The notes under the pieces are model-generated. The model was not told where the DNA came from. It ran no database searches and was given only the letters and a program-made list of their open reading frames with translations. 49,678 bases of DNA from Patescibacteria group bacterium UBA5272. Lineage in GTDB: Bacteria; Patescibacteriota; Minisyncoccia; Phycocordibacterales; UBA5272. This document shows, one piece after another, positions 1 through 49,678 of the stretch (positions are counted from its first letter, which is position 1; each line of letters opens with the position of its first letter). Made by a program: the position numbers and the translations under genes. The stretch spans positions 1-49,678 of the forward strand of contig DHTA01000001.1 of the NCBI GenBank assembly GCA_002408565.1, read 5' to 3'.

Positions 1-24
1 TTAATATATAAAATTTTATAAAAT

Positions 25-95
25 AAAAAACTCCCCATATTTCAACCGGGAGCAATGGCTCGACCATGACGTTGAATGTGTTGGGAAGTTTTAAT
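25..95 (-). terminator. Long imperfect hairpin followed by a U-tract. It may be the 3' end of an unassigned RNA or leader that runs out of the window.
   Basis: Plus-strand AAAACTCCCC (27-36) pairs with GGGAAGTTTT (83-92). The single mismatch is C.A on the plus strand but a G:U wobble on the minus strand. Inner helices are TTCAAC (41-46)/GTTGAA (71-76) and ATGG (55-58)/CCAT (64-67). On the minus strand a T-run follows (30-25). Confidence 0.35.
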
Positions 96-212
96 TCTTC
101 ATGTCCAGCGAGCTGGACTTTGTTTTCTAATCCAATTCGCTGGACACGAAACAATTGATTGTTTTTATGGAGGTATCATCCTCTAGTATTTGAGATGCAT
201 TTTTCAATGCGA

Positions 213-583
213 TGTCTTTTATATATGATTATTAATTTTATAAAAGACATATTTGTGGTTTGCCTAAAAGTTGTGATCTATAAAGGACAAACTGAAATAT
301 ATAAGTTGGGTGCTATTATTTATTATTAGTTTATTTTTAGCTATTATGCAACTTGTGTTGCTTGTAACGAACTGTTTGGTGAGAACCAGCTTTTAAGGAT
401 GTTTTTATTTAATTTCCCGTAAGCCGGGTTACGCTTTATCCTAAGCTTGTCACCCTGTCTATATTATAAAGGACACAGAAATAAACACAAGTCCTTTTGG
501 CTTAAAGACTGTGGATAACTTGTCCTTTATACTAAAAATACTAAATGTCCTTTATAAAAGACCTTTACATCGTGTCCTTTATA
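213..583. repeat. Array of an 11-mer motif, TGTCCTTTATA and its complement TATAAAGGACA, in a non-coding region
   Basis: Exact copies: TATAAAGGACA at 279-289 and 465-475; TGTCCTTTATA at 521-531, 546-556 and 573-583. A variant pair, TGTCTTTTATA 213-223 and TATAAAAGACA 239-249, are exact reverse complements of each other. A near-palindrome GTCCTTTATAAAAGAC lies at 547-562. Confidence 0.8.
510..521 (+). promoter_or_regulatory. Perfect DnaA-box consensus (TGTGGATAA, the complement of TTATCCACA) within the extended motif TGTGGATAACTT
   Basis: Read directly at 510-518. It sits between two copies of the 11-mer repeat (465-475 and 521-531). Confidence 0.5.
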
Positions 584-696
584 AAAAATTCTCGTCTCTT
601 AAGGGAAGAAAAAGTTTGTCTTTTAAGATATTTGCATTGTCTTTTTGTTTTAGTTAAATTTCAAATAAGTTTAAACAATCTCTTGGTGGAGACTTA

Positions 697-728
697 TAAA
701 AAAATACCGAGCTTTTATATCTCAGTAT
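697..728 (-). terminator. Intrinsic terminator downstream of tig
   Basis: Stem 704-711 / 721-728 (ATACCGAG / CTCAGTAT). The one mismatch becomes G:U only on the minus strand. The loop is 9 nt. The A7 run at 698-704 reads as a T-tract after the hairpin on the minus strand. The element lies about 30 nt past the tig stop at 756. Confidence 0.7.
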
Positions 729-755
729 TTCTATTTCTTCGGCTGTATTTTTATT

Positions 756-1922
756 TTATTTTTCTTCTCCATCCAACATTTTCATTACTTTTTCATTAAT
801 CAAAATTTGTTGAACATAACCGCGAACATTATTTTCATTGGCTTCTGGCATTTGAGTCATAATCTTTAAAGCTTCTGCGTCAATTTCTTCTTTAGAAGTC
901 TCAATTTTTTCTTTTTTAGCTATTTCGTTAATCAAAAGTTGTGACATAACCCTTTTGTAAGCAATATCTTTCCATTCATTTTTAAGATCCTCTTCGGTTT
1001 TCTTTAAATGCGTCAAATAATCTTCCCATTTGCTACCAAATCTCTCTACATCAGCCTTAGTTTGCAGTTTCATTCTTTCAAGTTCGTCTGAAATTAAAGC
1101 ATCAGGTAGGCTAGTCTTAGTTTCTCTAACCAATCTTTCTAAGATTGAAGTCCTCTTTTTTTCTTGAAGTTTCGATTTTTTTTCTAAAACCAAGTTCTCT
1201 TTGATTTTAGCCCTCAAATCCTCTAAGGTCTTAAATTGTTCTCCAAAACTTTGAGCAAATTCATCATTTATCTCTGGAAGCTCCTCTTTTTCAGCTTTTT
1301 CGTCTTTTTTGTCTTCTTTTCCTTTAGAATCATCGTGAGAATGCTCATGAATCGTTCCATCTTCATGCACATGCCCTCCAGTATTTCTAGCTTTTCTTAA
1401 ACTTTCAACTACTTCATCGACTTCTGAGTCAGAAACATTTAGAATATCTTCCTTAACCGCTTGATCGTTTTTCTTTTTCAATTCATCAAATTCTCCTTTT
1501 TCTATTTTATCATTCTCTTCTTTGGCTAGTTTTTTATAGTCTACTAAATCAATTTTTGGAAGTACAGCAAAAATAGCATTATATTCGAAGTCTGAGCCTT
1601 GTCCAATTTTAGCAATAGAAATTTTTGGCTCAGAAACTGGAATAATTTTATCTTCGTCTTTCTTGTTTTCATTTTCTTTAAGAATAGAAGAGTAAAAAGT
1701 CTCATTAATAACCAAATGGGCCATTTCTTCTAAAATAACCATTTCCCCATATTTTTCAGTGATTAAATTTTCTGGAGCATTGCCTTTTCTAAAACCGTCG
1801 ATTTCTACAAATTCTCGGACTTTTTTCAGACCAGCTTGTCTATACTTTTCAAACTCAGCGTTTTCAAGAGAAACGACCATTTTGACCTCTCCATTTTCTA
1901 GTTTTTCAAATTTTATTTTCAT
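756..1922 (-). CDS. tig: Trigger factor without a PPIase domain
   Basis: The N-terminal ribosome-binding signature GFRKGNAP matches GFRxGxxP. VSDSEVDEVVESLRKARNT aligns by eye with E. coli VTDADVDGMLDTLRKQQAT, and ELPEINDEFAQSFG aligns with ELPELTAEFIKRFG. The C-terminal arm domain is present. Confidence 0.85.
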   Translation of the reverse strand: MKIKFEKLENGEVKMVVSLENAEFEKYRQAGLKKVREFVEIDGFRKGNAPENLITEKYGEMVILEEMAHLVINETFYSSILKENENKKDEDKIIPVSEPKISIAKIGQGSDFEYNAIFAVLPKIDLVDYKKLAKEENDKIEKGEFDELKKKNDQAVKEDILNVSDSEVDEVVESLRKARNTGGHVHEDGTIHEHSHDDSKGKEDKKDEKAEKEELPEINDEFAQSFGEQFKTLEDLRAKIKENLVLEKKSKLQEKKRTSILERLVRETKTSLPDALISDELERMKLQTKADVERFGSKWEDYLTHLKKTEEDLKNEWKDIAYKRVMSQLLINEIAKKEKIETSKEEIDAEALKIMTQMPEANENNVRGYVQQILINEKVMKMLDGEEK

Positions 1923-1949
1923 ATAATTTTAGTTTAATTTATTTTTAAC

Positions 1950-3164
1950 CTACTCTTCAACAATTTCTTCAATTTCCTCGATTTCTTCTTGTTTTTCTTC
2001 ATTTACCAACCCTTCTTCGTCAGCCTCGACAATCAAATCTCCTTCTTCACCAGCAATATCAATTTTCCAGCCAGTTAATTTTGCTGCCAGACGGACATTT
2101 TGCCCTCCTCGGCCAATAGCGAGAGATTGTTCTTCTAAACTTACTAAGACTTTAGCTTTTTTTTCATCTTCATCAATTTCGATACTGTGAACTTTGGCAG
2201 GGGAAAGAGAAGAAGCAATATTTTCCCTAATATCATCACTCCATTTAATAATGTCTATTTTTTCACCGCTCAATTCATTACTAATAGCGTTTACTCTCAC
2301 ACCTCTTTGCCCAACACAAGCTCCAATAGGGTCTACTCTAGGATCATTGCTTTTTACAGCTATTTTGCTTCTGCTGCCCGGCTCTCTGGCTACTGCCACA
2401 ATTTCTACGGTTCCATCATCAATTTCAGAAGATTCTGCTTTAAAAAGTTCTATTAAAAATTTTGGATGACTTCTGGAAAGGCGTATAGAAAGACCCCTAG
2501 GACCTTCTTCTATAGAGTATAAATAAGCCTTAATCCTTTGTCCTGGGCGAAATTTATCATTTCGAATTTGTTCTTCAAATGGCAAAATGGCGGTAGTTCT
2601 GCCTAAATCCACGAAGATATTGCCTTTTTCCATTCTCTGAACAATTCCAGACACAATACTTCCTTCTTTAGTTTCAAATTCTCCTGCAATAGACTCATTT
2701 TCGGCTTCACGTATTTTTTGAACCACAACTTGCTTAGCTGTCTGAGCAGCGATTCGTCCAAAATCGCTTTTGTTTTCAAGGTTAAAAGAGATTTCGTCGC
2801 CAAGTTCAGCAGTCTTTTTAAGAAGTTTTGCACTAGAAAGCAAAATATGCTTTTCTTCATTATATTTTGGAAGCAACAAAACGCCCTCACCATCTTCTTC
2901 GTAAACTTCTTCTTTTAAATCTTCCTCTTCTTCGTTATTTATTCTAACCGTACTCTCATCGACTACAATTTTAATTTGTTCAAAAGCAGTTTCTCCTGTT
3001 TCAAAATTGATGTGACAACGAATAAGCTGCCCTTTTCTCCCATACTCTTTTTGATAAGCAGCTGCTAAAGATCTTTCCACAGCATCAATAATTTTCTCAC
3101 GAGAAATCTTTTTTTCTTCTTCTAAAGTATCTAGAGCTATATTTAAAGCTTTGACATCTAACAT
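1950..3164 (-). CDS. nusA: Transcription termination/antitermination factor NusA
   Basis: An S1 domain (GSIVSGIVQRMEKGNIFVDLGRTTAILP) and KH domains (DPIGACVGQRGVRVNAISNELSGEKIDIIKW; AIGRGGQNVRLAAKLTGWKIDI) are present. The track ORF extends to a TTG at 3191. I prefer the ATG at 3164 (MLDVKALNIALDTLEEEK...). Confidence 0.95.
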   Translation of the reverse strand: MLDVKALNIALDTLEEEKKISREKIIDAVERSLAAAYQKEYGRKGQLIRCHINFETGETAFEQIKIVVDESTVRINNEEEEDLKEEVYEEDGEGVLLLPKYNEEKHILLSSAKLLKKTAELGDEISFNLENKSDFGRIAAQTAKQVVVQKIREAENESIAGEFETKEGSIVSGIVQRMEKGNIFVDLGRTTAILPFEEQIRNDKFRPGQRIKAYLYSIEEGPRGLSIRLSRSHPKFLIELFKAESSEIDDGTVEIVAVAREPGSRSKIAVKSNDPRVDPIGACVGQRGVRVNAISNELSGEKIDIIKWSDDIRENIASSLSPAKVHSIEIDEDEKKAKVLVSLEEQSLAIGRGGQNVRLAAKLTGWKIDIAGEEGDLIVEADEEGLVNEEKQEEIEEIEEIVEE

Positions 3165-3215
3165 ATTTTTATAATTCTTTTTATAATTCAATAATAATTT
3201 CCAAAAATTTTAATT

Positions 3216-3237
3216 AAAAAATCGAGCGTTAGCTCGA
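3216..3237 (-). terminator. Small hairpin plus T6 in the nusA 5' leader (candidate attenuator)
   Basis: TCGAGC (3222-3227) / GCTCGA (3232-3237) with a 4-nt loop. The A6 at 3216-3221 reads as T6 after the hairpin on the minus strand. It lies between the predicted promoter and the nusA start. Confidence 0.4.
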
Positions 3238-3270
3238 CCTGCCTTTACTCACCCATTTAATAATAAAAAC

Positions 3271-3299
3271 ATTTTAACAAAAAACACTTCCAAAGTCAA
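3271..3299 (-). promoter_or_regulatory. Sigma70-like promoter reading towards nusA
   Basis: On the minus strand: TTGACT (3299-3294), a 17-nt spacer, then TAAAAT (3276-3271). Confidence 0.5.
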
Positions 3300-3338
3300 A
3301 AAAGGAAAGTAAAAATTCTTTTATGTTAAAATGTCTCT

Positions 3339-4346
3339 ATGGCAATAAAAAAACCTATCACCATTATTAATTGGAGAGGCTATGTTTCTAATTTAAAAGA
3401 AGCGAAAACTATCATTAAAGACTTATCCAAAGAATACTTCGACTTAATTAAAGAAAAAGAAAAAGAGTTGAAAAAAAAACCTAAAAAAAGAGACTTAGAC
3501 CTTCATCTTTCTGTACCCTCATCTTTTATTTATCCTTTGCAAGAATTTGTGAAAGATAAAAAAAATGAAAAATTCAAAAAAATAATTATTGGAGCTCAAA
3601 ACTTTGAAGAGATAGGGAAGACCAATAAAAACAACTGTGTAACCTTTTCTCAGATTCAAAGCGTTGGTACAAAGTTTGTAATATTAAACAACGACATAGA
3701 TTTTGAAAACAAAAACTTATCTGAACAATTATCACCAAATCTAAAAGAGCAAAAAAATCTCAATAAAAATGAAATAGATAATGCTTTTTTACAAAGATTA
3801 AACAGTATTAGCAAAAAAAATATTCAAAATAAAAAAGACGAATCTCTAGAGGGGGCGATTAATACAGAAAAATTATTAGAAGAAGAAAGAAAGGTTTTAA
3901 TCAAAGCCAAAGAAAAAGAATTTCAGATCTTGGAAGAAAAATTAAAATGCTCTTTGCAAAACGGCATGGAAACTGTCTTAGTTATAAAAAGTCATAATGA
4001 CGACTTAACTTTTTTAGCAAATTTTGTAAAAAGAATAGTCAAGAATCTGCATTATAATTTTTTTGATAAACTTTTTATTTGTTATGAAACCGGTAAAAAA
4101 GTTTTAAACATGGACAGGGTGTATGTAGACGACTGCCAAGAAAAAGTGATAGTTATCAGAAGAGCTATAGCTAACCTTTTTGGAATAGATGAAGCTAAAA
4201 GAGTAAGAATTCTTTATAGTGGGCCGATTAATCTTAATAACATTAACGCTATTTTAAAAGAAGGTGGTGTGGACGGGATTTTAATCAACAATGAAACTTC
4301 TTCCGCAAAAGATTTGGCCAAATTACTTGTTGAAGCGACGCTTTAG
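3339..4346 (+). CDS. tpiA: Triosephosphate isomerase-like TIM-barrel protein, highly divergent, with an insertion
   Basis: INWRGY matches NWK; IIIGAQNF matches GAQN; ICYETG matches YEP; RILYSGPINLNN...GGVDGILINNETS matches the C-terminal YGGSV...DGxLVGGASL region. Catalytic and phosphate-loop positions look substituted (see findings). Confidence 0.6.
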   Translation: MAIKKPITIINWRGYVSNLKEAKTIIKDLSKEYFDLIKEKEKELKKKPKKRDLDLHLSVPSSFIYPLQEFVKDKKNEKFKKIIIGAQNFEEIGKTNKNNCVTFSQIQSVGTKFVILNNDIDFENKNLSEQLSPNLKEQKNLNKNEIDNAFLQRLNSISKKNIQNKKDESLEGAINTEKLLEEERKVLIKAKEKEFQILEEKLKCSLQNGMETVLVIKSHNDDLTFLANFVKRIVKNLHYNFFDKLFICYETGKKVLNMDRVYVDDCQEKVIVIRRAIANLFGIDEAKRVRILYSGPINLNNINAILKEGGVDGILINNETSSAKDLAKLLVEATL

Positions 4347-4394
4347 TTTTTCAACATTTTTATTTGTTTTTATTCAATTTATTTAATTATCATT

Positions 4395-5492
4395 ATGAAA
4401 AAAATTATTTTACGTTTAGATTTGAATGTGCCTATAGGAAAAGAGAATAAAATTTTAGAAACTGCCAGAATTGATGCCGTGCTTCCAGAAATTAAAAATC
4501 TTTCCAAGAAAAACAAGTTAATAATCTTGTCTCATTTAGGCAAGGGAGAAAAAAAAGATTCTTTAAAACCTGTAGAAAATTATTTACGAAAAAAATTGAC
4601 TAAGCAAGAAAATGAAAATGTGGAGGTCTTAGAAAACGTCCGTTTTTGGAAAGGGGAAGCGGCAGTGAAAAATTCTAAAGAGTTCAGGGAGGCTTCCAAG
4701 GAATTTGCTTCTCTAGGAGACATTTATATAAACGACGCTTTTGCAACCATGCACAGAGAGCACGCCTCAATTGTAGGAATTCCAAAAATATTTAAAAAAG
4801 AAAAGAAAAAAGTAGATATTGGAGAATTAAGTAAAAGAGAAATTAAAGAAATAGAAAAAAGTTTAAAATTAGCAAAAAATAAAAATAAAAAAACTTTACT
4901 TATTTTATCTGGTGCCAAAATCTCGACCAAACTTCCTTTGATTAATAAATTTTTAGATTTAGGAGCGACGGTTTTTGTGGGCGGAGGCATAGCCAATCAG
5001 ATTTTTAAAGATATTTTAAACCTAGAAATCGGAAAGTCATTTTTTGAAAAAAATTTTAAAATCTCTGCCGTTTTAGAAAAGAAAATCTTAAAAGCTATTA
5101 AAAATAAGCAGTTAGTTTTACCTTGTGATGTAATTTTAAAAAACAAAAAAGTGGAAACTGTGGAAAACTTACAGACTACAGACTATATGGCCGATATAGG
5201 TCCTACCACATTTGCCATCCTAAAAAAAGAGATTGAAAAGGCTGAAAATATTATCTTAAACGGACCACTTGGCTTATATGAAGAAGGTTTCGAATCTGGC
5301 ACTTTAGCTATTCTAAAAAATTTAAAAAATAAAAAAATTAACATTTTGATTGGTGGAGGAGACACTTTAGTCTTAACCAAAAAGCTAAAAATGTCTTCAA
5401 AAGACAACCTTTTTTTGTCTACAGCTGGAGGAGCCATGCTAGAGTATTTAGCTAAAGACGGAAAATTGCCGGGTTTATTAGCCTTAAATTAA
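4395..5492 (+). CDS. pgk: Phosphoglycerate kinase
   Basis: Motifs read: RLDLNVP, ILSHLGKG, NVRFWKGE, YINDAFATMHREHAS, ILSGAKISTKL, VGGGIAN, DIGPTT, NGPLGLYE, IGGGDT. Confidence 0.95.
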   Translation: MKKIILRLDLNVPIGKENKILETARIDAVLPEIKNLSKKNKLIILSHLGKGEKKDSLKPVENYLRKKLTKQENENVEVLENVRFWKGEAAVKNSKEFREASKEFASLGDIYINDAFATMHREHASIVGIPKIFKKEKKKVDIGELSKREIKEIEKSLKLAKNKNKKTLLILSGAKISTKLPLINKFLDLGATVFVGGGIANQIFKDILNLEIGKSFFEKNFKISAVLEKKILKAIKNKQLVLPCDVILKNKKVETVENLQTTDYMADIGPTTFAILKKEIEKAENIILNGPLGLYEEGFESGTLAILKNLKNKKINILIGGGDTLVLTKKLKMSSKDNLFLSTAGGAMLEYLAKDGKLPGLLALN

Positions 5493-5617
5493 CAAAAAAA
5501 TAATAAATTTTTGAAATTAAAAAATCTCTGATAGAATAAATATGTATATGAGTTTCTATATTTCATATACAAAATTTATTACTTGTTTTTATTGAAAAAT
5601 AAATAAAAATAATAAAT

Positions 5618-5857
5618 ATGACTAGAAGATACAACCTTCAGAGACTTCAAAAAGATGTTCTTCTAGGGGTTTCCGGGGTGACATTAGCTTCCACAATGCT
5701 CTTTTCAGGATCTCCTACAGCAAACGCTTCCGTACAGACGCAAAGAAACAATCGTGATTCAATCAGTAAGACAATGAATCAGATCAAAAGAGCAGAGAAA
5801 GCTGAAATGAAAATGCAAGAGAAAAACGCTCTTAGAGAAGAAATTTTTTCGGAGTAA
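5618..5857 (+). CDS. Small hypothetical protein with a signal-peptide-like N-terminus
   Basis: 79-aa ORF with MTRRYNLQRL followed by the hydrophobic stretch LLGVSGVTLASTMLFSGSPTANA. A strong terminator follows it. Confidence 0.45.
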   Translation: MTRRYNLQRLQKDVLLGVSGVTLASTMLFSGSPTANASVQTQRNNRDSISKTMNQIKRAEKAEMKMQEKNALREEIFSE

Positions 5858-5881
5858 AAAAAATAAGATTTCATAAATTTA

Positions 5882-5919
5882 AAAATCACACCGAAGTATT
5901 TAGGTGTGATTTTTGTTTT
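5882..5919 (+). terminator. Intrinsic terminator
   Basis: AAAATCACACC (5882-5892) pairs with GGTGTGATTTT (5903-5913), followed by a T-rich run. Confidence 0.75.
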
Positions 5920-6027
5920 ATGTGAATAACTTTTACAACTTCCAAGAGATTACTTGCTATAATTTTAATATAAATAAAGTGAGATTTTGCATTTATTTAT
6001 TTTATTAGTTTAATTTAATTATTAATT

Positions 6028-7365
6028 ATGAAATTTAATTTTAAAGTTTTTCTAGGAAGTTTGACCGTGATACTTTTGATGTTCACTTTCACAAACTTTC
6101 AAAAAGTTTCTGCGCAAATTCCAGAAAATGCAGAAATGGATACTGTATTAATGGCAACTGTAAATATTTATAATGCTACAAATACAAAAATTAATAACAA
6201 AACCTATTCTATTTCTTTTGATCTTACAAACAGAGAAGGTATTCAACCTAATATTCGTTATGGTGTTCAACTTATACGAGCTTACACCAATAAACCAATA
6301 GACATGTACTTAGTAAACGAATCTATATCTTTAGGTGAAAATGATAAAAAGAACCTTACTATAGAATACACACTTCCAGGTTATATACCTGATGGAGATT
6401 ATAGACTATTAATTGTTACTCAAAATCAAAACGGTCTTCCTTTAGCCACATCTCCTATAGGTTTCCCAGAAAAATTGATAAACATAACCAATACTTCCGG
6501 AATAAATATAGATAAGTGTATTCTTTTTGTAAATGAAGAAGATCCGAGAATCGAATATGCTTCCGGGGAAGGAGTCGCTATTCGCGCAGAAGAAGAAACT
6601 CTAACCGCATCTTGTGAAATCACAAATAGCAGCTTGAAATCTGACAATTTAAAATTGCAACTAATTACTCATAAAAGAGATCAGTTTGGAGATATATTAG
6701 CCAACAATATTTTAGAGCAAACAGTTTCGGTGAAAGCAAAAAGTAATCAAAGAGTAGAATTCCTTCTTCCTGTATTAAAAACTCCCCAAGCTTACGATAT
6801 AGATACTTTTTTAATTAATAACGAAGGAAAGAAAGTATCTTATTCTGTATTCTTACACTATGTTGTTTCAGGGTCATCAGCTACAATACAAAATACACTT
6901 TTAGATAAGACTGATTATAAAATGGGAGATATTGCAGAACTTAAAGTGTTCTGGACAGCTTCTGCCGACACATTTACAAACTCAAGATTGGCAGGAACTG
7001 AAGACACTTATTCTATTAAAGGAGTAATCAAAAGCTCTGCGGGAGAAGTTTGTGGGTCCTTAGAGAAGGAAGTTGAAACTCCTGAAATTTTAGGAGAAAA
7101 CATTCTCAAAATAAGAATGAATAAAGATTGTCCTGCCGCTATAGCAGAGATAAGTATTATTAATTCCAAAGGAGATCTTTTAGACTCTACTAAAATAGAT
7201 TTAAACAATCAAATAACTAATGTTCAAATAAATGCAAATATTCCAACGGAAGCTTTTTCTTTTGCTAACTTTAATGCAATCTATATAGTAATCTTTATTG
7301 CGACACTAGTTTTAATAGCTTATGCAATATTACGCCTAAGAAAAAAAGAGGTCGAAAATAAATAA
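6028..7365 (+). CDS. Secreted, C-terminally membrane-anchored surface protein (hypothetical)
   Basis: N-terminal signal peptide (LGSLTVILLMFTFTNFQKVSAQ). About three beta-rich repeat units. C-terminal TM helix plus basic tail (IYIVIFIATLVLIAYAILRLRKKE). Confidence 0.75.
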   Translation: MKFNFKVFLGSLTVILLMFTFTNFQKVSAQIPENAEMDTVLMATVNIYNATNTKINNKTYSISFDLTNREGIQPNIRYGVQLIRAYTNKPIDMYLVNESISLGENDKKNLTIEYTLPGYIPDGDYRLLIVTQNQNGLPLATSPIGFPEKLINITNTSGINIDKCILFVNEEDPRIEYASGEGVAIRAEEETLTASCEITNSSLKSDNLKLQLITHKRDQFGDILANNILEQTVSVKAKSNQRVEFLLPVLKTPQAYDIDTFLINNEGKKVSYSVFLHYVVSGSSATIQNTLLDKTDYKMGDIAELKVFWTASADTFTNSRLAGTEDTYSIKGVIKSSAGEVCGSLEKEVETPEILGENILKIRMNKDCPAAIAEISIINSKGDLLDSTKIDLNNQITNVQINANIPTEAFSFANFNAIYIVIFIATLVLIAYAILRLRKKEVENK

Positions 7366-7386
7366 TAATTAATTACAAATAAAAAT

Positions 7387-8805
7387 ATGAAAATCAATAA
7401 AAAATTCATCTTATCACTTTTACTGCCAGCAATGTTTATTTCTATTACAAAACTAGCTAGTGCTGATACATTTCAAGTAACTTTTACAGACCCTAGCGAA
7501 CTATCTTCTTCGGTATCCCTAACTTTACAATATGGTCTAAACAAGAATGCTTATGAAGCTGGTGAAAGTTTATATCCTACTGTGTACGTAAACCCAAAAG
7601 CTGATATACGTTGTGCAAATGGGGCAACACATTCACAAACACTATACATGTATCTTTACAATCTTGAAATTGGAAAACCTGATAAAAATAATTATTTATA
7701 TTTAAAACAAATGAATTCTTCTCCGCTTTTTTATATGGATAGTTCGGGCACTAATTTATATCTAAATGATAAAGTGGTTTTTAACGCCTATAACACTTAC
7801 TCAGTAAATATCACAGAACCTTATACCGGTAAATCCATAGAGAACCTTCAAATAAATAAAATAGAATCTGCGAGAATAGATTCTCAAGGAAATATTCTAG
7901 GGACATTTGATTATGCAGGAGAAGTGTCAGACTATTCTTATTCATCAGGATCACAATATAGAACGGTTAGCGGTACCGCTTATGACGAACTTCTGGTTAC
8001 TGCTTCTGAGGCTTTATCGATTGCTGGTTCTTATTCAAAAGGGTTAGAGGCTGAAACATATATCCCAAAACTAGTAACCGTTAATACGTATCAAAGACCT
8101 ATTTTGACAGGAACTCATGTTTATGGAAACGCAACAATACCGAGTTTGATAGCAATACCACAAAACGCAGAAATTGGAGAATATGTTGCGCAGTTAAAAT
8201 TTAGACCTTCTTATATCTCTTACACACCATCAACAGGTTCTGTTAACACAGGAACTTGGAATATTTCTGCGCCAAAACCTTCTGAACCAACGCCTACCGA
8301 ACCAACACCTACGTATAAAACTTGTCCAGACGGAAGTCGTATTCTTTCTACTCAAACTTGTCCTTCAGTGACTTATAAGACATGTTTAGATGGCACAAGA
8401 ATCCCTTCAACACAAACCTGTTACAAGACTTGTTGGGATGGAAGCAGTATCCCTGAAACTCAAGCCTGTCCCAGAGTTCTAAGAGAATTATGTCCGGATG
8501 GAACAAGTGTCCCTCTTGGGTCGAAGTGTCCAATGTTGTACATGTTTGAAAGCAAAAACAATTTAGTCTTTAATGATGTTTTAGAATTTTTAGGAATTAA
8601 GAAAGCTTCAGCTAGGGCCATTGATGCAGAAATGATAATGATGAATGGCGGCGGGGGTGGCGGTGGAGGCTCTAGTACCTACACTCCTCCACCAGATACT
8701 TGTGGAACATCTTGGTGGTGTAAAATAAGTTTTTACGAAATACCGCTCTCTCAATCATTTGAAATTATTTCCTCCAACACCTCTCCTTCTGTTTTGATAA
8801 ACTAA
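7387..8805 (+). CDS. Secreted hypothetical protein with a PT linker, four Cys-bounded repeats and a poly-Gly run
   Basis: Signal peptide (LSLLLPAMFISITKLASA); PSEPTPTEPTPT linker; repeats C-x-DG-[ST]-x6-7-C; GGGGGGGG. Confidence 0.75.
   Translation: MKINKKFILSLLLPAMFISITKLASADTFQVTFTDPSELSSSVSLTLQYGLNKNAYEAGESLYPTVYVNPKADIRCANGATHSQTLYMYLYNLEIGKPDKNNYLYLKQMNSSPLFYMDSSGTNLYLNDKVVFNAYNTYSVNITEPYTGKSIENLQINKIESARIDSQGNILGTFDYAGEVSDYSYSSGSQYRTVSGTAYDELLVTASEALSIAGSYSKGLEAETYIPKLVTVNTYQRPILTGTHVYGNATIPSLIAIPQNAEIGEYVAQLKFRPSYISYTPSTGSVNTGTWNISAPKPSEPTPTEPTPTYKTCPDGSRILSTQTCPSVTYKTCLDGTRIPSTQTCYKTCWDGSSIPETQACPRVLRELCPDGTSVPLGSKCPMLYMFESKNNLVFNDVLEFLGIKKASARAIDAEMIMMNGGGGGGGGSSTYTPPPDTCGTSWWCKISFYEIPLSQSFEIISSNTSPSVLIN
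8314..8532 (+). repeat. Four degenerate tandem coding repeats (YKTC-x-DG-[ST]-x-[IV]P-x3-4-C)
   Basis: The units are YKTCPDGSRILSTQTC, YKTCLDGTRIPSTQTC, YKTCWDGSSIPETQAC and ELCPDGTSVPLGSKC, read from the translation of 7387..8805. Confidence 0.7.
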
Positions 8806-8814
8806 TAAAAAACA

Positions 8815-8858
8815 AAATAAAAACACTTTTATATTAAAATAAAAGTGTTTTTATTTTT
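8815..8858. terminator. Bidirectional hairpin terminator between convergent genes
   Basis: AAACACTTTTA (8821-8831) pairs with AAAAGTGTTT (8841-8850). An A-run lies on one side and a T-run on the other. Confidence 0.65.
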
Positions 8859-8860
8859 CT

Positions 8861-9634
8861 TTAAATTTTTACATCTAAAAGCAGAGGGCAATGATCCGAC
8901 CCATAAATCTCTCCTAAGATTTTTATTTCTTGTACTTTTTCTTCCAGAGATTGAGAAATAAAAAAATAGTCGATTCTCCAACCAATATTTCTTTCTCTCG
9001 CAAAAGTTTTCATATCCCACCAAGTATATTCTTGTTTTTCAGGGTTTTCTTTTCTCCAGATATCCAAAAAATATTTCTTCCATTCCGCAAGCAATTCTCT
9101 CTCTTCTGGAGTACAACCGACTTGTCCAGCATTTTCTTTTGGACGAGCCAAGTCTATATCAGCTACAGTAGCATTCACGTCACCACAAAAAATAACTGGT
9201 TTTTTTTCTTCTAACTTTCTAACCAAATCTAAAAATCTCCTATAATATTCTAATTTATATTTAAAATGTTCTTCACTTTTATTCCCATTCGGAAAATAAC
9301 CATTTAGTAAATAAAAACTTTCGTATTCAGCAACAATAGTTCTTCCTTCATTATCTAAAAAATCTTCTTCCTTATAACCCATTGTGCCAGAAACTTTTAC
9401 AGGCTGAGTTTTGGTATAAATTGCTACTCCAGAATAACCTTTTCTGTTGTTGGCTGATTCAAAAAAAGAAAAATAACCTTGTTTATCCTTAGTCTCATCT
9501 TGCAATTGATCGATGGTAGACTTTGTCTCTTGAATACAAATTATGTCTGGAGAGTATTTCTGAATCAAATTGTCTAATTCTCCCTTTCTTTCAATAGCGC
9601 GAAGGCCGTTTACATTCCAAGTAATTATTTTCAT
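8861..9634 (-). CDS. xth: Exodeoxyribonuclease III (AP endonuclease)
   Basis: MKIITWNVNGLRA, ICIQETK, NGYFPNG, FCGDVN, GWRIDYFF and SDHCPL are typical of the ExoIII/APE1 family. Confidence 0.95.
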   Translation of the reverse strand: MKIITWNVNGLRAIERKGELDNLIQKYSPDIICIQETKSTIDQLQDETKDKQGYFSFFESANNRKGYSGVAIYTKTQPVKVSGTMGYKEEDFLDNEGRTIVAEYESFYLLNGYFPNGNKSEEHFKYKLEYYRRFLDLVRKLEEKKPVIFCGDVNATVADIDLARPKENAGQVGCTPEERELLAEWKKYFLDIWRKENPEKQEYTWWDMKTFARERNIGWRIDYFFISQSLEEKVQEIKILGEIYGSDHCPLLLDVKI

Positions 9635-9667
9635 AAAAACAGTTTAACATATCAAGACCAAAAGTTA

Positions 9668-10702
9668 TTACTTTTTTCTAGAATGATACTTAGCAAACTG
9701 ATCTTTCAAGAATTTATTGGTAACATTAGTATAAATTTGAGTAGTAGCGATAGAAGAGTGACCAAGCATCATTTGCACAGTCCTTAAATCCGCCCCGTTC
9801 TTCAAAAGATCTGTAGCAAAAGCATGGCGCAAAACATGAGGCGTACATTTTTTAGAAATTCCAGCAAACTCAGCATATTTTTTTATTATTCTCTCTATGC
9901 TTCGAGGGGTAAGGCGTAAATCTTTTCCGTCTTTTATTCTTCCTTTGGCAGTAAAAGACAAATCTACAAACATAGAATCATCCACGTCTACCCTTTCTTT
10001 TAAATATTTTTTTATAGCTTCTCTCGCAAAATCTGAAAAAAAGACTACCCTCACTTTTCCTCCTTTTCCTCTGACAGAAATTTCTCCGTGAGACAAATCT
10101 TCATCTCTGTCTAAAGAACAAAGCTCAGAGACACGAAGTCCGGTAGAAAAAAAAGTTTCCAAAATTGCTTTATCGCGAAGCGCGGATAAATATAAAACCT
10201 TTTCGGCCTCGTCTTTATTTTTAACTTTATTTTTTTCCAAATGAAGCTCTTCTGATTTTAGTTTATAAAAATCTTCTGGAGCATTTAAAAGGTTGATTAA
10301 ATCTTTTTCAGTAATTAAATCCAATTCTCTTTGGGAAGTTTTAGCTAACTCAATTTTTTCAGGATTGTATACTTCCACTTCTTTTCGTCGACAATATTTT
10401 AAAAAAGCACGAAGAGCTATCAAATGATAATTTTGAGTTTTCTTATCTAAAGTTTCTGAAAGTTTATTCTTAGAAGAGTGATTAGCTTTAGAGGGAAGAC
10501 GGTTTAAAAATAATCTATATTCACGCATTACCTTGTCATCAATATCTGTATATTTATTTTCTTTTAAGAATTTAAAAAAACGATCTAAATAATGGGTATA
10601 ATTCCGCACAGTTAAAAGAGAGCGACCTCTCTCTATTTCTACATATTCTAAATAACTATCTTTTAAATTTTCAAGCTCTTTTATCGAAATATTGTGCGAC
10701 AT
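9668..10702 (-). CDS. Tyrosine site-specific recombinase, XerC/XerD family
   Basis: N-terminal SAM-like core-binding region (LTVRNYTHYLDRF) and catalytic region (GLRVSEL ... HVLRHAFATDLLKNGADLRTVQMMLGHSSIATTQIYTNV). Confidence 0.9.
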   Translation of the reverse strand: MSHNISIKELENLKDSYLEYVEIERGRSLLTVRNYTHYLDRFFKFLKENKYTDIDDKVMREYRLFLNRLPSKANHSSKNKLSETLDKKTQNYHLIALRAFLKYCRRKEVEVYNPEKIELAKTSQRELDLITEKDLINLLNAPEDFYKLKSEELHLEKNKVKNKDEAEKVLYLSALRDKAILETFFSTGLRVSELCSLDRDEDLSHGEISVRGKGGKVRVVFFSDFAREAIKKYLKERVDVDDSMFVDLSFTAKGRIKDGKDLRLTPRSIERIIKKYAEFAGISKKCTPHVLRHAFATDLLKNGADLRTVQMMLGHSSIATTQIYTNVTNKFLKDQFAKYHSRKK

Positions 10703-10752
10703 AGCTTAATTTTAACACAATATTTTAAGGGTGTTTTGAGCCTTTTCTGTAC

Positions 10753-10781
10753 TTGCTTTTTTTGAAAAAGTATGATATCAT
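10753..10781 (+). promoter_or_regulatory. Candidate promoter of rpsO
   Basis: TTGCTT (10753-10758), a 17-nt spacer, then an extended -10 TGaTATCAT (10773-10781). Confidence 0.5.
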
Positions 10782-10821
10782 ATAGAAACTTATTTAAGTC
10801 AAGATAATTTTAATATTAAAT

Positions 10822-11088
10822 ATGCTTACAAAAAGAAAAAAGGCGAATGCTTTAAAGGAAACTCAGTTGCATGACAAAGATACTGGCTCTGCTGCTGCTC
10901 AAGCTGCGATTTTAACTCGTCGAATTGAAGAAGTCACAAACCATTTGAAAACTCACAAAAAAGATAACAGTTCTAGAAGAGGTTTAATTCAACTGGTTGC
11001 TGATAGAAGATCTCATTTAAAATATTTAGAGAAAAATCAACCAGAAGTTCATAAGAAAGTTACCAAGAAACTAGGTCTCAGAGCATAA
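10822..11088 (+). CDS. rpsO: 30S ribosomal protein S15
   Basis: DTGSAAAQAAILTRRIEEVTNHLKTHKKDNSSRRGLIQLVADRRSHLKYL matches the S15 signature. Confidence 0.95.
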   Translation: MLTKRKKANALKETQLHDKDTGSAAAQAAILTRRIEEVTNHLKTHKKDNSSRRGLIQLVADRRSHLKYLEKNQPEVHKKVTKKLGLRA

Positions 11089-11121
11089 AAATATCTTCAC
11101 TAAAAGTGAAGATATTTTATA
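11088..11121 (+). terminator. Intrinsic terminator of rpsO
   Basis: AAAATATCTTCAC (11088-11100) pairs with GTGAAGATATTTT (11106-11118), a perfect 13-bp stem with a trailing T-run. Confidence 0.8.
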
Positions 11122-11210
11122 TTGTCTTGTATAATAAGTGGGGAGATTTTTATATTATAGAAAATTAAAAAAATAAATTTTACAAATTATAAATATTCGC
11201 AAGAAAAAAG

Positions 11211-11266
11211 AAAAATGTTTCTGAAAGTCTTTTGCAAAGCATAACCCGACTTAAAGAGACATTTTT
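11211..11266 (+). promoter_or_regulatory. Long hairpin with a U-tract upstream of the NYN gene. It could be an attenuator, a processing site or a second terminator.
   Basis: The 5' arm 11211-11229 pairs with the 3' arm 11248-11266 (11 bp including one U:G, a 2-nt mismatch, then 5 bp). The structure ends in TTTTT. Confidence 0.4.
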
Positions 11267-11289
11267 CGAGATAAAAATAAATAAAATAT

Positions 11290-11847
11290 ATGTCTATTAT
11301 TAAACAAAAAGAGCAAAGAGTAGCAGTTTTAATTGATACTCAAAATCTATATCATAGCGCTAAAAATTTATACAACGCTAAAGTTAATTTTAAAAACGTT
11401 TTAGAGGAAGCTGTAGCTGGGCGACACTTAGTTCGAGCTATTGCTTATGTTATTGCCACCGAAGCTGGAGATGAAGCAGATTTTTTTGACGCTTTAACTA
11501 AAATTGGAATTGAAACTAAAATTAAAGACTTGCAAGTTTTTTATGGAGGAAATAAAAAAGGAGATTGGGATGTCGGTTTAGCGATCGACGCTATTCGTCT
11601 TGCTCCAAAAGTAGATACCGTAGTCCTGGCTACAGGAGATGGAGATTTTGAACCTTTGGTAGAATATTTAAAAAACTCTACTCAAGTAGAAGTCATATCT
11701 TTCGGCCGATCCACTTCTTCTAGGCTTAAAGAAGTCAGCGAAGATTTTATCGATATGAGCGAAAATACAGAAAAATTTATTATTGCTCACAAAAGAGCTA
11801 AACACATTTCTAACAAGAGTTCTGCCAAAAAATATAAAAAGAAATAA
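11290..11847 (+). CDS. NYN-domain (LabA/DUF88-like) protein, a putative RNase
   Basis: RVAVLIDTQNLYHSAK and DTVVLATGDGDFEPLVEYLK show the spacing typical of the NYN/LabA fold. Confidence 0.85.
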   Translation: MSIIKQKEQRVAVLIDTQNLYHSAKNLYNAKVNFKNVLEEAVAGRHLVRAIAYVIATEAGDEADFFDALTKIGIETKIKDLQVFYGGNKKGDWDVGLAIDAIRLAPKVDTVVLATGDGDFEPLVEYLKNSTQVEVISFGRSTSSRLKEVSEDFIDMSENTEKFIIAHKRAKHISNKSSAKKYKKK

Positions 11848-11907
11848 AGGATTACAAAAAAAGAGAAATCTTTTATGATATAATTTTATTGTAAATATTT
11901 CTTTTCT

Positions 11908-12714
11908 ATGGCATACATTCCTACTATACGCACCTTCGAGGACGATGTGAACGATCATCGTGGTTTTGATGAAGCGCCAATTTCTAACGGTATAGAGAAA
12001 ATTAATAAAAAAGATAGCATTCTTGTTCCAGAAAAAAAAGAGGCTAACCTTACTAAAAAAATTCTTACTTTTATTGCTGTTCTTTTCATCGCCGCATCCT
12101 TAGCTTTATTGGGCTATTATTTTTATAATATGTATTTAGAAAGACAAGAAGAAGCTAGACTTATTTCTGAAGCCAACCAAAGACAAGAAGAACAACTCCG
12201 ACAACAAAATATTGAAAATGATTTAGCGAAGATTTTGCCAAAACTTGCTCCAGGTATTGCTCCATACACTCAAAGCATAAGTCAAAGAAACAATATTATT
12301 GTTCTTAACATAAAAACTACTGATCTCAGTGGTATAGATAATTATTCTGCACTTTTTGCCTATATTCTTGCCCACAAAAGAGATTTAAGTAGTGACTTAT
12401 TTCACGCTTTTAAAATTCAAAATCTACCTCCTAGTCTAGAAAATTTTGAAAATACATTTGAAACCTCCATCACCTCTACTTCTTCAAATAAAAACAGTAA
12501 CACCTCAACACTTATCGACCCAAGACCAATGTCTTCTGAAAATGTAGTCTGGGAAAGTAAAACTTTAAACAATCAGGATTTTGAAGCGGCTGACGCCGGC
12601 CTTACTACTATTATTTACGGATATGTTGATAAAAGATATTTAATCATGACCACTTCTTTAAATGATTTTCTAGAAACCGCTAGATCTATACAAACTTCTA
12701 CACAGACTAATTAA
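11908..12714 (+). CDS. Hypothetical single-pass membrane protein
   Basis: 268-aa ORF with one TM helix (ILTFIAVLFIAASLALLGYYFY). I recognise no family. Confidence 0.6.
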   Translation: MAYIPTIRTFEDDVNDHRGFDEAPISNGIEKINKKDSILVPEKKEANLTKKILTFIAVLFIAASLALLGYYFYNMYLERQEEARLISEANQRQEEQLRQQNIENDLAKILPKLAPGIAPYTQSISQRNNIIVLNIKTTDLSGIDNYSALFAYILAHKRDLSSDLFHAFKIQNLPPSLENFENTFETSITSTSSNKNSNTSTLIDPRPMSSENVVWESKTLNNQDFEAADAGLTTIIYGYVDKRYLIMTTSLNDFLETARSIQTSTQTN

Positions 12715-12719
12715 CCCTT

Positions 12720-14282
12720 ATGTCCTTCGCCTCAATTAAATCAAGTTTGGTTATAGGATTAAAAGCATATTTAATAAAAGTGGAATCTGATATTGGGCGA
12801 GGAATAAATTCTTTTTCTTTGATTGGGTTAGGGGATAAGGCTATCGATGAAAGTAAAGATAGAGTTTGTTCGGCCTTAAGAAATGCGGGCTTTACCAATC
12901 CTAAACAAATTAATCAACGCACTACAATTTCTCTAGCTCCAGGCGATTTAAAAAAGGAAGGTACTGGTTTTGATTTACCAATTGCTCTTTCTTATTTAAT
13001 AGCCAGTAAAGAAATTTTGGTAAATGAAAAAGAAATAAATGAATCACTTTTTGTTGGAGAGCTTTCTTTAAAAGGTTATTTAGCAAAACTGAAAGGGGCT
13101 TTAGCTATTGCTGAACTAGCCGAAAATAGCAATTTAAAAAATATTTTCTTGCCAAAAGAAAACGCAGAAGAAGCTGCTTTAATCCAAAACTTAAATGTGT
13201 ATGGAGTAGAAACTTTAGAAGAAGTAGTAAATCATCTTTCCGGTAAAAAAAGATTAGAAAAACAAAAACCAACCGACATAAATTCTTTTATAGAAAAATT
13301 TCAAGGAGAGAAAATTGATATTGATATGCAAGACATTAAAGGACAGGCTGTAGCCAAAAGAGCTTTACTTGTGGCTGCTGCTGGAGGACACAATATCGCT
13401 TTATATGGACCTCCTGGTACAGGGAAAACCATGCTTGCTCGCGCTACCAGATCTTTACTCCCACATTTAAATTATAAAAATATTTTAGAAGTGACAAAGA
13501 TTCATTCTATTGCCGGATCTGGCGATTTAGCAAATACAAATTTAATTTTAGAAGCTCCATTTCGTTCTCCTCATCACACTTCTAGTTATGTTTCTTTGGT
13601 GGGCGGAGGTTCAGTTCCAAAACCTGGAGAAGTTACTCTTGCTCATGGAGGAGTGTTGTTTTTAGATGAATTTCCTGAGTTTGAAAGGAAGAGTATTGAG
13701 GCACTTCGTGAGCCACTGGAAGAAGGACACGTTTCTATTTCTCGGGCAAAAGGGACAGAGAAGTTTCCGGCTAAATTTATTTTAATCGCCGCCATGAATC
13801 CGTGCCCTTGTGGGAACAGAGGAAACAAAGACAAGAAATGCATTTGCACTCCCAATGATATTGCGCGCTACGAAAGAAGATTGTCTGGACCAATTATAGA
13901 TAGAATTGATATGTGGGTAAACGTTTCGAATATTTCTTACGAACAGCTTGGCTCTAAAGAAAGAGATGGGGAAAGCAGTCTAATCTTTAAAGAAAAAATA
14001 TTAAAGGCTAGAGATAGAATGAGATGTCGTTTTGAAACTTACGGTGAAAGAGTAGAGATGAATAGAGATATGAATTCTAAGGATATTTCCATTTTTGCAG
14101 AGCTCGAGCCAGCTATTAAAAATGAACTTGATATTTATGCCACCAAACTTCATCTTTCACCAAGAGCTTATCATCGCATTCTTCGCGTAGCAAGAACTAT
14201 TGCTGATTTAGAAGAAAAAGACAATATAGAATTAGGGCACATTCTTGAAGCTCTTCAATATAGACCTAAAATAAATCAATAA
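12720..14282 (+). CDS. comM: Mg-chelatase-like AAA+ protein, YifB/ComM family
   Basis: N-terminal Lon-protease-like domain (GLGDKAIDESKDRVCSALRNAGF). Walker A is GPPGTGKTM and Walker B is GVLFLDEFPEF. A zinc-ribbon-like CPCGNRGNKDKKCIC is present. Confidence 0.93.
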   Translation: MSFASIKSSLVIGLKAYLIKVESDIGRGINSFSLIGLGDKAIDESKDRVCSALRNAGFTNPKQINQRTTISLAPGDLKKEGTGFDLPIALSYLIASKEILVNEKEINESLFVGELSLKGYLAKLKGALAIAELAENSNLKNIFLPKENAEEAALIQNLNVYGVETLEEVVNHLSGKKRLEKQKPTDINSFIEKFQGEKIDIDMQDIKGQAVAKRALLVAAAGGHNIALYGPPGTGKTMLARATRSLLPHLNYKNILEVTKIHSIAGSGDLANTNLILEAPFRSPHHTSSYVSLVGGGSVPKPGEVTLAHGGVLFLDEFPEFERKSIEALREPLEEGHVSISRAKGTEKFPAKFILIAAMNPCPCGNRGNKDKKCICTPNDIARYERRLSGPIIDRIDMWVNVSNISYEQLGSKERDGESSLIFKEKILKARDRMRCRFETYGERVEMNRDMNSKDISIFAELEPAIKNELDIYATKLHLSPRAYHRILRVARTIADLEEKDNIELGHILEALQYRPKINQ

Positions 14283-14301
14283 AAACTTTTAATTAGTTTA
14301 A

Positions 14302-15354
14302 TTAAAAAGGGTTTGCGGTACCACGAGTTTCAAAGTGAATATGAGGTCCTGTAGAGCGGCCAGTATTTCCAGTAGTACCGATAACTTGTCCTTGTTCAAC
14401 TTTTTGTCCCACGCTAACATTAACCGTATCCATGTGAGAATAAATTGTTTGAGTTTTATTTGGGTGAGAAATAATAATTACTCCACCGTATCCTCCATTA
14501 TACCCTTCAGCTGTTGCCCTCAAAACTGTACCAGCAGCTGCCGCGACCGTAGGGGTTCCTATTCTACAACCGTAGTCTACAGCTGTACCATATGGACCAT
14601 GAAGTCCTTGAGTTTTTACACATCCTGCCACAGGCATCATAAAGTATCCGTTAGTAACATTATTTTTGTAAGCACTTGTAGCTTTTTTGTTGCCAGAAGT
14701 TTTGTTGGTAATTTTTATTTCTGCTTCAGCGTCAGGTATAAAAAGAGTAGCACCTTTAGCTAAATTTGTGTCTATAGCTATACCATTATAAGCGGCGATC
14801 TCTTTGGCGTCCACTTTATATATTTTGGCAATATCTTCAACTGTGCCAGAATTTTTTACAGTATATTGAATACCATTCATAGGGAAAATAAGGATAGTAT
14901 CTCCTGGTTTTATAGTCTTTCCACTTAAATCATTGGCCCAAATAATAGTATTTTTATTAATATTAAAAAGTTTAGCTATAGAATCTAAACTATCTCCAGC
15001 CTTCACTTCATAAATACTGATTGTGTTGTCTATGACTTTTTCTTTTTCAGTAGAAACACGCATAGAACCAGACTGAACTCTTAAAGCAGCTTCTTCTTCT
15101 TTAATTGTAGAAGCATTTGTGTTTGGTGAGTTTTCTTGAGAAGAGGCTAGAGCTAAACTAGGACGGAGAAGGAAAGGAGTAACATCTTCTATAGTCTCTA
15201 TATTGCTAGTATTTTTATTTTTAGAAAAAAGACTCAAAACATTACTAAACATAGATGCGTCTGCTTTGTGGATAAAACCAAAGGTTAAAATAAAAACCGC
15301 CAAAACTATGAATGGAGAATAAAAAGCTTTTCTTATTGAATTATTTTTTTTCAT
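14302..15354 (-). CDS. LysM-repeat peptidoglycan endopeptidase, M23 family
   Basis: Two LysM repeats (YEVKAGDSLDSIAKLF..., YTVKNSGTVEDIAKIY...). M23 core is HMDTVNVSVGQKVEQGQVIGTTGNTGRSTGPHIHFE. I prefer the start at M45 (MKKNNSIRK + TM) over the track start at 15486. Confidence 0.9.
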   Translation of the reverse strand: MKKNNSIRKAFYSPFIVLAVFILTFGFIHKADASMFSNVLSLFSKNKNTSNIETIEDVTPFLLRPSLALASSQENSPNTNASTIKEEEAALRVQSGSMRVSTEKEKVIDNTISIYEVKAGDSLDSIAKLFNINKNTIIWANDLSGKTIKPGDTILIFPMNGIQYTVKNSGTVEDIAKIYKVDAKEIAAYNGIAIDTNLAKGATLFIPDAEAEIKITNKTSGNKKATSAYKNNVTNGYFMMPVAGCVKTQGLHGPYGTAVDYGCRIGTPTVAAAAGTVLRATAEGYNGGYGGVIIISHPNKTQTIYSHMDTVNVSVGQKVEQGQVIGTTGNTGRSTGPHIHFETRGTANPF

Positions 15355-15564
15355 AACATTTGAGCAAGTAAATTCAACCTTTTCTGGAAATTTTAGCTTG
15401 CTCACAATTAGACTAACCCAAAGGATTTGTCTAGCTTTTTTATAGAGACAATTATAACATAATACCAAAAAAATATAAACACCCAAAAAAGATATTCTCT
15501 TATGGTATAATTTTTGTAAGAAAAACTTTTATTTTTTAAACAATCTTAAATAATTAGAAAAAAT

Positions 15565-16560
15565 ATGCACAACGAGAAATTAGACATAAAAAGTCCTTAT
15601 GTTAGAAAAAAAGAAGATGACACAGAAGAGGCTCGCAGACGAATAGCAAAAAGAGCAATGAATTATTCTGTTGAAAAAAGAAACACGCTCTCTTTGTCTG
15701 AAAAGAGCCGTGAAGAAAGTGATAATCTGCTTGAGCAAAAGATTCAAAAAGTAAGTAAAAGAACGGTTGGTGAGGAGATTCGAAAGTTTGCGGAAGTTGC
15801 CAGCACAGAGATCTCGGATGAATTTGAGAGACTAGAAAAATCTCTAGATAAAAAAATAGAAGTTTTAGAAGAAAGTATTCATAACAATCTTCTTTTGCAA
15901 AATGAAAATTTTGTCATTTCCGAGGAAAATTTGGAAGAAAAAGTTAATTTTAAATTATTTGAAATCAATTCTGCTCTAGAACAAATCGAAAACAGAATTA
16001 AAGATTTGGAAGTTTTTTCTTTGGCCGAAAGCAGCCGAACTGAAAAGGTTAGAGAAGAAAGAGAAATAAAAAACCTAAAAGAAAAAGAAGAGGAGGAAGA
16101 GGGCGATTATAGTTTAAATTTGTCGTTTCGGAGTGAAAAATCAGAGGAAGAAGAAAAAGAAAAGATTGAGAAGATAAAAGAAGAAAAGAAAGAAGAGCTG
16201 AAAACAAAAGTTAAAAAACAAGAAGAAATAAAAGAAGACTCTGAGAATGTGTGTGAAAATGATTATGATAAAAAAGAGAGATATGTGAAAGAAAGAATGA
16301 AAAAAGTTATAGAACAATTTGAAAAGAATGGTTTTCTCTTTAAGAAAAATATTTTCCTTATGTTTTTAGAAAAATTAAACGCTAAAGACTTCTTAAAAGA
16401 AGATAAGGAAATCGAAGGGGTGGATTTTAAAGATAAAGAAAGAATGTTGGATATTTTAAACGATTTAATTGATGATTCTAAATCAGAACCGAAAAAAGAT
16501 GAGACTATAAAACACTTTTTAAAAAGAGTTTACAGAAAAGAATACGAAAATAGAGGTTAA
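15565..16560 (+). CDS. Hypothetical E/K-rich coiled-coil protein
   Basis: 331-aa ORF with a highly charged, low-complexity centre (KEKEEEEEGD, SEEEEKEKIEKIKEEKKEE). No recognisable domain. Confidence 0.6.
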   Translation: MHNEKLDIKSPYVRKKEDDTEEARRRIAKRAMNYSVEKRNTLSLSEKSREESDNLLEQKIQKVSKRTVGEEIRKFAEVASTEISDEFERLEKSLDKKIEVLEESIHNNLLLQNENFVISEENLEEKVNFKLFEINSALEQIENRIKDLEVFSLAESSRTEKVREEREIKNLKEKEEEEEGDYSLNLSFRSEKSEEEEKEKIEKIKEEKKEELKTKVKKQEEIKEDSENVCENDYDKKERYVKERMKKVIEQFEKNGFLFKKNIFLMFLEKLNAKDFLKEDKEIEGVDFKDKERMLDILNDLIDDSKSEPKKDETIKHFLKRVYRKEYENRG

Positions 16561-16598
16561 TTTTCTCAAAAGATTTTCTTTGTGTTAGAATATTTTCT

Positions 16599-18641
16599 AT
16601 GAAGAAAATCTTGTTAAATGAAAAACAGTTAGAAGCGGTACAAACTACAAAAGGTCCGCTTTTAATTTTGGCTGGAGCTGGAGCGGGGAAAACAAAAACC
16701 ATCACTGAAAGAGTCATAAACATTATTAAGGATGGCGTAGAACCTAAAAATATTCTTTGCGTAACTTTTACCAACAAAGCCGCTAAAGAGATGCTAGAAA
16801 GAATTCTTGCTCGTTTAAATGAAGAAAATTTAATTGAAAAATATGAAAAAAATATTTGGTTAAATCATAATCTTCCCACTATTAAAACTTTTCACTCTTT
16901 AGGTCTTTCTGTTTTGAGAGAATTTGGAAAAGAGTTTGGTTTTACTAAAAATCTCAGCGTTCTCGATACTTCTGACAGTAATCAGATTATAAAAAGTATT
17001 TTAAACGATCTTCATTTAGACCCAAAACTTCACGACGCTTCTAAAATTCGAAACGCTATTAGCAAAGAAAAGACAGCTTGGCAAACAGTTGATGACTATG
17101 CCAAAAAAGTCTCTAGTTACAACATGGAAATCGTGGAAAAGGTTTGGAGGCTTTATGAAAAAGAACTTCTCAAACAAGGTTCTGCTGATTTTGACGATTT
17201 GATAATCAAAACTATCGAATTGTTTAAAAAGAATTCTGCTGTTAAAAAACACTATCAGGAAAGATTTAAATATATACATATTGACGAGTATCAAGACACC
17301 AATAATTCACAATATGAGCTTATAAAAGAATTATTAGATATGGAAGAAAAAAATATTTGTGTAGTAGGGGATATCGATCAAAACATTTATTCTTGGAGAG
17401 GGGCAAATTTGAGAAATATTTTAAACTTTGAAAAAGATTTTCCGGATGGGAAAGTGGTTTTATTAGAAGAAAATTATCGCTCCACTAAAAATATTTTAGA
17501 TTTGGCTAATGTTTCTATTCAAAAAAATAAAGCACGTTTTCCAAAAAATCTTTTCACCAATAAAAATACAGGAGAGGAGATAGAAATTTGTCCAACCTTT
17601 GATGAGAAAGCTGAAGCAGACTTTGTGGTCAAAAAAATTAAAGAATTAGTTAGGGAAAAAGGAATAGAATTAAAAGATATAGCTGTTCTTTTTAGAACAA
17701 ATTTTCAATCTCGAATTTTGGAAGAATATTTTATTAAAAATAATCTAGACTACAATTTACTTGGTACAAAATTCTTTGAAAGAAAGGAAGTGAAAGACGT
17801 GATGAGTTATTTAAGAGCGAGTTTAAATAGATACAATTTGGCTGATTTAAAAAGAGTTTTTGAAAGTCCTAAAAAAGGGATTGGTAAAGCGAGTATTGCA
17901 AAGATTTTTGCTGGAGAAGCAGAAAGTTTGTCGGCTTCTACATTTCAAAAAGTTAGTGTTGTTTATAAATTTCTAGATAAAATTAAAGACGAAATAGAAA
18001 ATAACAAAAGAAGTCTCTCAGAGATTATTATGATGATAATTAAAGAGTCTGGGATCGAAGAAGAACTTTTAAATGGCTCTAGCGAAGACAAAGAAAGATT
18101 GGAAAATGTAAGAGAAATTGTAACTATTGCTAAAAAGTTTGACGATATTTTAACTTCTGAAGCTTTTGAGATTTTTATTGATGAAACTTCTTTAAAAAGT
18201 GATCAGGATGATGAAGGGAGTAAAGATGGGGTTCGTTTAATGACTATTCACGCAGCTAAAGGATTAGAATTTGATTATGTTTTTGTCACTGGGCTTGAGC
18301 AAGATTTGTTTCCTCACATCAATATTGGCAATAGTAAAAAAAGTTTAGAAGAAGAGGAAGAGGAAAGAAGGTTGTTTTATGTGGCTATCACTAGGGCAAA
18401 AAAGAAATTGTATTTGTGTTTTGCAGAAATGAGAACAATTTATGGAGAAAGGAGAATCAACACTCCGAGCGAATTTTTGGAAGATGCCAACGAACTTCGA
18501 GAAGATCAGATCGTTTATCACGATATTTATTATCAAGATGATTTAACAGAAAAGTCTTTTAAACCAAAAAAGAAAGTTTGGAATTTTGAAGATGATATAA
18601 ATATAGACGACGAATGGGAAGAAGATTTTTTAGAGATTTAG
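16599..18641 (+). CDS. pcrA: ATP-dependent DNA helicase, UvrD/PcrA/Rep family
   Basis: LNEKQLEAV, the Walker A AGAGAGKTKTI, the DExx-type IHIDEYQDTN, VGDIDQNIYSWRGA, EENYRST, TIHAAKGLEFD and YVAITRAKK. Confidence 0.95.
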   Translation: MKKILLNEKQLEAVQTTKGPLLILAGAGAGKTKTITERVINIIKDGVEPKNILCVTFTNKAAKEMLERILARLNEENLIEKYEKNIWLNHNLPTIKTFHSLGLSVLREFGKEFGFTKNLSVLDTSDSNQIIKSILNDLHLDPKLHDASKIRNAISKEKTAWQTVDDYAKKVSSYNMEIVEKVWRLYEKELLKQGSADFDDLIIKTIELFKKNSAVKKHYQERFKYIHIDEYQDTNNSQYELIKELLDMEEKNICVVGDIDQNIYSWRGANLRNILNFEKDFPDGKVVLLEENYRSTKNILDLANVSIQKNKARFPKNLFTNKNTGEEIEICPTFDEKAEADFVVKKIKELVREKGIELKDIAVLFRTNFQSRILEEYFIKNNLDYNLLGTKFFERKEVKDVMSYLRASLNRYNLADLKRVFESPKKGIGKASIAKIFAGEAESLSASTFQKVSVVYKFLDKIKDEIENNKRSLSEIIMMIIKESGIEEELLNGSSEDKERLENVREIVTIAKKFDDILTSEAFEIFIDETSLKSDQDDEGSKDGVRLMTIHAAKGLEFDYVFVTGLEQDLFPHINIGNSKKSLEEEEEERRLFYVAITRAKKKLYLCFAEMRTIYGERRINTPSEFLEDANELREDQIVYHDIYYQDDLTEKSFKPKKKVWNFEDDINIDDEWEEDFLEI

Positions 18642-18656
18642 TGATAAAATCAGAAA

Positions 18657-19442
18657 ATGAAACCAAAAAAATCTTTAGGTCAAAATTTTTTAACCAGTAA
18701 AAAAGCAGTCTTGAAAATTGTTGAGGCAGGAGAGATAAAAAAAGAGGATGCGGTTCTAGAAATCGGGCCAGGTAAAGGGGCTTTGACTGAAGAACTTTTA
18801 AAATCTCCAGCTGAAAAAATTATTGCCATTGAAAAAGACAAAGATCTCATTGAATTTCTCTTCGAGAAATTTTCAACAAACATCAAAGAAGGCACCTTAT
18901 CTTTAATGAAAGGGGATGCTTTAGAATTTGAGACAGAAAAAATAATAAATGACAAACCTTACAAACTTATAGCCAACATCCCATACTATATAACAGGAGC
19001 CATTATTGAAAAATTCTTATCTGCAAAGAAAAAACCTGAAAAAATGGTGCTTTTAGTACAAAAGGAAGTGGCTGAAAGAATTGTGGCTAGAAATAAAAAA
19101 GAATCTATTCTTTCTTTGGCTGTAAAACTTTATGGAAAACCTAAAATTGTTTATAAGGTCTCCGCTGGAAGCTTTTTCCCAAAACCTAAAGTAGATAGCG
19201 CTGTTTTACAAATTAATCTAGAAAAAACTTTTTCTTTCAACCAAAAAGAAGAGGAACAATATTTTAAGTTAATTAAAAAGGCATTTTCCCATAAAAGAAA
19301 AATAATGCTTAGCAACCTAAAAAAGGAGTGGGGAGAGGAAAATTGGGAGAAGATATTTGAGAAATTAGATTTAGACAAAAAAGTAAGAGCTGAAGATTTA
19401 GATTTAGAAACTTTTTTGAAAATAATAAAAGAATTAAAATAA
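18657..19442 (+). CDS. rsmA: 16S rRNA (adenine1518/1519-N6)-dimethyltransferase
   Basis: KKSLGQNFL, the SAM motif VLEIGPGKGALT, and ANIPYYIT. Confidence 0.95.
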   Translation: MKPKKSLGQNFLTSKKAVLKIVEAGEIKKEDAVLEIGPGKGALTEELLKSPAEKIIAIEKDKDLIEFLFEKFSTNIKEGTLSLMKGDALEFETEKIINDKPYKLIANIPYYITGAIIEKFLSAKKKPEKMVLLVQKEVAERIVARNKKESILSLAVKLYGKPKIVYKVSAGSFFPKPKVDSAVLQINLEKTFSFNQKEEEQYFKLIKKAFSHKRKIMLSNLKKEWGEENWEKIFEKLDLDKKVRAEDLDLETFLKIIKELK

Positions 19443-19508
19443 AATTTGACAATATTTTCATGATACAATTAATCTGTAATTAAGCTTATTAAAAACTTAT
19501 TAATTAAT

Positions 19509-20390
19509 ATGAAAAATGAAAAATTAGCCATCTTTTGGAATAATTTTCGCGAAAAACTTTCCAAGGTTGATGTAAAAATATACTTATATGCTTTAGGAGC
19601 TATAGCAGTTATTGTTTTGATAATTATCACCTCCAATAACTATTCTAAATATGGCTCTATACAGAAAGACGGAAAATATTATTTAGACATACAAAAAATA
19701 GCTGCTGATTATGGTATAGATCTTAACCCGATAACAACAAACGCAATCGATTATGCAAATAATGAAGATGCGAATGTTACCGAAGACCTATCTCGCTCTC
19801 TTTATTTAACCAATCTTTACCTTGAGCAAAACGGCATGACCGACTCGACAGCTCGTGGACAGATTTTAGCTGACATTGTTTTTGCTTATCAAGAACAAGT
19901 TATTGGTAACAAATATACTCTTAATAATTTAAATATTATTCGAGAAGAAAATAAAGAAAGTTTGCAAGATTATTACGAAGATATTTACAGCGCTTTTGAT
20001 AAATACGGGAAAGAGTTGGACAATATATCAACGAATCCTTTTGCTAAATATCAGAACACAGACTCTCTCGATGAAAACACTTTCGATCTTGCCTGGAAAG
20101 AGATGATTGATAATATACAAAAAAACATAAATGCAAATAACAATTTGATTAATAATTTAATTTCTATACCAGCTACAGAAAATGGAGCTACCTATCAACT
20201 AGAATTGATAAATATCATCTCAAAACAGACAGCTTACTATAAATCTCTTCAACAAATAAATACAGACCCAGTCAAATATCTTCTTCTGAGCGGAAAAGAT
20301 TTTATGGAAAACTTTCAAAATGAATTAACTTCTACTGTCAACTCTCTTTATATTTATTTTTCAAGTTTTGATGTGAAACTAAATAATTAA
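19509..20390 (+). CDS. Hypothetical N-terminally anchored protein, first gene of the T4SS-like module
   Basis: 293-aa ORF with one TM helix (IYLYALGAIAVIVLIIITS). It is tightly followed by the next same-strand genes. Confidence 0.65.
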   Translation: MKNEKLAIFWNNFREKLSKVDVKIYLYALGAIAVIVLIIITSNNYSKYGSIQKDGKYYLDIQKIAADYGIDLNPITTNAIDYANNEDANVTEDLSRSLYLTNLYLEQNGMTDSTARGQILADIVFAYQEQVIGNKYTLNNLNIIREENKESLQDYYEDIYSAFDKYGKELDNISTNPFAKYQNTDSLDENTFDLAWKEMIDNIQKNINANNNLINNLISIPATENGATYQLELINIISKQTAYYKSLQQINTDPVKYLLLSGKDFMENFQNELTSTVNSLYIYFSSFDVKLNN

Positions 20391-20411
20391 ATAAAAGAAA
20401 TTATAAAAAAT

Positions 20412-22814
20412 ATGAAAAATACATATCAAAAGCTAATGTCTACAATTTTATTACTTTCATTTTTAATTCCTTTTACTATACCTAAAAAGTCTTATGCTAT
20501 TTTTGGAGTACTTGATACTGGGGACGCTATTTTAGGTGCCATACTTGGAGTTGATGTTGCTAAAAAAATAATGGATGGTGTATATCAAGTAGAAGACACT
20601 GTGTCTAGAGCCTATAATTTATATCAAAATACTTTAGCCGCTAAACAGCTTGTTCAAAATATTAAAAATTTTGACGCTTCAACTTTTGCCCAAAACGCTT
20701 CCAGCGACGCTCTTTTTGAGGTTGGAGAAGCTGTTGTAGAAAACCTTGGTATCACTAAAGATGAGTCCACCAATGTTTACACGAAAGGCCAACAAGTTGT
20801 GACAAATTTTGGTAATTATTTAGACAAGATTTCTGTTAACGAAATAAAGAAGGGCCTATCCAATCTTCAGATAACAATTAATACCACTCCTTACAACGCT
20901 GACATATCTAAAAGTGTTACAGATTTTGTAAGAGAAACTTCTGATACAGCTTTAGGAAAGGTGGTAAATTTCTCTCTACCCTATATAGCAAAAGATGAGA
21001 TTTGTAATAGCCCACAATTAAAAGATATTATAAAAAATGGTGAACCGGAAACTTTTGTGAGAGCAAAAAAAGCTGTAGGCAATATTGATATAGACAAATT
21101 ATGTAACACTAGTCTACAAAAACCACAAAAAGAGGCTTCGGAAGCTCAAGCTTCTTTTATTGGTCTAGCTAAAGCAGGTTATGGTGGACCAAAAACAAGT
21201 GCAGCTCTTTCAGATTCTACCAACACTCCGTCTGGAGTCGTTGGTATGGCTGTCTCAAATATTTTATCTCAAAAAGACAAAGTTGTGAAAGAGGTCTCAA
21301 AGCAAACTGAAGCAACGGGAATGTTTTTAGGAGATCAAAAATGTATTGATAAAGACGGAAAAGAAGTAAAATTTGACCCTACTGACCCTACACAATATTG
21401 TGATCAACAATTTTCTACAGCACAAGGGAGTGGATCTGTTTTGGGAGAAAAGGTGGCTGCAGCAGCAGCAGCACCATACCAAAGCATTTTGGCCAGAACA
21501 GAAGCGATTCATGACAAATTAAAAAATGGAGATTTTTCTGCAGCTGCTGACGCCATGAAACTAGTTAGCTCAATACTTCAAATGGGTCAAAAAGATGTTT
21601 ATTCTGTGGTGAATGACCCCTATGACAATCCTTACAAAGGTTTAGCAGACTCTTTAAGTTCTTTACAAAGCACACAAGATACTAGAAACTTACTTACAAA
21701 AAACACCGAACAAGAATCTCGAGAGTTTCATTACGGTTCAGACAAATACACGACCGACGATTTACAAAATGCTTTAGAGGTGTATGCAAAAATAAGAACC
21801 TTTAACACCCAAAAATTGAATACTTATACCTACAGTTATCTTTTATTAAAAACTTCCGTAGACAAAGCTAAAGCTGCTGTCGATGAAGCAAAAAAGGAAG
21901 CGAAGGAAAAAGCAAACAAATGGGGTGGATGGTACAGTGTTTTTCATCCCGTCAAAACTAATACAGCCGCAAAAGCTTCCAAAAACAAAGCTGAGGCTGC
22001 AAAAAAATTAAATTTAGCTTTAATTAGTATGACCACTGAAACTAGAAATTTAATTAAAGAGATGGCTAAAAATAATTATAGAGAACAACAAATTAGAAAA
22101 CTTTTATTAGAATTAAGAGAAACTAAAGACATAGACACAGAGAACAATCAAGAAGCTTTAGCTCAAGCTTTAGACGGAACTTACACAGAAAAAGATTATG
22201 CCTTCTTTGTAAGCGATTGGAATTATATACCAGAATATTCGGAAATACATTCAGACCCTTATACAGCAACAACAAAAGACGCTTCTTATTATATTCCTAC
22301 AAGAGAGGAAATAGAAGGACCTTATACCGAAAACTTGTTGCGTTATTTAAGAGTTAGAGCTTATTTAATGCTAAAAGATTCCTTAGAAGCAGGAGTAAAT
22401 CCTACAATTCCAACAAAAGACAAGACTATGTTTGATGCTTATGATGTCAAAAATTTTGATTATTTAACCCCTAATCTTCCAAGACCATCAAAAACCACAA
22501 CAGCCTTAATTGATACCGACGACTCAATTTCTTATTCTGAATTGTCTTATTGTAATCAAGTAAAAATTGGAATCTGTAACAAGGCAGAACTACAAACCTT
22601 GGCTGATTCTATAAATAGTTTTGATTACAGTTATAATGATCCAGGATTGGATTTATTGAAAGAAAAATGTCCTCAAGATTTAGAAACTAATCTTAGAAAC
22701 TTATGCTCTAACGCTGTTAATAGTCAAGACCTTGAACTAAAAGAAATTTGTAAAGATGAAACCTCTATTAAAGAAACTCTTCAAATTGCACAAGAAGAAT
22801 GTGCAAAATATTAA
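20412..22814 (+). CDS. Large secreted hypothetical protein, possibly a surface or tip component of the T4SS-like module
   Basis: Signal peptide (MSTILLLSFLIPFTIPKKSYA). The helical N-terminus starts IFGVLDTGDAILG. A Cys-containing C-terminal region is present. A strong terminator follows. Confidence 0.75.
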   Translation: MKNTYQKLMSTILLLSFLIPFTIPKKSYAIFGVLDTGDAILGAILGVDVAKKIMDGVYQVEDTVSRAYNLYQNTLAAKQLVQNIKNFDASTFAQNASSDALFEVGEAVVENLGITKDESTNVYTKGQQVVTNFGNYLDKISVNEIKKGLSNLQITINTTPYNADISKSVTDFVRETSDTALGKVVNFSLPYIAKDEICNSPQLKDIIKNGEPETFVRAKKAVGNIDIDKLCNTSLQKPQKEASEAQASFIGLAKAGYGGPKTSAALSDSTNTPSGVVGMAVSNILSQKDKVVKEVSKQTEATGMFLGDQKCIDKDGKEVKFDPTDPTQYCDQQFSTAQGSGSVLGEKVAAAAAAPYQSILARTEAIHDKLKNGDFSAAADAMKLVSSILQMGQKDVYSVVNDPYDNPYKGLADSLSSLQSTQDTRNLLTKNTEQESREFHYGSDKYTTDDLQNALEVYAKIRTFNTQKLNTYTYSYLLLKTSVDKAKAAVDEAKKEAKEKANKWGGWYSVFHPVKTNTAAKASKNKAEAAKKLNLALISMTTETRNLIKEMAKNNYREQQIRKLLLELRETKDIDTENNQEALAQALDGTYTEKDYAFFVSDWNYIPEYSEIHSDPYTATTKDASYYIPTREEIEGPYTENLLRYLRVRAYLMLKDSLEAGVNPTIPTKDKTMFDAYDVKNFDYLTPNLPRPSKTTTALIDTDDSISYSELSYCNQVKIGICNKAELQTLADSINSFDYSYNDPGLDLLKEKCPQDLETNLRNLCSNAVNSQDLELKEICKDETSIKETLQIAQEECAKY

Positions 22815-22837
22815 ACAAACAAACTAAAGATCTTTAT

Positions 22838-22863
22838 AAAAGACGGAGAAATCCGTCTTTTTG
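22838..22863 (+). terminator. Intrinsic terminator with a GAAA tetraloop
   Basis: AGACGGA (22841-22847), GAAA loop, TCCGTCT (22852-22858), then TTTT. Confidence 0.8.
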
Positions 22864-22889
22864 TTTATTATTTATGATAAAATAATTAA

Positions 22890-25800
22890 ATGAAAAGGAA
22901 AAGTTTTTCTTCTATTTTCTCCACTAAAACACTTGGGATTATTTTATTTATAATTCTGGGAGTTTTTAGTCTAAACATTAAAAATGTAGGAGCTGAAATT
23001 TTGGTTGAAATAAAATTAAGTGACAAAGACGAAAAATTTCTAATGAGTTCTAATTCCTCTCCGAAAGGCACCTCCAGAAATTTGCTTTGCGAGAATTATA
23101 ATATTACAACTGACAAAAGATTTCCACCTGCCGTGTGTTATAACTTTAAAGAAATAGACCCTGCTCTTACAAATCAAATAAACACCTTGGTACAAGAAAA
23201 AATATTAGCTAACCAAAAAAAAGATGCTGCAAAGCTTCAAGATTTATTTAAAGAAAGTTATAACTCAATAGACAATATCACAGATACTTCTTATTCTGAT
23301 TCTATACGATATTTAAAAGATTCTTTAGGCCAGGGAATGGATTTAGCCACTAAAAGTTATTTGTCTATTTATGAAAATTTAAAAAGCCAACCAATATCAG
23401 ACGAGAGAGTAGGATTAGGATTATTTAGATTTATTTCTGTTTTTTCTGAAAATCACGTAGACGAGATAGCAAAAAAATTAGCCCAGATGTATGTTTACAA
23501 CGCTATGACAGCTTATTTGACGGAAGGTCACACAACTTTAGAGCAGGAAAAGATCCCTCAAGAAGCTAGAGATGCAGCTTTAGCAATTCGAGAAAGTGTA
23601 GGGGAAAGTCTTTCTGACTCTGAAAAAGGCGCTGCAAGATATAATTTTTATGAAGTAGGTTTTGATGTTCCAACAAAATACCCAAGTTATATTGACAATC
23701 CTGGAGAAGGAGGAGGTTTAGGAATCACAAATCCCGATGGAACTGTAGATGTTACATCAGGAAAAGCTTCTTGTAGTGAAACTAGTGTTTTGGGAATTCT
23801 CAATAATCAAAACTGTTCCTTAGTGGCTTTTTTGATAAATAGTATTTTGGATGGAATTTTATTTTTAATTGGAGGATTGGTGAGACTTGTAGGCCAACTT
23901 TTTGATTGGGTTATTAGTTTTAGTATTTATAATTTTAATGACTGGGTAACAAATTCAAACGCTTATCATGTTTGGAGGAATGTAATTCTATCCTTAGTAA
24001 CCTCTCTACTTCTTCCTTTAGTCTTCTATATGATCATTAGAATGTTAATAGATAATGACACTTCTAGAATTAAAAAAATTCTTCCCAGACTTTTGATTAC
24101 AGCTCTCTTTGTTTATTTTTCTTTTGCTATAGTGGGGTGGATTATTGATCAAACCAATGTGCTTTCCATTTATCTTTATAGAAGCATGCATGATCCAGGA
24201 CAAACTTTAGGAGACAGCCTGAAAAGAATATTAGCTATTGATACAGCAGCAGTTGGTATAGCTAAAGCAGATTGGACTACCACTCTATTCCAACTTATAA
24301 AAGTTGTTATTAATTTTGTTTCTCTTTTGGTTTTGATTCAAGGATTGGTTCTTATATTTATGAGAGCTATTATACTTGTTCTTTGTTTAATTTTTTCTCC
24401 TTTAATGCTTTTGCCTGCTGGAATAAATGAATATATTGATAAATACAGAGACATGGTAATTAAAAGTTTTACCAACTCTGCAATCTCAGCCCCAATATTC
24501 ATGTTTATTGTACTAATTGCTTTACAAATAGGAGAAGGTATTAGAAACTCTCTAGAAAGCAATGCTCAGCTAAATCAAATAGGCCAAGGCTTATCTGGGG
24601 CAAACGTTACTATGGGAGCAACGATTTCTTCAATAATAATTATTGTGGTCTTACAATTAGCTATCACAGTCTCTAAAAGAATGAGTGGTGATATTGGTGG
24701 ACAAATTTCAGGAAAGATTGGTGGATTTGTTGGCAATTTAGCTTTTGGCGGTGCTGCAGCGGTTGCAAGAGGAGGCGTAAGAGCGGTATCAAACAATGAA
24801 AAATTCCAAGGTTGGATGCAAAAAAATGAAGGAACTTCTAGAGGAAAGTTAGCTGCAAGTATGATGAATACTGCCAAAAGCTCAACTTTTGACATGAGAA
24901 ACACTGCCGGCTTTCAGAAAGTTTCTCAAGTTACCACAGGAGACAAAGGATCTTTTGGTAAAGGTTCAACAAGAACCATAAAAAACTCTCAAGAAGCAGC
25001 GTATGTAAAAGAAAGAGCGTATCACAACTCACTTACTACCGAGCAAGGGAAAAAGGCAAACCTAGAAAGATTGCGAAAAGAATCTGGTGGAGGTTTGTAT
25101 GGAAAAGAAATTGCAGACAGACTTGAAGGCAGAGAGTCAGGTTTGTCTCTCTCCGAAAGAATCTCTCACGAAAGAGGGTATGAAATAAAGTTTGATAAAG
25201 CCAACGAAATAAAAGATGAAAATAAAAGAAAAGATAAGCTTATAGGCTCCATTGATGAGCATTATAAAGATAATAAAAAAGGGGAAAAATATTTTACAGA
25301 AGCTTTGGAAAAACCTGAGAATATTAAACTTAAAAAAGATTTTGAGGAAGCAAATAAAAAAGAAGGAGCAGCGGAAAGAAAAAGTGCAATTATGAAGACA
25401 GTTGAGGATTTTGAAAAAGAAGAGAAAACAAGAGCCAAAAAAGAGAAAGAAGAAAAAAAGAAAAAAGAAGAAGAACAAAAGGATGAGAAAGGGGAAGGAG
25501 ATAATTTGAAAGAAAAAATTAAATCAGGAGAAACTAAAGAAGGTCTGAAGGAAAAAACTTTTACCTCCGCCCCATCTTCCACATCAGATAAAGAAGTTTT
25601 AAAAAAAATGGAAAATATATCTAGAAACACAGAAGAAACAAAACATCAATTAATAAATATGAATAAATCTGTAACTTCTTTAATAGATTCTATGAGAAAT
25701 AAAAATACTAAAACTAGTGTAGATATTCCAGAAGAATATGTAGGAACTTCTTCTAGTTTAAGAAACAGACAGATGTATAAAAGAAATGAGAAAGGGGAGT

Positions 25801-25916
25801 TTATGAATTTAAATGAAGAACAAAAGGCTCAGAGTAAACAACAAAAAGAAACGTTAAACAAAAAAACTGAAACTACTGCCCCTGAACCAAAGAATACTTT
25901 AGACCAGGCAGCTTAG
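22890..25916 (+). CDS. Polytopic membrane protein, VirB6/TrbL-like, with a long K/E-rich C-terminal tail
   Basis: Signal/TM1, then an extracytoplasmic domain of about 300 aa, then at least 6 TM helices (e.g. AFLINSILDGILFLIGGLVRLVGQLFDWVISF). A Gly-rich segment follows, then a charged tail of about 350 aa. The family call rests on topology and context only. Confidence 0.6.
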   Translation: MKRKSFSSIFSTKTLGIILFIILGVFSLNIKNVGAEILVEIKLSDKDEKFLMSSNSSPKGTSRNLLCENYNITTDKRFPPAVCYNFKEIDPALTNQINTLVQEKILANQKKDAAKLQDLFKESYNSIDNITDTSYSDSIRYLKDSLGQGMDLATKSYLSIYENLKSQPISDERVGLGLFRFISVFSENHVDEIAKKLAQMYVYNAMTAYLTEGHTTLEQEKIPQEARDAALAIRESVGESLSDSEKGAARYNFYEVGFDVPTKYPSYIDNPGEGGGLGITNPDGTVDVTSGKASCSETSVLGILNNQNCSLVAFLINSILDGILFLIGGLVRLVGQLFDWVISFSIYNFNDWVTNSNAYHVWRNVILSLVTSLLLPLVFYMIIRMLIDNDTSRIKKILPRLLITALFVYFSFAIVGWIIDQTNVLSIYLYRSMHDPGQTLGDSLKRILAIDTAAVGIAKADWTTTLFQLIKVVINFVSLLVLIQGLVLIFMRAIILVLCLIFSPLMLLPAGINEYIDKYRDMVIKSFTNSAISAPIFMFIVLIALQIGEGIRNSLESNAQLNQIGQGLSGANVTMGATISSIIIIVVLQLAITVSKRMSGDIGGQISGKIGGFVGNLAFGGAAAVARGGVRAVSNNEKFQGWMQKNEGTSRGKLAASMMNTAKSSTFDMRNTAGFQKVSQVTTGDKGSFGKGSTRTIKNSQEAAYVKERAYHNSLTTEQGKKANLERLRKESGGGLYGKEIADRLEGRESGLSLSERISHERGYEIKFDKANEIKDENKRKDKLIGSIDEHYKDNKKGEKYFTEALEKPENIKLKKDFEEANKKEGAAERKSAIMKTVEDFEKEEKTRAKKEKEEKKKKEEEQKDEKGEGDNLKEKIKSGETKEGLKEKTFTSAPSSTSDKEVLKKMENISRNTEETKHQLINMNKSVTSLIDSMRNKNTKTSVDIPEEYVGTSSSLRNRQMYKRNEKGEFMNLNEEQKAQSKQQKETLNKKTETTAPEPKNTLDQAA

Positions 25917-25958
25917 TTTAAAATAAAGAAAATTAATTTTCTTTGTTATAATTAACTT

Positions 25959-27077
25959 ATGTCAGAAGAAAATAAATTATCTCTAAATCTAGAAGACTCA
26001 GAACCTGTTCTTGAAAATGAAGAAGAATTTGATTATGATTTTCTTAAAAAGAAGCCTAGTCCTGTTCCAGAAGAAAATACTGAAGATATCGTAACAAGTA
26101 AATTTGATACGGCTTTTGAGAACTCTTCTAAAACAATTCAAGATTATATTTTAGGCGACAAATTGGAAGAAAGTATTCGCTTAATTTGTAAAATAGAAAA
26201 ACTAGAAGGAGAAAAAGCTCAAATCATTATAGAAAATATAGCAGTCTCAATATTAGTGGGACTTTTACCTATTAATGAAGCTAAAGAAACTTTAATTGAA
26301 AGTTTCAGATCTAGTGGAATAATTCTAGAACCTTTTACAGCTAGTTCTATTTTAAAAAGTATTGATACTTATATTCTTACAGAGATTAGAAAGAAAATTC
26401 TCGAAAGTAAAATTGAAAACAATAAAGAAATTCGCCATCTCACTTTAAAAGAAAAAAGGGAGGAGACTCAAAAAGAAGAACTAAGAAAAATACTTCTAGA
26501 AAGAACAGGGACAATCACTGGTAAAGGAGAACCTTTGATTCAATACAAAGAAAGAGAAAAATCTGCTCAACAAATTGTGAAAGAAGAAGAGATTAAAAAA
26601 CAAGAAGAAAAAAAGGGGCAAGAAATGAATAGAGAGTCTCTTTTGGCAAAAATAAATATGCAAAACGTTTCCGACACAGACAAAATGCGAGAACGTATGG
26701 CTCAAATCAGAAAAGAGGAGCAGGAAAGATTAGAAAAAGTAGAAAAAAAAGAAAAGCGAGAGTTAGAAAGAATAGAAGAAATAAGAAAAATTGAAGAAAG
26801 GTATGAGATCGAAAGAATGAGTGAGATGGAAAAAGAAAAGTCAGAAAAGCCTGAAGAAAAAGAAATCTTTACCCAGGTAGTTGTAGAAGATTTAAAAGAA
26901 AAACTTTTAGCTCACGCAGACGAAAATACAGACTTAAATAATTTAAGAATACAAAGAGGAGAAAAAGAAGCGGAAATCCAAAAAACCAAAAATAATGATT
27001 TTTATAAAAATAGTATCACTGAAGAAATACCTGAAACCGATTATTTAAACTTCGATCCTTATAGGGAAAATCTTTAA
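25959..27077 (+). CDS. Hypothetical E/K-rich soluble protein in the T4SS-like module
   Basis: 372-aa ORF with no TM helix and an extended charged repeat region (KEEQERLEKVEKKEKRELERIEEIRKIEERYEIERM). Confidence 0.6.
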   Translation: MSEENKLSLNLEDSEPVLENEEEFDYDFLKKKPSPVPEENTEDIVTSKFDTAFENSSKTIQDYILGDKLEESIRLICKIEKLEGEKAQIIIENIAVSILVGLLPINEAKETLIESFRSSGIILEPFTASSILKSIDTYILTEIRKKILESKIENNKEIRHLTLKEKREETQKEELRKILLERTGTITGKGEPLIQYKEREKSAQQIVKEEEIKKQEEKKGQEMNRESLLAKINMQNVSDTDKMRERMAQIRKEEQERLEKVEKKEKRELERIEEIRKIEERYEIERMSEMEKEKSEKPEEKEIFTQVVVEDLKEKLLAHADENTDLNNLRIQRGEKEAEIQKTKNNDFYKNSITEEIPETDYLNFDPYRENL

Positions 27078-27106
27078 TTCTCTCTAGAAAATGATAGAAT
27101 ATAACT

Positions 27107-27586
27107 ATGCAATTTAGGCTTCCTCAATTCTTAGATATTGAAGATAAGGTTTTTGGACCTTTCACCTTTAAACAATTTGCTTATTTGATTGGAGCCTTAG
27201 CTTTTGGTTATCTTTTTTGGAGAATTATTCCTGCAAAAATTATTGCTGTACCTCTTATTTTTATCTTCTCAGGCACTTTTTTAGCCTTAGCTTTTGTAAA
27301 AGTTAATCATAGACCTTTTGCAGATATCTTAGAATCTGCATATAAATTTTTAATAGGAAATAAAACTTATGTTTGGCATCAGGAACAAAAAATTGAAAAA
27401 GAGGAGCCTAAAAAAGATTTACGAGCTTTAGACATACTAAAAAAGAAACAAATCAAAGAAGAAGAAATTAGCTCTTTTGAAAAAATCAAAGAGCTTTCAG
27501 GAAAGTTGGATATTTTAGATGAAAAAAAGAAGCACGCCATCAATTTACGTGAAGAATTAATAAAAAGAAATGAAAGAAAAAATTAA
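27107..27586 (+). CDS. PrgI-family (VirB3-like) small membrane protein
   Basis: The N-terminus LPQFLDIEDKVFGPFTFKQFAYLIGA is followed by two TM helices. This is the characteristic PrgI opening motif. The gene lies immediately upstream of VirB4. Confidence 0.75.
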   Translation: MQFRLPQFLDIEDKVFGPFTFKQFAYLIGALAFGYLFWRIIPAKIIAVPLIFIFSGTFLALAFVKVNHRPFADILESAYKFLIGNKTYVWHQEQKIEKEEPKKDLRALDILKKKQIKEEEISSFEKIKELSGKLDILDEKKKHAINLREELIKRNERKN

Positions 27587-27615
27587 TAGTCTTTTTCTGA
27601 TGCTATAATAGAAGC

Positions 27616-28203
27616 ATGGCAAAAAATCCTTCTCAAAATTTTGTTCCAATTAAAGAGATTAGAAGTGGAGTGATGATTTTAAACAATGGCAATATGAGGG
27701 CCATTCTTTCGACTACTTCTTTAAACCTTTCTCTTAAAAGTGAAGATGAGCAGATGGGAATTATCATAGCTTTTCAAAGCTTTTTAAACTCTTTAGACTT
27801 TAACGTTCAAATTTTTGTGCAGTCAAAAAAGATAGATATTCGAGATTATATGAAAACTTTAAAGGAGCGAGAAAAAGAAGTGTCGGAAGAGCTTTTAAAA
27901 ATTCAAATAAAAGAATATATATCTTTTATTCAAAAATTCACAGAGGAGCAGAATATTATGACAAAAAGTTTTTATATTGTTATACCTTATGATATTCCAA
28001 CCATTACCGGAAATACAAAAAGAATGACGGATACTGATTTTATTAAAAATGAAAGTCAGTTAATGCAAAGAGTTTCTATTGTAGTTAGTGGCCTGTCTGC
28101 TTTGGGCTTAAGATTAAAACTAATTGACACAGAAGAAATAGTTAGTCTTTTCTACAAGTTATTCAATCCAAACGAATTAGATGCTAATTTAAAAAAGTTT
28201 TAA
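27616..28203 (+). CDS. Protein resembling the N-terminal domain of VirB4/TrsE-type ATPases, encoded separately
   Basis: 195 aa beginning FVPIKEIRSGVMILNNGNMRAILSTTSLNLSLKSEDEQ. It ends 4 nt before the ATPase ORF. The two ORFs together total about 800 aa, the size of single-chain VirB4 proteins. Confidence 0.55.
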   Translation: MAKNPSQNFVPIKEIRSGVMILNNGNMRAILSTTSLNLSLKSEDEQMGIIIAFQSFLNSLDFNVQIFVQSKKIDIRDYMKTLKEREKEVSEELLKIQIKEYISFIQKFTEEQNIMTKSFYIVIPYDIPTITGNTKRMTDTDFIKNESQLMQRVSIVVSGLSALGLRLKLIDTEEIVSLFYKLFNPNELDANLKKF

Positions 28204-28207
28204 AAAT

Positions 28208-30019
28208 ATGGGAATATTAGACATTTTTTCAAATAAAAATAAAACAGATCCAAATGCAGAGCCTTCAAAAGAAGAAATCTACGATCAAGCTAGTGTGGAG
28301 TTAAAAAATTTTATAGCTCCAGCCGGTTTAAAAATCGATGCTCAACAGTTGAATCTTTCAGGAAAACTGGCAAAAAGTTTTTTTGTGATTTCTTATCCAA
28401 GATATTTGGATGATTCTTGGTTGGCACCAATTATTAATCTTGACAAGATTTTTAACGTATCTATTCATATTACTCCTCTTGCTACCGCAGAAATGATGAA
28501 AAAATTTCAAAAAAAAGTGGTGGAAATAGAAAGTCAGATTTATGTCAAACAAGAAAAAGGGGAAGTTCGTGACCCAAAACTGGAAACCGCTCTTCGAGAT
28601 TTGGAAGATTTAAGAGATTCTCTTCAACAATCTAGCGAAAAAATGTTTGAAGTTGGTCTTTATATTACGATTTTTGGTGACACTGATGATGAACTTAAAA
28701 AAGCAGAAACTGAAATTAAAAATATTTTAGAAAGTAAATTAATTTATTTAAGGCCTGCTCTCTTTCAGCAAGCAGAGGCTTTAAAAACTACTATGCCATT
28801 TTGTTTGGACGAGATTAAAATTACCAACCAACTCAACACTTCTCCACTCTCTTCTTTCTTTCCATTTCTTTCTTTCGATTTATCAACTAACAATGGTATT
28901 TTGTATGGCTTAAATAGACATAATGGATCTTTAATTTTATTTGATAGATTTTCTTTAGAAAACTACAATAGCATGGTTTTTGCTACCTCTGGTTCTGGTA
29001 AATCTTATTATACAAAACTAGAAATATTACGTACTTTAATGTTTGATACCAATGTCATAATTATTGACCCTGAAAGAGAATATGAATATTTAGCTGAATC
29101 GGTTGGTGGAAGATATTTTAATATTTCTTTAAATTCAGATCATCATATTAATCCTTTTGATATAGCGTATCCTGGAGAAGATGAGTCCGTTGCAGACGTG
29201 CTTAGAAGTAACATTATTCATTTAGTAGGACTTATGCGAGTAATGCTTGGGGGACTCACTCCAGAAGAAGATGCTATTGTTGATAGAGCCTTAACAGAAA
29301 CTTATGCTATTAAAGATATCACTCCAAATACTGATAGTTTAGAAGGATTAGAATTTCCAGTTTTAGGAGACTTTGCAGAAGTTTTATCTGGAATTGAAGG
29401 TTCAGAAAATATTTTACAAAGACTTTCAAAATATACTGAAGGGGTCTGGTCTGGTTTTATTGGACAACCTTCTAATATTGATATTAATAAAAAATTAATT
29501 TGTTTCTCAATTCGTGACATGGAAGATGAGCTAAAGCCTGTAGCAATGTATATTATCACTCATTATATTTGGGGAGAGATAAGGAAAGAGTTAAAGAAAA
29601 GACTTTTAATTATTGATGAGGCTTGGATAATGATGAAAAATGAAGACACCGCGTCTTTTCTTTTTGGTATGGCAAAAAGAGGAAGAAAATACTACTTAGG
29701 CCTCTCGGTAATTTCTCAAGATGTAGGAGATTTTTTACGTTCAGCTTATGGTTTACCTATTATTACCAACTCAAGTATGCTTTTACTTTTAAAACAATCT
29801 CCTTCTAGTATTGATTTGGTACAAAAAACTTTTAATCTCACAGATGAGGAGAAATATTTACTTCTAAGTTCTGGAGTAGGGGAAGGAATATTCTTTGCTG
29901 GTCAAAAACATGTTGCTATAAAAGTCATTTCTTCTTATGTGGAAGATCAAATAGTCACCACTAACCCTGCTCAACTTCTTGAAGCTAAAAAGAAAAAACA
30001 ACAAACTCAAGCTGAATAA
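28208..30019 (+). CDS. virB4: VirB4/TrbE/CagE-family T4SS ATPase (C-terminal ATPase portion)
   Basis: Walker A is FATSGSGKSYY and Walker B is LLIIDEAWIMM. The conserved YYLGLSVISQD and GEGIFFAGQKH regions are present. Confidence 0.9.
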   Translation: MGILDIFSNKNKTDPNAEPSKEEIYDQASVELKNFIAPAGLKIDAQQLNLSGKLAKSFFVISYPRYLDDSWLAPIINLDKIFNVSIHITPLATAEMMKKFQKKVVEIESQIYVKQEKGEVRDPKLETALRDLEDLRDSLQQSSEKMFEVGLYITIFGDTDDELKKAETEIKNILESKLIYLRPALFQQAEALKTTMPFCLDEIKITNQLNTSPLSSFFPFLSFDLSTNNGILYGLNRHNGSLILFDRFSLENYNSMVFATSGSGKSYYTKLEILRTLMFDTNVIIIDPEREYEYLAESVGGRYFNISLNSDHHINPFDIAYPGEDESVADVLRSNIIHLVGLMRVMLGGLTPEEDAIVDRALTETYAIKDITPNTDSLEGLEFPVLGDFAEVLSGIEGSENILQRLSKYTEGVWSGFIGQPSNIDINKKLICFSIRDMEDELKPVAMYIITHYIWGEIRKELKKRLLIIDEAWIMMKNEDTASFLFGMAKRGRKYYLGLSVISQDVGDFLRSAYGLPIITNSSMLLLLKQSPSSIDLVQKTFNLTDEEKYLLLSSGVGEGIFFAGQKHVAIKVISSYVEDQIVTTNPAQLLEAKKKKQQTQAE

Positions 30020-30038
30020 TTTTGTTATAATATATTTA

Positions 30039-30809
30039 ATGAAAAAAAATAAAAAAAAATTATCTTTTTTACTTTTAATGTTTTTCTTTCTTTTTTTCTA
30101 TTTTTTAAACGAAGGAAAGGCACAAACTTATACCATCTCTTCTAAAGTAAATATAGACTGGGAGGTTTTAAATAGTTATACCCCTCCTTTTTATGAAGGA
30201 AAAACTTTAGCAGCAGAGCAAGCTGAGCTTAAAGCTGTTGCAGAAGTCGAAATTTTAACTCCAGCTGGAATTTTAGATCCCAACAAGCTTTTTTATGCTT
30301 GGTCTTATAATGATTTTTATGCTCATAATTATTCTAAAACTGGTGGAAAAATTATTTATTTTACTTTAGATGGTTTAGTGAGCGAAAACGTAATTAATCT
30401 TAAGGTTTATGAAGATAATAGACAAAAAAATCTTTTAGTAGAAAAAACTATTCGAATTCCACCTAGAAAAACTTTGCCTATACTTTATAGAAAAAATTCT
30501 AGCCCTATTATCACTTACTCTAATGCTATAAATAAAAAATATGAAGCTTACAAAGTCTCTCCTGGAGAAGAATTTGAAATTCTGGCTGAACCATACTTTT
30601 TTACAGCTAAATCTGCTGAGGATAGAAATTTAAGTTATACCTGGTCCTTAAACGGTATTCCTGGAAATCTAAACTATTCTAATGTTTTTGATTATAAAGC
30701 TCCCGGCTCGGCTTATAGAGACTTTGGAGTAGAGGTTGTTGTGAATAATAGTTCAAAACTATTACAAAAAAGTGAAACTCTTTTAAATTTTATTTTTAAG
30801 GAAAATTAG
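30039..30809 (+). CDS. Secreted hypothetical protein with an internal duplication
   Basis: Signal peptide (LSFLLLMFFFLFFYFLNEGKAQ). Two related halves are visible (LFYAWSYND... and LSYTWSLNG...). I prefer the ATG at 30039 over 29979, which would overlap virB4. Confidence 0.7.
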   Translation: MKKNKKKLSFLLLMFFFLFFYFLNEGKAQTYTISSKVNIDWEVLNSYTPPFYEGKTLAAEQAELKAVAEVEILTPAGILDPNKLFYAWSYNDFYAHNYSKTGGKIIYFTLDGLVSENVINLKVYEDNRQKNLLVEKTIRIPPRKTLPILYRKNSSPIITYSNAINKKYEAYKVSPGEEFEILAEPYFFTAKSAEDRNLSYTWSLNGIPGNLNYSNVFDYKAPGSAYRDFGVEVVVNNSSKLLQKSETLLNFIFKEN

Positions 30810-30839
30810 TCTGTTTCTTGTGCTAAAATATGTTTATAT

Positions 30840-32291
30840 ATGAAAAAGTTTTTCATTTTTGTCTTTCTAATCTCTGGTTTTTTTTCTTTTTTTAATGTTT
30901 CTGCTCAAGATGTATATTCTAGAGAGACTTATGAATATGTTTCGTCTTTTGACGGAACGGCCACTTCTACCACTTTTGAAAATACAAGCGCTCGTGGTAT
31001 TGCTGTTTCTATAAATTTTATTTTAACCCTAATGGCAGTATCTATTATAGTTTTAATTATTTTTAGAGTGATTCAAGGAGCAGTTATCAAGGGTACTTTA
31101 GATAATATTTATCAACAAACAAAAGGCAGGAGCCTTATTCAAAACGCTGGAATAGCTTTGATTATTTTTATATTTTCCTATGCGATTCTTTCTTTTATTA
31201 ATCCGAGATTAACCGGTTGGACTTTAGCTACTAAATATGCAAATACAGCTTTTAGAGACACCTTTAAGAGTGCAGACATTTGTAATCCAAATGAAAGATA
31301 TTCAAGCACTAATGCTCTCGACATGCTGATGCAAGACGAAGGTAATAAAACAAGTATTTATACTGACACTACTGGGCATCTGAGTATAGGAGTTGGTTTT
31401 AATTTAAACAGAGAAGCTCCCACTGTAGTAAAAAATGATTTAATGAAAGCTGGAATTTCAAATGATGTGGCCGAAAAACTGATTGCTGGAGATAGAGGAG
31501 TCATCATCACTCAAGAACAAGTAAAAAAACTTTTAGAAAATGATTTTGAAAAGCATAAAAAAATGGCTATAGATTTTGCTGGAGGACAAAGTAATTTTAA
31601 TTCTCATCCAGAAAATATTCAAAACGTTTTAATTAATATGACTTTTAATATGGGATCGGGAGGTATTGCTAGTTTTAAAAAAATGCAAGAAGCTTTGAAT
31701 AACAAAGATTATGAAGGTGTAGCAAAAGAAATAGTAGACAGCAAATATTGCAGTCAAGTAGGAGGAAGATGCTCTCGTTTAGCCAATTTAGCAGCTCCCA
31801 ATTATTGTATAGCGTATCAACAACAATTAGCCACAAACAAATCTCTTTTTGGTGGTACGAAAGGATCTTGGCCTGGAGTAAGTATAAATGATACTGTTAT
31901 TATTCATAATATCCGTGTCGGAAAATCTATAGAACCACAAGCTAGAAGACTTTTGGATGCTTTAGTGGCTGCTAACATAAATTTCGAAGGGACAACCAGT
32001 TGGAGAACTTATGAAAAACAGATTGAGCTAAGAAAAACAAATGGTTGTCCTGATATTATTAATTCTCCTTCTAACACTTGTAAAGTTCCTACAGCAAAAC
32101 CAGGAACCTCACGCCATGAAGCTGGTGTTGCTTTTGACTTCCAGTATGAAGGAAAGACTCTTTGCTATTCTAATGCGACCTGTGTAAAAGGTACAAACCC
32201 TTTATACGACTGGTTGATGGCCAACGCAAAAGATTATGGTTTTTATAAAAATAGTAAAGAAGCGTGGCACTGGTCAGTAGACGGAAAGTAA
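30840..32291 (+). CDS. Fusion protein: T4SS-pilin-like N-terminus, GH24 (T4-type) lysozyme, and M15 (VanY-like) peptidase
   Basis: Signal peptide plus two TM helices at residues 1-125. LDMLMQDEGNKTSIYTDTTGHLSIGVGFNL aligns by eye with T4 lysozyme [30 protein letters not shown], and INMTFNMGSGGIASF with INMVFQMGETGVAGF. The C-terminus carries PGTSRHEAGVAFD and EAWHW (M15 zinc ligands). Confidence 0.85.
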   Translation: MKKFFIFVFLISGFFSFFNVSAQDVYSRETYEYVSSFDGTATSTTFENTSARGIAVSINFILTLMAVSIIVLIIFRVIQGAVIKGTLDNIYQQTKGRSLIQNAGIALIIFIFSYAILSFINPRLTGWTLATKYANTAFRDTFKSADICNPNERYSSTNALDMLMQDEGNKTSIYTDTTGHLSIGVGFNLNREAPTVVKNDLMKAGISNDVAEKLIAGDRGVIITQEQVKKLLENDFEKHKKMAIDFAGGQSNFNSHPENIQNVLINMTFNMGSGGIASFKKMQEALNNKDYEGVAKEIVDSKYCSQVGGRCSRLANLAAPNYCIAYQQQLATNKSLFGGTKGSWPGVSINDTVIIHNIRVGKSIEPQARRLLDALVAANINFEGTTSWRTYEKQIELRKTNGCPDIINSPSNTCKVPTAKPGTSRHEAGVAFDFQYEGKTLCYSNATCVKGTNPLYDWLMANAKDYGFYKNSKEAWHWSVDGK

Positions 32292-32300
32292 TATTTATTT

Positions 32301-33716
32301 ATGGAATCAAAAAAAGAATCATTTTTAAAAAAAAATAAAAAAGAAATAATTGTTGTTGTTTTAGCTGTTTTAGCTTTTAGCTTATTGTTTTATTTTTTGT
32401 TTTTCAAAGAAAAACTTCCAAATTCTTCAGAATCTCCAAACCAAACAGGGAAACCGGTTTTCAATTTTGGAAATTTATTTAATTTTTTTACTAGTAATGG
32501 CGATAAAGGAGAAGGCCTTGTAGAAAATCCTGACGATACGAATTTTGTTGATTATTATTTTGAAAGTTTGATAAAGGTTTGGGATAAGCCAGTAGCAGGT
32601 TATGGATTTTATGATAAAGTTTTTACTTATAAATATACCGATTCTGAGGGTATAGAACAAACATCCACTTCAAGTAAAACTATTTTACAGTTTGTAGACG
32701 CTGAAACCGGTTTTATTTATGAAAAAGATTTAATGTCTCCAACTTCCACCCCAGTCCAAGTGACAACTTCATCTTTTCCAAATACTGTACGGGCTTATTT
32801 CATGAATGAAAAGGAAGGAGGTAAAAATAGAGTTTTCTTTCAGTTTTTAGGAGCAAATAATACTATTAAAACAGTAAGTGCTACTATACCAACATATTAT
32901 GGCTCTCCAGCAAAACTAATGAATTCTTTGAATTTTCCAGACAATATTAAAAATATTGTCACCTCTCAAGACAATACCAAATTAGCTTATATTGTTCAAA
33001 AAGAAAAAGAGGTTGGAGGAAAAACTGACACTTATACAGATTGGTATTTAATGGAGGACGCAGAAAATTCTTATGGCAAAAGAGTTTATAGCTCTGAACT
33101 TTCTTCCTGGAAACTAATTCTTTCTAATATTGGCGAGCTTTTTGCTCAAACCACAGACACAGCTTATGAAAATAATAGTCTTTACAAAGTAAAGACTATT
33201 AAGAACACTTTGGGTAGTTTATCTCAAATTTACGGTAACCACAATGGTATGATGTTTTTAATAGAAAATAATAATTTATTGACTTCTATCTTTACAAGCT
33301 CTGGTATAAAACTTTATAAAAATATAACTTTTGATGAAAAAAGTTTTACAGATGCCGATTTAATTCCGATTAATTTTTCTACTTTAGTTAATAAATGTGT
33401 ACAAAGTAACACTTTAAATGAACAGTTAATAATTTGTTCTGTTCCAAAAGAGATTGTTAATTATGATGCTGGATTGCCGGATGCTTGGTATCAAGGAATG
33501 ACAACTTGGGAAGATGATTTATATGTTATGAATGCTGAATATTCAAATGGGCATCTTTTATTCGACATAAGATCAGACGGACAAGTAGAAGATATTATTG
33601 ATGCTAAAAATTTAAATATTAATTCTTATAAATCTCATTTAGGATTCATTAATAAAAACGATGGGTCGCTTTGGACCTTAAATATAGCAAATATTCTTTA
33701 TTTGGGAGGGGATTAA
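32301..33716 (+). CDS. Hypothetical N-terminally anchored protein, last gene of the T4SS-like module
   Basis: 471-aa ORF with one TM helix (IIVVVLAVLAFSLLFYFLFF) and a beta-rich extracytoplasmic domain. Confidence 0.7.
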   Translation: MESKKESFLKKNKKEIIVVVLAVLAFSLLFYFLFFKEKLPNSSESPNQTGKPVFNFGNLFNFFTSNGDKGEGLVENPDDTNFVDYYFESLIKVWDKPVAGYGFYDKVFTYKYTDSEGIEQTSTSSKTILQFVDAETGFIYEKDLMSPTSTPVQVTTSSFPNTVRAYFMNEKEGGKNRVFFQFLGANNTIKTVSATIPTYYGSPAKLMNSLNFPDNIKNIVTSQDNTKLAYIVQKEKEVGGKTDTYTDWYLMEDAENSYGKRVYSSELSSWKLILSNIGELFAQTTDTAYENNSLYKVKTIKNTLGSLSQIYGNHNGMMFLIENNNLLTSIFTSSGIKLYKNITFDEKSFTDADLIPINFSTLVNKCVQSNTLNEQLIICSVPKEIVNYDAGLPDAWYQGMTTWEDDLYVMNAEYSNGHLLFDIRSDGQVEDIIDAKNLNINSYKSHLGFINKNDGSLWTLNIANILYLGGD

Positions 33717-33720
33717 TTAT

Positions 33721-34473
33721 TTACTTTTTATTCTCTTCCTTCTTTACTGATTTTAATTTCTTTTTAATATATATATCTTGAAAAATAGAAAGGATATTAT
33801 TTACTGTCCAATAAACTCCAATAGCTGAAGGAAGTACTGCGGCTGAGACTCCAGAAATCACTGGCAAAAAGTATTTCATTTGCATTTGCATGGTTTTAGC
33901 AAAAACTTCTTGGAAATCTTGAGTTTTAGAATCTCTTTGTTTTTCTTCTTTTTTATTATTAGTCAAACCAAGACTTTGTCTTTTAGAGAGAATAAACATG
34001 GTTATCCCAGTTAAGATTCCAACCCATATGTATTTTTGAGACAAATTCATAAAACCAAAAGCTAAATTTTTAACTGTTCCCGGGAAGGTATTAAAAGAAT
34101 AAATTAAATCTTCTCTAAGAATTACTCCACCATCCCTAAAAACATAAAAGAGAGCAAAAAAAACAGGAATTTGTATCAAAAGAATTAAAAAACTAGAAAA
34201 AGGTTTAATTTTCTTTTCTTTATAAATTTTCATTGTCTCTTCAGCAATTTTTTGTTTATCATCTCCGTATTTCTTTTTAATAGTAGACAATTCTTCTTGG
34301 GCGTCCTTAATTAAATAAGAGCTTTTTTGTGAAGATAAATTTAGTTTTAAAAGTAAAAGTTTAATAAGAATTGTTGTGAGAATTATAGCTACACCGATAT
34401 CATGACTAGGAAAAAGGTTAAGAAAAAAAACGACAATATTATAAACCGGCGCCAAGAAAAATGTATTAAACAT
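33721..34473 (-). CDS. yidC: Membrane protein insertase YidC (short form)
   Basis: GVAIILTTILIKLLLLKL, KKYGDDKQKIAEETMKIYKEKKIKPFSS and LLIQIPVFFALFYVF. It sits in the conserved rpmH-rnpA-yidC context. Confidence 0.9.
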   Translation of the reverse strand: MFNTFFLAPVYNIVVFFLNLFPSHDIGVAIILTTILIKLLLLKLNLSSQKSSYLIKDAQEELSTIKKKYGDDKQKIAEETMKIYKEKKIKPFSSFLILLIQIPVFFALFYVFRDGGVILREDLIYSFNTFPGTVKNLAFGFMNLSQKYIWVGILTGITMFILSKRQSLGLTNNKKEEKQRDSKTQDFQEVFAKTMQMQMKYFLPVISGVSAAVLPSAIGVYWTVNNILSIFQDIYIKKKLKSVKKEENKK

Positions 34474-34478
34474 ATTTA

Positions 34479-34844
34479 TTATTTATTAATTATTTTATTA
34501 AAAGCATTATACAATTCTTTTTCTAAATCGAGAAACTTTAAAGTTTTTAAATCTTTTTTTGGATAAATCAAAACCGCTAATTTTTCTTCTGTTTTTATTT
34601 CTTTTTCTTTTAAATATTTATCCAGTAAACTAAATATTCGTCTTCGAATTTTATTTCTTTCTACCGCTTTTTTAAAGACCTTTCCTGAAAGGATTACAGC
34701 AAAAGAAAAATTTTTTCTTTTATTTGTTTCAAACAAAACATATTTTATATCAAAAAATACACCTCTAATTATCTTAATAGGTGTATTTTTTTTAAAAATA
34801 CTTTTTATCTCTAAAGATGTTAATTTATAAGCTTTCTTTAACAT
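34479..34844 (-). CDS. rnpA: RNase P protein component
   Basis: AVERNKIRRRIFSLL is the RNR motif region. The gene lies between rpmH and yidC. Confidence 0.85.
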   Translation of the reverse strand: MLKKAYKLTSLEIKSIFKKNTPIKIIRGVFFDIKYVLFETNKRKNFSFAVILSGKVFKKAVERNKIRRRIFSLLDKYLKEKEIKTEEKLAVLIYPKKDLKTLKFLDLEKELYNAFNKIINK

Positions 34845-34852
34845 TTAATATG

Positions 34853-35083
34853 TTATTTCTTTTTATTTAACTTTTTGAGAACTTTAGCTTTACTAGACTT
34901 AACAGTCTCCATTCTTTTAACTAAAGATTTTTTCTCATCTGAAACTGAAAGTTTTACCCTTCCTTTCCTTCTTCTGTTTTGTATTATCTTCTTTCCTCCT
35001 TCAGTTTCCATTCTCGAAAGAAAACCGTGAGTTGTGTATCTTTTTTTGTTTTTTGGTTTATAAGTTACTCCGCCTGATGCCAT
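34853..35083 (-). CDS. rpmH: 50S ribosomal protein L34 with a C-terminal extension
   Basis: YKPKNKKRYTTHGFLSRMETEGGKKIIQNRRRKGRVKLSV matches the L34 core. About 27 extra K-rich residues follow. Confidence 0.85.
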   Translation of the reverse strand: MASGGVTYKPKNKKRYTTHGFLSRMETEGGKKIIQNRRRKGRVKLSVSDEKKSLVKRMETVKSSKAKVLKKLNKKK

Positions 35084-35219
35084 AAATTTGTTTAATTAAT
35101 TTTGTATTAATATACAATAAAATTCTCAAAAAAACAAGTATTTTATCCTTTGTTTGTTTATTTTTTCAAACTTTTGTATAATAGAAAAAATCATTCTTAA
35201 TTATACTAATTCTAAACTT

Positions 35220-36566
35220 ATGGACTACAAACAAATCTGGGATATGGCCTTATCAAGAATAGAGTTAGAATTGTCTCGGGTTAATTTTAATACTTGGTTT
35301 AGAAATACTCAAATTATTAACTATAAAGATGGTGTTGTGATTATTGGAGTTCCAAATGACTTTGTAAAAGAATGGCTTATTCAAAAACATCAAAAATTTA
35401 TTTTAAGAATTTTAAGAGAGATACATGAAGATGTTAGGGGGGTAGATTTTCACACAGTTAAACTTGAAACTTTACAAAAAAAGGCAGTGCAAGCTAAAAA
35501 TAAAATCATGGAACCTACCAGTTCTCTCCCACTTCAAGATTTATATATAAATAAAGACGATGGTTTAAACCAGAAATATACCTTTAATAATTTTGTGGTG
35601 GGAAGCTTTAATGAGCTAGCTCATGCAGCTTCTCAAGCTATTATTAAAAGTCCAGGAATAGTTTATAATCCCTTATTTATTTATGGAAATACTGGTTTAG
35701 GAAAAACTCATCTTATACAAGCTATCGGCAACACCATTAAAAACACTTATTCTGACAAAAAAGTTTTTTACACTTCTTTAGAAAAATACTATTTAGAGTT
35801 TGTTTCTGCTATTAATAGTCAAAAAATTAATAATTTTAAGGAAAAATATAAAAAATACGATGTTTTTATAATGGATGATATTCAATTCATAAATGGAAAA
35901 GAAAAAACTCAAGATGAACTCTTTCACCTTTTTAACAGTCTCCATAATGACAATAAACAAATAATTTTTTCTTCAGATAAACACCCTAATTTTATAGTAG
36001 GCTTGGAAGATAGATTAAAATCTCGTTTCAATCAAGGTATGATTGTAGATATTGGAGTCCCTGATTACGAATCCAGAATCAATATTTTAAGATCAAAAAT
36101 TAAAAATAGAGAAAAAGTAGAAGAAGGGGTAATTGAATACGTGGCGGAAAATATTAATGGAAATATTCGAGAACTAGAAGGTGTTATTAATTTCATTCAA
36201 GCTCAAATTGAACTTTTTGATCAAAAAGTTACCTTACAAAGTATTAAAAATCTTATTAAAAATAATGTTCGCTCTAAAAAATCCGTCTCTATTTCTGAAG
36301 TAGTTAAAATTGTGTCTGAATATTATAATATTCACCCTTCTTTTATTTACAACAAAACTCGTAGAAAAGACATAGTTAAACCAAGACAGATAATTATGTA
36401 TATTTTAAGAGAATACTTTGATGTTTCTTATCCAACCATAGGGGAAAAGTTGGGAGGAAAAGATCATACAACAGTAATTCACTCTTACGAGAAAATTAAA
36501 AAAGAGAGAAAGGAAGATCCTTATTTGAATAAAGAAATAGAAGAGCTTTATAATATTTTAAAATAA
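35220..36566 (+). CDS. dnaA: Chromosomal replication initiator DnaA
   Basis: Walker A is GNTGLGKTHL and Walker B is VFIMDDIQF. The sensor region is RLKSRFNQGMIVDI. The C-terminal DNA-binding helix is GGKDHTTVIHSYEKI. I prefer the ATG at 35220 (MDYKQIWDMAL...) over the TTG at 35154. Confidence 0.95.
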   Translation: MDYKQIWDMALSRIELELSRVNFNTWFRNTQIINYKDGVVIIGVPNDFVKEWLIQKHQKFILRILREIHEDVRGVDFHTVKLETLQKKAVQAKNKIMEPTSSLPLQDLYINKDDGLNQKYTFNNFVVGSFNELAHAASQAIIKSPGIVYNPLFIYGNTGLGKTHLIQAIGNTIKNTYSDKKVFYTSLEKYYLEFVSAINSQKINNFKEKYKKYDVFIMDDIQFINGKEKTQDELFHLFNSLHNDNKQIIFSSDKHPNFIVGLEDRLKSRFNQGMIVDIGVPDYESRINILRSKIKNREKVEEGVIEYVAENINGNIRELEGVINFIQAQIELFDQKVTLQSIKNLIKNNVRSKKSVSISEVVKIVSEYYNIHPSFIYNKTRRKDIVKPRQIIMYILREYFDVSYPTIGEKLGGKDHTTVIHSYEKIKKERKEDPYLNKEIEELYNILK

Positions 36567-36905
36567 GATTTAATGTTTATAACTTGTGAATTATATTCTG
36601 GATTACTCTTTTGATTACAAGAATATCTGTGCATAACTTTCGTATAACTTTCTTAAGTTTCTATTATTTGAAAACATTTTTAAATAATTGTAAATCTTAA
36701 TTCAATTTTTCTTTTTCTGAATCACACCTTTTCTTTTTTAAAGACACCTTAATAGCCTTATTCAACAACACCTTTTTGAGTTTTTAACTTTATCAACAGA
36801 CATATCTATTAATAAGTATTATTAAAATAATAATAATTTAAAACCTGTATAACTTTTTAAGTTTTGATATTTTAAAATATTCTATATAATAGATATTATA
36901 AAACT
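36567..36905. other. Candidate oriC in the dnaA-dnaN spacer
   Basis: This 339-nt AT-rich spacer holds DnaA-box-like elements: TGTTTATAACTT 36574-36585, TGTGCATAACTT 36628-36639, TTCGTATAACTT 36639-36650 and CCTGTATAACTT 36844-36855. ACACCTT occurs three times (36724-36730, 36744-36750, 36768-36774). Confidence 0.6.
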
Positions 36906-38027
36906 ATGAAATTCGAGATCAATTCTATTAAGTTGTTTAAAATTATTAATCAAGTAGGAAAAGCTAGAAATAAAAATACTTTAAATTCTTATTTAAATAA
37001 TATTTATATTAAAAGTGAAAATAATAGTCTCACTATGAGAGCTACCAATCTCGAATTGACTTGCGAAAAAACAATTTCCATGAAAGGAATTGTTAATGGA
37101 GAATGTTTGATAAATGGAGACGTTTTAACCAAGATTTCAAATTATTTTTCTAATATAGACACAAACATAACTTGTGAAGTGATAGATGATGTTTTCAATA
37201 TTTTATATTTAAAAAATAAAGTTCAGTTAAAAACTACGAAATTAGAAGACTTTCCTAAGATGCCAAATTCTGGAAATTATTTAACTAATATAAATTTAAA
37301 AACTTATATTGATCTTATAAAATCAGTATCTTTTTGTGCTTCAACTTCAGAGATTAAGCCAGAAATTTCTTCAGTTTATTTATATTCCAAGAATGAGCAA
37401 TTATTTTCTGTTGCCACAGATTCATTTCGTTTAGCTGAGAAGAAAATAGTTTTTAATAATAATACAGAAGATATTAATATTTTAATTTCGCAAAAAAATA
37501 TCAATGAAAAAATTTCCATTCTTGAAAATTTAAAAGAAGAGGAAGGAGAGGAAAGTGAAGTTGAAATTTATAGTAGTGAAAACATTTTAACTATTCAGAA
37601 TAGTAATACAACCCTCTCTATAAGATCTATAAATGGAAATTTCCCAGATTATAGACAACTTTTTCCAAAAGAATGGACTACAAAAATCAAAGTAAATAAA
37701 AACGAGCTTAAAAACACCCTTAATTTATCAACAATTTTTGTAAATAACTACTCTTATATAGATTTAGACGTTGATATTGAAGAAAAAACAATAAAAATAA
37801 AATCTAAAAATGATAAAATTGGAGCTTTAGATAAAGATATTTTTTCAGAAGATATTAAAGGAGAAAATGTCTCGGCTAGTTATAATAGTAATTACTTTTT
37901 AGATGGAATATCTCATATTTTAAGTGAAAATGTAGAACTTCTTTTTACTCAAAATAATAGACCAATGTTTATTAAGGATGCAAAAGATGAAAGTTTTACT
38001 TATCTTTTAATGCCTCTTAATAAATAG
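36906..38027 (+). CDS. dnaN: DNA polymerase III beta sliding clamp
   Basis: The N-terminus contains LTMRATNLE, the middle region contains ATDSFRLAE, and the FPDYRQLFP motif is present. The gene lies directly after dnaA. Confidence 0.92.
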   Translation: MKFEINSIKLFKIINQVGKARNKNTLNSYLNNIYIKSENNSLTMRATNLELTCEKTISMKGIVNGECLINGDVLTKISNYFSNIDTNITCEVIDDVFNILYLKNKVQLKTTKLEDFPKMPNSGNYLTNINLKTYIDLIKSVSFCASTSEIKPEISSVYLYSKNEQLFSVATDSFRLAEKKIVFNNNTEDINILISQKNINEKISILENLKEEEGEESEVEIYSSENILTIQNSNTTLSIRSINGNFPDYRQLFPKEWTTKIKVNKNELKNTLNLSTIFVNNYSYIDLDVDIEEKTIKIKSKNDKIGALDKDIFSEDIKGENVSASYNSNYFLDGISHILSENVELLFTQNNRPMFIKDAKDESFTYLLMPLNK

Positions 38028-38039
38028 TAGTTAATAATT

Positions 38040-38303
38040 ATGATTAATAATATTCATAGTTTGTTTTCTAAGTATAAAGAAAGTATAATTTCAAAAAAAA
38101 ATATTGAAGATCAGGTTATTTTTATAATAAAAGAAAAAACTAATTTAAAATTAGAATCTAAAAATTTAAAAATAAACACAAAAAACAAAACTGTAAAAAT
38201 AGTAAATTTAAAATCAAGTTTAAGGTTTGCTTTACAAAATAAACTTGTTGAAGATAAAATTTCTACTATTATTAAAGATCGTACCGGTTTTATTTTAAAT
38301 TAG
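38040..38303 (+). CDS. Small hypothetical protein, possibly DUF721/DciA-like
   Basis: 87-aa ORF directly after dnaN. The pattern KNKTVKIVNLKSSLRFALQNKLVEDKISTIIKDRTG loosely resembles DUF721. I recognised this only by eye. Confidence 0.5.
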   Translation: MINNIHSLFSKYKESIISKKNIEDQVIFIIKEKTNLKLESKNLKINTKNKTVKIVNLKSSLRFALQNKLVEDKISTIIKDRTGFILN

Positions 38304-40549
38304 TTAAAAGAATTGAGAACTGGGTTTGGTGGAACAATAATATGATTATCTGGATTAATGATAAGGGGTGTGGTAACACTATTTGTCTCTACTGAGGAAG
38401 AGGAAGCATTTGTGCTAGTACCGTTCATTGTGTTGGTGAAAGGACAAAAAGTGCTTTGCATCCATAAATCAGAAGGTATTTTCCAGAGGTTGTATTGAGA
38501 ATCGTTTTCATCTAAAATAGAAAAACTATAATTTATACCATCTACTGTATAACAATAAAGTCCATTTACTGGAGGTCTGGTGTTTTTAATTATTAAATCA
38601 GAAGGCTGATAGCCATCTTTAAAGGAGGAGGCGGTTTCGTCTTTAATAGCATAGCTCATAAATTCATTCCACATAGGAACAGCCACCATGCCAGACATGC
38701 CTTTATTAATTCTACTGTTGTCATTATTCCCCGCCCAAACACCTACAACCACAGAAGGGGAATAACCAATAGTCCAAGTATCTCTGTATTCATTGGTGGT
38801 ACCTGTTTTGGCTGCTACAGCTTTTCCGGGAAAATAAAGACCAGAACTATAGCCGTATAAAGGTGCTCGTGCATTGTTGTCAGAAAGAATGCTGTTTATG
38901 TAGCCAGCCACAAAACTAGGAATGACACTAGCATTATTTTGTTTATATTCTTCTAAAACATTTCCTTCTATATCAGTAATAGATAAAATAAATGCTGGAG
39001 GATTATATATTCCACCATTAGCAATAACTCCATAAGCATTGGTTAATTGAAGTAGAGAAGTTTCTCCAGAACCTAACACTAAAGATAAACCATAATTACC
39101 ATTTATATCTAAAGTTGTAATACCTAATTTTTGAGCAGTAGAAATAGCGTTTTTAACACCTACTAAATATAGTGTTTTAACAGCTGGAATATTTAAAGAT
39201 TGAGCTAACGCCTCCCTGATTGTGACAGGCCCCCTAAAATCCCCATCGTAATTACTTGGAAAATAACAGCTGTCTGCGCTATAGCCTGGTAAGGGAGTGC
39301 CATCATAATAACAAGTAGTACTAAATTGAGTTGGAACGTCAAAAAGAACTGTTTCAGGAGTGTAACCTTCCATAAAAGCTGTAGCATATACAATAGGCTT
39401 AAAGGCTGAACCTGGTTGTCGAGGAGCTGTAGCCACATTAAAGTTTCCAGGTATAGCTTCAACCTCAAAATAATCTCTAGAACCCACCATGGTTAAAATT
39501 TGCCCAGTTCTAGGGTCTATAGCTACCAAGGCAGCATTTGTAGCTTGATATTTTTCAGCGTTTTCTAGGGCATATTTATTAACTATATTTTCTCCTTCGG
39601 ATTGTAAATCATAATCTAGGGTGGTTATAACTTTTAATCCTCCTTTATCTACTACATCTTTTCCGTATTTTTGTTCAAGATAATCTCTTACGTAAAAAAC
39701 AAAATGCATAGCTTTTCCATTTTCACTGTTTTTTTGCCAAACAACCTTTTCTGCTTTCGCTTCTGTATACTGTTCAGGACTAATTTTTTCTTGATCAAGC
39801 ATTAGTTTTAAAATTAAGTTTTTTCTTTCTTCTAATTCATCTACATGAGTTCCATAAGGAGAATAATACGATGGAGCGTTAGGTAGGGCAGCTAAATAAG
39901 CAGCTTCTGCTAAAGTGAGATCCGCAGCATCTTTGTTGAAAAAAAATTTAGAAGCAGTTTGAATACCATAAATAGTTCCACCAAAAGCGGCATCATTTAA
40001 ATAAATAGTTAAGATGTCTTCTTTGGAGACCTGAGAATCTAATTTAATAGCCATAGCCCATTCGGTGATTTTACGAATAATGCTCTTCTCTCTAGTTAAA
40101 AGGGCATTTTTAATAACTTGTTGATCAATAGTTGAGCCTCCTTGAACAAAAGATCCAGCTTTTAGATTTGCTATCATAGCTCTAACGATAGAAGTTGGGC
40201 GAATACCTCTGTGTTCATAAAAGTATCTGTCTTCAATAGCTATTGTGGCATCTTTGGAAAATTGAGAAATTTCGTTAGAAGAAACTTGTGTTCTTTTTAC
40301 TTCGCCATGCACATCGTAAAGTAAAATTTTTCCAGTTCTGTCATAAATTTGGGTAGAGTTATCAATTTTTCTGTTAGCAAAATTAGAAAAGTCTGGAATA
40401 TTTACAGTGGAAATGTAAATAGCTATAGCTGTTACAAAAATTAAAAATAAAGAAGCTAATACAAAAAATATGGTTCGTAGCCATTTACGGATCATTTTTT
40501 TTCTCCGTCTAGAATTTGGATCTTGTTTTGTTTTTTTATTTTTTTTCAT
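38300..40549 (-). CDS. Class A penicillin-binding protein (GT51 transglycosylase + transpeptidase)
   Basis: GT51 motifs are EDRYFYEHRGIRP and GGSTIDQQVIKN. Transpeptidase motifs are SAFKP (SxxK) and KTGTT. I prefer the start at 40549 (MKKNKKTKQ + TM). Confidence 0.93.
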   Translation of the reverse strand: MKKNKKTKQDPNSRRRKKMIRKWLRTIFFVLASLFLIFVTAIAIYISTVNIPDFSNFANRKIDNSTQIYDRTGKILLYDVHGEVKRTQVSSNEISQFSKDATIAIEDRYFYEHRGIRPTSIVRAMIANLKAGSFVQGGSTIDQQVIKNALLTREKSIIRKITEWAMAIKLDSQVSKEDILTIYLNDAAFGGTIYGIQTASKFFFNKDAADLTLAEAAYLAALPNAPSYYSPYGTHVDELEERKNLILKLMLDQEKISPEQYTEAKAEKVVWQKNSENGKAMHFVFYVRDYLEQKYGKDVVDKGGLKVITTLDYDLQSEGENIVNKYALENAEKYQATNAALVAIDPRTGQILTMVGSRDYFEVEAIPGNFNVATAPRQPGSAFKPIVYATAFMEGYTPETVLFDVPTQFSTTCYYDGTPLPGYSADSCYFPSNYDGDFRGPVTIREALAQSLNIPAVKTLYLVGVKNAISTAQKLGITTLDINGNYGLSLVLGSGETSLLQLTNAYGVIANGGIYNPPAFILSITDIEGNVLEEYKQNNASVIPSFVAGYINSILSDNNARAPLYGYSSGLYFPGKAVAAKTGTTNEYRDTWTIGYSPSVVVGVWAGNNDNSRINKGMSGMVAVPMWNEFMSYAIKDETASSFKDGYQPSDLIIKNTRPPVNGLYCYTVDGINYSFSILDENDSQYNLWKIPSDLWMQSTFCPFTNTMNGTSTNASSSSVETNSVTTPLIINPDNHIIVPPNPVLNSFN

Positions 40550-40664
40550 ACTTATATTAGCTTGTGGTAAATAAATTAAGTAATTACATTTTATCACAGA
40601 GATAAAAAATAACCGTTTTTTAAAAAGGTCCTTTATGCTATACTTTATAAATAATTGTAATTTT

Positions 40665-41900
40665 ATGGCTATAAAAAAGACAAAAGTTATTGTGGATGAA
40701 GAGAAAATTAACGATATCTTAACTCGGGGTGTAGAGGATATTATTGATAAGGAAGAATTGAAAAAAGACTTAATGAGTGGAGTGGAGTTAAGAATAAAGC
40801 TTGGTATAGACCCAACTGGTCCAAAACTTCACTTGGGAAGAGCTATTCCTTTAAGAAAATTAAGAGAGTTTCAGAGACTAGGTCATCAGATTGTTTTGAT
40901 TGTGGGCGATTTTACTGCTCAAATTGGAGATGCTTCAGATAAAAACGAAAAAAGACCAATGCTTACTAGACAACAAATCGATGAAAATCTTAAAGACTAT
41001 AAAAGTCAAATTGGTAAGATTTTAGATCTTTCTAAAACTGAGTTTGTTTATAATAATGATTGGCTTTCCAAACTTACTTTTTCTGAGCTTATAAAATTAT
41101 CCGAATGCTTTTCTGTGCAACAAATGCTAGCTAGAAGAAATTTTAAAGAAAGGTTTGAAGAAGGGAAAGAGATTTCTTTGCGTGAATTTTTATACCCAAT
41201 GATGCAAGGATATGATTCTGTTGAAATAAAAGCTGATGTGGAAATTGGAGGTTTTGATCAACTTTTTAATTTGAAGGCAGGGAGAATCATTCAAGATTAT
41301 TACGGTATGAAAAAACAACACCTTCTTACTTGCGAAATGCTTGAAGGTACCAATGGAGCAAAAATGAGTACCTCACAGGGAAATATTATTTCCATTGTTG
41401 ATGAACCAGATGATATGTTTGGAAAAATAATGGCCATGAAAGATGGTTTGATAGTTAAATATATGAAGCTCTGCACTGATGCAAAAGAAGAAGAATTGGA
41501 AGAAGCTGAGAATTTTTTAGCTGATAAAAATAATAATCCAAGAGATTTGAAGCTAAAATTAGCTAAAGCTATAGTAGGTATATATCACAACGAAAAAGTA
41601 GCCACCAAAGCAGAAAATAATTTTATAGAGACTTTTCAAAAAGGTGGTATACCAGACAATATTTCTCAAATTTTTGTGAAGGAAGAAGAGAAAGATTTAG
41701 ACATGGGAGATCTTATAGTAAAAAATGGTTTTGTAAAATCCAAATCTGAATGGAAAAGATTAATCGAAACTAATTCTGTAAAAGAGATTCTTGAAGAAGG
41801 GGAGAACATAAAAGAAAAAACCTTAACCGACTATAAGGTTAAAGTTTTTCCAGCGAGTCTAAAAATTGGAAAAAAGAAATTTGTACAAATTATTTTATAA
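40665..41900 (+). CDS. tyrS: Tyrosyl-tRNA synthetase
   Basis: HIGH region is PTGPKLHLGRAIPL. The KMSKS-type motif is KMSTSQGN. GGFDQLFNL is present. I prefer the start at 40665 (MAIKKTK). Confidence 0.93.
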   Translation: MAIKKTKVIVDEEKINDILTRGVEDIIDKEELKKDLMSGVELRIKLGIDPTGPKLHLGRAIPLRKLREFQRLGHQIVLIVGDFTAQIGDASDKNEKRPMLTRQQIDENLKDYKSQIGKILDLSKTEFVYNNDWLSKLTFSELIKLSECFSVQQMLARRNFKERFEEGKEISLREFLYPMMQGYDSVEIKADVEIGGFDQLFNLKAGRIIQDYYGMKKQHLLTCEMLEGTNGAKMSTSQGNIISIVDEPDDMFGKIMAMKDGLIVKYMKLCTDAKEEELEEAENFLADKNNNPRDLKLKLAKAIVGIYHNEKVATKAENNFIETFQKGGIPDNISQIFVKEEEKDLDMGDLIVKNGFVKSKSEWKRLIETNSVKEILEEGENIKEKTLTDYKVKVFPASLKIGKKKFVQIIL

Positions 41901-42170
41901 TTTCCAGAAAGCGTTATCTTCTTCGTCTTCATAAAGACCGTCTCCATCTTCATTTACGTCCACTCCTTCTTCTTCTGGATCTAATTCTTTTTCATCGTCT
42001 TCTAAATCCTCTTCATCTTCAGTATCTTCTTCATCTATGGCATCCTCTAAAGAATCTGGATTAAAACCCTTTTCATCTTGTTCATTTTCATCAATTTCTT
42101 CCATCTCATCATCATCTCTTTTGTCAAAAGAATCATTTTTTGAAATATGTTTTTTTGGCATAATTGGCAT
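41895..42170 (-). CDS. Small, extremely acidic hypothetical protein
   Basis: 91-aa ORF downstream of ruvC. About half of the residues are D or E by eye (DEEDTEDEEDLEDDEKELDPEEEG). The antisense ORF 42037..42249 is its Ser-rich mirror image. Confidence 0.5.
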   Translation of the reverse strand: MPIMPKKHISKNDSFDKRDDDEMEEIDENEQDEKGFNPDSLEDAIDEEDTEDEEDLEDDEKELDPEEEGVDVNEDGDGLYEDEEDNAFWKL

Positions 42171-42253
42171 AATTTTTATTTATTTTTTTATGATGTGTAT
42201 TATAAGAAATTATGATTTTTTTTCAAGAGATTTTTTAAGAAAGCTGTGAATAA

Positions 42254-42736
42254 CTATTTCACACTTATCCCGTGTGTATAGGCTACAGCTATAGCGTCAT
42301 ATTCATCATCTAATTTTTTAGCTTTATTTACTTTGATTTTTAGAATTTTCTGCAACATAAAGTAAACTTGGTTTTTATCAGCTTTTCCATAACCAGTCAT
42401 GGCAATTTTTATTTGTAAGGGAGTATATTCAAAAATTTTTAAGTTTAAAACTTGAGCTAAAAAAATAATGGCCCCTCTCGCCTCAGAGACTCCCATAACA
42501 GTTTTTTGGTTGTTAGTAAAAAAAAGTTTTTCTATAGCCAATTCGCTTGGTTTGTATTTTCCTATAATTTTTTTCAATTCTTTTCCAAAAATAAAAATTC
42601 TCTCACTAATTTCTTTTTTTCTGTCAGATTCTAAACAGTCTGAATAAATTACCTCATATTCAGTGTTTGACTTTTTTTCTAAAATAGCAAGACCTAATCT
42701 GTCATAACCCGGATCAATTCCTAGGATTCTTTTCAT
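42254..42736 (-). CDS. ruvC: Holliday junction resolvase RuvC
   Basis: [16 protein letters not shown] (catalytic Asp) and the C-terminal [13 protein letters not shown]. It overlaps ruvB by 4 nt. Confidence 0.9.
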
Positions 42737-43773
42737 AAATTATCTTCTAGCTTCTTAATATGTTCTTTGGCTTTTTCCGTAGCCACTCTTCCTCTAGTTG
42801 TCCTTTCAATAAACCCAATCTGTAAAAGATAAGGTTCTACTACGTCTTCAAGAGTACTCTCTTCTTCACCTATGGAAGCGGAAAGAGTATTTAATCCAAC
42901 AGGCTTGTCTGGAAAAATATTTACTAAAGTGTTTAAAAGCATTCTTTCGGCCACACCGAGACCCATATTATCTATTTCTAATAAAGCAAGAGTGTTGTTT
43001 ACTACCTCAATATCTATAATAGCTTTATTGACCTGAGCATAATCTCGACACCTCTTTAAAAGATAATTGGCCGTTCTTGGGGTAAAACGAGATCTTTTAG
43101 CAATCTCTAAAGCTGCTTCGTCAGTGATTTGAATATTTAAAATTTTGGCAGAATTTTTTACAATTTGAGTAATTTCGTTTTCATTATAATATTGCAATCT
43201 GTGCACTCCTCCAGAAAATCTAGAACGAAGAGGGGAAGAGAGTAAGGAAACTCGGGTAGTTGCCCCAATTAAAGTAAACTTTGGCAGATCTAGTTGAATA
43301 GTTCTAGCACTTGGCCCTTTTCCTATAATAATATCCAATTTACCAGACTCCATAGCTGGATAAAGCACTTCTTCTATTAATTTATTTAGTCTGTGAATTT
43401 CGTCTATAAAAAGTACATCTCCATCTGAAAGATTAGTTAAAATTGCTGCCAAATCTCCAACTTTCATAATGGCTGGACCAGAAGTGATTCGTATATTTGT
43501 ATTTAATTCTTTAGCTACTAAATTAGCTAAAGTTGTTTTTCCAAGTCCAGGAGGGCCGTAAAATAAAATATGTTCCGGAGCCGACCGTCTTTCTTTGGCG
43601 GCTCGAATTAAGATTTCTAAATTGTCTTTAATAGTTTTTTGTCCAATATAATCTTTCCAAAGTGAAGGACGTAAAGCTTGATCGAGATAGTCTTTTTCCT
43701 CTTCAACAAGCTCTTCCAACTCTTCTTTTAAGTCATTTTCAATATTTTTTTCGTTAAATTCTTTTTCTTCCAT
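42733..43773 (-). CDS. ruvB: Holliday junction branch migration ATPase RuvB
   Basis: [12 protein letters not shown], the Walker [12 protein letters not shown], the Walker [10 protein letters not shown], and FTLIGATTR. Confidence 0.95.
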
Positions 43774-43807
43774 AGTTGTAGTTATTTTACCATATAAAAG
43801 ACGCCTC

Positions 43808-43837
43808 TTGACAAAAGCCTTGATTATATGATATCAT
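43808..43837 (+). promoter_or_regulatory. Near-consensus sigma70 promoter with an extended -10, pointing into the structured element
   Basis: TTGACA (43808-43813), an 18-nt spacer, then TGaTATCAT (43829-43837). The 11-mer TATGATATCAT is identical to the one in the rpsO promoter (10771-10781). Confidence 0.5.
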
Positions 43838-43877
43838 TGTAAATGGATGATAAGGAATTTGTCATTCTTTGTTTTTT

Positions 43878-44027
43878 AAAAACCGCATAGATCTCTAAAC
43901 AATTGAGACTTCGTCTCATACTTTTATAGGTGAAGGACGGCTTTGGTTAGATTTATTCTAAACTGAACCTATCCTTACACGAAAGTTTTCTTCACCAAGA
44001 GGTTGTTTAGAGATCTGTGTGGTTTTT
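43878..44027 (+). ncRNA. Candidate structured RNA, family unknown, with a 6S-like overall architecture
   Basis: A 25-bp closing helix joins 43878-43902 and 44003-44027. Its two non-Watson-Crick pairs are G:U only on the plus strand. Internal hairpin TGAGAC-TTC-GTCTCA lies at 43904-43918. A second helix pairs GGTGAAGGA 43929-43937 with 43988-43996 and encloses a further hairpin. The element ends in T5. Confidence 0.45.
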
Positions 44028-45780
44028 AATTTTCGTAAAGATCGACGACGGTTAGAAGTTCCTCGTAACTAGTTTCCCCTCGTAACACTTTTATTATACC
44101 ATCTTCTCGCATAGTAAGAATTCCTTGTTTGTTAGCCAAATCTTTAATTTTTCTTTCGTTGATTATTTTTTCTGTAACGATTAAATCAGAAATTTCTCTA
44201 TCCATTTCTATAGCTTCAAAAACTCCTGTTCTACCTTTATATCCTTCAAAACATTTTTCACAACCAGCAGAATTAGCTTTGTATATTTTGTAAGTATTTG
44301 CTGGGCGAATATCACCCATAGAATCTTCTTTATGGGATGAAATCATGCCGCCTAAAATATTAGTAATTTGTTTAGTTTGTTTTTCTGAAGCTTCTATTTC
44401 TTCTTTACAATAAGGGCAAAGCTTTCTAACGAGTCTTTGAGCTAAAGATAAAGAAAGAGCCGAAGCTAAAGTCCCAGGATTGGCACCCAGTTCTAATAAA
44501 CGAGGAATTGTTCCTGCGGCGTTGTTGGTGTGTAAGGTTGAAAAGACTAAGTGCCCGGTGAGAGCAGCGTTAATCGCTACTTTGGCCGTATCTTCATCAC
44601 GAATTTCACCTACCATTATAATGTCAGGATCTTGACGCATAGCTGCACGAAGTCCAGAAAGAAAAGAATAACCTTTATCCTCTTCAACTTGAGTCTGAAC
44701 AATGCCAGCCAAATGATATTCTACAGGGTCTTCAATAGTAATAATTTTTACGCCTGGATTATAAAGTTTGTTGATAAAAGCATACAGAGTGGTAGTTTTA
44801 CCAGAACCGGTTGGCCCAGTGTTCAAGATAATTCCGCTTGGTTTTTCAATGTGTCTTTCCACCACTTCAAAAAGTTGAGGAGAAAATCCTAAAACTTCCA
44901 GGTCGGCCATGATATTTCTTGGATCTAAAATTCTCATCACAAAACTTTCTCCATAATTTCCAGGAACTACTGAGAGACGAACTTCAATTTCTACATTTTG
45001 ATCGATGATAGAAAATCTTCCGTCTTGAGCATTCTTGGTGATACTTAATTTTATTCCAGATAAAAGTTTGAGGCGAGAATTAATTAATTTCATTGTTGGA
45101 TAATCTAAGTAACAAATATCTATAAGTTCGCCGTCAATTCTATATCTTACACGCACTTTTTCTTTTTCTGGTTCAATGTGAATGTCGGAAGATTTAAAAT
45201 GTAAAGCTCCCGAAATAATTAATTCTATAATTCTAGAAATTCTAAAATTTTTAGACTGATTAGCAATAGCGATAATAGAGCTTCGTAAATCATCTAGGGT
45301 TTTTATGTTTTCAAAAAGATCTTTTAAGGTTTTAGAGTTTATATCTAAAATACCTGAAGTTACAGGTTTTGCGACAGAAATATCAGAATATCTTGTCCAG
45401 GCATGCTCTAAAGAAGCGTTGGAAGCCATGAATTTTATAAGTTCTAAACCATGTCTTTCTAAATTTTCTAAAATTTCTCTTACACCTTCTTTTTCTGGCG
45501 AAAACATTGCCACATAAAGCTTGTTCCCAACCTGTTTGAAGGCGGCTATTTTAGATTTTTTAGCATCTTCCTCTTTGATTTGTTTTAAAGCGTCTGGTTC
45601 GGGAGCAATACCTTTTAAGTTGATATAAGGCAAACCAAACTTGTCAGATTCTCTTTTTATAAAATTTTCTTCTCCTTCTTTTCTGGCGACCCCTAAAATA
45701 TCGTCAACACTTTCTACTGTCTCAGTATCTTGAAATTGTAAATCGTATTTTATTTCTTTTTTTTCTTCTTGTTCATCCAT
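44026..45780 (-). CDS. pilB: Type II secretion / type IV pilus assembly ATPase (GspE/PilB family)
   Basis: Walker A is GPTGSGKTTTL. The Asp box region is ITIEDPVEY, Walker B is MRQDPDIIMVGEIRD and the His box is GHLVFSTLHTN. The tetracysteine motif is CPYC...CEKC. Confidence 0.9.
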   Translation of the reverse strand: MDEQEEKKEIKYDLQFQDTETVESVDDILGVARKEGEENFIKRESDKFGLPYINLKGIAPEPDALKQIKEEDAKKSKIAAFKQVGNKLYVAMFSPEKEGVREILENLERHGLELIKFMASNASLEHAWTRYSDISVAKPVTSGILDINSKTLKDLFENIKTLDDLRSSIIAIANQSKNFRISRIIELIISGALHFKSSDIHIEPEKEKVRVRYRIDGELIDICYLDYPTMKLINSRLKLLSGIKLSITKNAQDGRFSIIDQNVEIEVRLSVVPGNYGESFVMRILDPRNIMADLEVLGFSPQLFEVVERHIEKPSGIILNTGPTGSGKTTTLYAFINKLYNPGVKIITIEDPVEYHLAGIVQTQVEEDKGYSFLSGLRAAMRQDPDIIMVGEIRDEDTAKVAINAALTGHLVFSTLHTNNAAGTIPRLLELGANPGTLASALSLSLAQRLVRKLCPYCKEEIEASEKQTKQITNILGGMISSHKEDSMGDIRPANTYKIYKANSAGCEKCFEGYKGRTGVFEAIEMDREISDLIVTEKIINERKIKDLANKQGILTMREDGIIKVLRGETSYEELLTVVDLYEN

Positions 45781-45886
45781 ACTATGAAAATATTATAGCA
45801 TTTAATATTTCTAAATATTGTTTATAACTTACTTGATTTTCAAAAATTTGTTATATAATTTATATATAAAGAAACCAAATAAAAAT

Positions 45887-46189
45887 ATGAATAAGAACCT
45901 TAAAAGGAATTTGAGCGAACTTCATAATACTCATCAAATCACTCACAGGGTTGCTGCTCTTTTACTTTTTTCAATCTTAGTTATACTTGCGGTATATGGA
46001 TTATCTAGAGTGAAAGCACTTCAAAATGTTTATTTTGCGGTTCCTAATGCTAATCAAGGGATCTGTTATAAAGAGGGGGATAATTTTAATAATCCAAACA
46101 CTCATGTTTCTTGTAAATCTTATAAACCAGTTTGTCAGACAGAGCTAGGAACATTGGTAGAATGTGACACAGGAAGAGTGATTGATTAA
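45887..46189 (+). CDS. Small hypothetical membrane-anchored Cys-containing protein
   Basis: I prefer the ATG at 45887 (MNKNLKRNL...). One TM helix (VAALLLFSILVILAVYGL) is followed by about 60 aa with 4 Cys. Confidence 0.55.
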   Translation: MNKNLKRNLSELHNTHQITHRVAALLLFSILVILAVYGLSRVKALQNVYFAVPNANQGICYKEGDNFNNPNTHVSCKSYKPVCQTELGTLVECDTGRVID

Positions 46190-46285
46190 TCGGTTTAATC
46201 TTTAAAATTTGACCTAATACTTTTAAAGCTTTGTTTTAGAAGAGTTTTTCAGATTATTTTTTAAGTGAAACCCAAAAGAAAAGCC

Positions 46286-46313
46286 TTGACAAATTCTTTT
46301 AGTTTGTTATACT
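46286..46313 (+). promoter_or_regulatory. Sigma70-like promoter
   Basis: TTGACA (46286-46291), a 16-nt spacer, then TATACT (46308-46313). It lies about 65 nt upstream of the 46379 start. Confidence 0.6.
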
Positions 46314-46378
46314 ATTGTCAGATAAAAAGTCCTTTGATAAATAAGATAAAAACAATATAAACTTAAAAATCGACAGAA

Positions 46379-47311
46379 ATGAACAAAACAGCAACATTTT
46401 TAAGAACCTGGGGATGGCTTATAGGAGCATTTCTCATACTTTTGCTGGTTTTAGGAAACCGCTCTGGATGTACAAGAACTGCGCAAACAGAAGAACCGCA
46501 AGATTTAGACCTTTATGAGAGCGCTTATCAAGATCTAAATTCGGCATACCGTAAACAGCAAAAAGCTGAAAGGAGTAGGCAGAAATATCTTGATGCTACA
46601 GAAACTTTTTGCAGTAATCAGGATTCAGAAGCTCTTGGGAGCAATTCTTCTTCTAAAGATTGTAATTGCCAGAAGTGCACAGCTGAAAATGAGAAGCTGG
46701 GGGATGGAAATCAGATTGTCACCATTAACATCGGTGACGAAACGTCTAAAAAAAAAACTGAATCCACGCCTACAACTCCGGTAAAAAAGTCTACGACACC
46801 TACAGTTAAAAAAACTGAAAAGGCTGTAGAAAAACCTTGTACCGTTATAAATAACTATTACGGTTATGACAAAAAGGAAAGCCAAAAAACTGTTCAAGAA
46901 GCAGTTCAGCCGAAAAGGTCCTACGATTCTTCTTACGAAGATTATTCTTCGCAAAGAAGTGAAACTGTGACTAAATCTTACGGGACTACTGAAGAAGAAG
47001 ATTGTTGGCCAACTTTGAAACCGTCCCTAGTGGACAAGTTCGGACTTCACTACAAAAGTGACGGACGAGTTTATCAAAGAGACGGGTCTCTTTACAAAGG
47101 CAAGGAACAACCCTTCTTGGGTGGAGTTCAAAGTCAAGATGAAGCGTCTTCTTCTGGCTCTTCTAGAAGTTCTTCTTATTCGTCAACCACAACCTCCACT
47201 TCTTCGAGTGGTGGCGGTTTACAACTAAAGTCTGGTTATCGTAGAGGACCAAATGGCGCTGTTATCGATAAAAATGGTAACTATGTCAAAGAAGACCCGT
47301 TCATTCGGTAA
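46379..47311 (+). CDS. Hypothetical anchored/secreted protein, paralog family member A
   Basis: N-terminal TM (WGWLIGAFLILLLVLG), T/S/K-rich linkers, and a poly-Ser/Thr tract. The C-terminal modules WPTLKPSLVDKFGLHYKSDGRVYQRDGSLYKG..QPFLGG and LKSGYRRGPNGAVIDKNGNYVKEDPF are shared with 47807..48517. Confidence 0.75.
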   Translation: MNKTATFLRTWGWLIGAFLILLLVLGNRSGCTRTAQTEEPQDLDLYESAYQDLNSAYRKQQKAERSRQKYLDATETFCSNQDSEALGSNSSSKDCNCQKCTAENEKLGDGNQIVTINIGDETSKKKTESTPTTPVKKSTTPTVKKTEKAVEKPCTVINNYYGYDKKESQKTVQEAVQPKRSYDSSYEDYSSQRSETVTKSYGTTEEEDCWPTLKPSLVDKFGLHYKSDGRVYQRDGSLYKGKEQPFLGGVQSQDEASSSGSSRSSSYSSTTTSTSSSGGGLQLKSGYRRGPNGAVIDKNGNYVKEDPFIR

Positions 47312-47329
47312 ATGTTTAACTTTAAAAAC

Positions 47330-47357
47330 AAAAGCTCTCAGATTTGGGGGCTTTTTT
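47330..47357 (+). terminator. Intrinsic terminator
   Basis: AAAAGCTCTC (47330-47339) pairs with GGGGGCTTTT (47346-47355), including two U:G pairs that are valid only on the plus strand. The loop is 6 nt and a T-run follows. Confidence 0.75.
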
Positions 47358-47363
47358 AACATA

Positions 47364-47392
47364 TTGACAGAGGAGTTAATTTATGCTATATT
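47364..47392 (+). promoter_or_regulatory. Sigma70-like promoter
   Basis: TTGACA (47364-47369), a 17-nt spacer, then TATATT (47387-47392). Confidence 0.6.
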
Positions 47393-47436
47393 TTATTTAG
47401 TCATGAATATTCACAACTAAATAAAATATTTAAAAA

Positions 47437-47727
47437 ATGAAGGCAAAAAAGTTCTTTTTATTGCTAATAGTGGCACTAGGTTTGCTTTTTGCAAGTTGTG
47501 CTACTCAAATGGTGCCGGTATATAATGCCGAAGGTCAGCAAATTGGATATACAGAACGCCCCAGAAGAGTGTCTGTATCGGTTTATGGTTATGGGGGACA
47601 GATGTACAACAGGGGGTACTATAATCAATATCAGTACCAATATCAGCAAAGACCTGTTTATCAATATTATCAGCAACAACAGCCATATTATTATCCACAA
47701 CAAAGACCTGTTTATAGATATTATTAA
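47437..47727 (+). CDS. Small putative lipoprotein with a Q/Y-rich low-complexity C-terminus
   Basis: Signal peptide with a lipobox-like LLFASC. The C-terminus is YYNQYQYQYQQRPVYQYYQQQQPYYYPQQRPVYRYY. The gene is bracketed by its own promoter and terminator. Confidence 0.65.
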   Translation: MKAKKFFLLLIVALGLLFASCATQMVPVYNAEGQQIGYTERPRRVSVSVYGYGGQMYNRGYYNQYQYQYQQRPVYQYYQQQQPYYYPQQRPVYRYY

Positions 47728-47732
47728 ATAGT

Positions 47733-47758
47733 AAACAACCCTTAAAAGGGTTGTTTTT
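47733..47758 (+). terminator. Intrinsic terminator
   Basis: AAACAACCC (47733-47741) pairs with GGGTTGTTT (47748-47756), followed by a T-run. Confidence 0.8.
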
Positions 47759-47806
47759 ATATGATATAATTTTTATATAAACTTATAAATATTCACACTT
47801 AAAACT

Positions 47807-48517
47807 ATGGAAAAATATCCAAAAACAAATAAGCCTATAGAGCAAAAAGAGGAAGCAGATCCAAAAAAAATAAATGCTGCCAAAGCAGCCTTCAAATGGT
47901 TGAAAGACAATTGGAAGAAATCGACCATATTAGGAGTTGGAGCTATGATGGCAGCGCCTAGCATTGCTCAAAATGAAGCAGATGTTAATAAGCAAGTTGG
48001 AGAAGAGATTGCAAATAGTGAAAAAAATAAAAACTCTTACACAATTGCAGGGGGGCATGTTTTAGAAAAAAAACAAAAGAAAGGTGAAATAAAAGAAGAT
48101 TATCAAGCCACAGTAGAAGATTTTAAAAAAACAAAAGAAACAAAAAAAGAAAGAGTTAAGCCACAAGAAGAAATAGATCTTATTTGGCCATCTCTTGATC
48201 CAGAATTAGTAGAAGAGTACGGTATTTACTACGGAGAAGATGGAAGAGTTTATAATTCTGATGGAAAAATTTATAAAGGGGAATACGGACAACCTTTTAT
48301 TGGTGGGACAAAAAAACAAGAAGTTGAAAATGTTATGCCAAAACCAGAAGAAAATGTTAATTCTGTTAAAAATACAAATAAAAAACAAGTTAAACAAAAT
48401 AATCCAATAAATAATAAGGGTCCAAAACTAAAACCTGGTTATAAATTTGGTCCAAATGGTTTTATTGTTGATAGTGAAGGCAATCCAGCTAAAGAAAATC
48501 CATTTGTGGGTAAATAA
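47807..48517 (+). CDS. Hypothetical secreted protein, paralog family member B (mosaic)
   Basis: The N-terminal module (MEKYPK...KKSTILGVGAMMAAPSIAQNEADVNKQ) resembles that of 48522..49376. The C-terminal modules (WPSLDPELVEEYGIYYGEDGRVYNSDGKIYKG; LKPGYKFGPNGFIVDSEGNPAKENPF) resemble those of 46379..47311. Confidence 0.75.
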   Translation: MEKYPKTNKPIEQKEEADPKKINAAKAAFKWLKDNWKKSTILGVGAMMAAPSIAQNEADVNKQVGEEIANSEKNKNSYTIAGGHVLEKKQKKGEIKEDYQATVEDFKKTKETKKERVKPQEEIDLIWPSLDPELVEEYGIYYGEDGRVYNSDGKIYKGEYGQPFIGGTKKQEVENVMPKPEENVNSVKNTNKKQVKQNNPINNKGPKLKPGYKFGPNGFIVDSEGNPAKENPFVGK

Positions 48518-48521
48518 AAAT

Positions 48522-49376
48522 ATGGAGAAGAAACCACAAAAAGAAAGAAAAGTTATTTTGGGAAAGGAGGAAAATTTAAAAACTAAACCAACTAGTGGTA
48601 TTGCTGCAGAAACAGTTTTCGATAAATTTAAAAGACAACTAAGGACTTCTGCTATTTTAGGAATGGGGGGACTTTCTTTGTCTGCTGTTGGTCAGAATAT
48701 GGAAAATATCAACAAAAAAGCCGATCAAGAATTTTTGAGGGATAATAAAAAAACTGAGGTGGTTGTTGATACCGTTAAAATGGAGGATGGAAAAACTTAT
48801 ATTAAAAAAGAAATTTATGGGGAAAAGATTACCGATAAAGAACTTCAAAATTCAGCAGCTTCTTTTGATGAGATTAGAGAAAAATACATTAATAGAGATA
48901 TTCGTGCTTATGAATCTGTCGTGGTTAATTCCAGATTTAAAAAATTAAGAGCAAACGAATTTGTGAAATCTACCCAAGAAGAATCTATACAGTATGGAGA
49001 AAAAACTGTAACAGTTAGACTCTTTAAAGAAGGGCAAGGTAAAGAATTGATCAAATATCTTAAAAAAGCTTACGGTGTTGCTGAAGCAAATAGAATAATT
49101 AAGGAATGGGGTATAGATGAAAATTCTTATGAAACTTTATTAAACTTAAAAAGAGATCAATTTGTGAGGGGAATAGTTCATGGACAAGACAAAGAACATT
49201 CTCGTTGGGTGTATTTAGCAGGAGGTCCGGAAAGCTCAGGTACTCCATTTATTGGAGTAGTTACAGAGCAAGATATTTTTATGGAAGGTCTTGCTGAATG
49301 CTCAGGCAACCCTGTTTTTGAAAGGGTTTCTGTGGATTGTGAAGACACAAAAGTGCACAACTCTAATACAAAATGA
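48522..49376 (+). CDS. Hypothetical secreted protein, paralog family member C
   Basis: I prefer the ATG at 48522 (MEKKPQKERK...), 4 nt after the previous stop. The N-terminal module LRTSAILGMGGLSLSAVGQNMENINKK parallels member B. The C-terminal domain is unrelated. The gene ends with TGA. Confidence 0.75.
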   Translation: MEKKPQKERKVILGKEENLKTKPTSGIAAETVFDKFKRQLRTSAILGMGGLSLSAVGQNMENINKKADQEFLRDNKKTEVVVDTVKMEDGKTYIKKEIYGEKITDKELQNSAASFDEIREKYINRDIRAYESVVVNSRFKKLRANEFVKSTQEESIQYGEKTVTVRLFKEGQGKELIKYLKKAYGVAEANRIIKEWGIDENSYETLLNLKRDQFVRGIVHGQDKEHSRWVYLAGGPESSGTPFIGVVTEQDIFMEGLAECSGNPVFERVSVDCEDTKVHNSNTK

Positions 49377-49388
49377 GAGTTGTTAGGT

Positions 49389-49417
49389 CTTGACAGAGTG
49401 TTGTTTATACAATATAA
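49389..49417 (+). promoter_or_regulatory. Perfect-consensus sigma70 promoter
   Basis: TTGACA (49389-49394), a 17-nt spacer, then TATAAT (49412-49417). It lies about 40 nt upstream of the 49456 start. Confidence 0.65.
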
Positions 49418-49455
49418 TTGCGATGTTATTAGTTGATGGGATAATTAACAAATTT

Positions 49456-49678
49456 ATGAAAATTTTAAATATTATAAAAACTTTTGGAGCTGTATTTGCT
49501 TTAATTTTTGCGTTAGGATCAATTACTTTAAATACGACAAATGCTCAAGTTTGGTGTAATGACGGAAGTTATGCAGCATATCCTGAAGCTTGTGGAGGAG
49601 GGAATGTTCAACCTTCTTGGAACCAGCCTTGTTATGGATACGATTGTATGAATACAGGTGTATGGTGTAATGACGGAA
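49456..49678 (+). CDS. Partial (5' end only) secreted Cys-rich protein with VWCNDG repeats
   Basis: My translation is MKILNIIKTFGAVFALIFALGSITLNTTNAQVWCNDGSYAAYPEACGGGNVQPSWNQPCYGYDCMNTGVWCNDG. It has a signal peptide and runs off the window end. It is not in the ORF track because it is truncated. Confidence 0.65.
   Translation, partial: MKILNIIKTFGAVFALIFALGSITLNTTNAQVWCNDGSYAAYPEACGGGNVQPSWNQPCYGYDCMNTGVWCNDG

What the first reader, a model, noticed from the sequence alone, without database searches (positions are those of the whole stretch)
1..755. About 750 nt without a credible ORF, carrying an 11-mer array, a compensated variant pair, a perfect DnaA box and strand-biased hairpins
This genome otherwise has intergenic gaps of tens of nucleotides, so the stretch stands out. 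TGTCCTTTATA or its complement occurs five times exactly (279, 465, 521, 546, 573). A sixth pair (213-223 / 239-249) carries the same C-to-T change in both arms, so the two arms stay perfectly complementary. That points to selection for pairing or for a symmetric operator. Copies 465-475 and 521-531 form an inverted repeat around a perfect TTATCCACA box (510-518). The last three copies are direct repeats 25 and 27 nt apart, which is iteron-like. Positions 378-454 form four nested 4-5-bp helices: GGTGA/TCACC, AGCTT/AAGCT, AGGAT/ATCCT and CCCG/CGGG. Positions 100-150 contain mutually exclusive pairings: GTCCAGCGA (RC of 137-145) or GTCCAGC (RC of 114-120) can each pair with the 3' TCGCTGGAC (RC of 105-113). 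A U-tailed long hairpin (25-95) is better on the minus strand. Candidate interpretations are an auxiliary DnaA-titration or replication-control locus, a plasmid- or phage-derived iteron origin, a multi-operator regulatory region, or one or more unannotated RNAs transcribed leftwards out of the window.
Basis: seen in the sequence. Interest (0 to 1): 0.6.

Follow-up and report, generated by a model that had tools for sequence, protein, structure and literature searches.

The report
Hidden structured RNA gene near origin
The seemingly empty 750 bases hold an unannotated gene for a folded RNA of about 440 bases with unknown function, together with an unusual control region that carries a binding site for the replication initiator DnaA, in a tiny uncultivated (CPR) bacterium.

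Summary
All 7 copies (up to 1 mismatch) of TGTCCTTTATA in the 49.7-kb window lie in 213-583, the TTATCCACA box is perfect, and the hairpins exist.

The region is not a DnaA-box cluster or an iteron origin. It is a stand-alone gene for a structured RNA of about 440 nt on the minus strand (about 456 down to about 20). The gene has its own promoter and a hairpin-plus-U terminator. Long DNA matches occur in 12 of 14 same-genus genomes. Compensatory base changes and a strong G-U over A-C bias point to the minus strand. No Rfam family matches.

The 11-mers and the DnaA box belong to a promoter type. The box always sits 41 nt upstream of the -10 hexamer, both here and at four surface-protein promoters in this genome. 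The same composite occurs, mostly as a single copy, in 33 of 201 genomes of the order. In 7 of 12 loci inspected it precedes another unannotated RNA.

The locus is close to the origin: 3.8 kb from the strand switch in a complete relative, and 5-33 kb in two others. It has only one DnaA box, so I rate an oriC role as unlikely (about 0.1).

The RNA's function is unknown. I infer that DnaA and an unidentified factor binding TGTCYTTTATA control its transcription.

The parts
20..92 (-). 3' terminal long irregular hairpin (outer stem 31-37 with 82-88; conserved inner GAGC..GCUC hairpin), followed by a U-tract (plus-strand A-run 25-30). Acts as the intrinsic terminator and marks the 3' end of the RNA.
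   Evidence: outer stem conserved with G-U and compensatory changes. U-run invariant in 12 of 12 aligned genomes. Minus strand favoured (H5: -12.2 against -5.6 kcal/mol).
97..153 (-). Helix H4, a 22-bp hairpin (GUCCAGCGA...UCGCUGGAC base with a variable top).
   Evidence: 13 genomes, 95.8% of cells paired against 87.5% in shuffles. 8 of 22 pairs changed on both sides, reached by 0 of 500 shuffles. 38 G-U against 2 A-C cells.
169..184 (-). Small conserved hairpin H3 (GAGG-loop-CCUC) inside a conserved single-stranded block at about 154-200.
   Evidence: Kept with changed letters in G013.
213..289 (.). Variable middle of the RNA gene. It holds the compensated inverted pair TGTCTTTTATA / TATAAAAGACA (213-223, 239-249) and one more 11-mer copy (279-289). 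This is either an RNA hairpin or an operator inside the gene; unresolved.
   Evidence: The pair is kept in relatives with variable spacing (columns 530-589). No strand bias: 5 G-U against 4 A-C.
297..320 (-). Block B, a nearly invariant unpaired segment (RNA reads AAUAAUAGCACCCAACUUAUAUAU).
   Evidence: invariant columns. Complementarity tests to other RNAs gave nothing conserved.
361..377 (-). Conserved single-stranded motif AAACAGUUCGUUACAAG just 3' of helix H1. A similar GUUCUUUAC word follows the 5' hairpin in the RNAs of other genera.
378..455 (-). Helix H1, the 5' domain.
   Evidence: 91.2% paired against 88.0% in shuffles. 4 of 21 pairs changed on both sides, reached by 1 of 500 shuffles. 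Further compensated in G013.
455..490 (-). Core promoter of the RNA. -10 TATAAT at 463-468, overlapped by the 11-mer copy at 465-475. -35 TTGTGT at 485-490 (TTGCAA in 8 of 12 aligned genomes). Inferred start at about 455-457 (CAGGG).
   Evidence: Same -10/start context as the tmRNA promoter. Not flagged by the simple promoter scan in this genome.
510..531 (-). Perfect DnaA box (510-518), 41 nt upstream of the -10 hexamer, abutted by an 11-mer copy (521-531). Invariant composite ATAAAGGAC(A)AGTTATCCACA.
   Evidence: invariant in 12 of 12; 41-42 nt spacing in 12 of 12 relatives and 41 nt in four C1 promoters; census of the composite.
546..583 (+). Two further direct 11-mer copies (546-556, 573-583) in the zone between the two divergent promoters.
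   Evidence: Copy number 1-5 and zone length 28-110 nt vary among 12 genomes.
613..668 (+). Conserved rightward promoter block (TTGCAT 632-637, 17 nt containing TGTCTTTTT, TAAATT 655-660). In 7 of 12 relatives it faces an rsmE-like gene. Here tig has taken that place.
   Evidence: columns 60-100; same block upstream of the rsmE-like gene in genus g5.
696..735 (-). Hairpin plus T-run downstream of tig. Probably the tig terminator, not part of the RNA unit.
   Evidence: sequence only; inference.

Best explanation
Positions from about 456 down to about 20 on the minus strand are a stand-alone gene for a structured non-coding RNA. It is about 440 nt here and 391-478 nt in relatives. No curated RNA family holds it.

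Transcription starts at a sigma-70-type promoter (-35 at 485-490, -10 at 463-468). It ends at a long hairpin followed by a U-run (92 down to 20).

The RNA folds into four parts:
- a 5' four-helix hairpin (378-455);
- a conserved unpaired GUUC(G/A)UUACAA word and an invariant block;
- a variable middle;
- a 22-bp hairpin (97-153) and the terminal hairpin.

The stretch 460-690 is the control zone shared with a divergent rightward promoter. A perfect DnaA box lies exactly 41 nt upstream of the -10 hexamer. TGTCYTTTATA words overlap the -10 region, abut the box and are repeated upstream.

Shown:
- the conservation;
- the strand-specific covariation;
- the fixed promoter geometry;
- reuse of the same geometry at surface-protein promoters in this genome, and at one mostly single-copy promoter in many genera of the order.

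Inferred:
- DnaA binds the box and an unidentified DNA-binding protein binds the 11-mers. Together they tie synthesis of this RNA, and of some envelope proteins, to replication or growth state.
- The RNA works as a stable, probably protein-bound, housekeeping or regulatory RNA.
For: Conservation. Region 1-692 is 66-85% identical over about 400-690 nt in 12 of 14 same-genus genomes. This holds even though the flanking gene on the right differs: tig in 5 of 12 loci, an rsmE-like gene in 7 of 12.

Strand. The consensus fold of the whole unit is -69.0 kcal/mol on the minus strand against -53.2 on the plus strand. For the 3' domain the values are -47.9 against -29.5. The predicted helices hold 67 G-U against 11 A-C cells.

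Covariation.
- H4: 8 of 22 pairs changed on both sides, reached by 0 of 500 shuffles; sliding the partners drops pairing from 95.8% to 27-42%.
- H1: 4 of 21 pairs changed on both sides, reached by 1 of 500 shuffles.
- G013 adds compensated changes in H1, H3, H4 and H5.

Single-sequence fold. z = -7.5 on the minus strand against -4.5 on the plus strand.

Promoter and terminator. TTG of the -35, the -10 hexamer and the U-run are invariant or nearly so. Box-to--10 spacing is 41-42 nt in 12 of 12 relatives and 41 nt in four other G000 promoters. 7 of the 16 perfect boxes in the genome have TATAAT 39-41 nt downstream.

One copy per genome. Models R1 and R2 each hit 12 of 14 other genus members, at the same locus and in the same order.

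Sister genus g5 (G024). It has, at the same rsmE-like | RNA ... clpP ... HU position, the same composite promoter and an ORF-free structured unit of about 330 nt ending in a hairpin plus U-run.

No known family. Nothing at Rfam gathering score in the window. Nothing credible at E up to 10 in 1-900 or in relatives.

No coding signal. Only short unconserved ORFs. Indels that are not multiples of three lie inside conserved blocks.
Against: - There are no expression data of any kind. The transcript ends are inferred from sequence.
- The simple promoter scan does not flag the promoter in this genome (its -35 matches only 3 of 6), and promoter-like hits in 1-900 are no more frequent than in shuffles.
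- The 5' domain shows no strand preference (-17.5 against -17.6 kcal/mol), and its covariation is modest.
- The middle 200-300 is poorly conserved and carries promoter-type 11-mers, so the unit could be two transcripts.
- The covariance models find nothing convincing outside the genus: 1 weak hit in 81 other genomes of the family for each model, and 1 weak hit in 150 order genomes. Model R2 does not detect the RNAs of other families. Homology with them therefore rests on promoter, position and a short motif only.
- The sequences are close kin, so the shuffle controls overstate significance.
- The function is unknown, and DnaA binding is inferred from the motif alone.
Confidence: 0.72

Rival explanations
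1. The region, or its right part 460-690, is the chromosomal replication origin or an auxiliary DnaA-control site. DnaA would bind the box, the 11-mers would be accessory initiator or regulator sites, and the AT-rich DNA would unwind.
For: - In the complete relative G002 (614,345 bp) the cumulative GC skew bottoms out at 535-552 kb and the gene-strand switch is at 534.6-535.2 kb. The region lies at 530.8-531.4 kb.
- Its gap is the largest intergenic gap near the switch and holds the only perfect DnaA box there.
- In 7 of 12 relatives it sits exactly at a divergent gene pair, HU leftward and the rsmE-like gene rightward.
- G000 and G002 differ by an inversion whose break abuts the nusA end of this block.
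- dnaA is not at the switch; it is 35-49 kb away.
- A paper on another CPR group reports short repeats and DnaA-box-like sequences near the skew-defined origin (PMC4736985; passages read).
Against: - Only one DnaA box with up to 1 mismatch lies in 1-800, and none clusters within 6 kb on either side.
- The box has a fixed 41-nt distance to a -10 hexamer here and at four other promoters. That is promoter logic.
- The zone between the promoters shrinks to 28-48 nt with a single 11-mer in G010 and G011, so it is dispensable.
- In two genomes of genus g5 the homologous locus is 5.5 and 12.5 kb from the strand switch, and 18 and 33 kb from the local skew minimum. In four other families it is 25-31 kb from dnaA. 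A constant distance of zero from the origin is not seen.
- Strand-specific G-U covariation is not expected of an origin.
Confidence: 0.1
2. The 440 nt are not one RNA. They would be two or more units: a 5' RNA of about 100-160 nt (H1 plus motif), and a separate 3' RNA started by a promoter built from the 11-mers in 213-289. Alternatively there is a sense/antisense pair, with a rightward transcript starting near 312.
For: - The middle is variable and carries three 11-mer copies of the kind that overlap -10 regions elsewhere.
- On the plus strand, block B reads ATATATAAGTTGGGTGCT. This resembles the transcribed leader start of three C1 promoter modules.
- The 5' domain has no strand preference.
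Against: - There is no terminator-like hairpin plus U-run after the 5' domain.
- No conserved -35/-10 pair is visible in the middle across relatives.
- In G002 the module leaders no longer share the block-B word.
- R1 and R2 hits are always adjacent, in the same order and on the same strand.
Confidence: 0.12
3. The unit is a relic of, or is derived from, an rRNA-operon promoter and leader. It would have been left behind when the rRNA genes were scattered, and would have little function of its own.
For: - The rRNA genes are unlinked in G002: 16S at 599.5 kb, 23S-5S at 40.7-44.5 kb.
- The 16S promoters of G000 and G002 lack the composite.
- The composite promoter is mostly single-copy per genome.
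- The GUUCUUUAC-type word after a 5' hairpin recalls the boxA element of rRNA leaders. That resemblance is recalled and was not tested.
Against: - Structure is under selection: compensatory changes in H4, H1 and H5.
- No rRNA lies within 1.5 kb of the composite in any of the 12 loci of other families.
- The 11-nt complementarity to the G002 16S leader is absent in G000.
Confidence: 0.05
4. It is a long cis-acting leader or attenuator, riboswitch-like, controlling the downstream HU (and clpP) genes through the terminal hairpin.
For: - HU lies on the same strand about 0.3-0.4 kb beyond the terminator in G008, G005 and G002, and here on contig C1.
- A sub-threshold attenuator-like Rfam hit occurs in one relative: Phe_leader, 33.6 bits against a gathering score of 55.
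- Alternative pairings occur at 100-150 in this genome.
Against: - In 7 of 12 relatives an ORF of about 97-212 aa lies between the terminator and HU. It is on the opposite strand in the six genomes where both the RNA strand and HU could be placed.
- In G024 a 413-aa gene on the opposite strand and two other genes intervene.
- In other families the unit is followed by a convergent cca gene.
- The alternative pairing is not conserved.
Confidence: 0.03

Closest known systems
Large stand-alone structured bacterial ncRNAs of unknown or only recently emerging function (OLE, ROOL, GOLLD, raiA; names recalled)
   Same: - Several hundred nucleotides long.
- Multi-helix fold supported by covariation.
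- Own promoter and terminator.
- Narrow taxonomic range.
- No coding capacity.
   Different: - No sequence or structure match to any of the 4227 Rfam families searched.
- Found in a CPR lineage.
- Driven by a promoter with a fixed DnaA box.
- Evolves so fast that genus-level models fail in sister genera.
DnaA-controlled promoters, meaning DnaA acting as a transcription factor (for example at dnaA and nrdAB in E. coli; recalled)
   Same: A perfect DnaA box at a fixed position upstream of the core promoter. The spacing is 41 nt to the -10 hexamer here and 30-35 nt in other genera.
   Different: - The box is combined with a second, unknown word (TGTCYTTTATA).
- It drives an ncRNA and surface-protein genes.
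- Binding by DnaA is not shown.
Bacterial oriC and DnaA-titration loci (datA, DARS; recalled)
   Same: - AT-rich non-coding DNA with a perfect DnaA box.
- Close to the GC-skew minimum.
   Different: - One box, not a cluster.
- No dnaA or dnaN next to it.
- The distance to the skew minimum varies between genomes.
- The sequence carries an RNA-type covariation signal.
6S RNA and other housekeeping RNAs (SRP RNA, RNase P RNA, tmRNA)
   Same: - Single-copy gene.
- Strong promoter.
- Stable fold.
- Conserved position.
   Different: - RNase P RNA and tmRNA are found elsewhere in this genome.
- The 6S model gives nothing here, and the fold is several hairpins and not one rod.
- SRP RNA is excluded because no Ffh or FtsY domain is found in G000 or G002.

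Membership tests
Bacterial oriC (DnaA-dependent chromosomal origin) | Cluster of several DnaA boxes within a few hundred bp | tested here: not met
   One box with up to 1 mismatch in 1-800, and one more with 2 mismatches. The densest 800-nt windows in the genome hold 3-4 boxes and lie elsewhere.
Bacterial oriC (DnaA-dependent chromosomal origin) | Lies at the GC-skew minimum or leading-strand switch | tested here: inconclusive
   G002: 3.8 kb from the strand switch and at the edge of a 17-kb flat minimum. G078 and G070: homologous locus 5.5 and 12.5 kb from the switch, and 18 and 33 kb from the local skew minimum. Resolution is roughly 10 kb either way.
Bacterial oriC (DnaA-dependent chromosomal origin) | AT-rich unwinding element next to the boxes; autonomous replication | not testable with these tools
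   AT content in 50-nt windows is 54-82%, not distinct from a genome of about 69% AT.
Iteron-type plasmid or phage origin | Regularly phased iterons next to a rep or initiator gene, on a mobile element | tested here: not met
   Neighbours are tig, nusA, HU and clpP. Copy number 1-5 and spacing vary among 12 relatives. No match in plasmid or phage records.
Any Rfam family (release 15) | Covariance-model score at or above the gathering threshold | tested here: not met
   0 matches in the window. The best sub-threshold hits in 1-900 are unrelated miRNA or sRNA models at 15-27 bits. The same holds in 11 relatives.
Stand-alone structured ncRNA gene | Conserved secondary structure with compensatory changes on one strand | tested here: met
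Stand-alone structured ncRNA gene | Own promoter and terminator, independent of the neighbouring genes | tested here: met
   Conserved -35, -10 and U-run. The neighbours differ among relatives. By sequence only; the simple scan does not flag the promoter in this genome.
Stand-alone structured ncRNA gene | Transcript detected | not testable with these tools
   No RNA data are available.
SRP RNA | Domain IV motif, and an Ffh partner in the genome | tested here: not met
   RF00169 and RF01854 give no match. PF02978 and PF00448 are found in 0 of 2 genomes, G000 and G002.
DnaA-regulated promoter | DnaA box at a conserved position relative to the core promoter | tested here: met
   41-42 nt from the -10 hexamer in 12 of 12 relatives and 41 nt at 5 promoters of G000. 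Whether DnaA binds it is not testable here.

The most novel reading that the evidence does not exclude
This RNA is the local, enlarged form of an order-wide RNA family in Paceibacteria-type CPR bacteria. The family would be single-copy, close to the origin and fast-evolving. Its promoter is built on a DnaA box plus sites for an undescribed global regulator (TGTCYTTTATA). The RNA would be part of a circuit, not yet described, that links replication initiation (DnaA status) to RNA-based control and to cell-envelope gene expression in organisms with very few regulators.
Probability: 0.25. Interest if true: 0.8.

Novelty: new variant of a known kind. Interest (0 to 1): 0.6.

Why it matters
CPR/Patescibacteria genomes are tiny and tightly packed, so a conserved 0.7-1 kb stretch without a protein gene is costly and probably important. 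This one yields three things:
1. A new large structured RNA that no database holds.
2. A promoter architecture reused across an order, in which the replication initiator's binding site sits at a fixed distance from the -10 hexamer next to a second, unknown operator word.
3. A practical warning that origin predictors relying on 'largest gap with a DnaA box near the skew minimum' would probably miscall this RNA gene as oriC.

If the DnaA link is real, it offers a testable route into how ultra-small bacteria couple replication, RNA regulation and surface-protein synthesis.

Tried and rejected
1. SRP RNA. No SRP model matches. No Ffh M domain or SRP-type GTPase domain is found in G000 or G002.

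2. RNase P piece. The H1 tip recalled a conserved RNase P strand. But the genome's own RNase P RNA at C1:11054-11342 is complete, with both strands of that helix in a different sequence.

3. Pairing of block B with the 16S leader. An 11-nt perfect complement exists in G002 but not in G000. This is chance.

4. Pairing of block B with the leaders of the C1 promoter modules. It is seen in 3 of 4 modules in G000 but the word is not kept in G002. Left as a weak lead.

5. Homology with the RNAs behind the same promoter in other families.
- Model R2 with filters off gives only E of about 1-9.
- MAFFT plus RNAalifold of 7 such RNAs aligns little beyond the terminator.
- Homology is therefore unproven, although G024 (sister genus, same synteny) bridges promoter, 5' hairpin and motif.

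6. Plasmid or phage origin. No match.

7. The three 11-mers at C1:12892-12934. They lie inside the cca reading frame and fall in a protein segment that is also present in relatives' cca. I count them as coding-driven, not regulatory (inference).

8. The promoter/terminator pattern scan. It gave no support for the RNA promoter. It gave only a plus-strand terminator-like hairpin at 103-118 that is specific to this genome.

9. Slips. One search was a coordinate slip, redone. One search was a script error, replaced. One search had too many words, redone.
Full report
WHERE THE REGION LIES

The window is contig C5 (positions 1-49678) of a 517-kb, six-contig genome with about 31% G+C, judged 95% complete. 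Record titles of close relatives label them Candidatus Paceibacterota, and some label them Saccharibacteria. It is therefore a CPR/Patescibacteria bacterium.

The finding sits at the very start of the contig. To its right lie tig (756-1922, minus) and nusA (1950-3191, minus). To its left the sequence continues on contig C1. Read on its plus strand, C1 starts with the spacer seen in relatives and then carries HU (C1:392-637) and clpP (C1:1131-1658).

TGTCCTTTATA or its complement is at 279-289, 465-475, 521, 546 and 573. The variant pair is at 213-223 and 239-249. The reverse complement of TTATCCACA is at 510-518.

All 7 of 7 window matches with up to one mismatch lie in 213-583. Shuffles of the whole window give a mean of 2.15, and 0 of 100 reach 7.

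Genome-wide there are 14 exact copies: 5 here, 5 on C1 and 4 on C6. The word is therefore clustered but not unique to this place.

No ORF longer than 56 aa lies wholly inside the region. No tRNA or tmRNA gene and no Rfam family is found.

THE REGION IS CONSERVED AS NON-CODING DNA

A DNA search of 40 relatives finds matches of about 400-690 nt at 66-85% identity in 12 of 14 genomes of the same genus. Only short word-like matches appear elsewhere.

The left neighbour is always HU, sometimes after an extra ORF of about 97-212 aa. The right neighbour is tig in 5 of 12 loci and an rsmE-like gene pointing away in 7 of 12.

The 12-genome alignment shows blocks of invariant columns separated by indels that are not multiples of three. 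This argues against coding.

IT IS AN RNA GENE ON THE MINUS STRAND

On the minus strand the alignment shows, in order:
- ATAAAGGAC(A)AGTTATCCACA;
- about 14 variable nt;
- TTGCAA (TTGTGT here);
- 16-17 nt ending in TGTCNTT;
- TATAAT;
- about 6 nt;
- CAGGGUG.

The tmRNA gene of this genome has the same -10/start context.

Conserved helices follow:
- A small hairpin H3 (169-184).
- H4 (97-153).
- A long terminal hairpin with an invariant U-run (20-92).

The fold is strand-specific:
- The alignment fold is -69.0 kcal/mol on the minus strand against -53.2 on the plus strand for the whole unit.
- For the 3' domain it is -47.9 against -29.5.
- The 5' domain alone is neutral, at -17.5 against -17.6.
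- The predicted helices hold 67 G-U but only 11 A-C cells.

Covariation by helix:
- H4, in 13 genomes, has 95.8% of cells paired (shuffles 87.5%; slid partners 27-42%). 8 of 22 pairs changed on both sides, which 0 of 500 shuffles reach.
- H1 is weaker: 91.2% paired against 88.0%, with 4 of 21 pairs changed on both sides, reached by 1 of 500 shuffles.
- The most divergent genus member, G013, keeps H1, H3, H4 and H5 through paired changes.

The single sequence folds with z = -7.5 on the minus strand and -4.5 on the plus strand.

By alignment the unit is 391-478 nt long in the 12 genomes.

Two covariance models, one for H3-H4 and one for H1, each hit 12 of the 14 other genus members. The hits are once per genome, adjacent and in the same order. 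Only one weak hit each appeared among 81 other genomes of the family, and one among 150 genomes of the order.

These genomes are close kin, so the statistics overstate independence. No expression data exist.

WHAT THE 11-MERS AND THE DnaA BOX ARE

In this genome the same arrangement recurs on C1 at four promoters: TTATCCACA, 2 nt, TTGTCCTTTA, about 8 nt, TGTCTTTTATA, 3 nt, TGTCGTTTATAAT. These promoters stand before genes for a 1629-aa BNR/sortilin-repeat protein, two proteins with peptidoglycan-binding domains and a small unknown protein.

The distance from the box to the -10 hexamer:
- exactly 41 nt at those four promoters and at the RNA promoter;
- 41-42 nt in 12 of 12 genus relatives;
- 30-35 nt, roughly one helical turn less, in 7 of 8 loci of other genera. 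The eighth has no hexamer by my pattern.

Of the 16 perfect boxes in the genome, 7 have TATAAT 39-41 nt downstream. One of these stands before another surface-protein gene.

The promoters of RNase P RNA, tmRNA, EF-Tu and 16S rRNA lack both elements. The words therefore mark a subset of promoters and are not a general promoter signal.

The upstream direct repeats vary among relatives: 1-5 copies, all in one orientation, in a zone of 28-110 nt. This fits accessory operator sites and does not fit iterons.

I infer a DNA-binding regulator for TGTCYTTTATA and DnaA (or another protein) for the box. Neither was tested.

THE SAME PROMOTER OCCURS ACROSS THE ORDER

The composite GACA-N-TTATCCACA occurs in 33 of 201 genomes of the order, mostly once per genome. 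The reversed control pattern gives 0 of 201. In the family it occurs in 38 of 96 genomes, with 2 control hits.

In 7 of the 12 loci I inspected, it is the full composite promoter. It is followed by an ORF-free stretch of about 190-285 nt ending in a hairpin plus U-run, between an exonuclease-III-like gene and a convergent cca gene. No Rfam family matches there.

These RNAs share three features with the present one: the CAG start context, a 5' hairpin, and a GUUCUUUAC-type word. But my genus model does not detect them and they align poorly.

A bridge comes from G024 in sister genus g5. At the same rsmE-like | RNA ... clpP ... HU position it has the same two divergent promoters and a structured unit of about 330 nt with a 5' hairpin, the motif and a long terminal hairpin.

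I rate common descent of all these RNAs as likely but unproven.

REPLICATION ORIGIN: CLOSE BY, BUT PROBABLY NOT THIS

Evidence for proximity to the origin:
- In the complete relative G002 the cumulative GC skew falls until 535 kb, is flat to 552 kb and then rises. The maximum is at 179 kb.
- The gene-strand switch is at 534.6-535.2 kb.
- The region is at 530.8-531.4 kb, with tig, nusA and two small genes in between. dnaA is at 481.5 kb.
- The region's gap is the largest gap near the switch and holds the only perfect box there.
- G000 and G002 differ by an inversion whose break lies next to nusA.

Evidence against an origin here:
- There is a single box with up to 1 mismatch in 1-800 and no cluster within 6 kb.
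- The box has a promoter-fixed position.
- The zone between the promoters is nearly deleted in G010 and G011.
- In G078 and G070 the homologous locus is 5.5 and 12.5 kb from the strand switch, and 18 and 33 kb from the local skew minimum.

In four other families the locus is 25-31 kb from dnaA, always divergent from it. This covers 4 of 4 genomes where both lie on one contig, out of 7 searched.

The locus is therefore origin-proximal, which suits a highly expressed gene. I give oriC or DnaA titration about 0.1.

IDEAS TESTED AND DROPPED

- SRP RNA.
- A split RNase P RNA.
- Pairing with the 16S leader.
- An HU leader or attenuator.
- Plasmid or phage origin.

LITERATURE

Four full-text searches turned up no paper listing that describes this RNA or this promoter type in CPR bacteria (listings). 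One paper on Peribacteria notes short repeats and DnaA-box-like sequences near the skew-defined origin (PMC4736985; passages read).

Earlier notes of this scan on other Patescibacteria genomes report DnaA-box promoters, TAAAGGACA sites and unannotated RNAs, including a module flanking cca. They agree with what I found independently. They are unverified AI notes and not evidence.

VERDICT

The finding is real. It is best read as a new structured RNA gene plus its DnaA-box/11-mer control zone, not as an origin. Function is unknown.

- Confidence in the RNA-gene reading: 0.72.
- Interest: 0.6.

Noticed in passing
whole genome G000, complete relative G002, and 61 genomes of the family: The signal-recognition-particle pathway seems undetectable.
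- Small and large SRP RNA models: 0 hits in the 6 genomes searched with the small model and the 5 searched with the large model, G000 included.
- Ffh M domain PF02978: 0 of 61 family genomes at 90% completeness or more.
- SRP-type GTPase domain PF00448 (Ffh and FtsY): 0 of 2 genomes, G000 and G002.
- Controls ring in 11-14 of 14 known genomes (13-14 for RF00169 and the two Pfam domains, 11 for RF01854).
This is either true loss or extreme divergence.
   Followed up: partly
G000 C1:8248-8396, 20030-20198, 21770-21878, 22555-22690 (loci L002, L003): Four near-identical promoter modules (DnaA box, three 11-mer-type words, TATAAT). In three of them a conserved leader hairpin plus U-run follows (GGGUGC...GCAUC-UUUUU type). 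They stand upstream of surface or peptidoglycan-binding protein genes. Similar modules occur at G002 538.6, 542.4 and 546.8 kb. The leader hairpin looks like an attenuator or a 5' stabiliser.
   Followed up: partly
G000 C6:88670-89127 (locus L004): A 458-nt gap between ftsK and a 299-aa ORF of no known family is packed with a dozen or so AAAG(G)ACA-type words, all in one orientation.
   Followed up: no
loci L107, L108, L110, L112, L113, L115, L116 (other families of the order): An unannotated RNA-like unit of about 190-285 nt lies behind the same composite promoter, between an exonuclease-III-like gene and a convergent cca gene. Its 3' end has two copies of CUGAGCGG-like words that can each pair with one CCGCUCAG word, giving an alternative-pairing layout. 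No Rfam match.
   Followed up: partly
G002 (complete relative): 599,452-600,974 and 40,700-44,450: The rRNA genes are unlinked. 16S lies about 54 kb from 23S-tRNA-5S. G000 likewise has 16S at about C6:25.5-27.4 kb and 23S at about C6:96-100 kb.
   Followed up: no
window 3303-3483 against G002 518.7 and 534.6 kb: Window 5-3303 is collinear with G002 530.8-534.6 kb, while window 3483-45680 matches G002 518.7 down to 468.7 kb inverted. This is an inversion hinged beside nusA, next to the strand switch. It moves dnaA from one replichore to the other.
   Followed up: partly
window 756-1922 (-): Trigger factor is short (388 aa). It matches only the N- and C-terminal Pfam domains (residues 1-146 and 232-380). 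No PPIase (FKBP-type) domain hit was reported for the middle 85 residues.
   Followed up: no
G000 C1:12892-12934: Three 11-mer copies lie inside the cca reading frame. They coincide with a lysine/tyrosine-rich protein segment that is also seen in relatives' cca. They are probably a by-product of coding and not regulatory sites.
   Followed up: partly

Follow-up and report, generated by a model that had tools for sequence, protein, structure and literature searches.

A T4SS-associated protein of an uncultured Patescibacterium unites a T4SS_pilin-like hairpin, a T4-type lysozyme and an M15 peptidase exchanged between strains

T4SSs are widespread in Patescibacteria, where they adjoin the replication origin and are essential for host-dependent life in one genetically tractable species (PMC10633639, PMC12102498). 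One ORF beside such a system raises the question of what a single polypeptide does that carries a pilin-like membrane module in front of two different peptidoglycan-cleaving domains. It is located in a stretch of 49,678 nt, here referred to as the window, which comprises positions 1-49,678 (forward strand) of contig DHTA01000001.1 in assembly GCA_002408565.1. The source is Patescibacteria group bacterium UBA5272, an uncultured, ultra-small member of Patescibacteria/CPR (GTDB lineage Bacteria; Patescibacteriota; Minisyncoccia; Phycocordibacterales; UBA5272). The first-pass annotation of this DNA had divided the ORF into a pilin-like N-terminus, a T4-type lysozyme and an M15 peptidase. Testing upheld all three domain calls, and the catalytic and zinc residues that it had listed (E167, H426, D433 and H477) are all at the positions given there. 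The features of the ORF and of its surroundings are collected in Table 1.

Table 1. Features of the 483-aa protein and of neighbouring genes in the window
Feature	Position	Strand	Basis or remark
1008-aa multi-pass membrane protein, VirB6-like, K/E-rich tail	22890..25916	+	weak TrbL_3
PrgI-family (VirB3-like) membrane protein	27107..27586	+	Pfam PF12666, 1.3e-10
Split VirB4, N-terminal part (TraC-like / TrsD-like)	27616..28203	+	NCBIfam; PF26593
VirB4-like ATPase, CD1110 family (monoderm conjugation type)	28208..30019	+	NF045971, 2.1e-113, above cut-off; P-loop_TraG
Conserved 256-aa secreted protein between virB4 and hydrolase	30039..30809	+	no Pfam/NCBIfam family match
Whole ORF: signal peptide, pilin-like hairpin, GH24 lysozyme, M15B peptidase	30840..32291	+	ATG start, 483 aa
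Signal peptide, residues 1-22, predicted cleavage VSA/QD	30840..30905	+	hydropathy and sequence
T4SS_pilin-like (PF18895-related) module, residues 29-128	30924..31223	+	conservation, profile links, AF2
Variable linker, residues 129-157, invariant C148 and Y154	31224..31310	+	family alignment
GH24/T4-type lysozyme domain, residues 158-322; E167, D176, S182; invariant C304/C311	31311..31805	+	Pfam, profile, AF2, Foldseek
Swappable cassette: interdomain linker end, M15B domain, stop codon and 7 nt spacer	31851..32298	+	DNA comparison with L012, Pfam VanY
M15B (VanY/LdcB-type) zinc peptidase within the cassette, residues about 338-483; R389, H426, D433, E474, H477
Conserved 471-aa membrane-anchored protein, directly downstream of hydrolase, outside the swapped cassette	32301..33716	+
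Class A PBP	38300-40597

The ORF is real and transcribed. It is found in identical form on 5 contigs from independent assemblies and is present in at least 20 metagenome runs, from digesters, sludge and landfill, and DNA contigs of two unrelated metagenomes cross it without joints. Transcripts of the gene occur in anaerobic-digester metatranscriptomes, and one metatranscriptome contig of 1,487 nt corresponds to positions 30737-32199, with both domain junctions inside; an RNA contig also shows a strain variant with an in-frame insertion of 3 nt at 31310-31311. Moreover, at least 16 full-length homologues (28-94% identity) keep the architecture, which the first-pass annotation had proposed to search for in other genomes. 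The same annotation had named an assembly fusion of separate genes as the finding that would overturn its reading. The independent assemblies, the joint-free DNA and RNA contigs and the homologues of the same architecture rule out such an artefact, and we give next to no probability to separate genes having been fused by assembly or gene calling.

The two enzyme domains were recognized directly. Phage_lysozyme (PF00959) matches residues 166-303 with 34.9 bits (Pfam cut-off, 22.3), and the family profile was aligned with residues 1-161 of T4 lysozyme (T4L) at E = 3e-27. In this alignment E11, D20 and T26 of T4L correspond to E167, D176 and S182; the first two are invariant in 17 homologues, and at the T26 position relatives have T or S, a conservative substitution. 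The AF2 model has pLDDT values of 80-94 in the lysozyme domain, and Foldseek gave TM-scores (target) of 0.71-0.74 to T4L entries. Pfam, profile and model thus agree with the proposed T4-type lysozyme with catalytic E167, a predicted muramidase that would cut glycan strands. At the other end of the protein, VanY (PF02557) matches residues 359-479 with 44.8 bits (Pfam cut-off, 25). The three zinc ligands of the M15 motif (H426-x6-D433...H477) are invariant across homologues, and E474 (EAWH) and R389 (SWRTYEKQ) are present in the window copy. The nearest solved structures are VanYB (5hnm) and LdcB (4ox5), both weak matches (E = 0.02-0.04). The peptidase would cleave stem peptides or cross-links, its activity and bond specificity being predicted from the domain family.

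The N-terminal part was more difficult to assign. A hydrophobic leader is common to all homologues in the family alignment, and hydropathy confirmed the signal peptide and two hydrophobic helices that had been noticed before, with cores at residues 59-77 and 103-121 and a net positive segment between them (78-102; 3 K/R, 1 D/E). Signal peptide, two long hydrophobic helices and a short basic turn are also what PF18895 proteins have. In the topology predicted by hydropathy, all 8 Cys of the protein fall in the extracytoplasmic part. Direct scanning of residues 1-156 with Pfam and NCBIfam returned no pilin family, even at E <= 10, and no PF04956; the hmmscan with pilin models suggested in the first-pass annotation thus gave no match. 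The 483-aa protein did not reach the PF18895 gathering score, and only 4 of 17 family members matched PF18895, weakly (best E = 0.0085). As the direct scans were empty, the link to pilins could be seen only with family profiles. An exhaustive search of 1.84 billion representatives with a profile for the N-terminal module of the family gave 860 matches; fusion proteins of the same family came first, and 101 of the next 117 were PF18895 T4SS_pilin proteins. By hhalign, the module matched the Pfam-confirmed pilin region of P0019 with 95% probability (E = 2.5e-8). A reciprocal profile, built from distant pilin modules only, scored 66.2 bits on this ORF and matched nothing else in the window.

Fusions and stand-alone PF18895 pilins can be aligned without gaps and have their conserved positions in common (GG/GA...T.D...KG...NA...INP.L). 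The near-invariant pilin positions G57, G73, A80, L84, L94 and I97-N98-P99 are kept (numbering of alignment A5; the protein residue is +23), and the module begins with the mature N-terminal motif YxxVSSFDGT and ends with FINPxLTGW. Residues 59-128 are the best conserved region of the family (mean pairwise identity, 67%). The first AF2 model had a low-confidence N-terminus, and the model of the module alone is a helical hairpin of two long helices (50-86 and 90-120) with a pLDDT of 82.7. At the profile level, the N-terminal module therefore belongs to the PF18895 pilin family. The generic signal anchor, which the first-pass annotation had set against its own reading, is not borne out, since the module is the most conserved part and recovers PF18895 proteins. 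That annotation had also likened the hairpin to VirB2/TrbC pilins. Here the similarity holds for PF18895, and the relation of PF18895 to solved VirB2/TraA pilins was not confirmed by sequence or fold: a profile search of PDB sequences found no pilin, Foldseek of the hairpin model against the PDB gave only non-significant helical-hairpin matches (best E = 1.5) and no conjugative pilin, and a weak TrbC co-match was seen in only some PF18895 relatives. The earlier pilin reading had rested on topology alone, and sequence profiles now back it.

The hydrolase gene is located one gene downstream of split virB4, in a monoderm-type T4SS cluster adjoining dnaA. Gene order is the same in a relative with as little as 36% identity (L008) and in a variant bearing SLT (L011), and the 256-aa secreted protein is found at the same position in L001-L003, L008 and L012. 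In a related locus, a simpler T4SS_pilin+VanY protein is encoded two genes after virB4. The class A PBP in the window indicates that the organism makes its own peptidoglycan. Among the ORFs scanned in the window there was no relaxase or coupling protein, and neither the Rfam nor the tRNA scan of the window gave a match. No phage genes are present near the locus, and the flanking genes are housekeeping ones. A prophage or mobile-element origin of the locus was ruled out by these flanks and by the result for relaxase and coupling protein.

The peptidase end differs between close strains. The cassette in Table 1 has no DNA similarity to strain L012, whereas its flanks are 96.2% and 94.8% identical, and the M15 domains on the two sides of the swap are about 25% identical. 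The GC content of the cassette is 38%, against 32% in the remainder of the gene. The cassette ends 2 nt before the ATG of the next gene, which is still 94.8% identical. Thus only the M15 domain has been replaced between strains with flanks of about 95-96% identity; this modular, strain-level replacement of the M15 domain alone is new here, and M15 replacement is repeated across the family. A conserved N-terminal part with an exchangeable C-terminal enzyme domain is the pattern of polymorphic toxins. There is no immunity gene inside or adjoining the swapped segment, and the idea of one was rejected because the segment contains only the M15 domain. Since close strains exchange its peptidase end as a cassette, the protein offers a handle on T4SS action at the cell wall.

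The explanation that we favour, though with only slightly better than even confidence, is that the protein is the wall-opening subunit of a chromosomal monoderm-type (MPF-FATA-like) T4SS, a functional counterpart of PrgK, TraG or CwlT. First, the protein would be exported by Sec and its signal peptide removed. Second, the VirB2-type pilin hairpin would hold it in the membrane with the turn in the cytoplasm and both ends outward. Third, the GH24 muramidase and the M15B zinc peptidase would thereby be placed outside the membrane, within the peptidoglycan. The muramidase would then act on glycan strands and the peptidase on stem peptides or cross-links, which would produce a local gap for the T4SS conduit. 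Finally, the pilin-derived hairpin would couple the enzymes to the machine, presumably by the contacts that a stand-alone pilin has with VirB4, VirB3 and VirB6. This explanation is favoured by the PrgI, split VirB4 and VirB6-like genes immediately upstream and by the conserved gene order, and equally by the domains with their catalytic residues, the predicted topology, the pilin homology, the organism's own peptidoglycan, the transcription of the gene and the literature on monoderm VirB1 homologues and on Ca. Southlakia epibionticum cited below. The GH24 and M15B domains argue against it, as characterised T4SS hydrolases have other enzyme families (SLT, muramidase, CHAP, NlpC/P60, LytM). The hydrolase may dock to the T4SS, and the wall opened may be that of the cell itself or of a host. 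A wall-drilling device aimed at either, as the first-pass annotation had imagined, is plausible. Remodelling of the own wall only would give no obvious reason for the exchange of an M15 domain for one of 25% identity between strains so similar in the flanks, nor for an anchor that keeps every conserved pilin position.

Searches of the window and of 12 related loci revealed no stand-alone pilin and no second pilin module, and for this reason the hairpin may do more than anchor the enzymes. A serious though doubtful candidate is that it is a functional pilin, extracted by VirB4 and built into the T4SS pilus as a tip, minor or initiating subunit, so that the enzymes reach the host wall. In a VirB2-type pilin the C-terminus lies on the filament exterior, so that lysozyme and peptidase would be brought to this wall, and the M15 domain, being exchangeable, would adapt the device to the peptidoglycan chemistry of the host and act as a determinant of host range. 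The gap-free retention of all near-invariant PF18895 positions, together with the mature N-terminal motif, is consistent with this, as is the fact that the hairpin is the sole pilin-like module of the loci searched. Other fusion forms exist as well: the distant T4SS_pilin matches include fusions to SLT, YkuD, Amidase_2, NlpC/P60, M15_4 and Tlde1, and some further proteins have tandem modules with SLT. Moreover, the N-terminus of the family is conserved and its C-terminal enzyme is hypervariable and laterally exchanged, a pattern typical of proteins directed at other cells and of phage lysins. Epibiotic growth requires the T4SS and pilins of Patescibacteria, and the literature proposes a pilus conduit (PMC10633639, PMC12857230).

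However, polymerisation has not been reported for any PF18895 protein, and, judging from the F-pilus geometry in the literature, a homopolymer with about 40 kDa extra on each subunit is sterically implausible. The pilus would then need a major pilin from a gene elsewhere, and none was seen in the window or the 12 loci. In addition, no immunity-like gene moves with the cassette, the downstream gene being conserved between the strains, and the hairpin with its 67% identity contrasts with the average of 25% for surface-exposed pilin arrays (PMC12102498). Rather unlikely in our opinion is the specific form in which the hydrolase N-terminus is the only VirB2-like pilin of the clade's cluster, within or capping a short pilus, with the enzymes boring through host peptidoglycan and the exchangeable M15 domain setting host range. 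If the enzymes were borne on a pilus, swapping of the M15 cassette would be analogous to receptor- or lysin-swapping in phages.

It is quite improbable that the polypeptide is a pro-protein, cut after INPxL(TGW) into a small pilin and a soluble two-domain hydrolase in analogy to the C-terminal processing of TrbC/VirB2 pilins, although co-translation would then ensure wall opening where the pilin is made. Stand-alone PF18895 pilins do end about 10-20 residues past INPxL, and exactly at this point the poorly conserved linker (31% identity, low pLDDT) starts in the fusions. However, no protease candidate and no conserved cleavage motif were found, and the invariant W127 and C148 beyond the motif suggest a structured continuation. 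Highly improbable is a housekeeping autolysin or prophage-derived lysin with a generic double-pass anchor that merely adjoins T4SS genes: both GH24 and M15 are well known from phage endolysins and the surrounding genes are housekeeping ones, but no other part of the protein is as conserved as the anchor, which is related specifically to T4SS pilins, the post-virB4 position is retained in lineages with as little as 36% identity and with different enzymes, and no phage genes are nearby.

As a natural covalent fusion of pilin and enzyme, the protein ties pilin biology to the breaching of peptidoglycan in one molecule. It can serve as an antigen or tag of known (predicted) topology, in which the location of the enzymes, whether in the producer membrane, the filament or the host wall, is also that of the pilin. 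The strain-level exchange of M15 alone provides a natural allelic series for distinguishing action on the own wall from action on the host wall. Surveys that use SLT/CHAP profiles for VirB1 and small-pilin profiles for VirB2 will miss or misfile such a component; one survey of this kind came to the conclusion that VirB1 is missing from most Patescibacteria with VirB2 (PMC12102498).

Several known systems can be compared with this locus. Epibiotic growth of Ca. Southlakia epibionticum requires lysozyme-like and M15 peptidase-like proteins whose genes directly follow virB4 (PMC12102498; PMC10633639 supplement); in strain ML1, SEML1_0006 has two lysozyme-like domains and a cysteine peptidase, SEML1_0007 has a C-terminal Hedgehog/DD-peptidase domain (M15 fold), and the pilins are SEML1_0014-0019 (PMC12102498, PMC10633639). 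The two T4SS clusters are alike in their position adjacent to the replication origin, in PrgI and split VirB4, in the lysozyme-like and M15-like domains after virB4 and in their PF18895 pilins. However, S. epibionticum has separate genes for lysozyme, M15 peptidase and each of its six pilins, whereas here a single 483-aa polypeptide unites one pilin module with both types of enzyme, and the UBA5272 cluster shows no pilin of its own besides it. With PF18895 T4SS_pilin proteins in general, the module has in common the signal peptide, the mature N-terminal Y..(L/V)(A/S)(P/S)..G, the two long hydrophobic helices and the location in a T4SS cluster. A typical stand-alone pilin has about 100-200 aa, whereas the present protein has about 360 C-terminal enzyme residues; 69 of the 117 distant module-bearing proteins, however, also have more than 100 residues after the module. 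The present protein stays below the Pfam threshold and has a hairpin much more conserved than in typical pilin arrays.

The lysozyme domain matches T4 lysozyme (gpe) in its GH24 fold and catalytic residues. Modular phage endolysins with VanY/M15 likewise join glycosidase and metallopeptidase, and their enzymatic domains are shuffled too. A precedent for two wall enzymes on a penetration device is the tail protein gp13 of phi29, with lysozyme and M23 peptidase at the tip of the tube. Unlike these phage enzymes, the present gene is chromosomal and flanked by housekeeping genes, and its product relies on a signal peptide and a pilin anchor where they use holin-dependent release or a virion attachment domain. 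The X-Tfe T4SS effectors of Xanthomonas and polymorphic toxins also have T4SS-associated peptidoglycan-degrading domains and a conserved N-terminus with an exchanged C-terminal enzyme; in contrast to them, the present locus has no XVIPCD-type signal and no immunity gene at the swapped segment, and no coupling protein was seen in the window.

The closest functional likeness is to the monoderm systems. VirB1-like hydrolases had been described in the first-pass annotation as usually separate and soluble, which holds for diderm systems and fails for monoderm ones, where every known VirB1 homologue has a membrane anchor and places its enzymatic domains outside the cell (PMC12857230). The predicted topology and domains of the present protein agree with this, and a tethered two-enzyme hydrolase is thus an expected component here. 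PrgK (pCF10), TraG (pIP501) and Orf14 (Tn916) are likewise encoded in monoderm T4SS clusters near virB4, with an N-terminal anchor and extracellular glycan- and peptide-acting enzymes, and CwlT (ICEBs1) follows the same pattern. These four proteins have a plain TM segment instead of a signal peptide and PF18895-type hairpin, and SLT or muramidase with CHAP, NlpC/P60 or LytM instead of GH24 and M15B; exchange of the peptidase domain between strains is a further difference of the 483-aa protein. By Pfam, which finds GH24 and M15B only, its enzyme domains have no homology to theirs, and the relation is a functional analogy, not family membership. The architecture that had been regarded as unusual is therefore of a kind already known in so far as it tethers two enzymes, membrane-anchored multi-domain hydrolases being normal in monoderm T4SSs; unusual are the pilin-type anchor, the enzyme families used and the swappable peptidase.

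The hydrolase is encoded by one real gene, which is transcribed. Independent assemblies provided 5 contigs that encode the identical protein, each time with unchanged neighbouring genes, and the sequence recurs in 20 or more metagenome runs, taken from anaerobic digesters, sludge, landfill and one fermentation sample. Metagenome contigs from 2014 and 2024 cover the entire ORF with 0 and 1 differences and without joints. The sequence was also found in metatranscriptomes: a variant-strain RNA contig of 1,487 nt covers 30737–32199 with both domain junctions, and near-identical pieces (0–2 differences each) from a second metatranscriptome cover most of the ORF. Moreover, the architecture is common to at least 16 full-length homologues with 28–94% identity. 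An assembly fusion of separate genes, a possibility raised by the first-pass annotation, is thus refuted by the independent assemblies, the junction-spanning DNA and RNA contigs and the homologues. The variant strain has 32 substitutions and an in-frame 3-nt insertion at 31310–31311, the exact linker/lysozyme junction, and its ORF is intact.

Both enzyme domains exceed the curated Pfam cut-offs, Phage_lysozyme (PF00959) at residues 166–303 and VanY (PF02557) at residues 359–479. The family profile matched T4 lysozyme residues 1–161 with E = 3e-27, in which E167, D176 and S182 correspond to Glu11, Asp20 and Thr26; E167 and D176 are invariant across 17 homologues, as are the zinc ligands H426, D433 and H477 of the C-terminal domain in the homologues. 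R389 and E474 (in EAWHW) are found in the window copy. In the AlphaFold2 model, block pLDDT across the two enzyme domains lies mostly at 80–94, and Foldseek matched T4 lysozyme entries (target TM-scores 0.71–0.74). The closest solved structures to the M15 domain, all weak matches, are VanYB (5hnm) and LdcB/DacB (4ox5, 4d0y). These results bear out the earlier calls of a T4-type lysozyme and an M15 peptidase, with every residue named for them at its stated position.

As for topology, the segment between the two hydrophobic cores (residues 78–102) has 3 K/R and 1 D/E, the start of the mature protein is acidic, and all 8 cysteines lie beyond the second core or inside the enzyme domains. Under the positive-inside rule, this predicts a cytoplasmic hairpin turn, with the mature N-terminus and the C-terminal part of ~360 residues outside.

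Features of the window and of the hydrolase ORF, with DNA identity to L012, the related locus of the strain encoding homologue P0003
Position	Feature	Details
14302–15486 (-)	LysM + Peptidase_M23 protein, 394 aa	second wall enzyme, ~5 kb upstream of T4SS cluster
15565–16560	K/E-rich low-complexity	331-aa protein
	Secreted protein, 800 aa	first of listed upstream genes
	VirB6-like protein, 1008 aa	second upstream gene; multi-pass; weak TrbL_3
25000–25916	K/E-rich low-complexity	C-terminal tail of VirB6-like protein
	Charged protein, 372 aa	third upstream gene, after VirB6-like protein
25959–27077	K/E-rich low-complexity	372-aa protein
	PrgI (VirB3-like)	fourth upstream gene
27616–28203	VirB4 N-terminal ORF	TraC/TrsD-like
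28208–30019	VirB4 ATPase ORF	CD1110 family, 2.1e-113
30039–30809	Secreted protein, 256 aa	directly before hydrolase gene
30840–32291 (+)	Hydrolase ORF, 483 aa	ATG start
residues 1–22	Signal peptide	ending VSA, before QD; hydropathy
residues 59–77	Hydrophobic core 1	hydropathy
residues 103–121	Hydrophobic core 2	hydropathy
32301–33716	Membrane-anchored protein, 471 aa	directly after hydrolase gene
29069–31850	Left flank of cassette	96.2% identity to L012
31851–32298	Cassette	similarity to L012 undetectable (L012 2786–3249)
32299–42301	Right flank of cassette	94.8% identity to L012
34000–38000	GC drop to 24–26%	around rpmH-rnpA-yidC / dnaA-dnaN
44026–45780 (-)	PilB/GspE-type ATPase (T2SSE + MshEN)	~12 kb from T4SS cluster

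We further focused on the N-terminus, which had been described as pilin-like. Residues 1–156 scanned directly matched no pilin family in Pfam, and only 4 of 17 family members touched PF18895 (T4SS_pilin), weakly. Conservation within the hydrolase peaks in this region, with mean pairwise identity in the family of 67% at residues 59–128, 50% in the lysozyme domain and 31% in the peptidase domain; SSFDG, N59, G80, K84-G85-T86, G96, A103 and F119-I120-N121-P122, among others, are invariant. The module profile (A2), run exhaustively against 1.84 billion representative proteins, gave 860 matches, whereas a word-indexed protein search gave 0 with it; hydrophobic modules of low complexity may escape such searches. 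The top ~33 were mostly fusion proteins of ~440–660 aa, the few shorter ones being probably truncated. PF18895 accounted for 101 of the next 117 (best E = 1e-27), and many PF18895 matches are stand-alone proteins of 104–200 aa. In hhalign, the module profile met the Pfam-confirmed pilin segment of P0019, a T4SS_pilin+VanY protein, with 95% probability (E = 2.5e-8), and a profile of distant pilins only, with the hydrolase family left out, had the hydrolase ORF as its sole match in the window (66.2 bits). A joint alignment of the fusion family and the pilins is co-linear and gap-free through the hairpin, sharing nearly invariant GG/GA, KG, NA and INPxL positions and a mature N-terminal motif (YxxVSSFDGT in the fusions, YxLLAPLPGT in the pilins). 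AlphaFold2 with a deeper alignment gave the module a pLDDT of 82.7, with long helices at 50–86 and 90–120 and a tight turn between. These profiles and alignments identify the N-terminal region as a T4SS pilin module of divergent sequence. The pilin-like claim thus stands at the level of PF18895. No connection to solved VirB2/TraA pilins emerged: none was found by profile search of PDB sequences, and Foldseek of the hairpin model gave insignificant matches only. Therefore, the putative VirB2 link rests on the standing of PF18895 and on weak TrbC (PF04956) co-matches from some module relatives.

DNA and protein comparison shows the peptidase domain to be an exchangeable cassette, a new observation. 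The segment replaced between the window and L012 comprises the M15 domain and the stop codon. Its left breakpoint lies in the interdomain linker, right after the shared NKSLF codons, with identity already down to ~75% in the preceding 60 nt, and its right end is 2 nt short of the next gene's ATG. GC is ~38% in both alleles versus 32% in the rest of the gene (window, ~31%). No immunity-like gene travels with the cassette between the window and L012. Identity matrices by region show that the same incongruence recurs across the family: module, GH24 and M15 identities are 81%, 64% and 93% for P0003 and P0006, 82%, 77% and 18% for P0015 and P0016, and 81%, 84% and 20% for P0011 and P0013. In the wider family the glycosidase position holds GH24, a pesticin-like lysozyme, SLT or none, and some distant T4SS_pilin proteins bear YkuD, Amidase_2, NlpC/P60, M15_4 or Tlde1 domains, or as many as four pilin modules in tandem together with SLT. 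Outside the window, P0050, P0070 and P0048 have two to four tandem modules per polypeptide, P0050 with a C-terminal SLT domain as another pilin-hydrolase architecture.

The T4SS cluster is chromosomal and origin-adjacent, because yidC, rnpA, rpmH, dnaA and dnaN lie immediately beyond it; 34000–38000 is presumed to be the replication origin region, abutted by the cluster as in other Patescibacteria. The remaining window genes are housekeeping ones (tig, nusA, pgk, uvrD, rsmA, ruvB, a class A PBP and the PilB-like ATPase, which points to genes for type IV pilus machinery near the cluster). The window ORFs scanned included no relaxase or coupling protein, and the whole 49.7-kb window yielded neither a tRNA gene nor an Rfam family at gathering threshold. 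At every related locus, the hydrolase is bracketed by the 256-aa and 471-aa proteins. Neither has a family match in Pfam or NCBIfam, and both are candidates for T4SS components not yet recognised as such, perhaps with a VirB8-like role. Gene order is kept in L008 at 36% identity, in L011 (P0018), where SLT stands in place of GH24, and for the simpler P0019, two genes past virB4. The related loci carry MAG labels of Candidatus Elulimicrobiales, Paceibacterota/Paceibacteria and 'Saccharibacteria', which all belong to the Patescibacteria group.

The best-supported reading, which we hold with modest confidence, is that the hydrolase is a wall-opening subunit of the T4SS. It would be exported by Sec and kept in the membrane by the pilin-type hairpin, with muramidase and zinc peptidase exposed in the peptidoglycan. 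The hairpin would plausibly dock the enzymes to VirB4, VirB3 and VirB6 through pilin-type contacts, since it is the most conserved part; in Agrobacterium, VirB4 handling of membrane-embedded VirB2 is established. In the main rival, possible though rather doubtful, the module would enter a pilus and bring the enzymes to the host wall. In its favour, every conserved pilin position is retained, no other pilin occurs in 12 loci and the cassette exchange is lysin-like; against it, a homopolymer would be sterically implausible, no PF18895 protein has demonstrated polymerisation, and the hairpin conservation is unusually high. A pro-protein cleaved after INPxL is improbable, and a housekeeping or prophage lysin is unlikely.

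The cluster fits what has been published on Patescibacterial T4SSs, which are MPF-FATA-like, origin-proximal and usually without relaxase, with VirB2-like pilins that are unusual among monoderms; most genomes with VirB2 are inferred to lack VirB1 (PMC12102498). We found no mention of a pilin-hydrolase fusion in the literature on Patescibacterial or monoderm T4SSs available to us, nor any prior description of what appears here, a T4SS wall hydrolase with a pilin-family anchor, GH24 and M15B domains and a strain-variable cassette. The novelty would be the combination of this anchor, GH24/M15B and a swappable peptidase on an otherwise known T4SS wall-hydrolase type. The first-pass annotation is therefore confirmed in its three domains and supported in its interpretation, with two corrections: the VirB2 link holds only via PF18895, and tethering, which it had set against usually separate soluble VirB1-like hydrolases, is normal in monoderms. 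In Ca. Southlakia epibionticum, which also has a split VirB4 (SEML1_0009/0008), the lysozyme-like SEML1_0006, M15-fold SEML1_0007 and pilins SEML1_0014–0019 are essential and encoded by separate genes (PMC10633639), whereas the window has a single polypeptide. Tethered multi-enzyme hydrolases are the norm for monoderm T4SSs: according to a 2025 review, such hydrolases as PrgK, TraG and Orf14 invariably have a membrane anchor and extracellular enzymatic domains (PMC12857230), and the window hydrolase is analogous to them by predicted topology.
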